Assembly: GCA_963713615.1 (NCBI GenBank)
Contig: CAVQMM010000001.1
Span: 3,328,001-3,392,000 of the forward strand
Reading direction: 5' to 3'
DNA: 64,000 nucleotides
Source of the DNA: an uncultured Chlamydiae bacterium
Lineage (GTDB): Bacteria; Chlamydiota; Chlamydiia; Chlamydiales; JAJFMA01
The notes under the pieces are model-generated. The model worked only from the letters and a program-made list of their open reading frames with translations. It was not told the DNA's origin and did no database searches. The position numbers and the translations under genes are program-made. Within the stretch, counting starts at the first letter, position 1, and the number at the start of each line of letters is the position of its first letter. Of this stretch, positions 1-64,000 are shown piece after piece.

Positions 1-665
1 TAGGCTTCTTGCTGGGAAGAAGACAGGACATTGTTTGCTTTTCTTCTCCACGCCGCCAAGCAGGCGATTAGAGCCATTGTACCCAGCAAGATATATGTGC
101 TAGGTTCAGGCGCGTTGACAAAACCCAAAGTAAAGTGCGCTGTGGCTGAAGCTCCAGGAGCGAGCACCCCAGGTAGGTAGGTCATTTGAACGTAATGTGC
201 ACCAAAGATCAAAGAGCCAGAAGGAGGCGAATTGCCACCACTGAATACAACGCTAGAAATGTTTTGGCGCACGGCACCTACTTGAGGGAATAGACCAAAG
301 CGGTATACTGTGTTACCGGTTATAATATCTGGGGTTAGCCCAGTGTTAGTCGCTGTCAGTTCTATCGTATTATTTCCTATATCCGCAGTAACGGCCAGGT
401 GTAGGCCTGTCTCCGTGAATATAGCTAACGAGTTACCTGTAAACTCTATCCCACCAGTAACTGGTCTTTGAATGGCCGGCTTTCCAGGTATAGCGGCTGG
501 ATCAAAGAAGTTTGAATGGTTAGCGTCAAATCGTAGGGTACCATTGGCGTTTGTGCCAAGCAGTCCCCCATATCCCGCAGTAGGTGCAATGGCAACAGCG
601 CATAAACCTGCAGCTATCACGAATGAACTCACACCTTTTTCAAAAAGACCAAACAGTTTATTCAT
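1..665 (-). CDS. PEP-CTERM sorting domain protein, paralog 1 (221 aa; stop codon cut by window edge)
   Basis: Not in the ORF track; translated by hand from ATG at 665: MNKLFGLFEKG...GYGGLLGT...NFFD...VNAPEPSTYILLGTMALIACLAAWRRK...QEA, then TA at the edge. Signal peptide, PEP motif, TM helix and basic tail; clearly paralogous to the next two genes. Confidence 0.9.
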   Translation of the reverse strand, partial: MNKLFGLFEKGVSSFVIAAGLCAVAIAPTAGYGGLLGTNANGTLRFDANHSNFFDPAAIPGKPAIQRPVTGGIEFTGNSLAIFTETGLHLAVTADIGNNTIELTATNTGLTPDIITGNTVYRFGLFPQVGAVRQNISSVVFSGGNSPPSGSLIFGAHYVQMTYLPGVLAPGASATAHFTLGFVNAPEPSTYILLGTMALIACLAAWRRKANNVLSSSQQEA

Positions 666-735
666 GCAACACCTCCCAGTGTTTTGTGTGTCCTGTTTAG
701 AATTAATAAGACAGGCAAGTAATTTCTATAACTTC

Positions 736-764
736 ATTGTATTACTAAATAATTATTTGTACAA
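736..764 (-). promoter_or_regulatory. sigma66/sigma70-type promoter TTGTAC-N17-TACAAT
   Basis: Exact 17-nt spacer; same architecture upstream of all three PEP-CTERM paralogs. Confidence 0.7.
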
Positions 765-866
765 ACAATTAATACGTAAACTATTTAAATTTAATTATCT
801 ACAGATTGATTAATCATTTACTTTAGTTGATATTTAATCTGTCAAATAAAATATTAAAATGCGGAA

Positions 867-898
867 AGGCCTCATGCACCACTTGATGCATGAGGCCT
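867..898 (-). terminator. Intrinsic terminator of PEP-CTERM paralog 2
   Basis: 12-bp stem AGGCCTCATGCA/TGCATGAGGCCT just past the stop codon. Confidence 0.7.
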
Positions 899-931
899 AA
901 TCCTCCTAACTCAGAAGCTTTCCTCCTGTAT

Positions 932-1561
932 TTAGGAGATTTGGGAGGTGACTTTTTCTCGTTTTCTAGCGACAAACAGAGCTAATAACCCCATGCTACC
1001 TAATAAGGCATAGGTTCCTGGTTCAGGTACTGTGGCAAACGACAATGTATAGTGTGCAAATGCGCTTTCGCCGCCACCAAGGATGAAGCCCTTTTGATCG
1101 ATAACTAATGAATGAGGACCAAACGTTACGGACCCAGGGGCAAGTCCTAGGTCAAATACGGCATTGGAGATGACCTGACCATTTTTGGGGAATAGCTCGA
1201 AAGTAAAGGAATGGTTGGGGATGGTAGCTGATACAAGGCCAGAGTTGATCCAGGTCAGTAGAATTTCATGATCGGCTAAGTCTGCTGAAATGTGAGCTGT
1301 GACGCCAGGAAAGTCGGCCTGAAGAGCAGGCTGGTTACCGGGATATTCCACGCCAGGATTCACGACGACAGCAGGGACGAAGGCATTTCCAGGCACAGGA
1401 CTTAGGTCAAAATAGTTAGTTGGTGAAACACCTATGGTCAGTTTACCTTGAGCAGTGGTGCCTAGTAAGCCTCCATAGCCAGAATTGGGCAGGATTGAAA
1501 ATACAGCAACAGTTGCAAGGACGGTTCCGACGCCTCTAAATAAGTTTAATAAGTTTTTCAT
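932..1561 (-). CDS. PEP-CTERM sorting domain protein, paralog 2
   Basis: Signal peptide ending GYG|GLLGT; C-terminal VPEPGTYALLGSMGLLALFVARKREK. Confidence 0.92.
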   Translation of the reverse strand: MKNLLNLFRGVGTVLATVAVFSILPNSGYGGLLGTTAQGKLTIGVSPTNYFDLSPVPGNAFVPAVVVNPGVEYPGNQPALQADFPGVTAHISADLADHEILLTWINSGLVSATIPNHSFTFELFPKNGQVISNAVFDLGLAPGSVTFGPHSLVIDQKGFILGGGESAFAHYTLSFATVPEPGTYALLGSMGLLALFVARKREKVTSQIS

Positions 1562-1675
1562 GAGACCCTCCCATTGATTTTATGATTACTATTAGATTAA
1601 CTTTCTAATAGTTTGTTATGTTGTCAATTTGTTGTACTGTGTTTAGCTTTCTTATTCGTTCCTCTTACATTTATT

Positions 1676-1704
1676 AGTATAGACGTGGCGAATTATTTGT
1701 ACAA
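1676..1704 (-). promoter_or_regulatory. sigma66/sigma70-type promoter TTGTAC-N17-TATACT
   Basis: Exact 17-nt spacer; motif shared with the paralogs. Confidence 0.7.
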
Positions 1705-1785
1705 ATATTTTTTTAATAAATCATAAATTTATAATTTATTGGAGAATAGTCATTCATCTATTTTAGCTATTTATTGAAGGTCAAC

Positions 1786-1821
1786 AAAAAAAAAGGCTTC
1801 ATGCCTTGAAGGCATGAAGCC
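1786..1821 (-). terminator. Intrinsic terminator of PEP-CTERM paralog 3
   Basis: Stem GGCTTCATGCC...GGCATGAAGCC followed by U9 on the minus strand. Confidence 0.85.
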
Positions 1822-1847
1822 GAGAGATTCTAACAACAGAAGTCATC

Positions 1848-2471
1848 TTAACAAATTTGATGTGCTTCTCGTCTTCTTGCAGCAAAGAGCGCGATCAATG
1901 CCATGCTGCTCAACAATAGATAGGTTGCTGGTTCAGGAACATTCACAAAAGACAGAGAATAGTGTCCGAAGGCGCTGCTCGCTGAACCCAATAGAAATGG
2001 GCCATAAGCGATCTGCACCTGGTGAGCGCTAAAAGTGACGGCTCCTGGTAAACCAAAGTCGAAGGTGACATTTGAAATTTTTTGTCCTCCTGTCGGGGAT
2101 AGATTAAAGGTGAATTTGGTAGCTGGAATCAAGTTAGGATTTATTCCAGCGTTGATCCAGGTTAACAGGATTTGATGATCAGCTATATCTGCTGACATAA
2201 AGGTTGTTAAACCAGGTATCGCTGTTTGAAGAGCGTGTGCGTTACTGGTAAATTCGACGCCAGGATCAACGACTGTGGCATTCACAGGTGCAGAACCTGG
2301 GACTGCGGACAGGTCAAAATAGTTAGTTGACGAAAGCCCGACGTTTAAAGTGCCACCTGCAGTTGTTCCCAATAGACCAGCATATCCGGAAGAAGGAGCT
2401 AGTGACACAATCGCAGCAGCTGCAACGAAATAAGCAGCGCCTTTATTGAATAAATTAAAGAACCCTTTCAT
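1848..2471 (-). CDS. PEP-CTERM sorting domain protein, paralog 3
   Basis: Start moved to MKGFFNLF (GAGGT RBS; aligns with paralog N-termini); C-terminal VPEPATYLLLSSMALIALFAARRR. Confidence 0.92.
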   Translation of the reverse strand: MKGFFNLFNKGAAYFVAAAAIVSLAPSSGYAGLLGTTAGGTLNVGLSSTNYFDLSAVPGSAPVNATVVDPGVEFTSNAHALQTAIPGLTTFMSADIADHQILLTWINAGINPNLIPATKFTFNLSPTGGQKISNVTFDFGLPGAVTFSAHQVQIAYGPFLLGSASSAFGHYSLSFVNVPEPATYLLLSSMALIALFAARRREAHQIC

Positions 2472-2565
2472 AATAACCTCACAACTTTTCATTTTTATTG
2501 TAGTTGAGTTTCAAGTCATTGTTAGTAAGGTATTACGGGCTCAAATTACAGTCTCTACAATATTT

Positions 2566-2594
2566 ATTTTATAAACTATCTATTTATTGTACAA
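2566..2594 (-). promoter_or_regulatory. sigma66/sigma70-type promoter TTGTAC-N17-TAAAAT
   Basis: Exact 17-nt spacer; motif shared with the paralogs. Confidence 0.65.
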
Positions 2595-2683
2595 ACAAAT
2601 TCTTCATAAATATCTTAATATTAGATTTTTATGTAATCAATTAGTTATTTAATTAGAGAGGGAATTAAGTCGTCAATAAATTT

Positions 2684-3823
2684 TTAAAAGAGTAGTTTCT
2701 CGAGCAATGGGCTGATAGCCAGGGCATTTTTAAGTTGGAGATAGTTATCCCATGCGCTTTTTTGACGTTCTGGTGAGGGTTTTTTTTGTGCGCGCAATAG
2801 AAGATTTTTTGGGGAATGTTCCAAATCAATGAACTCAACGACTTGAGTTTGATAGCCGGCAGCTTCGAGCAGTTCGGCGCGGGCAGCATCAGTAATGAGA
2901 GCAGCGCAGCGCTCTTTAAGAATGCCGTGTCTGAATAGCGACTTCAACTCGGAACTCTCTATCTGGGAAAAAAGTTCATGCTGACAGCAGGGAGCCGCGA
3001 ACAAATACTCCGCTCCCCACGAGACTCCCTTTGCGAGAGCGTAGTCCGTAGCGGTGTCACAGGCATGTAGCGAGACCACGACATCGACCTGTTTATGAGG
3101 CACAAAGGAATCGATGCTGCCTTGATAAAAGTGCAATTGATCATAACCGAGAGTTTTGGCGAGGGTTTGGCAGTGTGCAATGACATCGGCCTTAAGATCC
3201 ACACCGGTAAGTTCTACCTCAATATTTTGGATCTCTCGGAGATAGTGATACAAGGCAAAAGTTAAGTAAGCTTTGCCACAGCCGAGATCAACGATATGCA
3301 GAGGCTGCTGAAAATCTAGGCTGTGACATACTAACTCGAGAAAGCGGTTGATCTGGCGGAATTTATGCGTTTTCGCTGCAATCAACTTGCCTGAGGCGCT
3401 CATGAGTCCTAGCCCTATAAGGTAAGGATCAGGAATCCCTTCCGGCAGCAGATGCTTTTTTTGGCGGTCATGCTGTTGAATGTGCGGTTTTTTTGTGGGG
3501 GGATGGCGGTGGCAGGAAACTCCTTTGCTTTTGTGGAGAATATGCCAGTCAGCGTCCGGAGCAAAGAGCTGAATTTGTCTAAAGGCTATCAGCATTTCAG
3601 CCATAATTTTCTGGCATGCTGGGATAGTGAGATTTTGATGAAAGGCCTTGTTCTCTTTAAAGAAGGTCAGCTGGTACACCTTCTCGCCTTTAATAAAAAT
3701 GGGACGAATGGATGCTTTTTGTCCCCAAGGAGAGCTAAATAGAGGGTCACTCAAAGTAGCGTCGAGTAATTTCCCTTCTGCAATGAGATCTTGTGCCAAG
3801 GCGACAATATTCATGAAATCCAT
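2684..3823 (-). CDS. Class I SAM-dependent methyltransferase (Methyltransf_32-like)
   Basis: IVDLGCGKAYLTF, SLHACDTATD, APCCQHE and HSPKNLL motifs; start uncertain (3823 or 3814). Confidence 0.85.
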   Translation of the reverse strand: MDFMNIVALAQDLIAEGKLLDATLSDPLFSSPWGQKASIRPIFIKGEKVYQLTFFKENKAFHQNLTIPACQKIMAEMLIAFRQIQLFAPDADWHILHKSKGVSCHRHPPTKKPHIQQHDRQKKHLLPEGIPDPYLIGLGLMSASGKLIAAKTHKFRQINRFLELVCHSLDFQQPLHIVDLGCGKAYLTFALYHYLREIQNIEVELTGVDLKADVIAHCQTLAKTLGYDQLHFYQGSIDSFVPHKQVDVVVSLHACDTATDYALAKGVSWGAEYLFAAPCCQHELFSQIESSELKSLFRHGILKERCAALITDAARAELLEAAGYQTQVVEFIDLEHSPKNLLLRAQKKPSPERQKSAWDNYLQLKNALAISPLLEKLLF

Positions 3824-3877
3824 TACGATATTGCGAGTAAAACTACCATCATAACTTTCGGAAGCAATTGTTGCCAC

Positions 3878-4843
3878 ATGTCCTTACCATCTGAACTGCA
3901 AAATGCCATTGAACGGCTGACGTCATCTGTCCCACTGTCATCCTTAACACAGGCAACACAAGAGGTATCCGCGCGTTACCGCCTGGGCGTTAAGCGAGCC
4001 CCTGCACTTTCCTCGGAGCAACATCGATTGGCCTACCTGGTGACAAGATTGCCAGCCACCTACCAGGCTGTACATGCTGTTTTGGCTCAATTCATCGCTA
4101 GTGATCCTAGCATGACCCCACTGTCTCTGTTGGATGTAGGTGCTGGTCCCGGAACGGCCATGTGGGCTGCCGTGGATTCGTTACCATCGATTTGTCATGT
4201 TACACTTATTGAGCAGGATCAAGCGTTTATGGCGCTCGGGAAGCAGCTCGCTAGCCATGCCGCCAATGCCGTCATCACTTCCGCACAATGGCTGCATCAG
4301 GATATGACAGCATTGTCCGCCTGGCCTGAACACGATCTGGTTTTGCTCTCCTATTCCCTCGGAGAACTGGAAGAAACGATAAGCTTTAAGGTGCTGCAAG
4401 CTTGCTGGCAGGCTGCTAGAAAAGGTCTTGTCATAATTGAACCCGGTACACCGCGAGGGTACGGAAAAATTTTGCGCTTTCGCCAGACTCTCATCGATTG
4501 GGGCGCCCGATTGGTGGCTCCATGTCCTCATTCTCATAGATGTCCGATGGAGGGTACCAAGGATTGGTGCCATTTTTCTTGTCGTGTTGAGCGTTCATCA
4601 GCTCACCGACAGGCCAAATTCGGAACCCTAGGTCATGAAGATGAAAAATTTTCTTACTTAGCGGTGACCAAAGGATCGGGTCAATCTGCACTCGAACGCG
4701 TCATGCGGCACCCACAAAAAAGATCAGGCCATGTTCATTTGGAGCTCTGTACGCTCGACGGTCTCAAAAATATTGTCGTCTCAAAAAAACAAGGCGACGC
4801 CTACCAATGGGCCCGCAAAGCCGAATGGGGCGATGGGAGATAA
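3878..4843 (+). CDS. Small ribosomal subunit Rsm22-family methyltransferase
   Basis: AYLVTRLPATY, LDVGAGPGT, IIEPGTPRG, APCPH..CP..WCHF and EDEKFSY motifs; start moved to MSLPSELQ. Confidence 0.88.
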   Translation: MSLPSELQNAIERLTSSVPLSSLTQATQEVSARYRLGVKRAPALSSEQHRLAYLVTRLPATYQAVHAVLAQFIASDPSMTPLSLLDVGAGPGTAMWAAVDSLPSICHVTLIEQDQAFMALGKQLASHAANAVITSAQWLHQDMTALSAWPEHDLVLLSYSLGELEETISFKVLQACWQAARKGLVIIEPGTPRGYGKILRFRQTLIDWGARLVAPCPHSHRCPMEGTKDWCHFSCRVERSSAHRQAKFGTLGHEDEKFSYLAVTKGSGQSALERVMRHPQKRSGHVHLELCTLDGLKNIVVSKKQGDAYQWARKAEWGDGR

Positions 4844-4849
4844 GAGATA

Positions 4850-4971
4850 CCACGCGTGGGAGGAAGGAAGAGGATAGGATTAGGAATTTTTACCGCCGAG
4901 GCGCCTCGGCTGTGAAAATTCCTAATCCTATCCTCTTCCCTTCCTCACTCTCTCCTTCTTCCCACGCTTGG
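4850..4971. repeat. Palindromic repeat family C (AGGAATTTTACCGCCGAG core)
   Basis: Long imperfect inverted repeat centred on CCGAGGCGCCTCGG; related arms at 7.05, 16.75, 29.9, 34.0, 36.6 and 39.9 kb. Confidence 0.85.
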
Positions 4972-5008
4972 TTAGATTTGGCGCATTCAGGATCGGAAAG
5001 GATAAAAG

Positions 5009-5169
5009 GGCCTTGTTCACCTTTACGGTCAGAATTTCGGTCGGACGAAAAAGGTCGGATGTCGTGGTTTGTGACGAGGGCATAGCGCCAGCTATGTCCG
5101 AGGAGCAAAACGCGACAGACGATCCTTTTGCAGTCGACCGAAATTCTGACCGCAAAGGTGAACAAGGCC
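5009..5169. mobile_element. MITE family A (161 bp), IS1595-like ends
   Basis: ~35-bp TIRs GGCCTTGTTCACCTTT(A/G)CGGTCAGAATTTCGGTCG; flanking 8-bp direct repeat GATAAAAG (5001-5008 and 5170-5177); further copies at 29960-30050 and 40654-40813. Confidence 0.9.
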
Positions 5170-5177
5170 GATAAAAG

Positions 5178-5216
5178 AAAGGGCGCGGTACTTTTGCAAG
5201 CACCGCGCCCCTTTTT
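5178..5216 (+). terminator. Intrinsic terminator
   Basis: GGGCGCGGT...ACCGCGCCC stem followed by CTTTTT, downstream of the Rsm22 gene. Confidence 0.75.
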
Positions 5217-5443
5217 GCGAGGCTGTGTGTGTGGTAATTTTTTCTTTACTTATTCTGTATCTTTGTTTGTAAGTAATTAATAGTTATCTATCTCTCAATT
5301 ACTATTATATAATTAATTTATTAAATTACAAACAAAATATTATACGTAGACGACTATCTATTAAATATTTAGGTGATTTGACACAGGGTAGGTCATTGTC
5401 GTATGCAGGAGTGATATGACGGAAATGTTATCAGGGAGAGGGT

Positions 5444-7087
5444 ATGTCCATCACGACGATCAGACGTCTAACAGGTTATGGAGCCGCGTTGGTGCTATTC
5501 CTATTCGCCATAACGTCCTACTACAGTGCCAAGACAGCTCCTTTGCTGCATGCATACTCGCCGATGGACGACTCCTATATTTTCATACGTTATGCAGACA
5601 ATATTTTAAGTGGTCAGGGGGTTGTATGGAACCGAGGTGGCGAGCCAACCTATGGAGCATCCAGCACTACCTACCTGGCACTTGTTACCATTGTTCGTGA
5701 ATTCCTTCGGCATAACGCCGCTCTCGTATTACAGGGATTATCTTGGGCGATGGCTGTCATTTTAGTTTTTGCTCTATCGGCTGTGGGAAGGGTGGCTTGT
5801 AAAACGGAGCTGATGCGAAAGACACCTTTTATTCTGTTTCTGACCGCTACCTTTATTTTGACTTCGCAGCCTTTCTTATATCATGCGCTGACAGGCATGG
5901 AGACAACTTTGGCGATGGTGGTTAATACGCTATTAATCGGCGCGGTCCTATGTCTATTGCGCGCGCCATCGCGTAATAAGGCCATCCTGGTAGGCTTAAC
6001 GGGCTATCTATGTTACCTTACTAGGCCGGATACAGGTCTCTACGCCGTGCTGTTTCCAGCGTTAGCGATCTGGCTATTGATTCCATCGAACCAGCGTCTG
6101 GGCTTATTTCTGTGTTGCTTCGGCAGTCTAGGCCTATTACTAGGACTGGATCTTGTATGGAAAACGGCTATTTTTGGGTCACCCTTGCCTTTATCTTATT
6201 TTGTGAAAAAAGAGGGTTTCTACAATGGCTACATTGGGCATCAGAATTGGAATGATGTCGGTTACCTTCTTGAGTTTTTTCGCCAAGCCTTCCCCTTTAT
6301 TGCTTTAATCATCTTTACAGCACAGCGACGACATTTGCGCCTTCTAGCGGTATTCCTGCTGCCTGTCCTCGTTCACTTCGCCTATTTATTCAGCGTTGTT
6401 CAAATCATGGGTAATAATGCTCGTTACTATATGCCAGCGCTGCCATTTCTTGTGATCCCAGCAATTCTGACGTTAGACGATTTTGTAGCGGATTGGGATA
6501 AGCATCTGGCAGCTAGTTGGCAATGGGTTGTGACACGTCTAGTTCTTTTGTCAGCATGTGTTATTGCACTTTCGTCTTTAGTAGGCGAAAAACTAGCGGG
6601 AGCCTATCGCATCTTCGTTCTTGAAGCACAGGATCGTGTCAATGGACGTACTCAGCAGATTGGTCACGGCCCAGAAACCAATTGGGCGGAAGCCGTAGCA
6701 GCGATGAGTCATGTGATAGCCTCATTACCTGCAGGGGCTGTTGTGGCTATGTCGGAGGTAGGGTATCCGGGTGCTGTTGCACCTCAAGTCCAGATTATTG
6801 ATCTGGCAGGCCTCAACGATAATGCTACAGCACATCAGGGCTTCTCAGTAGCCAGACTTTTGCAACGCAAGCCAGATCTCATTTGGCTTCCTCACTATCA
6901 TTATACCCGTCTTGTAGCGGCCATTCTTGACAGCAGTAGCATCCGCGATGAGTACGACGTCTATCCCAACGCTTTCGAATATGGCATAGCTATCAGAAAG
7001 GATAGTCCCTATCGTCAGCATATCACCGATGAGCTACGAGCTGCTCGGAAGGATTTTACCATAGAGAGCGCCGAGACGCAGAGATAG
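5444..7087 (+). CDS. Polytopic membrane protein, GT-C glycosyltransferase-like (AftB-like)
   Basis: DDSYIFIRYADN...GVVWN..EPTYG, GMET, TRPD, RYYMP and IIDLAGL motifs; many TM helices. Confidence 0.7.
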   Translation: MSITTIRRLTGYGAALVLFLFAITSYYSAKTAPLLHAYSPMDDSYIFIRYADNILSGQGVVWNRGGEPTYGASSTTYLALVTIVREFLRHNAALVLQGLSWAMAVILVFALSAVGRVACKTELMRKTPFILFLTATFILTSQPFLYHALTGMETTLAMVVNTLLIGAVLCLLRAPSRNKAILVGLTGYLCYLTRPDTGLYAVLFPALAIWLLIPSNQRLGLFLCCFGSLGLLLGLDLVWKTAIFGSPLPLSYFVKKEGFYNGYIGHQNWNDVGYLLEFFRQAFPFIALIIFTAQRRHLRLLAVFLLPVLVHFAYLFSVVQIMGNNARYYMPALPFLVIPAILTLDDFVADWDKHLAASWQWVVTRLVLLSACVIALSSLVGEKLAGAYRIFVLEAQDRVNGRTQQIGHGPETNWAEAVAAMSHVIASLPAGAVVAMSEVGYPGAVAPQVQIIDLAGLNDNATAHQGFSVARLLQRKPDLIWLPHYHYTRLVAAILDSSSIRDEYDVYPNAFEYGIAIRKDSPYRQHITDELRAARKDFTIESAETQR

Positions 7088-7292
7088 GAGAGAGCGAATT
7101 TTATAAAAGTTCGCTGTTTGTTATTCCAGAAGCCTATTTTACCACAGAGCACACGGAGGGCACAGAGAGGATGGCTTTTTTTGGTTCAAAGCCATCCTCT
7201 CTGTGCCCTCCCGTGTGCTCTGTGGTAAAATCCTCTTCCTCTCCTCTCTCTCTCCTATCTCTGCGTCTCCGCGCTCTCTGTGGTGAAATCCT
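7050..7292. repeat. Nested palindrome: family C arms enclosing a family B hairpin (7136-7231)
   Basis: Outer arms ~7050-7095 and ~7247-7292; inner ATTTTACCACAGAGCACACGGAGGGCACAGAGAGGATGGCTTT hairpin. Confidence 0.88.
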
Positions 7293-7523
7293 CCTCCTCT
7301 CCTTCTTCCCTATCTTTTTCCTCATCCCTTACTCCTCTTCCTCCGTTTTCTTCTCTTTCTCACGAAAATCCTTGGTGTTTTTTTTAGGGCGATGGGATAG
7401 AATCTCGGCTATCACTAGCTTCGAAAAAAAAAGATGATGAATTTCGTTGGAATTAATTGGGTTCTCTGTAATAAGTGTATTTTTCAATCTCCCTAGAAGC
7501 TTGAGGGGTTTAGATCACGTCAC

Positions 7524-10500
7524 ATGGCTACTAGAAGGCGAAAAAAAACATATCCATCGTACAAACCCATCTTAGCAAAGCTGTGGTGGGCATCCCTGCC
7601 GGTCTTTATCGCCGCACAGGGTTGGGTCTTTGCTTCACCTGTTGTTAGAGGTGGTAACGGAGATTCTTGTTTCTCCGCAGAACATTTCTGGCCAATTGCT
7701 GAGGACCTTCAAGGTTTTGAAGGGTATCCGCTCAGTGCAATTGTTGATCGTACTTCTCCACTCGTTATTCACAAGACAGAGAGAGAAGATGTCCCAGTCG
7801 CTCAAAAACCCGGTTTAGAACGGGCTGACTCCAAGCTTGATTGGTTTGCTCAGCAGAAGCCAAGCAGTGAGCGCTTTCGGCTCCCCGAAGGGATTGCGCG
7901 AACATGTACCGAGCAACAATCCAGTCATTTTGACCTTTCTGATGAGCCCCAACCTGCCAACTACCGTCCTTATCTATGCCGACAGGAGCTTGTCCAGAAA
8001 ATTGCAGCAGTGGCATCCGGTCTAGGATCCATCGCGAGCAGTGATCGCCGTACGGGTCAGTGCCTTTCTGCATTCAAGAATGCTCCGACGGCCTGGGGAC
8101 AGCTAGACTATGCCTATCGTGAATGTGCACCCACCTGCTCTTTGGGTACCATGGGAATCCCTGTTTTTGCAGGTAATGGGCCGAATACCACATATAGTTC
8201 CGGCCTAGCCACCTATGGTATTGCTTCCTCTAGTCGATATAATGTTGGCAATCAAGAAGCGAACCGTCCTAAAGGGTCGGATTTGGCGCACATTCCACAC
8301 TTCGCAAATGCTGCAGAACAACAGGTTAGCTCAGCCAAAATTGCTGAACATCGCGACGGCCAGTGGAGTGCTAAGAGCCTTCTAGCAACCAAAGAGAGTT
8401 GTCCTGAATGCATATATCATGAGCACCGCACTCCAGCCCTCCTAACGAGCGGCACAATACTATCCTCCATCGCCGAGGCGTCTCACGGTAGTCAGACTTT
8501 ATCGGATGTAGGCCCAAATGAAGCTTCTGCGTTGTCGCCGGTTTTTATCGTTTCAGCACATCGCTTTGAGTCCCATCCCAGAAGTATTCCTCATCTGATT
8601 TGTGAAGGATGCACGACTACATATGGGCAGATGGCACATGAGGAACAAGGCACCACCGGAGCCTGGGGTATCGTTGCTGCCGACAGGATCGATGTTGCAC
8701 ATCGTCTTGCACCTTTTACTACTCTGCCAAAAATGCTTCATGCGAGTTGTGATCTCTCCTCTCCATCAGCAGATGATGCGTTCGCGAGAGCTCTGGACGG
8801 CCGTGAGACACTCGCACACAAAACAAATGAATTAGTTTTAGGTGGTGGAAGGGAAAATTACGATGCTACCGACTCTATTGATCAGAGTCATTGGGCCCGC
8901 ACAGCACATCTCTTTCATCCATTGGCAGCTCAGAGAGCTGTTGCCGCCTATGCTGGTCAAGATAACTCTGCTATCTGGTCTCTTGTCGCCGCATCACCAA
9001 GATTGCTTTTAGCAGCTGCTAAGGGGCTTTCCTGTATAGGTTCTGAATGTCCGCTTCAGCTTGGTCGTCTAACTCAAGGGCATCCAACGGCAGCCCTCGC
9101 TGCTTTTGACGGCACGGATTACCGCGATATCAGTGATATCCGTCATCTGTCTCCTTTTACCACGAAGGATCTTGCCCCTACCGATCCCTGTCTGTATTGC
9201 GACAAGTCGGCCATGGGTCTTACGACTTTCGAGGATGATACACCGGAATTCTTACAGACGGCTTCGAGAACGTTTTGGAAGTTGGCTCGCGATACCAGTT
9301 TTCCTGGTGAAGATCATCATCAGGACGTCGCAAGATCTACTCCCGATCCTAGAAATTGGGCCGTTCCGGTCAAAGCAGTCGCACAGCTTGCAGCCGCTGA
9401 TAACGCAGCGCTTAACCAGCAACATTCGTCTTTACAAGCGGCGTATGAACCGCAGCAAACTCCAAACTATTGGACAGTGCTTGACCGTTTGGTAGAAGAG
9501 CATCAAGGTTCTCAGTTGGCAGGTGCTCGTTCTCATACAGGTGCGCCTCAGCAGTTTAGTGAGCAAGCTGATCAGTCATCCAGACTTGCTCGTGAGAGTA
9601 CATTTCTGGGTAGAGGACAGGGCGCTTCACGTCTCGATGGTGACATTGACGCTTTTGCATCTTCCCTTCAGTCATTGCGTCAAAAGCGCATGCCGCAGAA
9701 TCTAGAAACAGATTCTACAGCCCAAGCTGTCATTGAGCGTCAACCTCTAGCAGATCAAAGTATTTTTGCACTGGCTTACGAAGGCGCTAACCCTCGTTTC
9801 GAAGGGAACACTCCCTTAACTCGCTCCGCACAGGTGCCTTCGCACGCCTTTGATGAAAAAAATCTTATCGCCGCTGCACGTCAGGTTAGTCAAAAAATTC
9901 AGCATGATGAATTTTTAGATGCCCTTGACCTAGCATCGAGCGATAACCTAGTAGATGCTAACCTTGGAGCTGTCGTAGCTCCGGATTTTGGCAAACTTCT
10001 CTTTTCTGCCGCAGCCGATGTTCTGCCACCAGCTCGAAGTCCTGCCTATGACAAGCCAGTCGTCAGTGCCGATGCAGTAAGTCCTTTGGCTGTACGTGGA
10101 ACTATTCGAGCTAAACGCGAGGCTCAGGAAGCCTTAGCATTGGCGATGCTTGCTGATGCCAATCAAGCCTCTTTGCAATATCCCGAAGTGGATTTGCATC
10201 AGCTAAAGTTCGCTCAGGTTCTCGCGACTTTTGATGCTGATGCGGCTGCCCTGCTAGAAGCTAATGAGAAAGCGGAACTAAAGGCAAAAGAAGTTGCTGC
10301 CTTAGCAGCTATTGAAAATGCGAAAGATGCCCCTCTGCAATATGGCGACACGGATTTGCATCAGCTTAAGCTCGCACAGACGGTATCTGTTCTCGAAAAT
10401 AATGAAGCTGCGGCACTGGAAGCTAATCAAGCTACTGCCTTAGCGGCTTTAGAAGGAAAACATGCCGAGGCTTTAGCAGCGCTTGATGCAGAGCGAATGG

Positions 10501-13500
10501 CAGCATTAGAGGCCATTGCTGACAGCAAAGAGGGCCCTTTGCAATACGGCGAGACCGATTTGCATCAGCTTAAGTTTGCACAAGCAGTAGCTGCTCTTGA
10601 CGATAATGAGGTTGCCGCACAGGAGGCCAAACGAGCAGCGGTACTGGAGGCTTTAGAAGCTAAATATGCCGAGGCCCTAGCAGCTCTTGAAGCGAAGCGA
10701 ACGGTTGCGTTAGAGGCTATTGCAGATGCGAAAGTAGCCCCCTTGCAATACGGCGAGACGGATCTGCATCAGCTTAAGCTGACGCAGGCTCTAGCAGCTC
10801 TTCAGGCTAATGAAGCAGCAGCACCCGATGCTAACCAAACTGTTCTCTTGGCAGAGATGCAAGCGCAGCAGGCAGCAGCCCTGGAAGCTATTGCCGACGC
10901 CACGGAATCTCCCCTGCAATATCGAAATGTCGACCTTCATCAGCTTCAGTTGGCTCAGGCTCTTGCTGTCCTTGACGATAATCAGGCTGCAGTACTCCAG
11001 GCTCGCCAGGCTAAGGCTTTGGAAGCCTTTGAAGCTAGACAAGCCCTTGCTGTTACAGAGGTTAAACAGGTTCCTCAGCAGACCGATCATGTTCTCGTAA
11101 AACGCCAAAATGCTAGTAACGACAAGGCGGCTTCTGTTCTTCCTGATTTTTGCAAGCAATGGTTGGCTAAAGCTATTGAGAATTCATCCAATAGCAGTTC
11201 AGCCGCTCCTGCTTCTTTGACTGATCATCAAATTTATTCCATTAGCCCACTGAGCCCTGACGGTGCCCAAAAAAACAACTTCCCTCAGAAAAACAGTACT
11301 CTTGCTATCGCCAATGTGCGTCAATTGGATCAGGTTCAGCCTTCCGACTTGTTGGCGGATGTGAGCTTTCCTCAGATCATTCCTGAGCTACAATTTGGTG
11401 GCGTATTGGCCCGAGTCGTTACGCAAAAGGCTGCGGACACGGTCAGTGACCTCCTAACACTTGTTCAGCATTCTCCTTCTGCACTATCAGTAATGGCAGC
11501 GTCTGCTGGTCCTACACCAACGCAACTTGATCCGATCTTATCCCAGACTGAAGCCCAAGCCTTGGGGCTTGATATCCGAGGGCTTGGAAAAGATGGTGCT
11601 TTTAGCGCTGACGAAATGCAGATCGCTGGACGTCAGCATTCAGGCCATGTGGGAGAAGCGCATACTGCTCAAGATGCTGCTAACCTTGGTCTCTTGGCGG
11701 ATGCCGAAGAGGGTACACCGAACAAGTTGACGGCGACATCCATGGCTGGAGGCGCCGAGGCTTTACAAACTCCTAATACGGTGACTGGTTCTCTACTTTG
11801 CAAAAATGCCGTATGCTCGGGATCTACCTACGCTCCAACAGATCGCATCGGCGAGACCGGTAAACCGATTTTTGATCCTTCGCAGCTAAAGCAACTCAAT
11901 GCCAGTGTACAGCCTAAAGATATGGATGCTTCGCAGCACAAACGGCACCCCGACCTATGGACATTGTCGCCTGGTCCTGGTTCCCAAACGGTCACTCCAC
12001 ACGGCAAAGTTCCAGGAGGTTTTGACGTTGCTTCCGGTCATACAGGAGTGTCACGTCCCGTAGAGCTAGGAGACGCGGCATCTCAGGTGCGGTCGCTTCG
12101 CGATGGATATCATTACTATATCGGTGATGGCACAACGCCTTCTATGTCCACATCGCTGGATCATCTCCAGATCAGTGGGGCTTTGACGCAGTTGCCAGGT
12201 ACGACTCCCGATGATACCTTTGATGGCTTGGCCGCTGATTTCCGTACGAGGGAGAAAGTTGGTCTTTACGATACTCCAGCACAGAGCAATCAAACCGTTC
12301 TATCGTTGGCTCCTAGCATTGATTCAGCTTGGGGTGTGGATAGCCGTCGCGTGCCCAAAGAGCAGAAGATTGACTCGTCAGTCTCGTTATCCAGCAAAGA
12401 AACTCAGGGCATCTCTAATGCAATTGCCACCGTTGCGAGCACCGGTAAAGAAAGACATAAGTTTGTTAAGGTCGTTGATGTCGACGCACAGCGTCAAATG
12501 GCTAAGTCGGCTGGTAAGGTAACCAGAGCTGCCGAACATTCCAGCATCGATTCCGCCGCTAGACACCGTTTTGCGGTTGAGGTTGTCCCTCACGTAGACA
12601 ATTCTGAACCCAACAACATGCACCTGTTGGTTGGCCGTGCGTCTGGTCCTAAGAGCGAAATCTCTGCCCGCACAGACTCCTCATTCCTGATCGATGTCGC
12701 CTATGCCGCTGATGTCGCTGAGGTCGGAGCTGCACGTGAACCTGCTTCCTTCTTGTCCGTTGGCGCCCCTAGCTACCCCATCGCTGAAAGAGATTGGGAT
12801 GATTCCTGGTTGAGCAACGATTCCACCCTCGCCGTCGGTGCGGTCAATAATGACCGTGAAGATTATGACGTTGATGACAACGACTATTCCGTTGCCCTAG
12901 CGGCCCCTGGGGGAGACCCAGGTATTGATCCTTTTGGACGTAAACCCACAGCTCTCGGAGTGCGTCGCGAAGGACGTCTTTGGGATGACAATGGACCATG
13001 GTTTGATTCCGCTGATGACCACGCGGTTTCTAGAACCGAAAGGCAATCGCCTCAGATGAATAGGTATGAGGGGAGGCGACCACCTGACAAAGAGGCGGGA
13101 GCGCCCCGCTACGGGGCAAACGCCATGGCCGCGGATGAGGCCACCATAAGCAACGAAAGGGAACTGGACGGTTCCTTTCAAAAAAAAAATCGAACGGTGG
13201 AAACCGAGCGCTATCAACGTGAAGAAGATTACGGCAGCGTTCGAAGCGATTCCGAAGCCGACTTTTCCAGCGCCCCGCTTGCTGAAGCAGACGACCACGT
13301 CAAACAGCCAGACAACTCGAGTGCAGGCACGCCTAATGGCGAATGGCAGCTAGCTCCGCCCTCGAGAACTCTTACAGCATCTCCGGAGCATGTAAAGCCC
13401 ACTGTAGAAGCTCCTACTGAAGAGCTTGTAGCTCAGCAAACACTTTTTGATAGTGGTGTGCCTGCGGCTAAGCCTAAGTCTACTGAGGTACCTGTAAAAC

Positions 13501-15800
13501 CTGCTATTCCCCCTCCTGTGGAGCATCCCAAGGAGGAAGAGCAGCAGGAAGGATTGCTGATCAATTTCCGCGATGTTGCGATTACCGAATATATCCGCTT
13601 AGTGGCTCAACAGACCGGTAAGAATTTTATCTTTAATGATAAAGATCTTAACTTCAATATCACGGTCATTTCTGAACAGCCCACAACCATGGATAACCTT
13701 CTAGCGGCTCTGCTTCAGGAATTACGCATTCATGGCCTGCAGGTTCTTGAACAGGGTAATAACATCATTATCCATGCCAATGACAAGACCAAAGGACCCA
13801 CGCGCATTGTTAAAGGGGATCAAAAAGATACCCACGAGACCGCTCTTGTCACACGTGTGTTTCAGCTGGATAGCATCCCCGCCGACAAGATGAAAGCTGT
13901 CGTCACGCCGATGTTATCAGGTCAGGCATTAGTACAAGTGTTATCCGATACCAATAATTTGCTCATTACTGACTTTGGCGACAATGTTGAAAAGATTGCC
14001 GATCTGATTAATACCCTCGATCGTCCAACCACAGCCTTTCAGATTGGCCAATACGTAGGTAGAAACAACTTTATCGAAAACCTCATTCCTTTGGCGGAAG
14101 GGATCATCAGACCCTTTGCAGAAAAGCATGACGTTGTTTTCGTTCCACACCTCGCTACAAACAGTGTGTTTATCGTTTCTAGCCCAGTATTGGTCAAGCG
14201 TGCTATCGGTATCTTAGAACAACTGGATGCTCTTGAGGGGGCGACCAAAATCCTTACCCTCGAAGATCTTAGCAAGGGTGGGGCGGCTCTAACCAATCCT
14301 CAAGGCCAGGGCCCAGAGGAAATTATAGGTCCACAAAGGCCGAAGACTCAACAAGAAATCGACGAAGAAGCTCGCGCTAACGCCGAGTTGGAGAAAGCAC
14401 GTACCGGGACTTCTCCCGCAGCAAACTTACTGAAGGAAAAGGGTGAGGGCCACGAACATGAGGCCACCCCTACTAAAGTAGCTGAGCACAAGCTGCCAGT
14501 AGACCATATTACGCAGACGAAATTTTACATCCATAAGCTTCAATATCGAAAGGGAGATCAGCTCCAGTCTGCCCTACAGGCGATTGCAGACAGCCTACGT
14601 ATGAGCGAGACGGCGAACGTCGATCTTGTCAATGCCATCAATAGCGCCCAATGGATTGATTCTTCCAATTCCCTCGTAGTCACAGGTACTGCAGAATCCT
14701 TGGGTCGTGTGCAAGAATTGATCAATGAGATCGACATTCCTCTGAGACAAGTATTCCTCGAGATGTTGATCCTGGACACTACCATCACCGACTCGCTAAC
14801 TTTCAGCGTCGATTTTGGTTCGCAGTTCGGGGGGTATCAAAACGCCGGAGTCCAAGGATGGAGTGGAGATACACCAGCGACATCAACGTCGGCTAACCCT
14901 CTTTTTGCAGCTATCAAAAACTCAAGCCTAGGAGATGCTACCAATATTACTACCAGTACTGTTACTCCCTATATTATCAATGCCGCAGGCTTGATGGGTG
15001 TGACAGCTCCAGGTATGAACCTTGGCATCATCGGACGCCGTATTTTGAAGGGCGGCCAGTTCTTCAATACCGTGGGCGCGCTTGTCCAGGCCATCCATGG
15101 CGATACCCAATCGGATATTATTTTGAACCCAAAGATTATGGTAGAGGACAACCAATCTGCCGAAATCTTCGTGGGTGAAAGCCTGGCCTTCCAGACACAG
15201 AACGTTGTTAATGATTCTGGTAGTATCATCAGCCAGAACATTGAATTCCGCGATGTTGGTACCACTCTCAATGTTACGGTGCAAATCGGTAACAATGACA
15301 TCATCACTTTAGACATCAAGCAAGAGGTGAGTGCCACTATCAATACGACCTCAGGCGGTTCTGGCGGCGGAGGCTCACAGACCTCCACAAACCTTAACGC
15401 AGGTCCTGCAACTTCACAAAGTCGTACCATCACCCGTGTCCACGTGCCTAACGAATATTTCGTTGTGATTAGCGGTATGATCAGACAGGATAAAGGACGT
15501 GTCCGCGAGCAAATTCCTTGTATCGGTGGCTTACCATTCCTGGGAGCATTGAGTGCTCGAAAAGATAACACCGACAGTCGTCGAAACGTGATGATTTTCA
15601 TCAGGCCCCAAATTATTGATACAGATTGGGATTATGATGATGTAACGCGACGTCAGCAAAATGCTATGATCGATAAGGGCAGGAGAAAACCGCGTTGGAA
15701 GTATGAAGCTGATGAAGGCTTAGATTTCTTGAACTTGCCACGCATCAATGAACACTGCGAAGACGATAGCTATCTGCCTGGTTGGTGGGATGACCCTTAG
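7524..15800 (+). CDS. cdsC: Giant T3SS outer-membrane secretin (CdsC/SctC), 2758 aa, with ~2000-aa N-terminal extension
   Basis: From about residue 2010: INFRDVAITEYIRLV..NFIF..LNFNITVIS..LQELRIHGLQVLEQGNN (chlamydial CdsC-like N-domain), then LRQVFLEMLI, ILNPKIMVEDN, FRDVGTTL and IPCIGGLPFLG secretin motifs. Confidence 0.88.
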   Translation: MATRRRKKTYPSYKPILAKLWWASLPVFIAAQGWVFASPVVRGGNGDSCFSAEHFWPIAEDLQGFEGYPLSAIVDRTSPLVIHKTEREDVPVAQKPGLERADSKLDWFAQQKPSSERFRLPEGIARTCTEQQSSHFDLSDEPQPANYRPYLCRQELVQKIAAVASGLGSIASSDRRTGQCLSAFKNAPTAWGQLDYAYRECAPTCSLGTMGIPVFAGNGPNTTYSSGLATYGIASSSRYNVGNQEANRPKGSDLAHIPHFANAAEQQVSSAKIAEHRDGQWSAKSLLATKESCPECIYHEHRTPALLTSGTILSSIAEASHGSQTLSDVGPNEASALSPVFIVSAHRFESHPRSIPHLICEGCTTTYGQMAHEEQGTTGAWGIVAADRIDVAHRLAPFTTLPKMLHASCDLSSPSADDAFARALDGRETLAHKTNELVLGGGRENYDATDSIDQSHWARTAHLFHPLAAQRAVAAYAGQDNSAIWSLVAASPRLLLAAAKGLSCIGSECPLQLGRLTQGHPTAALAAFDGTDYRDISDIRHLSPFTTKDLAPTDPCLYCDKSAMGLTTFEDDTPEFLQTASRTFWKLARDTSFPGEDHHQDVARSTPDPRNWAVPVKAVAQLAAADNAALNQQHSSLQAAYEPQQTPNYWTVLDRLVEEHQGSQLAGARSHTGAPQQFSEQADQSSRLARESTFLGRGQGASRLDGDIDAFASSLQSLRQKRMPQNLETDSTAQAVIERQPLADQSIFALAYEGANPRFEGNTPLTRSAQVPSHAFDEKNLIAAARQVSQKIQHDEFLDALDLASSDNLVDANLGAVVAPDFGKLLFSAAADVLPPARSPAYDKPVVSADAVSPLAVRGTIRAKREAQEALALAMLADANQASLQYPEVDLHQLKFAQVLATFDADAAALLEANEKAELKAKEVAALAAIENAKDAPLQYGDTDLHQLKLAQTVSVLENNEAAALEANQATALAALEGKHAEALAALDAERMAALEAIADSKEGPLQYGETDLHQLKFAQAVAALDDNEVAAQEAKRAAVLEALEAKYAEALAALEAKRTVALEAIADAKVAPLQYGETDLHQLKLTQALAALQANEAAAPDANQTVLLAEMQAQQAAALEAIADATESPLQYRNVDLHQLQLAQALAVLDDNQAAVLQARQAKALEAFEARQALAVTEVKQVPQQTDHVLVKRQNASNDKAASVLPDFCKQWLAKAIENSSNSSSAAPASLTDHQIYSISPLSPDGAQKNNFPQKNSTLAIANVRQLDQVQPSDLLADVSFPQIIPELQFGGVLARVVTQKAADTVSDLLTLVQHSPSALSVMAASAGPTPTQLDPILSQTEAQALGLDIRGLGKDGAFSADEMQIAGRQHSGHVGEAHTAQDAANLGLLADAEEGTPNKLTATSMAGGAEALQTPNTVTGSLLCKNAVCSGSTYAPTDRIGETGKPIFDPSQLKQLNASVQPKDMDASQHKRHPDLWTLSPGPGSQTVTPHGKVPGGFDVASGHTGVSRPVELGDAASQVRSLRDGYHYYIGDGTTPSMSTSLDHLQISGALTQLPGTTPDDTFDGLAADFRTREKVGLYDTPAQSNQTVLSLAPSIDSAWGVDSRRVPKEQKIDSSVSLSSKETQGISNAIATVASTGKERHKFVKVVDVDAQRQMAKSAGKVTRAAEHSSIDSAARHRFAVEVVPHVDNSEPNNMHLLVGRASGPKSEISARTDSSFLIDVAYAADVAEVGAAREPASFLSVGAPSYPIAERDWDDSWLSNDSTLAVGAVNNDREDYDVDDNDYSVALAAPGGDPGIDPFGRKPTALGVRREGRLWDDNGPWFDSADDHAVSRTERQSPQMNRYEGRRPPDKEAGAPRYGANAMAADEATISNERELDGSFQKKNRTVETERYQREEDYGSVRSDSEADFSSAPLAEADDHVKQPDNSSAGTPNGEWQLAPPSRTLTASPEHVKPTVEAPTEELVAQQTLFDSGVPAAKPKSTEVPVKPAIPPPVEHPKEEEQQEGLLINFRDVAITEYIRLVAQQTGKNFIFNDKDLNFNITVISEQPTTMDNLLAALLQELRIHGLQVLEQGNNIIIHANDKTKGPTRIVKGDQKDTHETALVTRVFQLDSIPADKMKAVVTPMLSGQALVQVLSDTNNLLITDFGDNVEKIADLINTLDRPTTAFQIGQYVGRNNFIENLIPLAEGIIRPFAEKHDVVFVPHLATNSVFIVSSPVLVKRAIGILEQLDALEGATKILTLEDLSKGGAALTNPQGQGPEEIIGPQRPKTQQEIDEEARANAELEKARTGTSPAANLLKEKGEGHEHEATPTKVAEHKLPVDHITQTKFYIHKLQYRKGDQLQSALQAIADSLRMSETANVDLVNAINSAQWIDSSNSLVVTGTAESLGRVQELINEIDIPLRQVFLEMLILDTTITDSLTFSVDFGSQFGGYQNAGVQGWSGDTPATSTSANPLFAAIKNSSLGDATNITTSTVTPYIINAAGLMGVTAPGMNLGIIGRRILKGGQFFNTVGALVQAIHGDTQSDIILNPKIMVEDNQSAEIFVGESLAFQTQNVVNDSGSIISQNIEFRDVGTTLNVTVQIGNNDIITLDIKQEVSATINTTSGGSGGGGSQTSTNLNAGPATSQSRTITRVHVPNEYFVVISGMIRQDKGRVREQIPCIGGLPFLGALSARKDNTDSRRNVMIFIRPQIIDTDWDYDDVTRRQQNAMIDKGRRKPRWKYEADEGLDFLNLPRINEHCEDDSYLPGWWDDP

Positions 15801-16752
15801 GATTGGACTTAGGTTTTTAGCTCTTTGGTGTCTGCTGATGACTCTGACGGGGTGTCAGTCTAACTCCTGTTTGTTGGAACCAACGATCACCTATTGTCCT
15901 CCTAGGCGTGTCATTACAGGGCTGCCCTCCCCATTTCCTAAGTTGAATATCGAAGAACGCAAGCAAGATTGGGGTAAGGAACTCGCTATTGCTGACCATT
16001 TTGCTCGCGACTTCGATTTCTTTCGGGCTATCACAGCCTACAAAAGAGCCTATTTCCTGATTCCCAAGGAGGCTACGGACCGTCGCCTTCAGATTCAATA
16101 CAGCATCATGTTGTCATACTACCTTGGTTGTCGGTATAAGGACGCTGTAGAGACCTTTGAGACAAGTGATCTGGTCGACGCTGGACCTTCGTTTCCGGCT
16201 TTTGGCGACCTTTTGATTCTATTATATGATTCCTACAAGCAAGATGAGCGTTGCGACAGGGCTGATGCTGTGCTGGAGCTAATAAGGAAGCACTCCCCAG
16301 AAACAGCCGCTGATCTAACTCTCTATAAGGCTGTAACTGAGGGAGACATCGCTGCGGCTGAGAGCCTCGCAGAGGCTCATGCTGCCTCAGAAACTATGAC
16401 ACCTTGGCTAGACGGATACTGCTGCCAAGCTAAGTCTGTGCGCACAGCGCAAACTCTTAATGCCGTACTTCCTGGTGCCGGTTATTTCTATGTGGGGCAA
16501 AAGCAATCGGCTTTGACCTCCTTTCTGCTCAACACGTTATTCACAGCTGCTGCAGTCTACTTCTTTGATGAAGGCAACATCGCTGCTGGCATTATTACCA
16601 CCAGTCTTGAGGCAGGGTGGTACATCGGCGGCATCAACGGTGCTGGCTTAGCTGCTAAAGAATACAATGAACGTCTCTTTGAAGGGCTTGGCAAAGAGCT
16701 CCTATGTGAAAACCGCCTCTTCCCTGTCCTCATGTTCGAGTTCGCCTTCTAA
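15790..16752 (+). CDS. Probable lipoprotein with TPR-like helices and C-terminal hydrophobic domain
   Basis: Lipobox LTGC; TPR-like DFFRAITAYKRA; NAVLPGAGYFYVGQ hydrophobic domain; start overlaps the cdsC stop region. Confidence 0.75.
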   Translation: MTLRIGLRFLALWCLLMTLTGCQSNSCLLEPTITYCPPRRVITGLPSPFPKLNIEERKQDWGKELAIADHFARDFDFFRAITAYKRAYFLIPKEATDRRLQIQYSIMLSYYLGCRYKDAVETFETSDLVDAGPSFPAFGDLLILLYDSYKQDERCDRADAVLELIRKHSPETAADLTLYKAVTEGDIAAAESLAEAHAASETMTPWLDGYCCQAKSVRTAQTLNAVLPGAGYFYVGQKQSALTSFLLNTLFTAAAVYFFDEGNIAAGIITTSLEAGWYIGGINGAGLAAKEYNERLFEGLGKELLCENRLFPVLMFEFAF

Positions 16753-16754
16753 AG

Positions 16755-17043
16755 GAGAGGATTAGGAATTTTACCGCCGAGACACCGAGACACAGAGGTA
16801 GGAGAGAGAGGATTTTAGGAAATTGGCTGTTTGTTATTGCCAGAGGCCTATTTTACCACAGAGTACACGGAGGGCACAGAGAGGATGGCTTTTTTGTGGT
16901 TGGACGTGTCATATGCAGCAATACCATTACCACAAAAAAGCCATCCTCTCTGTGCCCTCCGTGTACTCTGTGGTAAAATCCTCATCCTCTCTCTCCTATC
17001 TCGACGTCTCCGCGTCCTCTGTGGTAAAATTCCTAATCCTCTC
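16755..17043. repeat. Nested palindrome: family C arms enclosing a family B hairpin (16850-16979)
   Basis: Inner perfect 51-bp inverted repeat (16850-16900 and 16929-16979); same GCTGTTTGTTATT linker as the 7.1-kb copy. Confidence 0.9.
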
Positions 17044-17186
17044 TTCCTTATCGTCAGAGGCCTCTCTACCGCAAAGTAAAATTTAAATTGCCAAGAATTC
17101 CTGTTTTTTAGAGTCTATACGTGGTTTCAATCATTTGAACTGAATTCTTACAAAATAGTTGAAAACGCTCCGCCAGTAGGTGTTGA

Positions 17187-20100
17187 ATGCTACATAGACA
17201 TGTTTTTATCGTTGCACTGTTTTGCTTCTTTGCCGTTGCAATGCAGGGAGAGGAACCGACGAATATTCTCCCTCACGCAGAGGTGAGCGGGGACTCCTCA
17301 ACCCTCGTAGCAGGGTGTGTGAATGTCATTACCGGTAGCTATAGCGATGCTCAGCTGGATTTTGTCCTCGTCGGTCCTGAGGCACTCCCGTTTCAGCGCT
17401 TTTACTGCTCTGCTGACTGGAAAGGAGGAAGCTTCAGAGATGGCTGGAATCACAACTACGCCTACGAAGGCAAAATCGATCATGAGAACGGCAAGTACTG
17501 GTACGCTAGGATTCCTGAAAATTCCGGCGGATCGATGCTGTACTTCAGTCATAACAAAGTAAAAGTTTGGGGCGAAAAAAAAGAACACGTTAGGTATGAC
17601 GACTTCATCCAATTCGACACCAATAAAGTTAAATTCCTAAAGGGGTTGACCAACATAGGCCACGGAGCCATCGGCGCGCGCACAAACCTGCGAAATCAAA
17701 CCGCTGATTGGAGGCCTAATCAAGAACAGTTTGTCGTTCACCAACCTGATGGAACGACAAGGTTCTACAAGGTAAAGAAGAAAGAACATACCCCCAAAAT
17801 TACGCATGAAAAGCGTCCTAGTGGCAACCAAATTCATTATCAATACAACAACAACGAACTCTCTAAGGTCACCGCCCTTGACGCTACAGGCAAAGTCACC
17901 TTTGGCTCGCTCTCCTTTACCCACACAAATTGGAAGGAGAGCTTTCCGGTTTTAACAGTTACCGGCAGTGATGGGCAAAACGTTCGGTACACCTTCCATA
18001 AAAGCAAACGTAGAAAAGAAAAAGAGGGCGATTGGCGCTTTTACGTCTACCACGTCAATAGGTCCACAGGTCCTCCAGAAGAGTATAAATACAGCTCTCC
18101 TGATAAGCTGCATAACGAGCAGATCATACAAAAAAGTCGACCTGAGGGACGCATTCAACAGATTCAATACTACCAACCGGGAGATAATTATGTCGGTGAT
18201 ATTCTTGTAAAATGCTCGGACGATCCTGAAAAAGATACCAGACCCGGTAAAGTTAGCCTCCTGAAAGCTCCCATGGGCCATGACGCGACTCTTCATATTA
18301 CTCACCGCTTCTTGTACAACCACGGCCCCAGTCACAATAACTTTAAGGAATATACATCTGGTATTGTTGACGTCTTGGATGCTGTGAATCACAAGGTGCG
18401 CTATTGCTTCTCTGGCAAGGACCGTATCACAGCCATAGAGCGATATACCGGCCAAAACGTCCCTAAAAAGTATAGCACTGAAAAATTCTACTGGGGAAGC
18501 CATAGAGACCAGGAGTGTAATTTGACGACCAAGGCTTTGCTCGATGCCAATGGTGTTGCACGGTCCTGTCGCTACCTAGAATATGACCAACACCACAATG
18601 TCATTGCTGAACATATTGTGGGAAATCTCAGAGGTAAAAATCCTGCCGGTCCCGCCTTGGATGATCTGGGAATTCCCCATTATAATGGCGGTGATCGCTA
18701 CACGATACAACGCTCCTACTATCCTCCGCAGGCTTTTAACTTGCTGAAGTCGGAATTGCTACCCAATGGACGTCTGACTGAATATAGATATTGGGGAAGT
18801 ACACCCAAACTCCAAGCTAAGCTTGTCAGTCACAATGGCCATACGATCGCACGTCAATTTCATGAATATGACCAGTTTGGTTCTCCTCTTAAAACAATCG
18901 TAGATGATGGAGAGGCGGCTACAAGTAATGAACTTCTAGGCGTCACTGTAAGGCGTATTACCTACTTGACTCCTCGAGTTCAAACACCCTGCATGGGGCT
19001 TCCTGAAGTCATAGCCGAACATTATTACGATACCCATACACGCACTGAACACCACCTCAGTGAGGTGGCTAATATCTACTCTAGAGAGGGACGCCTCACA
19101 GACCAGCATCACTTAGATGCTGATGACCTCTTGCGTTATTCCCTGCATTGGGAATATGACCCCATGGGCAATGTGACCTTGGAACGCAATGCCATTGGAC
19201 AAATCACTCAGCGCTGGTTTGATCCAAACGGTAACAAAATCAAGGAACAAGGCCCTTGTGAGCTTTACCACACTGAATATGCCTACGACTATTCTAATCG
19301 ACTAGTCTCTGAAAAGAAGGTCTGTACGGATGGTCAATGCTATTCACAGAGCTATCGCTATGACCTCTTAGGTAATCGCATTGCTTCCATCGATATCTTT
19401 GGTAACGAGACCAACTATGAGTACGATGAATTTCATCGATTGGTACGGACCACTCTACCACCTACAGTCGATGCCAACGGCAATCTTGTACGGCTCAAAA
19501 CCCATAGGAACTATGATATTGCTGGCAACGTCATCGCTGAAACAGATGTGATGGGCAACGTCACGCGCAAGGAATTTAATATTCGCGGACAACCCACGTC
19601 CATTCAATATCCTGATGGGACTAGCGAGCACTTCGAATATTACCTGGACGGCTCTCTCAAATGCAAAACCGCTCAAAATGGTACATCGACGCACTTTCAC
19701 TATGATGTCCTTGGCAACGTTATTCGCAAGGAGACCTTTTCCTCTGCCCAAGAGTTGCTTAGTACCACTACAGCGACCTATCGCGGCGCCTTGCTACTTT
19801 CCGAAACAGATGCTAATGGCAACAGCACCCACCATGCCTACGATGCCGCAGGAAGGCCTATTAAGGTGACCACGGAGATAGGTTGGAGTCGTTTCGAATA
19901 CGACAGTCTGGGCCGCAAGTGCAAAACCATTCAATGGATAGGCCCGAGCGAAGACGATGTTCAGGTATCATATGTAGAATACGATCTCCTCAATAGAGTG
20001 GTCGAAGAACGCTTGGAGGACCGCGCTGGCACTGTCTTCGATCGTAGTCTCTATGAATATGATTCAGCCGGTCATCGTTGCGCTGTCACCACCTTCTCTG

Positions 20101-22706
20101 ACCTAGGCCCCTGCACCACACGGACCTTCTACGATGGCATGGGAAAGGTCTACAAGATCATCGATGCAGAAGGTAACGAAACCATTATCCACGATGACTA
20201 TAGTCACCTGAATGCCCATGGACAGAAAGTTCTGTGCACGACCACCATTGATCCCCTTGGAAATGCGACGATTGCCACTTCAGATACTCTAGGACGTATT
20301 GTAAGTATTGTTCGCAAAGACGTTATGGGCCAGGAAATAGCCTGTGCCACGCAGCAGTTTGACGGCAACGGTCGACTCATTAGACGCGTGGATACCATTA
20401 AGGGGGCGAATGCCCCTGATCGTAACCTCATTACCGAACGTCAATATGATTCCGTCGGGCACCTGGTAGGTCTTTATGAGGCCGTGGGGACCCCTAAAGC
20501 CCGTCGAACCCTATACACCTATAACAAGGCTGGGGAGAAAGAGTTCGAATTTCTTGCAGATGGCGTGACCTTGCATTACGAATATGACTCTCAAGGGCGT
20601 CTCGCCTGTTACAGTAGCTCAGACCAAACAGTGCATTATCGCTATACCTATGACGCCAACAACAATGTTCTGGCAGTGGTCGATGAAGTTCAAGGAACGA
20701 CAACTTTGCGCAGTTATGATTGCGCAAACCGACTGACTCAGGAGATTCTCGGGAATGGCTTAAAGGTTCGCTATCAGTATGACGGCATAGGGCGTATGAC
20801 GCGAATGGGACTGCCAGATGAAAGTGGAGTCACCTATACCTACAATGCTGCCCATCTCGAGGAGGTGAGCCGTATAGACCCCACTGCCCAAAAGCTCTAC
20901 AGCCATGCTTACCTAACCCATGATGCTTCGGGACATGTGACCGCGTCTCAGCTGATCAAAAATGCAGGAGACATCACCTATACCAGGGATAAGCTCTCTC
21001 GCTTGCACCAGATGAAATCGTTGCATTTTCAAGAAGACATTCCTCTTGATGGCTACGACGCTGTAGGCAATCTGTTGACCAAGCATAGGCGCGATATCTT
21101 TGGAGAAAACACGTGCAGATATGCCTATGATGATCTCTATCAGCTAGTGCGCGAAGAAGGCATGTCCAATCATGCCTACGCCTATGATTCGCTTAACAAT
21201 CGTCTTAGTAAGGACGACGCCCATTGTGAAATCGATGAAATCAATCAGCTGCTTAGACAAGGTGATGACACCTACACCTATGATGCGCGGGGGAATCGCA
21301 CAGCCCATAGCGCAATTCAGTACGCCTACGATGCCCTAGGCAGGCTCACAGAAGTAAGGAGAGAAGAAGGACGTTGGTCTTACCAGTATGATGCCTTCAA
21401 TCGACGCATCAGCAAAACTCGCTTCAGCTTGTCTGACGAAATATTAAGTGTTGAACGGTATCTTTATAGTGGACATTTGGAGCTTGGAGCATTCGAAGAA
21501 AATGGCATTCTTCTGCAATTTCGTATGCTTGGTAAGGGGCTAGGGGCAGAGATTGGAGCAGCTGTTGCGATCGAAATTGGAAATGAACTTTTTGCGCCGT
21601 TGCACGACCATCAGGGAAGTGTTGTTGCCCTTCTGGATCCAGCGAGCGGCAACCCTGTGGAGGTGTATCGCTATACTGCCTTCGGAGAAGAGAACTGCTT
21701 TGTGAAGGGGTCTACGGGAGACTGGACGCACACTCTATCGATTAATCCTTGGCGGTTTTCTAGCAAGAGATACGATCCTGAATCTGGATTGATCAACTTT
21801 GGACGTCGTTATTTTGATCCAAAGGTAGGGCGGTGGGCGACACCAGATCCCAAGGGTTATGACGAAGGCCCTAATCTTTATGCTTATCTATGCAATAGGC
21901 CCCTGACATTTTACGATTTGTATGGCCTTCAAGTTACATCCGAAGGGTACAATTTTCAATTTGCTGACACCTATGGAGGGGCATATACAATAGGAGTTTA
22001 TCATGGGCTTTTTCATCCCGTCGACACATGTAGCAAGTGGACCGATTGTGCCTGGGAGGTCGGCTCTGCAGCACATAATCGAGATTGCAGCCACATAGCT
22101 GGTCGCATGAATGAGCTAGGGTTTCGAGGTGTGGCTTTAGCGGGTTTTGAGACCGCCGGCGAAGTCTTTGGAGCCTATATTACGCTTCTTCCCGTTGTAG
22201 AGATAATGAAAGCCCTAGCTTCTACTGTAGCCTTTGAGTACTGTTATGCAGCATATCGATCCGCATCGTCCTTATTCCGCTCGGAAGCGATTGTGACCGG
22301 AGAAGAGCTCTTAGTCACTCAAAGCGAACGTGCCATCGGTGCCGCTCTTGAGGAGCTAGTTATTGAAGAGGCTGCTTTAGCCGGAGGTCAGGGCGACGTT
22401 CAGGTGGTGGAGCGCGTAATTAATGAGACATTACAAGGAAGAGGAATGCTCACTAGCCAGTATCAACTTTCGCCAACCGAAGCACTGGACGCTGCTGAGT
22501 TATTTTTGGGACCTGGATATCGTGAAATTGGGCAAAGTGGAAGTGGTGTTTTTAGAAGTGTTGATGGTTTTAAGCAATTTCGTATGGACACCAATTCAAT
22601 GTTGGGACAACATAAGCCATGGGTTCCCCATGTACATTTTGAGATATTTACCCCAACGAATCTAAGAAGGCCATACGTATCCAACCACGTTCCATTTACA
22701 AACTAA
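17187..22706 (+). CDS. Rhs/YD-repeat protein with N-terminal signal peptide and C-terminal toxin domain
   Basis: Many YD repeats; Rhs core PWRFSSKRYDPESGLINFGRRYFDP..GRW.TPDP; cleavage-like PLTFYDLYGL; His-rich C-terminus QFRMD...HKPWVPHVHF...NHVPF. Confidence 0.92.
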   Translation: MLHRHVFIVALFCFFAVAMQGEEPTNILPHAEVSGDSSTLVAGCVNVITGSYSDAQLDFVLVGPEALPFQRFYCSADWKGGSFRDGWNHNYAYEGKIDHENGKYWYARIPENSGGSMLYFSHNKVKVWGEKKEHVRYDDFIQFDTNKVKFLKGLTNIGHGAIGARTNLRNQTADWRPNQEQFVVHQPDGTTRFYKVKKKEHTPKITHEKRPSGNQIHYQYNNNELSKVTALDATGKVTFGSLSFTHTNWKESFPVLTVTGSDGQNVRYTFHKSKRRKEKEGDWRFYVYHVNRSTGPPEEYKYSSPDKLHNEQIIQKSRPEGRIQQIQYYQPGDNYVGDILVKCSDDPEKDTRPGKVSLLKAPMGHDATLHITHRFLYNHGPSHNNFKEYTSGIVDVLDAVNHKVRYCFSGKDRITAIERYTGQNVPKKYSTEKFYWGSHRDQECNLTTKALLDANGVARSCRYLEYDQHHNVIAEHIVGNLRGKNPAGPALDDLGIPHYNGGDRYTIQRSYYPPQAFNLLKSELLPNGRLTEYRYWGSTPKLQAKLVSHNGHTIARQFHEYDQFGSPLKTIVDDGEAATSNELLGVTVRRITYLTPRVQTPCMGLPEVIAEHYYDTHTRTEHHLSEVANIYSREGRLTDQHHLDADDLLRYSLHWEYDPMGNVTLERNAIGQITQRWFDPNGNKIKEQGPCELYHTEYAYDYSNRLVSEKKVCTDGQCYSQSYRYDLLGNRIASIDIFGNETNYEYDEFHRLVRTTLPPTVDANGNLVRLKTHRNYDIAGNVIAETDVMGNVTRKEFNIRGQPTSIQYPDGTSEHFEYYLDGSLKCKTAQNGTSTHFHYDVLGNVIRKETFSSAQELLSTTTATYRGALLLSETDANGNSTHHAYDAAGRPIKVTTEIGWSRFEYDSLGRKCKTIQWIGPSEDDVQVSYVEYDLLNRVVEERLEDRAGTVFDRSLYEYDSAGHRCAVTTFSDLGPCTTRTFYDGMGKVYKIIDAEGNETIIHDDYSHLNAHGQKVLCTTTIDPLGNATIATSDTLGRIVSIVRKDVMGQEIACATQQFDGNGRLIRRVDTIKGANAPDRNLITERQYDSVGHLVGLYEAVGTPKARRTLYTYNKAGEKEFEFLADGVTLHYEYDSQGRLACYSSSDQTVHYRYTYDANNNVLAVVDEVQGTTTLRSYDCANRLTQEILGNGLKVRYQYDGIGRMTRMGLPDESGVTYTYNAAHLEEVSRIDPTAQKLYSHAYLTHDASGHVTASQLIKNAGDITYTRDKLSRLHQMKSLHFQEDIPLDGYDAVGNLLTKHRRDIFGENTCRYAYDDLYQLVREEGMSNHAYAYDSLNNRLSKDDAHCEIDEINQLLRQGDDTYTYDARGNRTAHSAIQYAYDALGRLTEVRREEGRWSYQYDAFNRRISKTRFSLSDEILSVERYLYSGHLELGAFEENGILLQFRMLGKGLGAEIGAAVAIEIGNELFAPLHDHQGSVVALLDPASGNPVEVYRYTAFGEENCFVKGSTGDWTHTLSINPWRFSSKRYDPESGLINFGRRYFDPKVGRWATPDPKGYDEGPNLYAYLCNRPLTFYDLYGLQVTSEGYNFQFADTYGGAYTIGVYHGLFHPVDTCSKWTDCAWEVGSAAHNRDCSHIAGRMNELGFRGVALAGFETAGEVFGAYITLLPVVEIMKALASTVAFEYCYAAYRSASSLFRSEAIVTGEELLVTQSERAIGAALEELVIEEAALAGGQGDVQVVERVINETLQGRGMLTSQYQLSPTEALDAAELFLGPGYREIGQSGSGVFRSVDGFKQFRMDTNSMLGQHKPWVPHVHFEIFTPTNLRRPYVSNHVPFTN

Positions 22707-22711
22707 AAAGA

Positions 22712-22972
22712 ATGCATGAGATTGAAATAAACAGGCCTGGTTTGATAGTTGCAGGAGAACAAACGGGATGGAATGTGTTTATTCAAGACGATTCATTAAA
22801 TACAGGGGGATACTTAATTTTAGTAACTCCACCTGTTGAATCAAACAATTTGACGGGGTATGATAACTGGGTTGAAGACTTTTCCTCTCTACAAGGATAT
22901 TTTCAAGAAGCAAATTGGAAAATTCGTTGGTTAGATAAGCATGCATCCGGTCGAACCCCGAATCAGGTCTAG
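22712..22972 (+). CDS. Probable immunity protein for the Rhs toxin
   Basis: Small acidic, Trp-rich ORF 5 nt after the toxin stop, in lower-GC sequence. Confidence 0.7.
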   Translation: MHEIEINRPGLIVAGEQTGWNVFIQDDSLNTGGYLILVTPPVESNNLTGYDNWVEDFSSLQGYFQEANWKIRWLDKHASGRTPNQV

Positions 22973-22990
22973 ATGTTGATTTTTGAGGGG

Positions 22991-23097
22991 TGCCAGGGGT
23001 CAGTCGTGACTTATTTTGTTGCTTTCAGTCAAAGGGCCTGTCCGTAACGAAAAGTCAATAAGTCACGACTGACCCCTAGCACGACTGACCCCTAGCA
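22991..23097. repeat. REP-like inverted repeat with 16-bp tandem duplication
   Basis: TGCCAGGGGTCAGTCGTGACTTATT (22991-23015) versus AATAAGTCACGACTGACCCCTAGCA (23057-23081); CACGACTGACCCCTAG present twice. Confidence 0.75.
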
Positions 23098-23301
23098 TTG
23101 TGAGAAGGCGATTCTGGAGAGCTTAAGTGGTATGGCACTATCCAGTCTGGAAAGACGTAAGCGTCAATGCTAGCCATATTTCTATCATTGAGGTAATCGG
23201 CTAATGTGCCTTCCAAGTCAACAGTCAAAAGTGGGCGTGTATTAGGCCTATCTATCTTTCGAGACGCCTAAAAGCACTTTTTTTAAAAGTATGGAAGGCT
23301 T

Positions 23302-23616
23302 ATGAAAAAGAAATATACCTTAAAGCAACGCAAACAATTGTTACATGAATGGCGAGTTAGTGGTAAAAGTGCTCCAAAATGGTGCCAAGAGATGGGAATT
23401 TCCTATACAACCCTTGCTCATTGGCGACAAACACTGCCAGTCCGCAAACAAAAAAAATGCCAACGCAAATCTCCTTCCTTTGTAGAACTGGTCGAATCGC
23501 CAAAACCTGCGCAAAACTACATTGAGGTTGCCTGCGCTGACGTCGTTATTCGACTATTCCCGGACTTTGATGATCAGGTCTTTCTACGCTGCCTTCAAAC
23601 ATTAAAACGATTATAA
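23302..23616 (+). CDS. tnpA: IS66 TnpA-like HTH protein (extra copy, convergent with tnpC)
   Basis: WRVSGKSAPKWCQEMGISYTTLAHW...FVEL...IEV pattern of IS66 TnpA. Confidence 0.8.
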   Translation: MKKKYTLKQRKQLLHEWRVSGKSAPKWCQEMGISYTTLAHWRQTLPVRKQKKCQRKSPSFVELVESPKPAQNYIEVACADVVIRLFPDFDDQVFLRCLQTLKRL

Positions 23617-23648
23617 TGAATGCCCCTTGGCTGGCCCTGAATGTTTTT

Positions 23649-25229
23649 TTAGTGGGATACAGCCGATTTGAAATTCTCAAAAGAATTGCCAGAAGGGTCC
23701 TGCTGTGATTTAGCCCATTGATCTGGTAGTAGTTCGTAAAGTTTTTGTGAGCTGTGACTCATTAGTCTACGCATGACATCTTCAAGATAGTCTCGAGGGT
23801 TTATTCCCAGATTCCGGCAGGTTTGAACTAAAGACAGTATTACCGCTGCGGCTTCGCCCCCTTCTTCATTGCCAATAAATAGCCAATTCTTGCGGCCAAT
23901 TGCCAATGGACGAACTGCACGTTCGGCTACATTGTTATCTAGGCGTGCGTATGGATGGTTTAAGTAGTTTTTTAGATGAGGAATCAGACCTAAAAAATAC
24001 CCTAGAGCTTCTCGAAATTTGGATTTAGGCAGGACTTTTCCTTCGGATAGACGTTTTTTGATGGCGTTGATTAGCTCGTCTATAATCGGCCCCTCTTTCA
24101 GCTGCCGTATGCGTAATCGCTCTTCTTCAGAGCGTGCCCAAGCAATTCTTTCTAGCATAAAGAGGTAGCGAATCTTTCGTAAAACCCATTTGCGAAATGG
24201 GGGATCTCCAGTTTCCGCCTCTATGAATTTTCTGCGAATATGCGACCAGCAGGGACATAAAATGATTTTCTTCTTATTTGCCAGATCAATATAAGCCCCA
24301 TATTTATCTGAATGTACCACTCCGGTATACCCTGCAAGTATTTCCGAGGCATTTTCATGTTTGCGGTTCGTCCGAAAATTGTAGACTCTATAGGCTGGGT
24401 TCGTATGTTTGCCCCCAACCAACACCCACATGTAAGCTTGATGGACTTTGCCCTTTCCCGGAGAAAGCATATCCACAGGACTTTCATCGATAAACACATT
24501 TCCGCTTTGCAAAATTTGCTTTGTTAGTTCCTCATGAAGAGGTTTTAATGCCTGTCCACAGCGTACAACCCAATTACAAAGGACTTGCCTGCTGATCCCA
24601 ATTCCTTCCCTAGCAAGAATTTCTGAAATTCTATAGAGCGGTAGATGGTCGGCAAATTTCTTTGTTAAAATGTCTGCTAAAAAGCTCTCATCTGCTTGAC
24701 AACGCGTAAGCAAACCTTCTGGAAGGGGAGCAGTTCGGATTCCACCTTCACTGTCTTGAGGAAGAGCATATTTTGGCCGGATGATTTCTTTGATAAAATA
24801 GCTTCCTGGCTTATGAGCCAGTTTTTGACTGACTTCTTCACCGATCTTGATCAGTTGCTGACCAGTCTCAGGACAGATCTTTTCAGATTCCGGTAGATCG
24901 ATTATTTGACGTTCTACGGGTAGGTCTGGGGGCAGTGTGATTTTGTCTTTACCAGTACGCTTGAGTTGTCGGCGCTCATGAGCAGGAATGGTTGTTTTCT
25001 TTTCCGGTTTCACATTCTTAGGTGGTTCAAAACCGGGTAAGAAGGGTTGACTTTCGTTGACTGGGTCTACAAATTTTTCGGCACGTTGTCCAAAAACCTG
25101 CCTTTTTAGCCAATCCAATTGCTCCTTGAGATAAGTCAGCTCATTCTGTAGCTGCTCGATTATGCTGTCCTTACGAGCGCTTTCGGCAATCAGATCTTGG
25201 AGAGTACGTGTTGTAGGTGCCATATGCAC
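23649..25229 (-). CDS. tnpC: IS66 DDE transposase
   Basis: FGQRAEK, KKFADHLPLYR, IDESP, HSDKY, CWSHIRRKF and DNNVAERAVRP..GRKNWLF motifs. Confidence 0.95.
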   Translation of the reverse strand: MHMAPTTRTLQDLIAESARKDSIIEQLQNELTYLKEQLDWLKRQVFGQRAEKFVDPVNESQPFLPGFEPPKNVKPEKKTTIPAHERRQLKRTGKDKITLPPDLPVERQIIDLPESEKICPETGQQLIKIGEEVSQKLAHKPGSYFIKEIIRPKYALPQDSEGGIRTAPLPEGLLTRCQADESFLADILTKKFADHLPLYRISEILAREGIGISRQVLCNWVVRCGQALKPLHEELTKQILQSGNVFIDESPVDMLSPGKGKVHQAYMWVLVGGKHTNPAYRVYNFRTNRKHENASEILAGYTGVVHSDKYGAYIDLANKKKIILCPCWSHIRRKFIEAETGDPPFRKWVLRKIRYLFMLERIAWARSEEERLRIRQLKEGPIIDELINAIKKRLSEGKVLPKSKFREALGYFLGLIPHLKNYLNHPYARLDNNVAERAVRPLAIGRKNWLFIGNEEGGEAAAVILSLVQTCRNLGINPRDYLEDVMRRLMSHSSQKLYELLPDQWAKSQQDPSGNSFENFKSAVSH

Positions 25230-25277
25230 ATCATTATACTCAAAATATGAATTTATGTGAATGCAAAAAATGCATTT

Positions 25278-25613
25278 TCACACTATCTTGAAACGCTTTT
25301 GCAGTCGTTTCGGAACGACGCCTTCCAACATCATCAAAAAGGTCCTTCGATCAACTAAGGCCTCTTCCAATTTTCTCTTAGGGAAGCTTCCCCGCTCAAG
25401 ACGTTTATACCAGATGGCAAAACCATCACTATCCCAATAGAGTATTTTAATGCGATCTCTTCGACGGTTAAGAAAGGAAAAGAAGGCGCCACTAATCAGC
25501 TCATCACTGCCGAAAGCTCTCTCAACTAAGGCGCAGAGGCCTTCAAAACCCTTTCTTAAATCGGTTGTCTCACGAAAAATGAAGATTCGCGCATTCCCTG
25601 GATAAGTCAGCAT
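25278..25613 (-). CDS. tnpB: IS66 accessory protein TnpB
   Basis: TDLRKGFEGL, LNRRRDRIKILYWD, YKRLERGSF; TGATG overlap with tnpA. Confidence 0.93.
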   Translation of the reverse strand: MLTYPGNARIFIFRETTDLRKGFEGLCALVERAFGSDELISGAFFSFLNRRRDRIKILYWDSDGFAIWYKRLERGSFPKRKLEEALVDRRTFLMMLEGVVPKRLQKRFKIV

Positions 25614-25927
25614 CAAGACTCCTCAAACAGTCTAAGACACATCAGAAGAGCTGTGCGGTCATAATCTTTTGCCAGAGATAGTTTGCCTCCTCGAAAATTC
25701 ATCTGCAGCCAATCGGGTATAGACCAGCCCTCTGGTAACTCCTTACATGGTTTATGCACAGGCTGATTTTTCGACTGATTGCTTAAAAATCGTTTTTTCC
25801 AATAATTGAACGTGGCATAAGAAAGACTTTGCTCTCGACACCAAGAGGAGGCGCTCTTTCCGCTTTTAGTCCACTCCTGGATTGTTTTTGCCCACTGCTC
25901 CGCACGAACTTTATCTCTCTCTTTCAT
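25613..25927 (-). CDS. tnpA: IS66 accessory protein TnpA
   Basis: WTKSGKSASSWCREQSLSYATFNYW; start moved to MKERDK (GGAGG upstream). Confidence 0.85.
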   Translation of the reverse strand: MKERDKVRAEQWAKTIQEWTKSGKSASSWCREQSLSYATFNYWKKRFLSNQSKNQPVHKPCKELPEGWSIPDWLQMNFRGGKLSLAKDYDRTALLMCLRLFEES

Positions 25928-26032
25928 CAGACCTACCTCCAAAGTGTTACCTAACTTTGAAGGCACATTAGCTGATTACATCAACGACCGAAATATGGCT
26001 AGCATTGACGCTTACGGAAAGACAGGCTTTTC

Positions 26033-26332
26033 TCCCTTCCCAGGCCCGAAGGGTCGATATTGTAACAGGCCATGGCATCGCCATGGTATATGCCAGGAAG
26101 GGATTTCGCAGTCTGAAGGACTGCTACAAGACGCCAGTTTACAAACACCATTTATGCATGCGCTTTATGGCAGCCCTACAGGCTGCTAAAACCGTTTTGG
26201 CATATACCATGGCGATGCCATGGCCTGTTGCAATATCGACCCTTCGGGCCTGGGAAGGGAATGACTCTCTCTTCACCGGCATCCGATTTTCAGGAAATTG
26301 ACTTCGGAAAATCGGACTTCTGCAATTACCTC
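26033..26332. repeat. Family D inverted pair (63-bp arms at 26033-26095 and 26198-26260) plus family K terminus
   Basis: 62/63 identical inverted arms TCCCTTCCCAGGCCCGAAGGGTCGATATTG..GGCATCGCCATGGTATATGCCA; region ends TTCTGCAATTACCTC, as at 40.2 and 63.6 kb. Confidence 0.88.
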
Positions 26333-26479
26333 AGAGGGTCTTCCGATTGTATCCAAATCATGACCTCTCTGGATGTTGAAAAACGCATTTTCTACAGTCT
26401 ATGCCCTCAATGGGTTGTCCCTGCAGAAGGTAAGAAGGAAAACAATACTGGCCAAGATCCGGCTTCATTTCCAAGGGTG

Positions 26480-26950
26480 TTAAGCCTGCCCTTTGGCGTT
26501 TTGGGCCTCATGTAAGACAACAATCTTGGTGTTCTGTTTTGCCTCACGTTCGGCTTCTTCTTCTGCATTGAGTGTGCGTAACCAGAAGCAATTAACCCAG
26601 AAATAGAATTCGGTGGCTAGGGTCAAACAATATAAAGCTAAAGCGAGAAGCATTGCCTCAAGCTCCAATTCTATGAACTCGATGTGAGTCATTCGCATCA
26701 GCATAGTCGCGGGCATCACAATTAATAGAAAAGTGAGCAGACGCGTACCAGCTTTTTCATATGCAAAATAATAGATAAATGAGAATCTAATGCTATAGGC
26801 TATAAAATACAGAAGAGCGGCATCGAGGTTAAAGTATAATTCATCGTATTGTCGTTCAAAAATAAGCCCTAGAACCTCTATGCATTGAATGATACAGAAT
26901 AGACCGAAGGCTATAAGCCATCCTCTTCTCACTGTAGCTGCATCTGTCAT
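26480..26950 (-). CDS. Hypothetical membrane protein (about 4 TM)
   Basis: Hydrophobic helices; YFAYEKAGTRLL motif; G-rich RBS. Confidence 0.7.
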   Translation of the reverse strand: MTDAATVRRGWLIAFGLFCIIQCIEVLGLIFERQYDELYFNLDAALLYFIAYSIRFSFIYYFAYEKAGTRLLTFLLIVMPATMLMRMTHIEFIELELEAMLLALALYCLTLATEFYFWVNCFWLRTLNAEEEAEREAKQNTKIVVLHEAQNAKGQA

Positions 26951-27249
26951 TTACCCCCCCCCTGTTATTTTCTAGCACACTATACTTTCTAACACAATGT
27001 ACTGCTAGGTGTACTGAAGAGCCACTGCTTTAAAAACACTGTCAAGTTTACAAAAAATTTTTAACATAGAAACTCTTTTAAGTCCAGTCCCCTGGCCTTT
27101 TTTGGACCTTTTTTGGTTATTGGGAAGAATTCGGGGCGTTTTGGAGATAATTGGACATTCTCTCGCAGGCTCTGGCGCGGTCCAAATTCCAAATTTATGA
27201 CCGAGTGTGGTATATAAGTGGTTCCATGAACCCAGTGGAAGGATGAACA

Positions 27250-37405: not shown

Positions 37406-38347
37406 GTGAGTACCGAAAATCAACGGCTTCTGCATCTGCGTGATCGCGCTCATATGTTGAGTCAGGCACGCGTTTTTTTTGCAACACGCGAGGTTCTCGA
37501 GGTCGACTGCCCGATCTTGAGCCGTGGCGCCGCTATCGATGTCAATATCGACCTTATCTCCGCTTTCTACACGGGTGACGAACGTTGCTACCTTCATAGC
37601 TCTCCAGAATATGGTATGAAACGGCTGCTCGCAGAGGGTATTGGGGATATTTTCCAACTTTCGCACGTCTTTCGCGATGGGGAATTGGGCAGTCGCCATA
37701 ATCCGGAATTCATGATGGCTGAATGGTACCGCCTAGGCATCTCCTTCGAGGAGATGATTACCGAAACGCTCGATTTTATTAGGCTGTTTTTAGGTAACCT
37801 TCCCAGCACAACAATCAGCTATCGGGAAGCCCTCCAGCGCTATGCTAATATCGATTATGTAACAGCTTCTGATGAGTCTTTACGTGCATATCTACGTCTA
37901 CGAGGAACTGACGCCAGTGATGAAGAGCGCGATAGCCTTCTAAACTATATCCTCGGTATTGATGTTGAGCCGCATCTGGGGGCCGACGGACTTTGTGCCT
38001 TGGCTTATTATCCCTCAACACAGGCTGCACTAGCTAGAACGCAACCAAGGGGAGATGAGAAGGTTGCAGAGCGCTTTGAAGTCTATTATAAGGGTGTTGA
38101 ATTGGCCAACGGCTATCATGAACTGTCGGATGGTAAAGAGCAACGCAGACGCTTCGAGGCAGATAATATCCAGAGAAAATCCATGGGCAAGCGTGCGCTA
38201 CCCATCGATGAGGCTTTCTTGGACGCTCTGGAGACAGGATTACCCGATTGCTGTGGGGTTGCTGTGGGGTTTGATCGCCTGATGATGTTGCGTCTGAAAG
38301 CAGCTTCTCTTAGCGAAGTGATTCCCTTCGCATGGCAGGTCAAGTAA
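37406..38347 (+). CDS. epmA: EF-P lysine aminoacylase
   Basis: LHSSPEYGMKRLL, HNPEFMMAEWYR, ELANGYHEL and GVAVGFDRL motifs; follows efp. Confidence 0.95.
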   Translation: MSTENQRLLHLRDRAHMLSQARVFFATREVLEVDCPILSRGAAIDVNIDLISAFYTGDERCYLHSSPEYGMKRLLAEGIGDIFQLSHVFRDGELGSRHNPEFMMAEWYRLGISFEEMITETLDFIRLFLGNLPSTTISYREALQRYANIDYVTASDESLRAYLRLRGTDASDEERDSLLNYILGIDVEPHLGADGLCALAYYPSTQAALARTQPRGDEKVAERFEVYYKGVELANGYHELSDGKEQRRRFEADNIQRKSMGKRALPIDEAFLDALETGLPDCCGVAVGFDRLMMLRLKAASLSEVIPFAWQVK

Positions 38348-38556
38348 GTTTTGTTTTCACCATTTTATTCGCCACAGTAAAGCATTTCACAATTATAGTT
38401 CGTTTTAAATAATGCATTTTGTTGATTTTATTTCAATAAAAATATGCATAAACATCTTTGTGTGCTTTCTATTTAATTACATTTATTGTATAATATGTAA
38501 TGTAATTAAGAAATATTCATTCACTATAACCTTTATATAACTTATGGAAGTTTATT

Positions 38557-39924
38557 ATGGAGGCAGTGCCTGAGCAAGCATTTCATGGGGTGGATTCCAC
38601 GGCCCTGGTTGGCATCATTCATTCAGGGGATATCCAGCTTGATCCAGAAGGGATCAAGGGTTTGACATATGGATTGAAGGTCTTACGAGCCGCTGCTGGC
38701 TTGGCGAATATGTCAGAGGCTTATGAAAGCGTCAAAGCCATGGTGTTAGCAGTTCGCTGTGTAAGTCTTCTTTCTGTTAATCCCAACCAGCTTCTCAATA
38801 AAATTGGCAGCTCTTTTACGGATAGCTCTTCCTCAATTTCAGATTTCATCATCAACTGCAAAAAACTTACCGATGTTCTTGTAAAGCCTCCAAAAATGAT
38901 TCTTGCCTTGGCAAAATATGGCATGGTTTCTCCATCAGTTACGACGTTTCTCACGCCAGGCCTAATGTCAAGGCTAGCGCTTACGTCAATACGTGCTAAA
39001 CAGGCCTGTGGCATTGTCGCTGTCATTTCGCTGTGGGATCACTTGAAAGCTCCTAAGCTGGATAAACTGGGTATAGCGACTTCTTTCTCTCTGGTGGTCT
39101 TAGCGGTAGCGGCGTCCTTCGGCTGGACGGAATGGCGCCTTGGTGCCGAAATTGTCAGCAATTTATTGGGTCTTATTTCAGTATGGAACAATAAGATCGG
39201 TGAATCAGTTATGGTCATAGCTCCGGAGAAATCGGATGCGACAAAAGCCATGGAGAACGCTTTCCATACCGCCCATGAAGAAATCAAAGCTCTCCTCACG
39301 GATCAATTCGCGACCATGCTCGCACGGGTCTCAACTTATCCCGACGAGCAAATTAGTCATCTGTTAAAGGGCGATTTGATCCAGCAGCAAGCTCTATTTG
39401 AAAGCTATCTTTCCGATGCAATAAATGAATACGCACTGCAGGAATTGCTCAATACTTACCAAGATACATTCCTGCCAGATATCATCCAGCAGGGCCTATT
39501 AGATGCATCAGCTCTGACAGAAGTGCAGGAGCTGCATGTGAAGGGTCAATCGAGCCTTGCCCATGTCGATGAGCGTGAAAACATGGCTTATAAAGTTCTA
39601 GAGGGTCATCTGCAGTTTTTGCGACAACATGCAGCAACAATCCAAGACTGGTGCAACAGGGCATCATCCCAAGAGCTAAGCAGTGAAAAAGGTCAATTTG
39701 CTGTCGCAGTTTTAAGTTCCTTGAAGGATATTCAACAGGCAGTGACCACCCTTTCTGATGAGCTTTGGTTGCCAAAAGGTTCTCATTCTATGGAGTCGCA
39801 TCCTATTGAGCAGATGTCCATTGCCAAACGTGAGGGACTCTTAGAGTATATTGATCGCATCGCCGGAACTGATGCGCGGGGATTTATTGCCGAGAATGTA
39901 TTTCATGTCTTGCAAGATGAGTAG
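38557..39924 (+). CDS. Hypothetical protein with central hydrophobic hairpin and helical C-terminus
   Basis: 455-aa ORF with its own AT-rich upstream region; no recognised domain. Confidence 0.75.
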   Translation: MEAVPEQAFHGVDSTALVGIIHSGDIQLDPEGIKGLTYGLKVLRAAAGLANMSEAYESVKAMVLAVRCVSLLSVNPNQLLNKIGSSFTDSSSSISDFIINCKKLTDVLVKPPKMILALAKYGMVSPSVTTFLTPGLMSRLALTSIRAKQACGIVAVISLWDHLKAPKLDKLGIATSFSLVVLAVAASFGWTEWRLGAEIVSNLLGLISVWNNKIGESVMVIAPEKSDATKAMENAFHTAHEEIKALLTDQFATMLARVSTYPDEQISHLLKGDLIQQQALFESYLSDAINEYALQELLNTYQDTFLPDIIQQGLLDASALTEVQELHVKGQSSLAHVDERENMAYKVLEGHLQFLRQHAATIQDWCNRASSQELSSEKGQFAVAVLSSLKDIQQAVTTLSDELWLPKGSHSMESHPIEQMSIAKREGLLEYIDRIAGTDARGFIAENVFHVLQDE

Positions 39925-39936
39925 AGCGAGGCGTTC

Positions 39937-40192
39937 GTGGGGCTTTTTAGGATTTTCACCGCCGAGGCGCAGAGACACCTCACATAGCAGATAGGAGAGA
40001 GAGGATGCGGAATGAATGTCCAGTTACTGCTGGCGCTGTACAAAATCCAGTCTAAGGGTTTCCATATGAATACGATCCTGTCGAGCCCTTAGACAGAATT
40101 TTACCCAAGGCCCCACAAACGGCACATTCTCTCCGAATCTTCTCTCTCCTATCTTGGTGTGTCTCCGCACCTCGGCGGTAAAAATTCCTAAA
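39937..40192. repeat. Family C/H palindrome without IS (relative of the 34-36.7 kb locus)
   Basis: GTGGGGCTTTTTAGGATTTT..CCGCCGAG arm, CAGTTACT, CCAGTCTAAGGG..CCCTTAGACAG and CACAAACGGCACATTCTCTCC in the same order. Confidence 0.82.
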
Positions 40193-40322
40193 GTCCTCAT
40201 GAGGTAATTGCAGAAGTTCGATTCTCCGAAGTCAATTTCCTGAAAATCGGATGCCGGTGAAGAGAGAGTCATTCCCTTCCCAGGCCCGAAGGGTCGATAT
40301 TGCAACAGGCCATGGCATCGCC

Positions 40323-40633
40323 ACATAGGCCTCAACCTAAGCCTAACAATCGTATCTCGGCGCGCAGCGCTTTGGAGTGCGGTCGCTTGCGACCGCTTTG
40401 GGTTCCTTGCGACGGTCGTGTGCAACGGCATCACTATAATTCCCTAAGGGTAAAATAGTTAGTACATGCAGCCTTCGACGAATCCATACAATGCCGTTTA
40501 GCATTGCCGTCCCAAGGAACGAAAAGCGGTCGCAAGCGACCGCACTCCAAAGCGCTGCGCGCCGAGATACGATTGTGAAGTCCTAAGTCATTGAGATATA
40601 AGCTCAAAAGACCTGTTAGGTTGAGGCCTATGT
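40323..40633. mobile_element. 311-bp cassette G (TIR ACATAGGCCTCAACCTAA) containing a family F REP-like pair
   Basis: Perfect 18-bp TIR; flanked by direct repeat GGCATCGCC; near-identical copy at 63202-63512. Confidence 0.85.
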
Positions 40634-40653
40634 GGCATCGCCATGGTATATGC

Positions 40654-40813
40654 GGCCTTATTCACCTTTGCGGTCAGTTTTCGGTCGACTGCAAAAGGAT
40701 CGTCTGTCGCGTTTTGCTCCTCGGACATAGCTGGCGCTATGCCCTCGTCACAAACCACGACATCCGACCTTTTTCGTCCGACCGAAATTCTGACCGTAAA
40801 GGTGAACAAGGCC
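40654..40813. mobile_element. MITE family A, full copy in reverse orientation
   Basis: Matches the reverse complement of 5009-5169; no TSD visible. Confidence 0.88.
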
Positions 40814-41077
40814 CAGAATCGCCTTCTCGCAAAAAAAAGGTAACCTTTTTTCCTAAGAATCGATCCTTAAGGGCTCAAATAATTTTGCAATTACCTCTCA
40901 GGGTCCTTTCCCGGGTAACGAAAAAATCCGTTCAATTGTTTACAAAAACATCATTTTCTATTATTAAATAATTCAGTCCACGCAATTATTGAATTAAAAT
41001 TAAAATAAAATTATGCTATAATGGATGTAGGAAGAATACCAACTCACATTAATCAAGAGATAGACGACGCGTTGCAT

Positions 41078-41093
41078 TGGCACTTTGTTCGCA
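41078..41093 (+). promoter_or_regulatory. Putative sigma54 -24/-12 promoter
   Basis: TGGCACTTTGTTCGCA (GG-N10-GC), about 58 nt before ATG 41151. Confidence 0.6.
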
Positions 41094-41150
41094 TAGCTGA
41101 TTGGTAAGCGTCAAATGGAAAAACAAGTTTTGTGAGTGAAGGAGTCGATT

Positions 41151-43442
41151 ATGGTTTCCCCATTAGCTCCAAATGCTTCAACACCCCTTACGCAGACTGA
41201 GCTGCTTGCTGAACAGCATCTGAATCTTTCAGGTGCCCTGGATAATATCCTTACAGCAAAATCAGACAATGACATTAGCATAAGCTCTTACCTTGAAGTC
41301 CAATCGTCAGCACACTTGGACCTTGACCAAACGCTCTATAATATAGAATTTACGGACTCCACGCTGGCAAATCGTTTTGCTAGTGATGGACTAGACCAAA
41401 TGGACTCATTAATTCAGGAGTATAACGCTCTTTATGGTGAGTTTCAGGCGAGCCAGGTCAATACAGCGGCAACGGATCCAGCCACTACGAATCTGAATAC
41501 ATATGCTACTAGTACAAATACAAGTATTTCTCATACTCAGACGAGCGCAACCACTTATAATAATGCAGTAGGCCAGTATAATTCAGCTGCGAGTACTTTT
41601 AATAACGAGGAGACGGCGGGTTTTTCCAGTCCGGCAGCTGAGGATGCGGCGATTAATGTATACAATCTTGCTGTAACAAACTACAATAATGCAGCCAATA
41701 CATACAACAATTCTGTTAACACAAGCAATGTATCTATTACCACCTATAATGCTCAAGTAGATAACTATAATGCGACAACCTTGGTGCAAACTAATAATGA
41801 TATTGCTGCTCAAAACGCGGCAAATCCCACACAGACACCGTTACCACCACAACCTCCAACGCCTGATATGGCTCCAATTCCTACCGTAGGCACCCTCTCA
41901 ACGCTACCATTGGTCCCTGTGACAGGTCCTGTTCCTGTAGTATCTACCGCTCCCACACCACCATTGATTCCGGTCTACATTCTTCCAAGTGCGTTAAATT
42001 TCTACAAAAATTATTTAGTTCCTTCCTTTTTGCCTTCGCAATTACCAGCTTTAGTCTATCTTACAACAATTCAAAGACTGTTTAACCAAATTTTAGATCA
42101 AAGTAATCCTCTACCAACAACGATCAAGCCTAATGCTGGTACTCAAGATATTACTCGACCTCGTGCCTATATCAATCGTGACGAAACAAACTCTATATCT
42201 ACTGGGGGAAGCGGAGTTGGTGGGGTATCAACTAGTGTATTGGCTATGGGTTTAGACAATGCGGAGATGGACAGTATTCTGGGAGAAGGGGTTGTAAAAC
42301 AAATGTTCGACAATACTACTGTCCCAGCTCCACTTCAGGAACGATTGACAGCACTCGTATCTACATTATTCATACGCAGTTCTGTAGCTGGATCTCTACC
42401 AGCTGTGCAAACATTTCTGGGATCTGATCTTTCCCAAATTGAGAATCAATCGGGTGCGGGTCGTGCGGCGAGTTCGCTTGGGACCACTGCGGCGATTCTG
42501 GGATTATTACGCGGAAATGCTCTACAACAGCCAATCTCGACGATCATTAACACAACCACGCAGTTGCAAAGCCTCAATGATACTGACAAGCAAAATTTAC
42601 AATCGGGTTTACAAGCAATCACCTCAACAGCCTTACTTAAGCTTGGTCTGGGTTCTTTAGTGCATGAAACGCAAACCCCCGGCCTATTGAATGTGATGGA
42701 TGCAGCAGTGATCTCAGGAACCCCGCAAAATGCCAATTCTCGCTTTGGTGTTGTGGTGACGAGTTTAGATAATCTAAAGGCTGCATTTGGTTCTCAGGAG
42801 GTTTCTAGCTTACTTAGCCAGTACCTTGCTAACCAGATCGTCAATGCTCCAGGAGTGAGTCCCACCCAAGTCAATGATCTAGCCAATCAAATAGCGACCA
42901 ATGTGACAACCGAACCCACCCCTGCGACGCCTGCAGCCCTACAGCAAATTATTCAACAAAGCCTCGCTTCCACGCTGGGATCCAACGTCTCTTCCGCTCT
43001 CGTCCAGCAGCTCACTGGTCAGGTTTCCTTGTTCGCCATAGCCGGTGCAACACGTAGTGATCTTTTACAAAATCTCATTTCTTCAGCTGGGCCGGCTAAT
43101 GCAGAGAATTTAACAGATCAAACGATTGTGCGACTTTTTGGATTCTCGCCGAGCTTTGGTGAAGGTGAAATCATTCAACGTCCTAGTGAAGAAGCTACAG
43201 CGCTTCCTGCTGTGACTTCGTTAGCAGATAGTGCTCAGGCTTTGAATAACTTAGACGCCAGCAAGGCTGGGCAAATGGTGGCCGACAACTTTAACACGAG
43301 TAGGGCTCATCAGGATGTGCAAAACTTAGATGCATTTTTCCGTGAGGTGATTGACCCAGGCCAAATGCTGGTCGGTTTGATGTATGAAGGACATCGCGGA
43401 ACAGCCTTTAAACGTGGAAAAACAGATATTGATTTAGCTTAA
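41151..43442 (+). CDS. Candidate T3SS-secreted protein (Asn/Thr-rich heptads, Pro-rich linker)
   Basis: AAGGAG RBS; YNNAV..YN heptads; Pro-rich segment; heads the translocon region. Confidence 0.75.
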   Translation: MVSPLAPNASTPLTQTELLAEQHLNLSGALDNILTAKSDNDISISSYLEVQSSAHLDLDQTLYNIEFTDSTLANRFASDGLDQMDSLIQEYNALYGEFQASQVNTAATDPATTNLNTYATSTNTSISHTQTSATTYNNAVGQYNSAASTFNNEETAGFSSPAAEDAAINVYNLAVTNYNNAANTYNNSVNTSNVSITTYNAQVDNYNATTLVQTNNDIAAQNAANPTQTPLPPQPPTPDMAPIPTVGTLSTLPLVPVTGPVPVVSTAPTPPLIPVYILPSALNFYKNYLVPSFLPSQLPALVYLTTIQRLFNQILDQSNPLPTTIKPNAGTQDITRPRAYINRDETNSISTGGSGVGGVSTSVLAMGLDNAEMDSILGEGVVKQMFDNTTVPAPLQERLTALVSTLFIRSSVAGSLPAVQTFLGSDLSQIENQSGAGRAASSLGTTAAILGLLRGNALQQPISTIINTTTQLQSLNDTDKQNLQSGLQAITSTALLKLGLGSLVHETQTPGLLNVMDAAVISGTPQNANSRFGVVVTSLDNLKAAFGSQEVSSLLSQYLANQIVNAPGVSPTQVNDLANQIATNVTTEPTPATPAALQQIIQQSLASTLGSNVSSALVQQLTGQVSLFAIAGATRSDLLQNLISSAGPANAENLTDQTIVRLFGFSPSFGEGEIIQRPSEEATALPAVTSLADSAQALNNLDASKAGQMVADNFNTSRAHQDVQNLDAFFREVIDPGQMLVGLMYEGHRGTAFKRGKTDIDLA

Positions 43443-43480
43443 CGAAGCTAGATTGCACAACATGTTAGTAAAGCACAAAG

Positions 43481-43509
43481 TTGAATTTTATATAAATTTG
43501 TACTATAAT
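43481..43509 (+). promoter_or_regulatory. sigma66/sigma70-type promoter TTGAAT-N17-TATAAT
   Basis: Near-consensus hexamers with 17-nt spacer, upstream of 43637. Confidence 0.65.
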
Positions 43510-43636
43510 GGTATTGAGAAATAAGGGTTTGTACACATTCAAACACAATTGATACTGCGTCTTTACTACTGACCTACTGAAACGATACCCTTAATGGAAT
43601 CCTTCCGATATAGCTCAAAGGCGGAGGAAAGAGATT

Positions 43637-44824
43637 ATGGATATGCCTATGATGGTGGCTGGTGTGGGTACCGTCCCTACCGCACTAACCGAGACAGACC
43701 AAGTCGTTGTTACGGATTATCAAAATCAGGTTGCTATTCTACAGAATATTTTAGATCAGGCGCCTGGCACGCTCACCGCCGCTGATGCAAACACCGTCAG
43801 CCAGGCCATCATCAATCTGCAAAATTTGGCGGCTTCAGGGCTTCCAGCAACCCATAATAATTATGCTGGTGTGCCCACGACGCAAACTTACTACATGACT
43901 ACAGACATGGCAAGGCAGACAGACTTGCTTATGCGATCGATGATGGCTGCAGGGATCACCCCAGGAAGTGCGATAACGCTCACACAACTGCAAAAATGGC
44001 AAGATCTAGGAGTTAATGGGGTTAGCGTTGTTGTCCAACGTGCAGCTCAAGCGGTAGACACCAACCGCTCTTTGCAGGCGCTTATCGAGACGGAATATGT
44101 CGCTACAGCTAACAATGTGCTAGCGACCCAATTGACGGCTCTTGAGGCTGCTATGAGTACAACGCAAGCGATTACGGTGACGCTAACCAGCTTACAAAGT
44201 GTCCGTAACTTAGTCGCTCCAGAAAACAAAAGTGGTGTCAGTTTAAGTGCATTACCTACAGGTGTAAGTGCTGCTGAGACGGCTTATAATACGGCTGCCC
44301 AATCCGCATTTGGAAACCCGATTAATATATATGTAGCTTTTGGTACCCAAAACCCACAGGACGTCATCGCCCAAGTAGCCACAGACCGTGCCCAGCTAGC
44401 TGCTGAACTAACGCAATTGGATAAAATCAGTCCGCCTACCATTGGTTCTACCGGTCAGGCTGTTTATACTCCCAATAGTCTTCAAGCAGAAGTCTCTGGT
44501 GTCCTCAGCGATATGACAACCTACCTGCCTATAGGAGCCACCAGTCCCAGTGATATCACCCTTTCCGGCCTAGAAGCATGGATAATCGATAACATGAACC
44601 AGCATTTACCCCAAGACTCGCCTAGCGCTGTTGCTTTGGCTGGTAAAATTGGGCAAACCTTTACTGCTGCAGTTGCAGCCGCCACAAACTTAAATGATAC
44701 GCAAAAAGAACAATTTCAACAGTATATGTTCATCTTTCAAGAGTTTTATCAGTCTGCTGGAGCTATAATGACTCAGATTAACCAAATATTAGCTACTATG
44801 GCTCAAGATATGGGTCAAGGGTAA
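43637..44824 (+). CDS. Candidate T3SS tip/filament-like secreted protein
   Basis: Helical, T/Q/A-rich; C-terminal amphipathic helix FQEFYQSAGAIMTQINQILATMAQDM; functional call is inference. Confidence 0.6.
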   Translation: MDMPMMVAGVGTVPTALTETDQVVVTDYQNQVAILQNILDQAPGTLTAADANTVSQAIINLQNLAASGLPATHNNYAGVPTTQTYYMTTDMARQTDLLMRSMMAAGITPGSAITLTQLQKWQDLGVNGVSVVVQRAAQAVDTNRSLQALIETEYVATANNVLATQLTALEAAMSTTQAITVTLTSLQSVRNLVAPENKSGVSLSALPTGVSAAETAYNTAAQSAFGNPINIYVAFGTQNPQDVIAQVATDRAQLAAELTQLDKISPPTIGSTGQAVYTPNSLQAEVSGVLSDMTTYLPIGATSPSDITLSGLEAWIIDNMNQHLPQDSPSAVALAGKIGQTFTAAVAAATNLNDTQKEQFQQYMFIFQEFYQSAGAIMTQINQILATMAQDMGQG

Positions 44825-44957
44825 TAATAAATTATAAAAGGTATATTAAATTATTAAACTATATTATAAAATAATAATTAAGCGAGAGGCAGTTAACACC
44901 TATCGGTAATATTGATTCTATCGTCTGTCTTTAGCAGAGTTTGGAGGATATAAATCC

Positions 44958-46151
44958 ATGACAAGCGCTATTCCTAATACTGCTCCCCCCGTTAAACCTA
45001 CAGATCCCTTTTTTAGTATTCTTGCTGACACAAATTACAGCGCTGATCCCTCAGGATTAACAGCGGCAGAGGCAGGAATCACCAGTCAATTTGGCTCAAC
45101 AACAAACTTTGATAATCTACTGGCTAGCTGGGATATGGATAATGGCGATCCAGCTACGCGAAAAGTATTTCCACGTACTTACCAGCAGTTTGTTACAGCC
45201 GTAGAACAGGCATCCGGAAGCACAAACGCCACCGCAATCATGAATGGTTTTGAAACCGAATTCGCTCAGATTTTGCAGATTACAGGAGGGATATCCGGAG
45301 GCGGAGGAGATTACACTGGTATTCCTACTAGCCAACTTACGACACAGTTTCAGGACGCTTTTTCCTCATTTCTATACAACTTTCAATTTCAGGTAGATAC
45401 GAATGCAGACGGAACACCTGGTCCGACCGATGGTGCGGCGGGACCAACGAGTTATTTCATTCAGCAGTGGCATACATGGATGACGGTGACTGCCACGAAC
45501 TTAACTCAGTATGCGACAGGTCCTACAGCGAATGTGTCGACTTTTCAGCAGATTTATCAGGCTTTCTTCCCCAATGGCACAGAAGCGCAATTCATTGCTT
45601 TGCGTAACCAGCTAGTCCAGCAAGAGATTAATGATCCGAACTTTAATTACTTTATACCCAGCCACTTCCTCTCGCAGTGGTATACGTTGGTGCAAACTGC
45701 TTATTTAACTCCATTATTAGGAGATAGCTCAGCAGCGCTTACCGATTCTGATCAATTAACCGTAATCTGGAAGGTATTTAATTTATGTGTACAGGTCATT
45801 GCTAATTTAGAAACACTCTCGACAGTTGCATCGGGCCAGCTGAACTTTTTGACTAACTACCAAGAGGCCTACACAAACTTGATGGCACAGATTCCGGTAT
45901 TCACAGCGGGGGATGGCAGTCCATTTGGTGGCACAGATAGTACCTCTGCAGAAGCCAGGCAGGAGTTGAACCCAAAGAACCAAACGCTGACGCAAAACTT
46001 ACAATCCTACCGAGATCTGCTAGGCGACCAAGCGCAGACAGTTCAGTCCAACCTTAACCAACTTAATCAGTCTGTGAACCAACAATCAAGTTTGTGTGAT
46101 TCTATTTTGCAAGAGATGAACACGATTCTCTCCTCGATATTCCCGGCATAA
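44958..46151 (+). CDS. Candidate T3SS tip-like secreted protein
   Basis: C-terminal coiled coil QTVQSNLNQLNQSVNQQSSLCDSILQEMNTILSSIF; lies directly before the class II chaperone gene. Confidence 0.6.
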   Translation: MTSAIPNTAPPVKPTDPFFSILADTNYSADPSGLTAAEAGITSQFGSTTNFDNLLASWDMDNGDPATRKVFPRTYQQFVTAVEQASGSTNATAIMNGFETEFAQILQITGGISGGGGDYTGIPTSQLTTQFQDAFSSFLYNFQFQVDTNADGTPGPTDGAAGPTSYFIQQWHTWMTVTATNLTQYATGPTANVSTFQQIYQAFFPNGTEAQFIALRNQLVQQEINDPNFNYFIPSHFLSQWYTLVQTAYLTPLLGDSSAALTDSDQLTVIWKVFNLCVQVIANLETLSTVASGQLNFLTNYQEAYTNLMAQIPVFTAGDGSPFGGTDSTSAEARQELNPKNQTLTQNLQSYRDLLGDQAQTVQSNLNQLNQSVNQQSSLCDSILQEMNTILSSIFPA

Positions 46152-46254
46152 GTAGTTGGCACGCAATTTGAAAAGGAAATTTCGATGATGTTGAGACTAA
46201 AGCTAGTAATGACGAATAGAAACTAGTTAACACTATTTTAAGGAGGGAGCACTC

Positions 46255-46836
46255 ATGGTTGAATCAAAGGGAGTTAAGAAAGAAGCTGCAGAGCTAAATG
46301 GGCCGCCAACGAAGGAGGAAATGGATAAGATCGTGAGTGATATATTTGAAAAAGACATGTTGCCTAAGGATGCAATTGGCATACCGGATGATGTCATGGA
46401 GGGCATATATGCCCATGCCTATCGCACTTACAATGTGGGAAAGTACCACAATGCTGCACAATTATTTCGTCTATTAATCATGCTTAATGCCCTAGAACCT
46501 AAGTATGTTCTAGGTTTAGCTGCATGCCATCATCTGCTCGGACAGTATGACAATGCCCTCATGATGTATATGGTTGTTGAGGTCCTTAACCCTAAGGATC
46601 CTATGCCAAACTACCACTCAGCGGACTGCTATATCCGGATTGAAATGCAAGAGGATGCCCTAGAACAGATGCAGAAGGCATTAACTAAGTGTGGCGAATT
46701 ACCACAGTACACAGCTCTGAAGAACAGAATTATTGTTACCATCGCCGCCCTAGTTAAGCAAGTGGCTGACATCAAACGCGCTGAGGCGGAAGAAGCATTA
46801 TCAGAGAAAGCCGTTGAGAAGAAGAGTAAAGGTTAA
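46255..46836 (+). CDS. SycD/LcrH-family class II T3SS chaperone, copy 1
   Basis: MEGIYAHAYRTYNVGKY..A..LFRLL, YVLGLAACHH and PNYHSADCY TPR motifs. Confidence 0.92.
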   Translation: MVESKGVKKEAAELNGPPTKEEMDKIVSDIFEKDMLPKDAIGIPDDVMEGIYAHAYRTYNVGKYHNAAQLFRLLIMLNALEPKYVLGLAACHHLLGQYDNALMMYMVVEVLNPKDPMPNYHSADCYIRIEMQEDALEQMQKALTKCGELPQYTALKNRIIVTIAALVKQVADIKRAEAEEALSEKAVEKKSKG

Positions 46837-46861
46837 AAAAACAAGAATTGGGAGGTTTTGG

Positions 46862-48724
46862 ATGCCCGGAACCATGCCAGGAGTTGGTGGTGGTGTCGAT
46901 GGTCCAACATACGCCGATTACCAAGATGTAACTGACCAAAACCAACTTGCCGGTGCTGCAAACGCTGTACGCGAAAAGCTCAATCTGCTTCCTGATACCT
47001 TAGTTTTGACAATTGCTAAGTTCTCGGGAGAAGTGAAGTTGTATGCTGCTAAGGCTGATGCGCCGGTAGTGCCAGCATTCATTAAATTGCGTTCTAGTGG
47101 CTCCCTGGAGACCACTAAGAATTCTCTTGATGATATGCAGAAGGAGTTTATGCGCTTTGTCGAAATGCTGCCTCCCAAGCTGCGCGTACTATTGCTGAAA
47201 AATATGGGGTTGCCAAAAAAATTGCAGGACCCTGAACTCAATGGTTTCGAAAAAAGCCTTCATGAGCATGTGAAGGTCAAGCTTTGGGCGCGGTCAATCC
47301 TTAATCGCTTCCGCAGAGGGGATAAAGAAGAAGGTGATGATGAGGAAGAGCGCCGCGAACGACAAGGCATCTTCTCTCTGGAAGAAGAAGAAAATTTCCT
47401 ACCAGAAGGGACGATAATCCCAGAAACTCACTATGTTCCCATCGGTAAAGTTGATCCTTATGAACAAACGGCTAGCGAAGTGACCAAGCAGATACAGGCT
47501 AATACGGTGTTTATGCTGGAATATCAGCTGGGTGTTTTAAAACTCTATCTATCCTCTTTAGAGACTCAGGATCCCGCTCGCGAACTATTAAAGGACTTCC
47601 CGCGATTAATCTCCCGAATGATAAGACAATCCAAAGCTTTTGTTAATGTTCGCAACTTCCTGGACTTTGAAAAAGCCAAGAAGGTTGCTACAGGTTTAAA
47701 AAAAATTGATCCTTCGCTGATTCAAGAGCAACGCAGATTGCTGGAGATCGCTCAAAGGTATAGTTCTGGGGGCCCGTCGCAAGGTGCCGTTGCATTTGCC
47801 ATAGCATCTTTGAACCTTGCTGTGATCGGTTGTCAACTACTACGTAGCAGCTGTTCGTTATCAGCCCTATGCACGGAGGGCTCTGCGTTGTTACATGGAT
47901 GCTTACTTAGTTCCTCTACAGTTGTTGGTAAAGCCTTGATGGGCATTTCCAATAAATTGTCGGAGGGATTTCAATTTATGGGCCTCTCTCCAGGGGTCGT
48001 CCAGATCCTGCAGATGGTGTTGCTGTGTATCGGTCCAGTGATGATGGTAAGCGCCTTAGAGGACACCTTGCCAGTGCTAGCTGCCTATTCAAGCGACACT
48101 GCAGAGCACATTTTTGGAGCCTTAGAAACATCGGGGCTGCAAGCTGAAGAGGAAGAGCCTATAGAAGGCGAAAAGCGCTTAGACCAAATATCAAGAGAGT
48201 CCGTCGTCAGGCTAGCTTCAACGGTTACAATGATGACCAAAATTGCCTTTCATGTAACGCAAAAGCTATTGAAAAATATTACTGGCCCCTCAGAGCAGAG
48301 ATCTTTTGATGTTGAAGCTCTCTGTGTGCAATTGGTCATCTTGCTCTCAGCGGTACTCAGTGGAAGTTATTTATTTGAAAAAGTAGGAGATGCTAGCGCA
48401 GTCCTCTTTGGCAACCTAATAACAGGGACCTTGCAAGCACATGCTGTGCAGCTACAGCATCTCATCGACCTTGGAGAGATCAAGCCTGAAATAGCAAAGG
48501 CCTTAAATGGCCTTAGGCTGTCCGAGATAGCCTTTGAAGGCCAACGTATCTCCGAGTTACTTAACTCAAGAGAATCCGCCCTAGAGATTCTTGGAATACG
48601 TGCAAAGGATTTGAAACAGGGTTGTGAAGAACTGATACAACTTGCCGCGTTTTTCGCACTGCTACAAACCCTGTTGAGGCAGGAACGTAGGCAAGTGACA
48701 CCAAACGTCAGCGTTCTCGCATAG
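46862..48724 (+). CDS. Divergent CopB-like protein
   Basis: Blocks aligning with 49447-51525 (EFMRFVEMLP..LR..LLKNM versus EFMSMVNQLP..LR..LLKDM); hydrophobic segments; GGGAGG RBS before ATG 46862. Confidence 0.65.
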   Translation: MPGTMPGVGGGVDGPTYADYQDVTDQNQLAGAANAVREKLNLLPDTLVLTIAKFSGEVKLYAAKADAPVVPAFIKLRSSGSLETTKNSLDDMQKEFMRFVEMLPPKLRVLLLKNMGLPKKLQDPELNGFEKSLHEHVKVKLWARSILNRFRRGDKEEGDDEEERRERQGIFSLEEEENFLPEGTIIPETHYVPIGKVDPYEQTASEVTKQIQANTVFMLEYQLGVLKLYLSSLETQDPARELLKDFPRLISRMIRQSKAFVNVRNFLDFEKAKKVATGLKKIDPSLIQEQRRLLEIAQRYSSGGPSQGAVAFAIASLNLAVIGCQLLRSSCSLSALCTEGSALLHGCLLSSSTVVGKALMGISNKLSEGFQFMGLSPGVVQILQMVLLCIGPVMMVSALEDTLPVLAAYSSDTAEHIFGALETSGLQAEEEEPIEGEKRLDQISRESVVRLASTVTMMTKIAFHVTQKLLKNITGPSEQRSFDVEALCVQLVILLSAVLSGSYLFEKVGDASAVLFGNLITGTLQAHAVQLQHLIDLGEIKPEIAKALNGLRLSEIAFEGQRISELLNSRESALEILGIRAKDLKQGCEELIQLAAFFALLQTLLRQERRQVTPNVSVLA

Positions 48725-48760
48725 GAAACAAGGAATAGGAATTAGGAGGAGGAAAAGCAC

Positions 48761-49420
48761 ATGGTCGATCCCAAAGAATTGGATGAAGCCCTCAAAATGG
48801 TGGCTGATGAAACTTCAAAAGAGCTAGAGCCTGCTGTTAATGCGGTTGTGGATAACATGCTGAATAAGCAGATGTTCCCCATGGACGCTATGGGCATGGA
48901 CCATAAGATTGTCGAAGCAACCTATATGCAAGCTGTACACCTTTATAACACAGCGCAATATATAGAATCAGCGAAAGCCTTTCATGCGCTTGTGTTGCTT
49001 CACCCCGCGGAGGTAAAGTTCTATATTGGCCTAGCAGCCTCCTATCACATGGTAGAAGAGTATGATGGTGCCCTCACAATTTATGGATACATCGGTGTAC
49101 TCGATCCAGAAAGCCCAGTCCCTCACTATCATGCATCAGATTGCTACCTCAAGATGGACATGACCTCTCCAGCTATCGCTGAGCTACAAATTGCCATGCA
49201 GCTATGTGGTGATCAAGCACAGTACGCTATGATCAAAGACCGATGTCAAATCACAATCAATGCTTTGCAAGAACAAGCAAACACATCAGCTGCTCCAAAC
49301 GTATCTTCAGGACCACCACCGACGATATCAGCAGCACCACTGACGAAATCTTCAGCACCATCGATGGCGCCAAAACCACCTACCATAAAGGTTGCGCCAC
49401 CAGGCATTAAAAAGAAATAA
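48761..49420 (+). CDS. SycD/LcrH-family class II T3SS chaperone, copy 2
   Basis: EATYMQAVHLYNT, FYIGLAASYH and PHYHASDCY motifs; Pro-rich tail. Confidence 0.92.
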   Translation: MVDPKELDEALKMVADETSKELEPAVNAVVDNMLNKQMFPMDAMGMDHKIVEATYMQAVHLYNTAQYIESAKAFHALVLLHPAEVKFYIGLAASYHMVEEYDGALTIYGYIGVLDPESPVPHYHASDCYLKMDMTSPAIAELQIAMQLCGDQAQYAMIKDRCQITINALQEQANTSAAPNVSSGPPPTISAAPLTKSSAPSMAPKPPTIKVAPPGIKKK

Positions 49421-49446
49421 ATGGGAATGGGTAAGGAGGAAAATTT

Positions 49447-51525
49447 ATGTGCAGCTCACCAATAGGCGGCGGCGGAGCCAACATTAATGATTTCAGTGCG
49501 CTTTTGGGAGGTGTGAATGGTCCTGATCAAACAACTGGCACAAACGCTACCACAGCAACGCAACAAGCCAATCCTGCTCCTGCTCAAGATGTCCTTGAAT
49601 TTAGATCCCAGCTTCAAGCTCCTCAAACGACTACGTACCAGGCGCCAGCTAACAAACCGACATTATCTCCAACTGTGCAACTGCCACCTCCACCTGCTGG
49701 AGCTAGTCAGGCACCTGCCAATACGAGCAATCAGCAACAAGCTGAATTCATGAGTATGGTGAACCAATTGCCTGCAGGTTTACGCAGTTCACTTCTTAAG
49801 GATATGGCTAAGCCACTAGCTCAACGAAATCCACAGCTTACCGGCTTGGAGTCAACACTGAATAAAGCCGCTACCGTTGCCACTTGGGCAAAACAAATTA
49901 ATCAAGGTAATGCCCAAATGAGCAATGTCCCGGCGGGCCTGCAAAGCCAAGTAGCTCAAAGCCTTCAAGGTGGAGGTCAGCCCTCCGCACAGCTACAGAC
50001 ACTTATGGGTAAAGCCTCTCTAACGCCGCAGGATGCGCAAATGCTCAAGAGTCTGGCTCAAACACCTGGAGCTGTCAGTCCTCAGCAATTCGCTGCGATT
50101 AACGCCAAACTCCAACAAGGAGGATTTGGTACCGTCACTCCACCATCAGGCGCAGGTCTTGCTGCTACAGGAGCTGCAGGAGGGGCTGTTCCTATGGGTA
50201 AGCCGGAGCCGGTTAATGGAGTCATGCCTGCCGCTATAGATGTAACCTCAATGTCACCCGATCAGATAAATAAACAGATGCAAGTCAACTCGGTTCAAGC
50301 TCTCAAAAATCAAGTCGCAGTAGCTCATACACATCTTAAGGAACTGCCGCCGGGGTCTGCCCAAACGACCTTGGCTGACTACCTAAAATGCATTACCTCT
50401 GTCATTACCCAAATTCAACAAATCCTTGGATCAATGAGCGCAGCAGATACTGCAAGAGGTGCAAAGCAGGTCATGGCCGAAAAGGATGATATGGATGCCA
50501 AAATGGCAGCGGCGATGAAGTCTCTTCAAAAAGCCGAGGAAATTCAGAAAGTCATGGGTGTTATTAATACGGTCATGAAAATTCTGGGTCCTTTAGCTGC
50601 TGTCGTTTGCTTGGTACTCGCTATTGCAACCGGAGGTGTTCTGGCTATCTTATTGGCAGTCGTTATGCTCGTCATCGCACTCCTGTCTTCTTGTACCAAT
50701 ATCATCAATGAACTGATGAGTAAGCTCATGAGTGCAGTCACGAGCGTATTCCAGCATATGGGTCTGTCCAGTAATGAAGCTGCTGTCCTGACTATGGTGA
50801 CTATGATTGTTATAACCATTGCATTAGCCGTAGTGACCAGAGGGGCTGTTTTAGAAGAAGCCGGTGGAATGGCCGCTGATGAGGCAGAGGTGGATGCTAC
50901 TACTGCACAAGACTCCATCGCAGCAGGTGCTAAAGGAGCTGAAGAAGGTGCCAAAGCAGGAGAGGACAAAGGTGGGGCTACATCCCTCCAAAAACTAGTA
51001 GCCAATATGGAGGCTGGAAGCGCTGCCCAAGATGTCATGGGGAACAGCAATAATTGCATCGAACAAGGCATGCTACCTATTCTAGAAAAGATGGGCTTTG
51101 ATCCCAAAGCCGCTAAAATGATCGCCATGATCATGCAAATGCTGACCATGATGGTGATCGGTATCGCTGCCGGCGGAGGTCTGAAAGGTATGAGCGACGT
51201 TGCACAAGAAATGGCATCGGCAGGTGAAGAATCTACTGCTGCCCTGATGAACATGATGAAAAACTTACAGACCGCTGTTGAGGCTACCACAGATGCTGTG
51301 AGCTCTATTGGACATCTAGAACTCGCTAAACTGGACATGCAAAAAGCTGATTTAGACGCCCAAACCGTACTATACTCCGCTAATATAGACCTGTTTGACA
51401 AGGACCGCAAGCTCCGCGATTCAAGTACTAAAGCAATCGACGATCTCGTCCAATCATACGGTCAAATGTTTAGCAATATTATAAATAATATGGAAAAAAT
51501 ATTAAGTCAAACATTTCCAGCGTAG
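49447..51525 (+). CDS. copB: Major translocator (CopB/YopB/SctE-like)
   Basis: Follows the chaperone; coiled coil, then long hydrophobic segments (LAAVVCLVLAIATGGVLAILL..., VLTMVTMIVITIALAVVT); C-terminal coiled coil. Confidence 0.75.
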   Translation: MCSSPIGGGGANINDFSALLGGVNGPDQTTGTNATTATQQANPAPAQDVLEFRSQLQAPQTTTYQAPANKPTLSPTVQLPPPPAGASQAPANTSNQQQAEFMSMVNQLPAGLRSSLLKDMAKPLAQRNPQLTGLESTLNKAATVATWAKQINQGNAQMSNVPAGLQSQVAQSLQGGGQPSAQLQTLMGKASLTPQDAQMLKSLAQTPGAVSPQQFAAINAKLQQGGFGTVTPPSGAGLAATGAAGGAVPMGKPEPVNGVMPAAIDVTSMSPDQINKQMQVNSVQALKNQVAVAHTHLKELPPGSAQTTLADYLKCITSVITQIQQILGSMSAADTARGAKQVMAEKDDMDAKMAAAMKSLQKAEEIQKVMGVINTVMKILGPLAAVVCLVLAIATGGVLAILLAVVMLVIALLSSCTNIINELMSKLMSAVTSVFQHMGLSSNEAAVLTMVTMIVITIALAVVTRGAVLEEAGGMAADEAEVDATTAQDSIAAGAKGAEEGAKAGEDKGGATSLQKLVANMEAGSAAQDVMGNSNNCIEQGMLPILEKMGFDPKAAKMIAMIMQMLTMMVIGIAAGGGLKGMSDVAQEMASAGEESTAALMNMMKNLQTAVEATTDAVSSIGHLELAKLDMQKADLDAQTVLYSANIDLFDKDRKLRDSSTKAIDDLVQSYGQMFSNIINNMEKILSQTFPA

Positions 51526-51583
51526 TATTGTTAATTTTAATGTAAGTTGTTATTACTGTTAAGTTAAATGGGAGAATTAGATT

Positions 51584-52621
51584 ATGGGAAATATTGATAG
51601 CTCAGGATCGAGTTATGAACAGCTACTTCAGCAGCAGCAACAACAACAGGCTGCTGAATCTGCTCAATCTGCACAAGCTGCTCAAGCGACGACGGCAACT
51701 CAAGGGGTTCAGGCTCCTCAGGCTCAAGATCAGATGGTCAGTGCAAGAGGGGCTAGTGGAGTCTCTGCAGCTCCAGCGGCAGGTAGACCTAGTCTACAAG
51801 CGCCTACAAATGACAGCACATCCGCCGCTTCGTGGTTTGCGAACCCTAATGTAGTCGCAAAAGTGGTTAATACAGACAAAGCAGTTGCTGCGCAAGAGCA
51901 GGCTGAACGTCAACAGGACGTGGCTGCTAACAAGGAGCTGGAGGCGACGGAGGCCAACGCTAAAACTCAAGCAGGCCTAACAGAGCAAGCTGGTATGGAT
52001 AAAGCTGCCGGAGACCTGGCGCAAGCAGCTGCTAGCGCAGGATCAGCCGGGGGCGGCGCAGCAGCACTGGCGAAAGATCACAAAGATTCGGTCCAAGAAG
52101 AAAGCGAACTCAAAAAACTCAGTCAAGGCGGTCCCGAAGGCCCGCAAAAAGAACAGATAGCTCAACACGACAAGGCAATCGAGTCGATTCAGAAGCAAAT
52201 TACGGATTTGGGCGACGGCCATGTAGAAGTATCAGTAACAGAGAAAAAAACTAAAACATTGGAGTACGAATCTCAAATACAACAACATAAAGTTGATAGG
52301 GCAAAAGTCATGACAAAGGCCAAGGCTGAAATAAAGGCCGAGCATCAAAGACACAAAGCAGAGCGAGATACGCAGCTACAGGTACTCCAAGGAGTTTCAC
52401 AAACAGGTGGAAGTTTAGGACAAGCAGTTACGGGTTTGGCCTCTTCACAAGCGGAAGCACAAAATCAGGAAGTACAAGCAGTTCAGGACATCAACAGCAA
52501 GTCTGAAGATCAAATGATCAAGGGTTCCGACGCATCCAAATCAGCAATCAACGACCTCATTCAGGCCCAGAATCAGTATATCCAAACGCAAGGCCAAGCT
52601 ATTAGCTTTCGGCCAAACTGA
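51584..52621 (+). CDS. Minor translocator (CopD/YopD/SctB-like)
   Basis: Follows copB; RPSLQAP chaperone-binding-like motif; A/Q-rich helices. Confidence 0.6.
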   Translation: MGNIDSSGSSYEQLLQQQQQQQAAESAQSAQAAQATTATQGVQAPQAQDQMVSARGASGVSAAPAAGRPSLQAPTNDSTSAASWFANPNVVAKVVNTDKAVAAQEQAERQQDVAANKELEATEANAKTQAGLTEQAGMDKAAGDLAQAAASAGSAGGGAAALAKDHKDSVQEESELKKLSQGGPEGPQKEQIAQHDKAIESIQKQITDLGDGHVEVSVTEKKTKTLEYESQIQQHKVDRAKVMTKAKAEIKAEHQRHKAERDTQLQVLQGVSQTGGSLGQAVTGLASSQAEAQNQEVQAVQDINSKSEDQMIKGSDASKSAINDLIQAQNQYIQTQGQAISFRPN

Positions 52622-52638
52622 GATTAAAACTAATTTGG

Positions 52639-52667
52639 GAGTGCAGCTAGCCATCACTGCACTCTTT
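52639..52667 (+). terminator. Intrinsic terminator
   Basis: GAGTGCAG/CTGCACTC stem followed by TTT, after the translocator genes. Confidence 0.55.
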
Positions 52668-52671
52668 GCGT

Positions 52672-52904
52672 TCACAATCCTTGCTCGGCGCGCTTTGGAG
52701 TGAGTGCGGTCGCTTGCAACCGCTTTTCGTTTCTTGTGACGGTCGCGTGAAATGGCATCACGATCATTCGCTAAAGGCAAAATAGTTAGTACATGCAGCC
52801 TAACCGAATCCGTACAATGCCGTTTAGCACGACCGTCGCAAGGAAGGCAAAGCGGTCGCAAGCGACCGTACTCAAAAGCGCTGTGCGCCGAGAGACGATT
52901 GTGA
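52672..52904. repeat. Family F REP-like pair, stand-alone diverged copy
   Basis: GAGTGCGGTCGCTTGC.ACCGCTTT...AAAGCGGTCGCAAGCGACCG, with a spacer homologous to the 40.35 and 63.23 kb copies but no G TIRs. Confidence 0.88.
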
Positions 52905-52924
52905 GGTTTCAGGAAGAGAGGAGT

Positions 52925-52940
52925 TGGCCCACGACTTGCA
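52925..52940 (+). promoter_or_regulatory. Putative sigma54 -24/-12 promoter
   Basis: TGGCCCACGACTTGCA (GG-N10-GC, TTGCA), about 30 nt before the scc4 start. Confidence 0.6.
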
Positions 52941-52969
52941 TTAAGTAACGATAACGAGGGAGTAAGACT

Positions 52970-53365
52970 ATGAAACTCGCACAATTGATGGAGCTATTTG
53001 GCAAAGAAATTGGCTTTACCGGGCCCTACCCTCAGAATGATCAGGGTGCCTATGTGGTGCAAATGGAACCAGAGGTATCCTTTCTCGTTACCGATCTTAA
53101 CCCAACCATCAGCCTTTCTTGTGCAATTGCACCTTGTCCTAAGCAAGGCACCGATAGCTTTCATACCCAGATGTTGCTTGCTAACCTGTTCGGTCAAGGC
53201 ACAGAAGGGGCTGTTTTAGGTCTTACCGATGATGGTAATACCTTGACCCTATCAAAAGAAATAGAATACAATATTGACTATGAGCAGTTTAAAGAGATCC
53301 TAGAAGACTTCATGAACGCGATAGACTTTTGGCGCAGTGAGGCCCTTAATCCTAACACGACCTGA
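52970..53365 (+). CDS. scc4: CesT-family class I chaperone (CT663/Scc4-like)
   Basis: MLLANLFGQGTEGAVLGL...F...LEDFMN..DFW; first gene of the chlamydial cdsD operon. Confidence 0.85.
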   Translation: MKLAQLMELFGKEIGFTGPYPQNDQGAYVVQMEPEVSFLVTDLNPTISLSCAIAPCPKQGTDSFHTQMLLANLFGQGTEGAVLGLTDDGNTLTLSKEIEYNIDYEQFKEILEDFMNAIDFWRSEALNPNTT

Positions 53366-53441
53366 ATATTCTGCCATTAAAATAGGTGCTAGAATATAGT
53401 CGAGGCCCCATGTTTTGGAATCTCTGTGTGGTAAATGAAAT

Positions 53442-55250
53442 ATGACAGCAAAATTAATAGCTGAAGAGGGTACTTTAGAGGGCTTAGTTCTCTCCTTCGA
53501 TGAAGGAGATGAGTGGCTCATCGGTCGCGACCCCGACACTTGCCAACTTCTGGTGGAAGATCCAGAGGTCTCGCGAGAACACCTTGTAGCACGGAAACTT
53601 CCCGAAGGCATCGCGGTCGAAAACCTCAGCACAACAAATCCCGCATTAGTCAACGATGAAGTGATCATCGGCTCTCGCGTCCTCAATCATGGCGACACCG
53701 TCAAAATCGGTAGCGGGATGTTTCGCTATTATACGGAAATTGGCGGCCATCAGATGGGATCTAGTGCGTCCAAAGCCGCTGATGTCAATGGAGACGAAGG
53801 TGACGAAGCCGAAGAATCCAGCGATACCCTCTTCGAAGAAGGGGAAAGTCCAGCTGATAAAATGCTCGCTGAAATCGATTTTAATGTCTCTAGCACTGGA
53901 CGATGGATGCTGAAGGTCATCGGTGGGCCTAACCACGGCGCCGAGTTCTCCATGGAGCCAGGCCACACCTATACGATAGGAACCAACCCAGCGGCATGTG
54001 ATATCGTTTTTCACGACGGCACCGTTTCTCGTCAACATGCGAAGCTGAGCATCAGCGCCGATAATCGGGTCGTCCTGCAAGATCTAAAAAGCCGCAACGG
54101 TGTCTATGTCGACGATAAGAAGATCAAGGGCAAAGCGGATTTGGCGTCTAACAGCATGATAGCTTTAGGAACAACACGCTTTATCATTTTCGATCGTGAG
54201 GCTGACCGTTCGACGATCATTACCCCTCTATTGCCCTCAATTGTCAAAACCCTCAAGGAAGAAGACAATAGAAAAACAACCTCCAAACCTAGGCCTAAGG
54301 TTGAAAAGGTCATTGTCGCACCAGCTCCACGACGTGCCAAGAGCGGTAACTTTACAGGTAAACTTGGCCTCCTCATCCTCGTCATTGCCCTCTTTGCCAT
54401 AGTAGGGATGGGGACGACCTCCCTTTTCCGCACCTCTGAAGTCGTGGTACCGCATGTCGATTATAATGCGGAACTGGACAAAATTATGATGGTCTATCCA
54501 ACAGTGAAGTATTCCTTCAATGAGTCAAATGGCAACCTACTGCTCATCGGTCATGTGCTAAAGTCCACCGACAAAGCCCAGCTACTCTACAACCTCGACA
54601 CCTTGCCATTTGTCCGTAACAAGGACGATACTAACCTAATCATCGATGAAGGCATTCTTCAAGATATCAATCAGCAGATTGGCCGAAATCCCTTGTGGCG
54701 TGGTGTTAACATGACCGCTCCCTCGCCGGGGCGCTTTGTCCTTAATGGCTACCTGACAACGCGAGAACAAGCAGAAAAACTCTTCGACTATATCGCTCAA
54801 AACTTCCGCTTTCTCGATCTATTAGAAAAACGCGTTTTTGTTGAAGAGGACGAAATCGCAAGTATTCGAGCTCTCCTGCAAGAACAGGGTTTTAAAGATG
54901 TCGCCGTGCAAATGACCAATGGTGAACTCACCTTGTCCGGTACCATCACCGCCGGCAAAGGACCCATTCTGGAGAAAGTTATTGCCAACTTTAAGAAAGA
55001 TGCCGCCGTTCGCACTGTTAAAAACTACGTAACCGAATTAGAAGTCGAGAGTTCCCTCGTCGATCTTACCGATACCTATAAGGTCACAGGATCCTCAAAT
55101 CGTGGTGGTAAAACAGTGAATATTGTCATTAATGGACGCATACTCGGTCCTGGTGATGTCTTGGATGGCATGACGATTACAGAAATTAAACGTGATGTGA
55201 TATCTTTGGAACGAGAAGGTATCAAGTATAAGATTGAATATAATAAGTAA
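53442..55250 (+). CDS. cdsD: T3SS inner-membrane ring protein with two FHA domains
   Basis: IGRDP..VSREH and VSRQHA..SRNG FHA motifs, TM helix, BON-like periplasmic domains. Confidence 0.92.
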   Translation: MTAKLIAEEGTLEGLVLSFDEGDEWLIGRDPDTCQLLVEDPEVSREHLVARKLPEGIAVENLSTTNPALVNDEVIIGSRVLNHGDTVKIGSGMFRYYTEIGGHQMGSSASKAADVNGDEGDEAEESSDTLFEEGESPADKMLAEIDFNVSSTGRWMLKVIGGPNHGAEFSMEPGHTYTIGTNPAACDIVFHDGTVSRQHAKLSISADNRVVLQDLKSRNGVYVDDKKIKGKADLASNSMIALGTTRFIIFDREADRSTIITPLLPSIVKTLKEEDNRKTTSKPRPKVEKVIVAPAPRRAKSGNFTGKLGLLILVIALFAIVGMGTTSLFRTSEVVVPHVDYNAELDKIMMVYPTVKYSFNESNGNLLLIGHVLKSTDKAQLLYNLDTLPFVRNKDDTNLIIDEGILQDINQQIGRNPLWRGVNMTAPSPGRFVLNGYLTTREQAEKLFDYIAQNFRFLDLLEKRVFVEEDEIASIRALLQEQGFKDVAVQMTNGELTLSGTITAGKGPILEKVIANFKKDAAVRTVKNYVTELEVESSLVDLTDTYKVTGSSNRGGKTVNIVINGRILGPGDVLDGMTITEIKRDVISLEREGIKYKIEYNK

Positions 55251-55319
55251 CTTATGTTAAAATGTAGTTATAGGAAAAGTAGGTCCGTTTGAGATCATAT
55301 TGAATGAAATGAGGTGATC

Positions 55320-55565
55320 ATGTTTGGACTAGGCAGCAAAGGCAAAGCAAAAGACGGCGATCAAGCGGTATTTGACCTTGAAAAAGACCTAGCTCACGCT
55401 AACAAGCGTAAGGAAGTCCAGCAACGCATACAGGCTAGGATGCTTCAAATAAAAGGCTTACTGAGAGTCGGACTATCAACTGAAGAATTTAATAACTTTG
55501 GATATCTACTTCATGGCTATGCAGCTTTATTAAAAGTAGTAGCAAGATTTGGAACCAAGGTATAG
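55320..55565 (+). CDS. cdsE: T3SS needle chaperone CdsE
   Basis: FDLEKDL...IKGLLRVG...LLHGYAALLKV; gene position. Confidence 0.85.
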   Translation: MFGLGSKGKAKDGDQAVFDLEKDLAHANKRKEVQQRIQARMLQIKGLLRVGLSTEEFNNFGYLLHGYAALLKVVARFGTKV

Positions 55566-55667
55566 AATAAAAAATGGGCATTACCTGACCTGACAGGTTA
55601 ACGGACTTTTCGACCTCTCCAATGAGTGAAAAGGTCATAATATATCCAGGGACCCTAGGAGGACCTT

Positions 55668-55910
55668 ATGGCAACTAATGAACAAGCGTTTAGTATGAGC
55701 GCTTTAGTAACTATCGTAAACAACTCTACAGTTAGCGCGAAAGCTAAGTTGACCGCAATTCAACAGCGCCGAAGTGCCATCAGCATCGCAGACATGTTTG
55801 ACATGCAAATGCTGATGAACCACCTCTCGCAGATGTCTGAAATGTCAACCGCGATTGTGAACGCTGCAAACTCTGCCATTGTGTCTATGGCTAGGAACGT
55901 CAAAGGCTAA
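55668..55910 (+). CDS. cdsF: T3SS needle subunit
   Basis: ISIADMFDMQMLMNHLSQMSEMST...MARNVKG. Confidence 0.9.
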   Translation: MATNEQAFSMSALVTIVNNSTVSAKAKLTAIQQRRSAISIADMFDMQMLMNHLSQMSEMSTAIVNAANSAIVSMARNVKG

Positions 55911-56109
55911 TCGGCGGCGAAAGTCTCTGCATCGCCTACAGCTTTGCAGAGACCGCCGAAGTATAGTCCGCGCTGACCTGGAACAGATACGATGAGAGAG
56001 GCTGTCGCTTCATGATTGCCAAAGGCTAAAGTAGAGCTGGCATTCCATGACTGCCAAATGCGTTTGCGAAGGACAAAGAAATTCTCATCTTTCCAAGGGG
56101 ATTGACTCT

Positions 56110-56565
56110 ATGAGCGAAGAAGATAAGCTCGAGGATTTTAGACACGATTTCGCATTATTGATAGAAGCGGGATTTGTGGCAGTTAAGCAACTCGATGAAT
56201 TAAGTGCTAGGCGCTTATTTGAGGGAGCTCAAGTATTGCGGCCTGATAGTACAGCCCCCCGGATAGGGCTGGGCTATATAGCCCTTAACAAATTGGAAAT
56301 CAAAGAAGCCTCCGGCATCTTTGAAGCCGTTGTTAAACAGGAACCAGAAAACTACTTAGCACAAGCCTTCTTAGGGATTTGCTACTTGTTAGTGAAGGCA
56401 AAGCGGAAAAAAGGCGAAGACCTGATCAACGATGCAGGTGAAAAATCAAACGACCCTACGGTTAAGAACTTATGTAATCTCGCTATCGAATGGGCTGAGA
56501 AGGATCTGAAAAAGAAAGACCATAAGGCGCCCTTCTTCTCAGGCGCTCAGAATGAAGAGCAATAA
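56110..56565 (+). CDS. cdsG: T3SS needle chaperone CdsG (TPR)
   Basis: DFALLIEAGFVAVKQLDE..ARRLF; start moved to MSEEDK. Confidence 0.88.
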   Translation: MSEEDKLEDFRHDFALLIEAGFVAVKQLDELSARRLFEGAQVLRPDSTAPRIGLGYIALNKLEIKEASGIFEAVVKQEPENYLAQAFLGICYLLVKAKRKKGEDLINDAGEKSNDPTVKNLCNLAIEWAEKDLKKKDHKAPFFSGAQNEEQ

Positions 56566-56608
56566 TCGCTAGTTAATACACATGACCTCTTTTGAAGAGG
56601 GGAGACTT

Positions 56609-64000: not shown

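What the first reader, a model, noticed from the sequence alone, without database searches (positions are those of the whole stretch)
10140..11060. Five LQY...DLHQL repeats with 11-residue helical spacers inside CdsC
Seen: LQY(P/G/R)xxDLHQL(K/Q)x(A/T)Q occurs five times (Gln codons at 10176, 10338, 10542, 10746, 10917), spaced 54, 68, 68 and 57 aa. The spacers are built from units such as ALAALEGKHAE/ALAALDAERMA. Inference: a segmented coiled-coil rod with recurring knuckles whose copy number could tune length. I do not recognise this repeat as a named family.
Basis: partly seen in the sequence, partly recalled or inferred. Interest (0 to 1): 0.7.

Follow-up and report, generated by a model that had tools for sequence, protein, structure and literature searches.

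The report
Helical repeat in giant chlamydial secretin
Five old copies of a 54-68 residue repeat, found in no other protein searched, sit in the 2,000-residue front extension of an unusually large outer-membrane ring protein of an environmental chlamydia's injection needle; they are predicted to form long capped helices that likely act as a stiff spacer, and close relatives fill the same slot with unrelated repeats or none.

Summary
Observation confirmed: LQYxxxDLHQL occurs five times at the stated codons, 54/68/68/57 aa apart, in a 2,758-aa ORF (7524-15800). The ORF is the type III secretin CdsC: its orthologues follow pkn5 in 16 of 20 loci, and the genome's other secretin lies with gspE/gspF. 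The copies are old and under purifying selection (pS 0.51-0.77, dN/dS about 0.2). Spacers are Ala-rich with 8/11/19-residue periodicity and no heptad signal. AlphaFold2 predicts a loop, then a long helix starting at TDLHQL, which fits an N-cap. No homologue or named family was found in any search. The repeat lies in a hypervariable slot (about 270-700 aa) of a family-wide 1,000-2,000-aa N-terminal extension. The sister species has a 33-aa repeat there, another a 17-aa repeat, three have none. So it is a species-private spacer, likely a segmented hendecad helical rod. Bundling between chains is inferred, not shown, and tuning of length by copy number has no support. The more notable thing is the giant secretin itself, the longest frame listed in a 140-genome survey and three times the length of C. 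trachomatis CdsC.

The parts
7524..15800 (+). cdsC (sctC): giant type III secretion secretin, 2758 aa, about 297 kDa
   Evidence: ORF; Pfam N0, Secretin_N and Secretin; orthologue synteny; mass
7524..7634 (+). Likely Sec signal peptide (basic n-region, h-region, AQGWVFA|S), judged by eye
   Evidence: Similar N-termini in 7 of 8 kin printed; P0011 differs; no predictor was run
7635..9503 (+). Conserved Cys-containing N-terminal block of the extension (aa 38-660), no known family
   Evidence: Matches in 4 of 6 family genomes at 26-40%; 9-26 Cys in the first 660 aa of 8 proteins; no Pfam or PHROG hit
9504..11549 (+). Hypervariable slot between anchors PNYWTVLD (aa 647) and EAQALGL (aa 1343)
   Evidence: No blastp hit in any kin for aa 660-1340; slot about 270-700 aa
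10131..11063 (+). Five-unit Ala/Leu/Glu/Gln-rich repeat (the finding), about 33 kDa, net charge about -26
10173..10205 (+). Motif 1, LQYPEVDLHQL; the predicted helix from the Asp runs 10191-10319 (43 aa)
10335..10367 (+). Motif 2, LQYGDTDLHQL; predicted helix 10353-10523 (13 + 4x11 aa)
10539..10571 (+). Motif 3, LQYGETDLHQL; predicted helix 10557-10727 (13 + 4x11 aa)
10743..10775 (+). Motif 4, LQYGETDLHQL; predicted helix 10761-10898 (13 + 3x11 aa, exactly one hendecad shorter, with one internal Pro)
10914..10946 (+). Motif 5, LQYRNVDLHQL; predicted helix to about 11060
11550..13538 (+). Second conserved block of the extension (aa 1343-2005), acidic and low in structure-forming residues, no known family
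   Evidence: 29-46% identity in family kin; no Pfam or PHROG hit
13560..13769 (+). GspD-like N0 domain
   Evidence: PF21305, aa 2013-2082, E 7.8e-13
13851..14030 (+). Secretin_N domain (best of 2 stretches)
   Evidence: PF03958, aa 2110-2169
15099..15620 (+). Secretin domain
   Evidence: PF00263, aa 2526-2699, E 4.3e-33
15748..16752 (+). Conserved 334-aa gene that follows cdsC; no Pfam or NCBIfam match
   Evidence: Homologue beside the secretin in 19 of 20 loci

Best explanation
The five units are a species-private repeat in the 2,000-residue N-terminal extension of the type III secretin CdsC, and they likely form a segmented helical rod that acts as a stiff spacer, each unit being predicted as a short loop followed by a capped Ala-rich helix that would bundle with the same helix of neighbouring ring subunits. 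Shown: the repeat, its age, purifying selection, its periodicity, its place in a hypervariable slot, and the identity of the host protein. Predicted: the loop KxxPLQYGx, then a 43-57-residue helix starting at [TV]DLHQL, where Asp would be the N-cap, Gln the N3 of a capping box and Leu the N4. Inferred: after Sec export the secretin ring holds 12-15 extensions parallel and in register (ring size recalled). The narrow Leu/Ala stripe (hendecad a = polar, d = Ala, e = Leu, h = Leu/Ile) would then pack as a straight to right-handed parallel bundle, with the loops as flexible joints. Fully extended it would be roughly 36-45 nm long, holding the Cys-containing N-terminal block away from the ring. The slot seems to need a spacer, not this sequence, so each lineage has filled it with its own expansion.
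For: dN/dS between units is 0.2 overall, 0.12 over the 15-codon motif and 0.15-0.28 in the helices, with pS 0.51-0.77. AF2 gives helix 2-10, loop 11-19 and helix 20-67 at pLDDT 81-93, and breaks the helices at every motif in the whole region (mean pLDDT 54). Over 13 eleven-mers, position 6 is hydrophobic in 10, position 9 in 11, position 8 is Ala in 11, and position 10 is acidic in 9. Ala in hendecad cores is described for FilP/Scy (PMC9858780, passages). Periods above 3.63 give right-handed coils (PMC4786415, passages). The length differences of 11 and 14 residues both keep helical phase (weak, two events). Asp N-cap with Gln at N3 and an N'-N4 patch is a described cap (PMC11101637, passages). 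The slot holds a 33-aa repeat in sister G001, a 17-aa repeat in G003, and nothing repeated in P0005, P0007 or P0010. Unequal helix lengths suit in-register packing between chains better than folding back within one chain (inference).
Against: No interaction between chains is shown; bundling rests on sequence pattern alone. The net charge of about -26 with only 25 Lys/Arg in 325 residues would repel parallel copies. AF2 is unsure of the loop and of the helix-to-helix angle (pLDDT 55-59, pTM 0.46; pTM 0.28). Lag-8 and lag-11 signals can come from the duplication history of 11-mers. N' is Thr in 3 of 5 units, a poor hydrophobic staple. The N-cap does not explain why LQY is invariant. Relatives manage with Pro-rich or no repeats, so the rod is not needed for the machine in general. 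Where the extension lies, and whether it stays attached, is unknown.
Confidence: 0.5

Rival explanations
1. The units fold back on each other within one chain into a compact antiparallel helical bundle; the LQY loop is a turn whose Leu and Tyr cap the bundle core, as PolyDIV domains pair within a chain.
For: Invariant LQY suggests tertiary packing. A 9-11-residue Pro/Gly loop can reverse the chain. Ala-rich narrow stripes suit close antiparallel packing (recalled). PolyDIV is a precedent for intragenic amplification giving intrachain pairing (PMC9858780, passages).
Against: Helix lengths are unequal (43, 57, 57, 46, about 40) and the number of units is odd. AF2 gives no confident tertiary fold (pTM 0.28), and Foldseek finds no match to that low-confidence model.
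Confidence: 0.2
2. The repeat is a tolerated expansion in a permissive linker: free amphipathic helices with no fixed partner, selected only to stay soluble and exportable.
For: It is private to one species among all searched. The slot is short in P0005 and P0010 and missing in P0007. Many chlamydial CdsC extensions carry unrelated repeats.
Against: Eight motif residues are invariant while their synonymous sites have pS 0.60 (the residues were picked for invariance, so only the pS is informative). A consistent Leu stripe and phase-keeping length changes point to a packing constraint.
Confidence: 0.15
3. The extension is surface-exposed or shed, and the variable slot is a host-facing stalk, as in fibrous adhesins, that diversifies between species.
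For: [quoted passage not shown] Conserved blocks around a lineage-specific repeat slot are typical of surface proteins (recalled).
Against: The extension precedes N0, the domain furthest from the outer membrane in secretins (established topology). No autotransporter or other export domain was found. No similarity to the N-terminal regions of CdsC outside the family was detected.
Confidence: 0.1
4. Copy number of the unit is a ruler that sets basal-body length to the width of the periplasm.
For: The extended length (about 36-45 nm, estimated at 0.15 nm per residue) is of the order of the 34-nm C. trachomatis basal body. Other chlamydiae lengthen CdsC by stacking 8-16 N-domains, so length matters in this phylum.
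Against: The repeat is upstream of N0 and so outside the N0-to-secretin axis, whose length is ordinary and constant in the family (479-493 aa). The copies are too diverged to slip. No strain or relative with another copy number was found.
Confidence: 0.03
5. The 11-mers are amphipathic lipid-binding helices, as in apolipoproteins or synuclein, that lie on a membrane leaflet.
For: 11/3 periodicity with Pro-punctuated segments; the resemblance is recalled.
Against: The region is strongly acidic, lacks flanking Lys, and has a narrow Ala-lined stripe. No Pfam match to such families appears even at E up to 10.
Confidence: 0.02

Closest known systems
Chlamydia trachomatis CdsC (type III secretin, 921 aa, with a unique 250-residue hydrophilic N-terminal domain; PMC4682100, PMC3459982)
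   Same: GspD-like N0, N-domains and secretin domain; scores better with type II than with SctC models, as published for chlamydial CdsC; orthologues lie after pkn5; there is an extra N-terminal region.
   Different: 2,758 aa with a 2,007-aa extension; no detected similarity of the extension to N-terminal regions outside the family; internal repeats; gene displaced about 37 kb upstream of cdsD in this genome.
Hendecad coiled coils of FilP/Scy, and PolyDIV (DivIVA-like superfamily; PMC9858780)
   Same: Ala-rich 11-residue stripe; a short Tyr/Asp loop motif that caps the helix after it; tandem intragenic copies.
   Different: The motif GY[DN]xx[QE]V[DN] is absent; no heptads follow the motif; no Pfam match; exported part of a secretin rather than a cytoplasmic division protein.
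Alpha/beta coiled coils with beta-layers (PMC4786415)
   Same: Long helices interrupted by short recurring motifs that end in an N-cap residue.
   Different: The beta-layer consensus motifs are absent; the break is 9-11 residues with Pro/Gly, not a 2- or 6-residue insertion; the background is not heptad; a trimer is not shown.
Other repeat-filled CdsC extensions seen here (G001 33-aa, G003 17-aa, P0012/G006 44-aa, G026 and P0013 68-aa)
   Same: Private tandem repeats upstream of N0; G001 and G003 use the same slot.
   Different: No sequence relation (hhalign probability 0.5% against G001; no HMM hit). The others are richer in Pro, Ser or Cys and have lower helix propensity (mean ddG 0.62-0.76 against 0.36).

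Membership tests
Chlamydial CdsC (SctC) | N0 + N-domains + secretin domain of type II-like sequence | tested here: met
   Pfam PF21305, PF03958 and PF00263 above cut-off; TIGR02517 270 bits against TIGR02516 60 bits, both under cut-off
Chlamydial CdsC (SctC) | Orthologues lie in the cdsN-O-P-Q-pkn5-cdsC cluster | tested here: met
   pkn5 homologue directly upstream in 16 of 20 loci; not in G001, G017 or G022, and the contig ends in G002. In this genome the gene is displaced from the cluster at 53442-63012.
Chlamydial CdsC (SctC) | Distinct from the type II secretion GspD | tested here: met
   The genome has 2 secretins; the other lies in a locus with gspE (over cut-off) and a gspF-like gene
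Chlamydial CdsC (SctC) | Chlamydia-type 250-residue N-terminal domain | tested here: inconclusive
   An extension is present, but blastp finds no match to 12 other CdsC proteins or the G006 locus ORFs except 21 aa in G005; distant homology is not excluded
Chlamydial CdsC (SctC) | Forms the outer-membrane ring of a working injectisome | not testable with these tools
   cdsD, cdsN, cdsO and cdsQ are intact in the window; assembly needs experiment
Hendecad coiled coil | 11-residue a/d/e/h core pattern with small core residues | tested here: met
   mixed with an 8-residue element (periods 3.72-3.98)
Hendecad coiled coil | Continuous alpha-helix | tested here: met
   Predicted only: AF2 helix 20-67, pLDDT 81-93
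Hendecad coiled coil | Two or more helices packed as a bundle | not testable with these tools
   Needs SEC-MALS or a solved structure
DivIVA-like / PolyDIV | Motif GY[DN]xx[QE]V[DN] followed by heptads | tested here: not met
   No pattern match; lag 7 not enriched; no Pfam hit
Alpha/beta coiled coil (beta-layer) | Consensus [aliphatic]ATK[polar][DE] or KADK..VYTK, a 2- or 6-residue insertion in heptads | tested here: not met
Any catalogued repeat family | Significant profile or sequence match | tested here: not met
   Pfam best E 0.047, far under cut-off; PHROGs best 0.021; NCBIfam best 0.0014, 18 bits against a cut-off of 459; PDB best 0.085; 1.84 billion representatives give itself plus one chance hit
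Copy-number (contingency) repeat | Near-identical copies that vary in number between strains | tested here: not met
   DNA identity 56-72%; no joints or indels in 8 runs laid, with patchy cover

The most novel reading that the evidence does not exclude
One family of environmental chlamydiae builds an injectisome whose secretin ring carries a 200-kDa-per-subunit collar, about 3 MDa per ring. A Cys-cross-linked N-terminal cap is held out on struts whose length and stiffness each species sets with its own repeat. In this species the strut is a new kind of jointed, N-capped, right-handed (8+11) coiled-coil fibre about 40 nm long.
Probability: 0.2. Interest if true: 0.72.

Novelty: new variant of a known kind. 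Interest (0 to 1): 0.4.

Why it matters
The repeat alone is an orphan example of a non-heptad helical repeat, useful to coiled-coil specialists but private to one species. Its setting matters more. The chlamydial secretin is known as an oddity at 921 aa, yet here it reaches 2,758 aa. The comparison shows two separate routes to giant CdsC in the phylum: a long repeat-prone N-terminal extension in this family, and stacks of up to 16 N-domains in others. That makes the open question of what the Chlamydia-specific part of CdsC does, and which density it forms in tomograms, more testable, because a 210-kDa extension per subunit should be plainly visible. Five paper searches listed no paper on such giant CdsC; subscription journals are mostly not covered and no supplements were read.

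Tried and rejected
Homologue searches for the repeat, all negative beyond the protein itself. Word-indexed 5.8-billion set with region 860-1185: 1 hit (itself) among 7985 candidates. The same set with the five-unit alignment: 0 among 7995 (weak evidence). Full HMMER scan of 1.84 billion representatives: itself plus P0002, a Ser/Thr-rich repeat protein sharing only QYGETD, rejected as chance. ESM Atlas: no usable hit. 401 phylum genomes: only G000 and one E 0.008 hit lacking the motif. Metagenome contigs: 0 of 31 pattern hits confirmed. Genome contigs: 1 of 25, lying in a frame with stop codons on both sides, rejected.

Complex prediction of three copies of units 2-3 gave no answer (score 0.00, no controls folded); it is evidence neither way. 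Foldseek on both models gave nothing at E 0.001; the models are low-confidence or a single helix, so this says little. The wider structural search was not obtained.

The Atlas search of the N-terminal block gave SET-domain clusters at 0.85-0.86, under the usable level, and was rejected. A by-eye likeness of G001 'KDLGQIVA' to 'TDLHQLKL' was not supported. BLAST self-comparison printed no repeats even for the window's protein and was replaced by a lag scan. My N-domain HMM missed the repeats of G018, G102 and G021, so those counts are floors.

Expression was not shown: the RNA-library contigs had no silent-stretch control. Three look-ups of earlier findings returned nothing and one returned an unrelated note. 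The review PMC3125583 was not held. An assembly artefact was rejected: the frame is open for 2,767 codons, the copies are diverged, and the 54-aa spacing is bridged by a contig of another run.
Full report
Observation. The finding lies in one ORF, 7524-15800(+), of 2,758 aa. LQYxxxDLHQL occurs at aa 884, 938, 1006, 1074 and 1131, with Gln codons at 10176, 10338, 10542, 10746 and 10917 and spacings of 54, 68, 68 and 57, exactly as reported. In 5000 shuffles no 5-mer recurred more than 3 times. No other ORF of the genome has the motif. Contigs of RNA-library runs X1, X2, X3, X4 and X13 and of DNA run X6 match pieces of the repeat without a difference, and no joint or indel is listed in the 8 of 17 runs laid. 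Cover is patchy, the runs may belong with the source sample, and transcription is not shown.

The host protein. Pfam finds N0, Secretin_N and Secretin domains in the last 750 residues and nothing before. The genome has two secretins. The other lies with gspE and a gspF-like gene. Orthologues of this one follow pkn5 in 16 of 20 fetched loci and precede the same 334-aa gene in 19 of 20. It is therefore CdsC. Its better score with type II models agrees with the published origin of chlamydial CdsC (PMC3459982, passages and one section). In this genome and in G001 the gene is displaced from pkn5. C. trachomatis CdsC has 921 residues, including a unique 250-residue N-terminal domain (PMC4682100, passages and Discussion). 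Here 2,007 residues precede N0, beginning with a signal-peptide-like stretch conserved in kin (by eye).

Anatomy of the repeat. Each unit is a loop of about 9-11 residues (KxxPLQYGx) and an Ala/Leu/Glu/Gln-rich stretch. From the Asp, units 2 and 3 read 13 + 4x11 residues, unit 4 reads 13 + 3x11 and unit 1 reads 21 + 2x11. Across the 13 eleven-mers, positions 6 and 9 are large hydrophobic in 10 and 11, positions 5, 7 and 8 are Ala in 7, 9 and 11, and position 10 is acidic in 9. Lags 8, 11 and 19 are enriched, lag 7 is not, and the best periods are 3.72-3.98. By the published geometry these are straight to right-handed periodicities (PMC4786415, passages), and Ala-rich cores are typical of hendecads (PMC9858780, passages). 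AlphaFold2 with the five-unit alignment predicts helix, loop, then a helix from T-D-L-H-Q-L at pLDDT 81-93, with the loop at 55-59. The single-sequence model of the whole region breaks at every motif but is low in confidence. [TV]-D-L-H-Q-L fits an Asp N-cap with Gln at N3 and Leu at N4 (PMC11101637, passages). That accounts for half of the invariant motif; LQY remains unexplained. The region has net charge about -26.

Age and selection. Unit pairs are 56-72% identical in DNA and 46-62% in protein, with pS 0.51-0.77. dN/dS is 0.2 overall, 0.12 in the motif and 0.15-0.28 in the helices. These pS values approach those between this genome and its sister G001 (0.74-0.84). The array is thus old and constrained, not a slipping contingency repeat.

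Distribution. No relative of the unit was found in the 5.8-billion set, 1.84 billion representatives (the one extra hit is a chance QYGETD repeat), the ESM Atlas, 401 phylum genomes (one E 0.008 hit without the motif), metagenome or genome contigs, PDB sequences, Pfam, PHROGs or NCBIfam. The extension itself has relatives. Blocks aa 1-660 and 1340-2005 match family kin at 26-46%, while aa 660-1340 match nothing. This slot is about 700 aa here, about 470-480 in P0004 and G003, about 370 in G001, about 270-280 in P0005 and P0010, and missing in P0007. Of 8 close giant proteins (P0003 left out as a duplicate of G001, G002 as a duplicate of P0007), 3 have strong repeats: this one, a 33-aa repeat in G001 and a Pro-rich 17-aa repeat in G003. 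Two have weak ones and 3 have none. G001 is the sister of this protein (support 100/99), yet the two repeats are unrelated. This one alone has high helix propensity.

How it likely works. After export, the ring would hold all extensions parallel and in register. Capped, Ala-lined amphipathic helices of unequal length suit in-register packing between chains, giving a jointed rod of about 36-45 nm if extended, which would space the Cys-containing N-terminal block from the ring. This last step is inference. Against it are the high negative charge, the uncertain loop geometry, and the fact that kin do without it. The rivals are a folded-back bundle within one chain (0.2), a tolerated expansion (0.15), a surface stalk (0.1; the tomography paper leaves an outer ring to an extra secretin domain), a copy-number ruler (0.03) and lipid binding (0.02). 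The ruler idea is weak because the repeat is upstream of N0, the N0-to-secretin span is constant in the family (479-493 aa), and no copy variant exists in the data.

Comparison and verdict. The host is a member of the CdsC family. The repeat works most like an Ala-rich hendecad coiled coil with capped breaks, but it fails the defining motifs of DivIVA-like/PolyDIV proteins and of beta-layer coiled coils. I file it as a new variant of a known kind. The giant secretin is the longest of 150 matches listed from 140 genomes (11 weaker matches not listed, one genome not scored). Other families reach 1,300-1,940 aa by stacking N-domains instead. Paper searches listed nothing on giant chlamydial secretins; some searches were seen as listings, figures and supplements were not seen, and most subscription journals are not covered. 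Interest 0.4: a real orphan repeat, private to one species, that points to an undescribed family-wide secretin extension.

Noticed in passing
window 7524-15800; L031-L036; P0003-P0012: All 6 family genomes have a giant CdsC extension (about 1,000-2,000 aa before N0; G002 is cut by its contig end and G006 is split). This genome's 2,767-codon frame is the longest of 150 matches listed from 140 phylum genomes; the small-genome family f37 has 804-954.
   Followed up: partly
L062 (G131), L064 (G083), L065 (G076), L067, L049, L050, L071, L072: A second route to giant CdsC: a short N-terminus but 8-16 stacked N-domains, 1,000-1,630 aa between N0 and the secretin domain against about 490 here. This lies on the channel axis and is a better candidate for a change in basal-body length than the present repeat.
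   Followed up: partly
window 7050-7315 and 16752-17049: A palindromic element of about 270-290 nt flanks cdsC and its downstream gene on both sides in direct orientation (75% identical). It is full-length only at these 2 of 146 matching loci in the genome. It may be linked to the displacement of the cassette from pkn5; it was not found at the six kin loci tested.
   Followed up: partly
window 63012-64000; L031: cdsC no longer follows pkn5 in this genome or in sister G001; a widespread palindromic repeat family (482 bins) follows pkn5 instead.
   Followed up: partly
L036:4736-13619: In G006 the giant cdsC is in two frames (1,702 + 1,291 codons), while relative P0012 is one frame across both; this is a frameshift or an assembly error. 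It has 44-aa Cys-containing repeats in the extension.
   Followed up: partly
L042 (G037), G144, L037 (G017): Tandem duplicated cdsC genes; in G017 one copy is interrupted by a TGA.
   Followed up: no
window 10271-10882; L040; P0013: Three unrelated CdsC extension repeats share a 68-residue period (this one, G026, P0013), and G003's unit is 17; no sequence link was found. Probably coincidence.
   Followed up: partly
window 932-1561 and 1848-2492 (minus strand): Two PEP-CTERM proteins above the Pfam cut-off; by recall these are not a usual chlamydial feature.
   Followed up: no
window 28231-32440 (minus strand): A Sel1-repeat protein next to a 793-aa protein with a eukaryote-type RhoGAP domain (E 3.9e-12), a likely secreted effector.
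   Followed up: no
window 17187-22706; 23649-25229; 34182-36390: A 1,839-aa RHS/YD protein and two IS66 transposase loci lie between cdsC and the rest of the secretion cluster.
   Followed up: no

Follow-up and report, generated by a model that had tools for sequence, protein, structure and literature searches.

Gene-less mini-transposons with REP-type hairpin cargo, nested at an intergenic locus of a chlamydial genome

Anatomy of the intergenic stack

The DNA analyzed here (the window) is a stretch of 64,000 nucleotides, G000:C1:3328001-3392000, from an uncultured Chlamydiae bacterium whose genome (G000) amounts to 3.97 Mb in 3 contigs. About 11% of this genome lies within 20-mers present at least five times. 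The window contains a chlamydial-type type III secretion cluster, and it also encodes two PEP-CTERM proteins and one RhoGAP-domain protein (932-2492 and 30059-32440), found here in a chlamydia-like genome, an RHS protein (17187-22706) from a family with 17 near-identical members in G000, and a secretin of 2758 amino acids (7524-15800) with 204-bp repeats within a very long N-terminal extension. On either side of the stack of modules K, D, G, F, and A is a gene that gave no Pfam hit (38557-39924 to the left and 41136-43442 to the right). Two open reading frames at 40024-40434 and 40591-40971 overlap the repeats and have no Pfam hit, and they were taken as spurious.

The outermost layer is MITE K, inserted in a target repeat whose left half occupies 40193-40200; the 4-bp duplication is inexact, the copies at 40197-40200 and 40898-40901 being equal at 3 of 4 bases. 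All the layers inside it are described on the plus strand. The left end and left backbone of K (40201-40272), an end with 163 left-pointing and 165 right-pointing matches genome-wide, lead into the left arm of the REP doublet D (40273-40323), the cargo of K, which matches repeats beside a Y1 gene (G000:C1:3243412). At the center of the D palindrome lies the first copy (40313-40323) of the 11-bp target-site duplication of MITE G. This element (40324-40632) has 17-bp terminal inverted repeats of the IS4/IS231 type and is 309 bp long rather than the 311 bp given in the initial annotation, which had placed it correctly. Its cargo is the REPIN F (40346-40577), with arms at 40346-40431 and 40491-40576 that match REPs on both sides of a RAYT gene (G000:C1:3256780); the center of F is the site used by an IS66 family and its stem the site used by an IS1634 family and by G', a sister of G. 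The second copy of the G duplication (40633-40643) is followed by the remainder of the left D arm (40644-40653), until a deletion at which MITE A (160 bp, 40654-40813) stands without a duplication in place of 215 bp. The missing DNA corresponds to the D spacer, the right D arm, and ca. 50 bp of K, the figure being the 752-bp standard form minus the 697 bp present plus the 160 bp of A. The right backbone and right end of K (40814-40897) close the stack, and the adjoining element E (39946-40191) is an inverted doublet of the repeat that flanks a GxxExxY gene (G000:C1:1855174).

Several of these layers recur elsewhere in the window. As first reported, A stands alone at 5009-5168 (minus strand, 8-bp duplication) and F at 52672-52909 (plus strand), the latter with the spacer type seen in the cargo of G, no G ends, and 87 to 88% identity. 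The module read initially as an empty D at 26033 turned out to be a second K(D) copy without G (26033-26332, minus strand), with its left end at 26332 and its right backbone cut by an IS66 element (23157-26016, 8-bp duplication). A truncated K(D(G(F))) copy lies at 63180-63635 (minus strand); it is cut at 63180 by a further palindromic repeat family (63040-63170), which is also found as cargo in G-ended and K-ended elements (G000:C1:3554954 and 1755746). The statement that the window lacks a matching transposase fails, as two IS66 elements are present, although the copy at 34126-36420 (plus strand) does not mobilize K, G, or A. This copy belongs to the F-targeting family, the other 17 members of which sit in F; it is the only one of 18 placed in an E element instead, which it splits (33952-36753) with an 8-bp duplication.

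Across G000, the locus gave 1,413 BLAST matches, whose ends accumulate at module borders, with ca. 120 to 430 matches per module and 1 for the unique flanks. The modules are nested where they were first described and repeated throughout the genome. We mapped 538 module clusters, comprising K(D), K(D(G(F))), solitary A, free F, tandem K(D) arrays, and IS-filled forms. The whole composite was found in none of the 60 relatives examined; one of them (G002) has only A-like and K-ended elements.

Collapse of repeats during assembly, a possibility raised in the initial annotation, was assessed with short-read contigs. Module sequence was present in those of all four public runs used (X1, X2, X3, and X5), with pieces that bridge the K-D, D-G, and F-G junctions and cross G-F; no piece bridged either A junction at this locus with 31 bases on each side. 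Loose contig ends continued alternatively into an empty D arm or into IS66 at the center of F, and the depth of the modules was far above that of the unique flanks. The stack is not an assembly artifact.

MITE K and its cargo D

Pairing of K ends in G000 gave 114 end pairs, with main lengths of 429 to 434 bp (G-free) and 751 to 754 bp (G-filled). An exact 4-bp duplication flanked 39 of the 98 full-size paired elements (shuffled mean of 6.4, with a maximum of 16), and more than half of the K copies, like that of the locus described here, are without an exact one. Of 235 K flanks, 187 had a 3-base motif at a constant distance, compared to a background of 2.5%, and 150 had at least two short-repeat units, compared to 4.8% of noncoding positions. 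The same target repeats also flank, in inverted order, two four-helix-bundle genes (TIGR02436 and TIGR04258). Based on a crude ORF set, 31 of 85 gaps were convergent for K versus 287 of 1,411 overall.

Every K left arm (118 of 118) leads into D, and always at the same position. Among 294 D arms, 265 were classified by filter as K-type, and 249 of these had the K backbone alongside; six of the remaining 16 really belong to the enzyme locus. The eight RAYT-type D arms were, with one exception, in the array at the Y1 gene. Since K-type arms adjoin the K backbone and RAYT-type arms cluster at the gene, D is a cargo; as a dispersed free doublet, it is nearly absent outside K and the enzyme locus. 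G000 has six Y1 genes. The D arms match a doublet array downstream of one of them (L003), on one side only; this single-copy gene scores 83 bits with PF01797, 21.9 with the RAYT model NF047646 (cutoff, 80), and 57.3 with the IS200 model (cutoff, 55). Three more Y1 genes (L002, L004, and L005) are each flanked by their own inverted repeats, and the REP of L002 also occurs inside a 246-bp K-ended element.

K ends are not tied to D alone. Among the less common K-ended elements, some have no cargo (66 and 84 bp) and others hold F or a third REP, so that at least three different cargos (D, F, and the third REP) occur between K ends in G000. Empty K-ended elements of 56 to 84 bp exist, but the main K backbone was never found without cargo. 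K(D) also forms head-to-tail arrays of 5, 5, 9, and 6 units (G000:C1:476514-478848, 1173286-1175476, 2273505-2280496, and 2600805-2603406, respectively), with a period of ca. 455 to 475 bp and an identical 43-bp spacer common to three of them. Another K(D) copy (G000:C1:1137410-1138825) holds ca. 1 kb with a 151-amino-acid frame that resembles a group II intron maturase fragment. Three K composites at unrelated loci (G000:C1:309695, 656695, and 3645703) share flanking sequence over ca. 120 bp on the left and 41 bp on the right, which suggests a still larger mobile unit around K; in these three, G is found on opposite arms.

Outside G000, K ends are rare. Of 251 Chlamydiota genomes, 6 have K ends, counting G000, and none of the 6 had the reversed pattern; beyond G000, the ends lie mostly in the same repeats, with 4-bp duplications. 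In one of these genomes (G255), the K-ended MITEs carry a different REPIN, 89% identical to the REPIN beside that genome's own Y1 gene; this is an independent repeat of the cargo design. Searches for K ends elsewhere yielded chance hits only on plasmids, 51 matches in viruses, nearly all within ORFs, single chance-level hits in 9 of 151 genomes of another phylum, and one single match in 5 further genomes.

No transposase for K was found in G000 by end scan or protein searches. PF13751 was present in none of five genomes, and a protein search for a K partner was negative in all five genomes holding K ends and gave no viral loci. The nearest candidates are DUF772 elements of ca. 1.57 kb in four other Chlamydiota genomes (G116, G445, G199, and G163), whose ends match that of K at 14 of 15 bases, with no exact match, and which made a 4-bp duplication, as K does, in the two copies read (L401 and L406). 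Their transposases score 74 to 109 bits with NF033551 (cutoff, 270) and 36 to 77 bits with NF033581 (cutoff, 140), that is, below the cutoffs for both IS1182 and IS5, with IS1182 as the best model. Three other candidates were rejected: the IS701 copies of G000 have different ends, ISAs1 has a partly similar end yet makes a 10-bp duplication, and an IS1182 gene (L403), which resembled a partner, has its own end inside a K-type element. In genome G440, a DUF772 element with K-like ends and a 5-bp duplication has the same flanks at two loci (L399 and L400) and lies inside a larger inverted-repeat unit, probably another nested system.

MITEs G and A, cargo F, and insertion sequences in the hairpins

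Among 103 end pairs of G, 60 measured 309 bp. An 11-bp duplication was present in 59 of the 103, nearly all of them forms of 305 to 309 bp, and a 10-bp one in 3; the other pairs are mostly interrupted copies, sister elements, and chance pairings. The D 11-mer adjoins 181 of 202 G ends, and F adjoins 23 of 27 ends of G'. The palindromic core of the target occurs 1,309 times in G000, with only 382 occurrences in a D or G context, and therefore the choice of target goes beyond the core. Insertions were found in both D arms and in both orientations (13, 13, 5, and 3 copies), the sequence of the duplication follows three host D variants, and one G copy is located outside D. The 89 G-filled arms do not represent 89 events, given that inversion of D and duplication of entire composites can also occur; the arm and orientation classes together with the target variants set a floor of about five separate G insertions. 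Divergence among 26 G copies was 0.3% (6 haplotypes), compared to 8% among their 26 different K hosts, i.e., G was ca. 27 times less diverged.

The G ends (window 40324-40340) fit the end signature of the IS231 subgroup at all eight specified positions, as judged by eye. Elements of 1.41 to 1.52 kb with G-like ends are found in other genomes (L192 and L176). Their ends differ from those of G in 1 or 2 of 17 bases, and they encode IS4 transposases (NF033592, 202 and 226 bits; cutoff, 115) in which we read the YREK spacing. A candidate parent of G was found in a Parachlamydiaceae genome, with 9-bp duplications in the three copies tallied, while in G000 neither tblastn with the L192 and L176 proteins nor an end scan gave an IS4 parent. 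Within G000, G ends occur with two different cargos, and no empty G was found; elsewhere, several short elements with G-like ends also carry hairpin cargo (by eye).

The arms of F match three REPs on each side, in inverted order, of a single-copy gene (L006) that passes the RAYT model (NF047646, 83.7 bits; cutoff, 80). F is not confined to MITEs. Among 410 arms, 202 follow a G-type end and 22 a K end, whereas the other 186 have no MITE end within 90 bases, so that F occurs both free and as cargo. It thus also exists as dispersed free inverted doublets, like the copy at 52672, as is typical of a REPIN. At one locus, the F doublet has collapsed within G. Both D and F are predicted to fold into long hairpins (a prediction without shuffle control). 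The search for enzymes flanked by the module repeats, proposed in the initial annotation, was fruitful in G000 for the RAYT/Y1 and GxxExxY types. A second GxxExxY gene (L008, G000:C1:1921790) has inverted arrays of an 87-bp repeat on its two sides, for which 50 to 175 matches were counted genome-wide.

Three autonomous IS families were also found to use these hairpins. In the IS66 family, 17 of 18 copies lie at the center of the F palindrome, with 8-bp duplications, and 13 of the 18 are in an F within G, giving five layers. The IS1634 family (8 members) enters the F stem at one position (6 of 6 copies examined), and the 9 copies of an IS110 family all interrupt D at a single position, the native array holding one of these copies. 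All three break the REP at one position, which is the type 1 criterion of Tobes and Pareja. Control families inspected by eye were rarely or never in D or F: 0 of 9 for ISAs1, 0 of 7 for IS607, and 0 of 7 for IS21 (upstream side only). A second IS1634 family gave 1 of 9, in the F spacer, and a third IS66 family (12 members; downstream side only) gave 1 of 4 examined.

A behaves as a conventional MITE, with terminal inverted repeats, a length of 160 bp, a fixed-length duplication of 8 bp in 109 of 128 copies, and a resident parent with the same ends. This parent (L300, G000:C1:1035800-1037682) measures 1,883 bp, has an 8-bp duplication, and encodes a 559-amino-acid DUF6399 protein without any NCBIfam hit, which looks like a transposase family with 8-bp duplications and no assigned IS family. 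A second L300 copy is split by IS701, and a related family of ca. 64% identity has its own ends. As a targeted element, A was discarded: 10 of 128 copies touch K, D, G, or F (12.5% expected), and 42 of 128 touch any repeat (33% expected).

Formation of the stack and relation to known systems

The locus consists of three gene-less mini-transposons (K, G, and A), and K and G each carry a fixed hairpin cargo. We think it probable that they form a chain, in which the cargo hairpins of K and G are insertion sites and the spread of one element likely supplies the targets of the next. D and F would have started as REPINs of two resident Y1/RAYT genes, and each may have entered a small empty MITE once, through a Y1 enzyme or by recombination. 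A transposase related to IS1182/IS5 would then likely have copied K, and an IS4 enzyme of the IS231 type would likely have copied G afterward; neither is now in the assembly, through loss or incomplete assembly. Because no transposase for either element was found in G000, we infer the mobilization of K and G from their ends and duplications, and the capture step itself was not seen, given that neither an empty main K backbone nor an empty G was found. The inserting elements presumably recognize the hairpin structure. In the order of events, the target repeat would come first, followed by K(D), by G(F), and then by IS66 and IS1634, while A could have arrived at any time. At this locus, A lacks a duplication and replaces 215 bp, for which adjacent deletion or recombination between two A copies is the likely cause.

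The initial annotation went further, proposing that each of K, D, G, F, and A is a free family and that they continually insert into each other's palindromes. The existence of free F copies agrees with it, and the varied cargos, at least three between K ends and two between G ends in G000, indicate more than one capture. However, D is entered at a single position from each of the 118 K left arms, and no empty G was found, which marks D and F as fixed cargo and not as layers that repeatedly insert into the next; D is nearly absent outside K and the enzyme locus, and A is unbiased. This model is largely refuted, and we regard it in its full form as very improbable. What stands is that several nested nonautonomous families serve as intergenic landing pads and that targeted insertion recurs for K into its target repeat, for G into D, and for three autonomous IS into D or F; A shows no such preference. 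At the other extreme, a single fixed composite amplified as a unit, or produced by the assembly, would fit the fact that no single length is more frequent than 752 bp (17 of 114 end pairs), as well as the tandem arrays of K(D). It is hardly conceivable given the four arm/orientation configurations, the 37 G-free against 34 G-filled copies, the locus-specific duplications, and the junctions in independent short-read contigs.

A more serious alternative is that G entered D only a few times and then spread through gene conversion and D inversion, with entire K(D(G(F))) units being copied as well. Exact K duplications are equally frequent in G-filled (12 of 34) and G-free (13 of 37) copies, D inversion explains the opposite arms of G in the three copies with the same flanks, and the collapsed F doublet shows that recombination is active. 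Nevertheless, each of the two main D variants contains both inversion classes, the third variant has its own duplication, one G lies outside D, and G is far less diverged than its hosts; moreover, the F spacer was inverted within G in 0 of 34 copies (3 unreadable). We therefore judge this alternative unlikely and retain the chain of insertions into cargo hairpins. A wider extension of this chain is conceivable, though we hold it as tentative: REPIN cargo would be selected and would have evolved repeatedly, as an aid to spread or persistence or as a decoy for IS4, IS66, IS110, and IS1634; the chain would be self-assembling and rooted in the repeats of four-helix-bundle genes; DDE transposases rather than RAYT would determine the number of REPINs; and the IS66 member would be site specific for a REP hairpin.

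Parts of this arrangement have precedents. REP-targeting IS described by Tobes and Pareja (2006, PMC1525189) include ISRm22 (IS4), ISPpu9, ISPpu10, ISPa11, and ISRm19 (IS110), and ISPsy8; in the portions of that paper considered here, every copy interrupts its REP at a single point close to the palindrome axis, and IS4 and IS110 are involved, as in G000. By comparison with those portions, the REP target here is the cargo of a MITE, G is nonautonomous and brings a second REPIN, and IS66 and IS1634 join; the word IS66 does not occur in that paper. The ssr9 module of ISPpu9 (PMC12288879, in the part drawn on) is likewise a nonautonomous module on the same target, and the part of PMC12888890 considered has nothing on REP targeting. 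The IS231 subgroup, in the excerpts used of De Palmenaer et al. (2008, PMC2266710), resembles G in its end signature, its 10- to 12-bp duplication, and its preference for palindromic targets, and has a YREK motif that is also found in the full elements related to G; in contrast, G is gene-less, carries a REPIN, and has no parent in the G000 assembly. IS1272, of the IS1182 family (PMC5678879, in part), prefers inverted-repeat targets, as K does, but replaces the repeat without a duplication, whereas K makes 4-bp duplications; K-like ends occur on DUF772 transposases for which IS1182 is the best model, with scores below its cutoff.

As in the REPIN-RAYT systems of Bertels and Rainey (10.1101/2021.07.10.451892), judged from the sections used, inverted REP doublets here match the repeats beside a single-copy Y1/RAYT gene and form tandem arrays. 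Those sections set slow, RAYT-dependent REPINs apart from fast MITEs, while in G000 most D copies and about half of the F arms are inside DDE-type MITEs. Di Nocera et al. (2013, PMC3733652) found REP dimers regularly within a longer palindrome, with no empty palindrome, which resembles our observations, and the mosaics of several repeat families have a counterpart in the Neisseria intergenic mosaic elements (PMC3733652 and PMC3184786, both in part). Unlike here, the parts of PMC3733652 considered do not describe the enclosing palindromes as duplication-making MITEs, nor do they follow a series of later insertions. REP-targeting IS, including IS4 and IS110, are thus known; in the literature searched, which covered few subscription journals, we did not find the cargo-as-target arrangement described, that is, REPIN-carrying MITEs as targets for further elements, nor any paper on a REP-targeting IS66.

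Nothing here indicates a host function. The stack links mobile-DNA ecology to the repeats that surround four-helix-bundle and GxxExxY genes, and its matched enzyme-target pairs allow tests of how four unrelated transposase families, IS66 among them, recognize hairpins. With ca. 250 D arms in K versus ca. 14 at the enzyme gene, the abundance of a REP or REPIN can stem from hitchhiking in MITEs, which bears on estimates of REPIN populations that assume RAYT-driven copying.

Follow-up and report, generated by a model that had tools for sequence, protein, structure and literature searches.

Two candidate needle-tip proteins encoded before the translocator chaperone of an environmental chlamydia and their links to the DUF720 and DUF582 families

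Two adjacent genes, here termed ORF1 and ORF2, lie directly upstream of a translocator chaperone gene belonging to a T3SS (type III secretion system) in a 64 000-nucleotide stretch of chlamydial DNA (the window). The source genome comprises 3.97 Mb in three contigs, and the host is an environmental chlamydia as judged from the relatives of this genome and its T3SS genes. On profile comparisons, the C-terminal hairpin of ORF2 is homologous over the whole domain to DUF720 (CT847-849 type), and ORF1 is probably related to DUF582. This bridge between the locus and the two families is new and makes the question of the chlamydial needle tip directly testable. On balance, we consider it probable that both proteins are hydrophilic translocators: ORF1 would serve as a tip of the IpaD kind, and ORF2, which carries an optional outer domain, as a subunit of a needle extension or an adaptor.

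The locus and its two low-charge proteins

ORF1 and ORF2 (Table 1) are each preceded by a GGAGG ribosome site and end in the C-termini quoted in the original prediction. Charged residues constitute 10.1% of ORF1 and 10.3% of ORF2, as against 11.6-30% in 13 other measured proteins of the window, and in K+R fraction the two rank 11th and 7th lowest, respectively, among the 1450 long ORFs of the genome, some of which are not genes. The best 19-residue hydropathy values (1.28 for ORF1 and 1.34 for ORF2) indicate that a membrane segment is absent from both proteins, and the hydrophobic moment of the terminal 36 residues is 1.07 and 1.29, respectively. The original prediction had described two low-charge proteins of ~395 aa ending in long amphipathic helices, and the coordinates, composition, hydrophobic moment and AlphaFold helices all agree with that description. 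A paralogous relationship between ORF1 and ORF2 is ruled out (BLASTP best E 0.51, profile probability 0.6), and no paralogue of either was found elsewhere in the source genome.

Two genes score above the LcrH/SycD cut-off, the one that follows ORF2 and another at 48761, in agreement with the predicted position of the pair before sycD. Of the further names that had been assigned downstream, copB and copD derive solely from hydropathy and gene position: the 636-, 692- and 345-aa genes are not named by any family in Pfam or NCBIfam, and the 345-aa gene is not hydrophobic, an unusual property for a minor translocator in the CopD position. The true start of the 636-aa ORF is likely the ATG at 46862, which is preceded by GGAGG. 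The N-terminal stretches of the 636- and 692-aa proteins are alike by eye, and this likeness suggests a duplicated sycD-translocator unit. Downstream of cdsD, the core operon includes cdsG, the ATPase gene and a C-ring gene. On the upstream side of ORF1, the 768-aa gene is without a family match; genes of 800-1200 aa hold the same pre-ORF1 slot in several relatives, weak matches connect it to the equivalent-slot genes of two of them (L132 and L134), and it is possibly a third part of the locus.

Table 1. Coordinates and properties of features in the window
Feature	Position	Strand	Remarks
2758-aa ORF	7524-15800	+	very long ORF
1839-aa ORF	17187-22706	+	very long ORF
514-aa ORF	34182-36390	+	just before efp and an epmA-like gene; resembles an IS66-type transposase by eye
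768-aa gene	41136-43442	+	low-charge, Q/N/S/T-rich; adjoins ORF1 on its upstream side
ORF1	43637-44824	+	395 aa; N-terminal domain 1-142, helix 146-190, distal domain ~191-335, C-terminal helix 337-393 (predicted)
ORF2	44958-46151	+	397 aa; optional, repeatable N-terminal domain ~18-253, C-terminal hairpin 265-310 + 328-394 (predicted)
SycD/LcrH translocator chaperone 1	46255-46836	+	TIGR02552 130.6 bits (cut-off 104.8)
636-aa ORF	46814-48724	+	moderately hydrophobic (best hydropathy 2.12); translocator-like from position alone
SycD/LcrH translocator chaperone 2	48761-49420	+	TIGR02552 113.1 bits
692-aa CopB-like hydrophobic translocator candidate	49447-51525	+	best hydropathy 2.99 (clear); place after SycD
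345-aa protein, CopD position	51584-52621	+	best hydropathy 0.99; without membrane segment
CesT-family chaperone	52970-53365	+	before cdsD
cdsD	53442-55250	+	at start of core T3SS operon
CdsF needle subunit	55668-55910	+	80 aa; named from size, position just before cdsG and conservation

Homology to the DUF720 family and probable homology to the DUF582 family

The probability with which the ORF2 hairpin matches the DUF720 profile rises from 8-32 with shallow profiles to 91.5 with 45 rows, and to 96-97 with trimmed deep profiles (E 2.8e-9 to 1.8e-10). The score of 56.4 compares with a maximum of 21.2 among heptad-block shuffles, and none of the 30 shuffles scores as high. At the PF05302 cut-off, ORF2 itself has no match and 5 of 48 family members match weakly (best E 0.001). 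The DUF720 genes of C. trachomatis are presumably CT847, CT848 and CT849, the numbers of which fit the masses in PMC12671076.

With untrimmed alignments, ORF1 and DUF582 are matched at a probability of only 1.1. The trimmed comparison sets the last 250 residues of DUF582 against residues 140-395 of ORF1, cores that were selected after a C-terminal likeness had been noticed by eye, and gives probabilities of 26 in local mode and 40 in global mode over 194 columns (E 7e-4 and 4.9e-5). Both scores exceed the shuffle maxima (31.4 versus 25.2 and 26.6 versus 19.9), with 0/30 shuffles as high in either mode, and the last 55 columns align without a gap (E 0.005, versus 0.18 reversed). The ORF1 family stays below the PF04518 cut-off. 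In the ESM Atlas, ORF1 falls among chlamydial clusters in which LcrV is found on 12% of the members of one (0.96), DUF582 on 54% (0.95, rank 3) and EspA on 12% (0.94), a result that the Atlas itself flags as weak (recognition 1772; only 4 of the 10 best matches share a clan). Based on the shuffle tests, the Atlas lead and the gene order of the sister family described below, the core of ORF1 is quite probably homologous to DUF582 (CT619-621/711/712 type). Comparison with DUF582 and DUF720, which had been suggested along with the original prediction, has thus been the productive lead. Candidates rejected in the comparisons are ORF1 as a DUF720 homologue, ORF2 as a DUF582 homologue, and genome G206 as a bridge between ORF1 and DUF582, the weak DUF582 match of which does not lie on its ORF1 homologue.

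Profile searches over 300 scored chlamydial genomes detect ORF1 in 61 and ORF2 in 62 genomes, in nearly identical sets that fall in families f1, f5, f6, f8, f13, f17 and f24 and in small families, and neither profile finds a match in f4 (0/29) or f3 (0/18). As the cdsD profile matches 296 of the 300 genomes, these gaps are not due to missing T3SSs. DUF720 is present in 48 of the 300 (17/18 in f3, 29/29 in f4 and two weak others) and DUF582 in 49 (18/18 in f3, 29/29 in f4 and two under the cut-off). We take f4 to be the Chlamydiaceae because its genomes measure 1.0-1.4 Mb and carry DUF720 in three copies and DUF582 in four to five. The two distributions are mutually exclusive, DUF582 and DUF720 replacing ORF1 and ORF2 in the Chlamydiaceae and the sister family f3, although this complementarity counts as one lineage-level observation because kin are not independent. 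In f7, f9 and f10 (135 genomes), none of the four families is found at the thresholds used, bar one weak match.

Gene order was inspected in up to 20 kb upstream of cdsD in 40 genomes, which were picked for long contigs and not blind. An ORF2-type gene stands immediately before sycD in all 16 loci with ORF1/ORF2 matches (one at E 0.008), and 14 of these have the order ORF1-type, ORF2-type, sycD; the other two have arrays of four and five ORF1-type genes adjacent, on the opposite strand. Among the remaining 24 loci, three (L114, L115 and L120) carry a DUF720-like gene of 173-183 aa directly before sycD (E 2e-4 to 4e-6), most are without sycD and have an inverted helical-gene cluster instead, and two f3 loci have neither. 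A DUF720-like gene also directly precedes sycD in L095. Of 10 loci of the sister family f3 fetched around DUF582, 9 have this gene on the same strand as a SycD-like gene and upstream of it by one or two genes; in the 7 loci listed, the chaperone is followed by a hydrophobic gene. The DUF720 clusters of f3 and f4 are not near sycD among the matches listed.

Several variations on this arrangement were observed. In f8, arrays of 4-5 ORF1-type paralogues run opposite to the translocator-gene strand (L125:8561-13117 and L126:5246-11175), and L126 has two ORF2-sycD-translocator units; L128 and L129 each have three ORF2-type paralogues in tandem (330-880 aa). In f7, f9, f10, f20, f23, f25 and f30, the inverted cluster lies next to cesT-cdsD in place of this locus, without sycD, and consists of a lysine-rich gene of ~150 aa and 4-7 Q/N/S-rich helical genes (L101, L102, L104, L105, L107, L108, L110, L111, L118, L119 and L121-L123); it is likely a divergent translocon/tip set. 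Extra (second or third) cdsF-like needle genes occur outside the core operon at G014:C35, G120:C4, G067:C18 and G303:C25.

Predicted folds and comparison with tip proteins

The fold searches bear mainly on ORF1 145-395 and the ORF2 hairpin, and barely cover ORF1 1-142 and the N-terminal domain of ORF2. The AlphaFold model of ORF1 (42 rows, pLDDT 85.7, pTM 0.58) consists of an N-terminal domain followed by a helix-domain-helix core (Table 1), and in the family the conserved columns concentrate in the two long helices, with insertions in the middle. The two long helices of the core are predicted to pair in a coiled coil that bears a distal domain, which is the layout of IpaD/SipD, FlgL and FliD. 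Foldseek returns nothing at E 0.001 for the ORF1 model against 350,542 chains; SipD is at rank 1 (E 0.067, rmsd 23, not significant) and SipD/IpaD are also at ranks 13, 20 and 40. In VIA-align, where Z below ~13 is not diagnostic for helical bundles and may reflect a common helical arrangement, the top score for ORF1 145-395 belongs to the unrelated lipoprotein QseG (Z 10.6-10.7), along with FlgL (Z 10.0-10.1, rmsd 3.2-3.3, ~160 residues aligned), FliD (Z 8.9-9.9), sensor four-helix bundles (Z 9-9.7) and flagellins (Z 8.2-9.1). The wide fold search does not list IpaD/SipD among its top 50 matches, and the alignment of ORF1 145-378 with IpaD 132-319 (Z 7.5, rmsd 5.1, 158 aligned) comes from a second comparison only. 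What counts in these matches to a predicted model is the biological families that recur, which are axial proteins of type III systems, flagellar axial proteins recurring across the wide search. A complex prediction of ORF1 140-395 with three copies of CdsF (score 0.01, mark 0.32) weighs neither way.

Pfam, NCBIfam and PDB sequence searches gave no tip-family match for ORF1 or ORF2, and no Pfam match to LcrV, IpaD or EspA was found in 61 (42 + 19) ORF1-type proteins; noelin and spike matches in the sequence searches were rejected as coiled-coil noise. Tip-family profiles of IpaD (32 rows) and EspA (18 rows) were also compared. The hhalign match of ORF1 to IpaD (E 0.036, with 3/20 shuffles equally high) is not significant, nor is the EspA profile test (4/20 shuffles equally high) or the gap-free alignment of the last 47 columns of ORF1 with the C-terminal helix of IpaD. 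ORF2 matches the PF03433 (EspA) profile at E 0.09-0.21, its C-terminal 55 columns performing no better than a reversed template. As the control comparison of IpaD with the EspA profile fails as well (E 0.024), the profile test is weak on tip-family membership. Of the proposed likeness to EspA/SseB- or LcrV/IpaD-type tip proteins, the pre-sycD position, the lack of a membrane segment and the predicted fold of ORF1 fit tip-type hydrophilic translocators; a significant sequence link to IpaD or EspA was not found in these comparisons, and the structural matches stay below a diagnostic level.

The model of ORF2 (pLDDT 78.5, pTM 0.62) is confident in the N-terminal domain, and confidence in the hairpin is only 57-75. 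Fold searches with this hairpin return only generic coiled coils, including the N-terminal coiled coil of IpaB (Z 10.2-10.6) and YscO-like proteins, and EspA is not among the matches listed. The hairpin is the constant part of the family, which is large (676 representatives at E 0.001). Among 48 aligned members, 5 have a length of 150-161 aa and consist of the hairpin alone; the N-terminal domain, which is single in most members, occurs twice in P0073 (792 aa), and the giant P0031 (2185 aa) has seven copies of it, partial or full. Together with the detection of tip-like structural neighbours for ORF1 alone, the low confidence and the nature of the hairpin matches would be expected if ORF1 were the sole tip and ORF2 a secreted or cytosolic helper (ordering factor, pore-protein partner or SycD client) with no extension built. 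We regard such a division of labour as distinctly improbable, since ORF2-type genes occupy the exact EspA/SseB slot and large domains repeated up to seven times, if partially, are easier to place on a surface. In SPI-2-type loci, the pre-chaperone slot holds an EspA-family gene (EspA, SycD, SctE; in the other locus EspA, one unnamed gene and an SseC-type gene).

The chlamydial needle tip has so far been assigned only putatively, to CT584, which is hexameric and gave mice no protection when used as a vaccine antigen (PMC11512284). The source genome has a CT584 homologue (PF17435, E 2.4e-32) as its sole match, at C1:2894673, outside the window. The presence of this homologue and the generic character of the helical-bundle matches could be reconciled with ORF1 and ORF2 working inside the T3SS or in the cytosol, as coiled coils associated with the rod, the ruler or the gatekeeper, and with CT584 or another protein as the true tip. 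However, the CT584 gene is ~477 kb from the ORF1/ORF2 locus, its product is still a putative tip with the properties described above, and the genes of the core operon form a separate set farther downstream, such that we give this explanation very little credence.

Proposed role and comparison with known systems

Once the needle is finished, injectisomes first secrete a hydrophilic translocator, which uses a terminal coiled coil either to cap the needle (IpaD, SipD, LcrV) or to extend it (EspA, SseB, Bsp22); the SycD-bound pore proteins follow. Under the two-translocator reading that we favour, ORF1 would use its long coiled coil to cap the CdsF needle, and the DUF720-type hairpins of ORF2 would be packed into a layer that extends the needle or acts as an adaptor, the optional N-terminal domain being directed outward. 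Together they would provide the platform for insertion of the SycD-escorted pore proteins into the host membrane. We infer that both proteins are exported through the needle and sit at its tip, and likewise their relative order and any polymer that they may build. At 28 nm, the needle of C. trachomatis is short (PMC4682100), which argues against a long filament in that species, and transcripts for the needle and CopB rise late in Protochlamydia (PMC5451489).

Published work on the two families bears on an explanation that we consider less likely but a serious rival, namely that ORF1 and ORF2 are early translocated effectors, placed beside translocon genes only for co-regulation, and that host proteins, ESCRT components for example, are the binding partners of their helical bundles. 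The five DUF582 proteins, probable homologues of ORF1, have been seen in the cytoplasm and the nucleus of the host, and they bind Hrs (PMC5053991); CT620, CT621 and CT711 are scored as secreted and CT712 and CT848 as possibly so (PMC12671076). Paralogue expansion and variable N-termini are typical of effectors too, and a significant link to known tip families was not found in our searches. Such a role is harder to reconcile with the strict pre-sycD position across many families, and with the extreme C-terminal helix being the conserved part. CT619 still binds Hrs when its 89 or 191 most conserved residues at the C-terminus are deleted (PMC5053991); thus the conserved core needs a different function. 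For CT847 and CT849, no conclusion on translocation was reached, and attempts at several C-terminal fusions or transformants did not succeed (PMC12671076).

Should the homologies be borne out, the DUF582 and DUF720 genes of Chlamydiaceae would be the same components as ORF1 and ORF2, moved out of the operon and multiplied. This suggests that the DUF582/DUF720 ‘effectors’ may in reality be needle-tip parts, a proposal that is not made in the titles and abstract openings of the literature found, from which most subscription papers lay outside the scope. As a wider and more tentative idea, which we hold to be possible rather than probable, the chlamydial injectisome may end in a two-component tip, in which a DUF582-type, IpaD-like cap is joined by a DUF720-type extension layer. 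The window would then keep the ancestral operon, whereas in C. trachomatis and its relatives the parts would have left the operon, multiplied (five DUF582 and three DUF720) and been filed as effectors, so that CT712/CT711/CT619-621 and CT847-849, not CT584, would constitute the actual tip, in which paralogues and surface domains could be exchanged for one another. The locus thereby names specific alternatives tied to two families that are conserved in 29/29 Chlamydiaceae-type genomes scored. If true, eight C. trachomatis proteins would be reassigned and the conservation of the C-terminal helix explained, the proteins would be surface-exposed antigens of the kind used in vaccines against other injectisomes, and the tip would consist of two different proteins, the outer domains of which can expand.

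The constant C-terminal core, the variable, optional or repeated outer domains and the tandem paralogues seen here have parallels in flagellins and EspA variants, which speaks for the reading that we favour. FlgL, FliD and the flagellins, which provide the best family-level fold matches for ORF1 145-395 (Z 8-10, within the range of unrelated bundles), share with ORF1 the constant core and variable outer parts, but have no sequence match to it, and the ORF1 gene lies in an injectisome locus. IpaD/SipD (SctA) resemble ORF1 in size class, lack of a membrane segment, adjoining translocator genes and, in the predicted model, an N-terminal domain and a coiled coil with a distal domain. They differ in that ipaD comes after the translocators whereas the ORF1 gene comes before the chaperone, in the mostly helical distal domain of the ORF1 model, in the tandem paralogues of ORF1 (up to 5), and in that no significant sequence or profile match joins them. 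EspA/SseB are similar to ORF2 in that the gene directly precedes a SycD chaperone gene, and the smallest ORF2 members (150-210 aa) belong to this comparison; in weak alignments the C-terminal helices are in the same register, although EspA-family insertions lie mid-protein and the extra domain of ORF2 is N-terminal to the hairpin. DUF582/Effector_1 proteins (PF04518), probable remote homologues of the ORF1 core, have in common with ORF1 the pre-sycD slot in the sister family, the gap-free C-terminal 55 columns and the mutually exclusive distribution, whereas they are mostly 700-900 aa long with large variable N-termini and are called effectors in print. DUF720 (PF05302) is homologous to ORF2 over the full hairpin, again with a mutually exclusive distribution; in Chlamydiaceae it occurs as three stand-alone copies of 160-175 aa away from the T3SS operon, whereas ORF2 adds an N-terminal domain of 250 aa.
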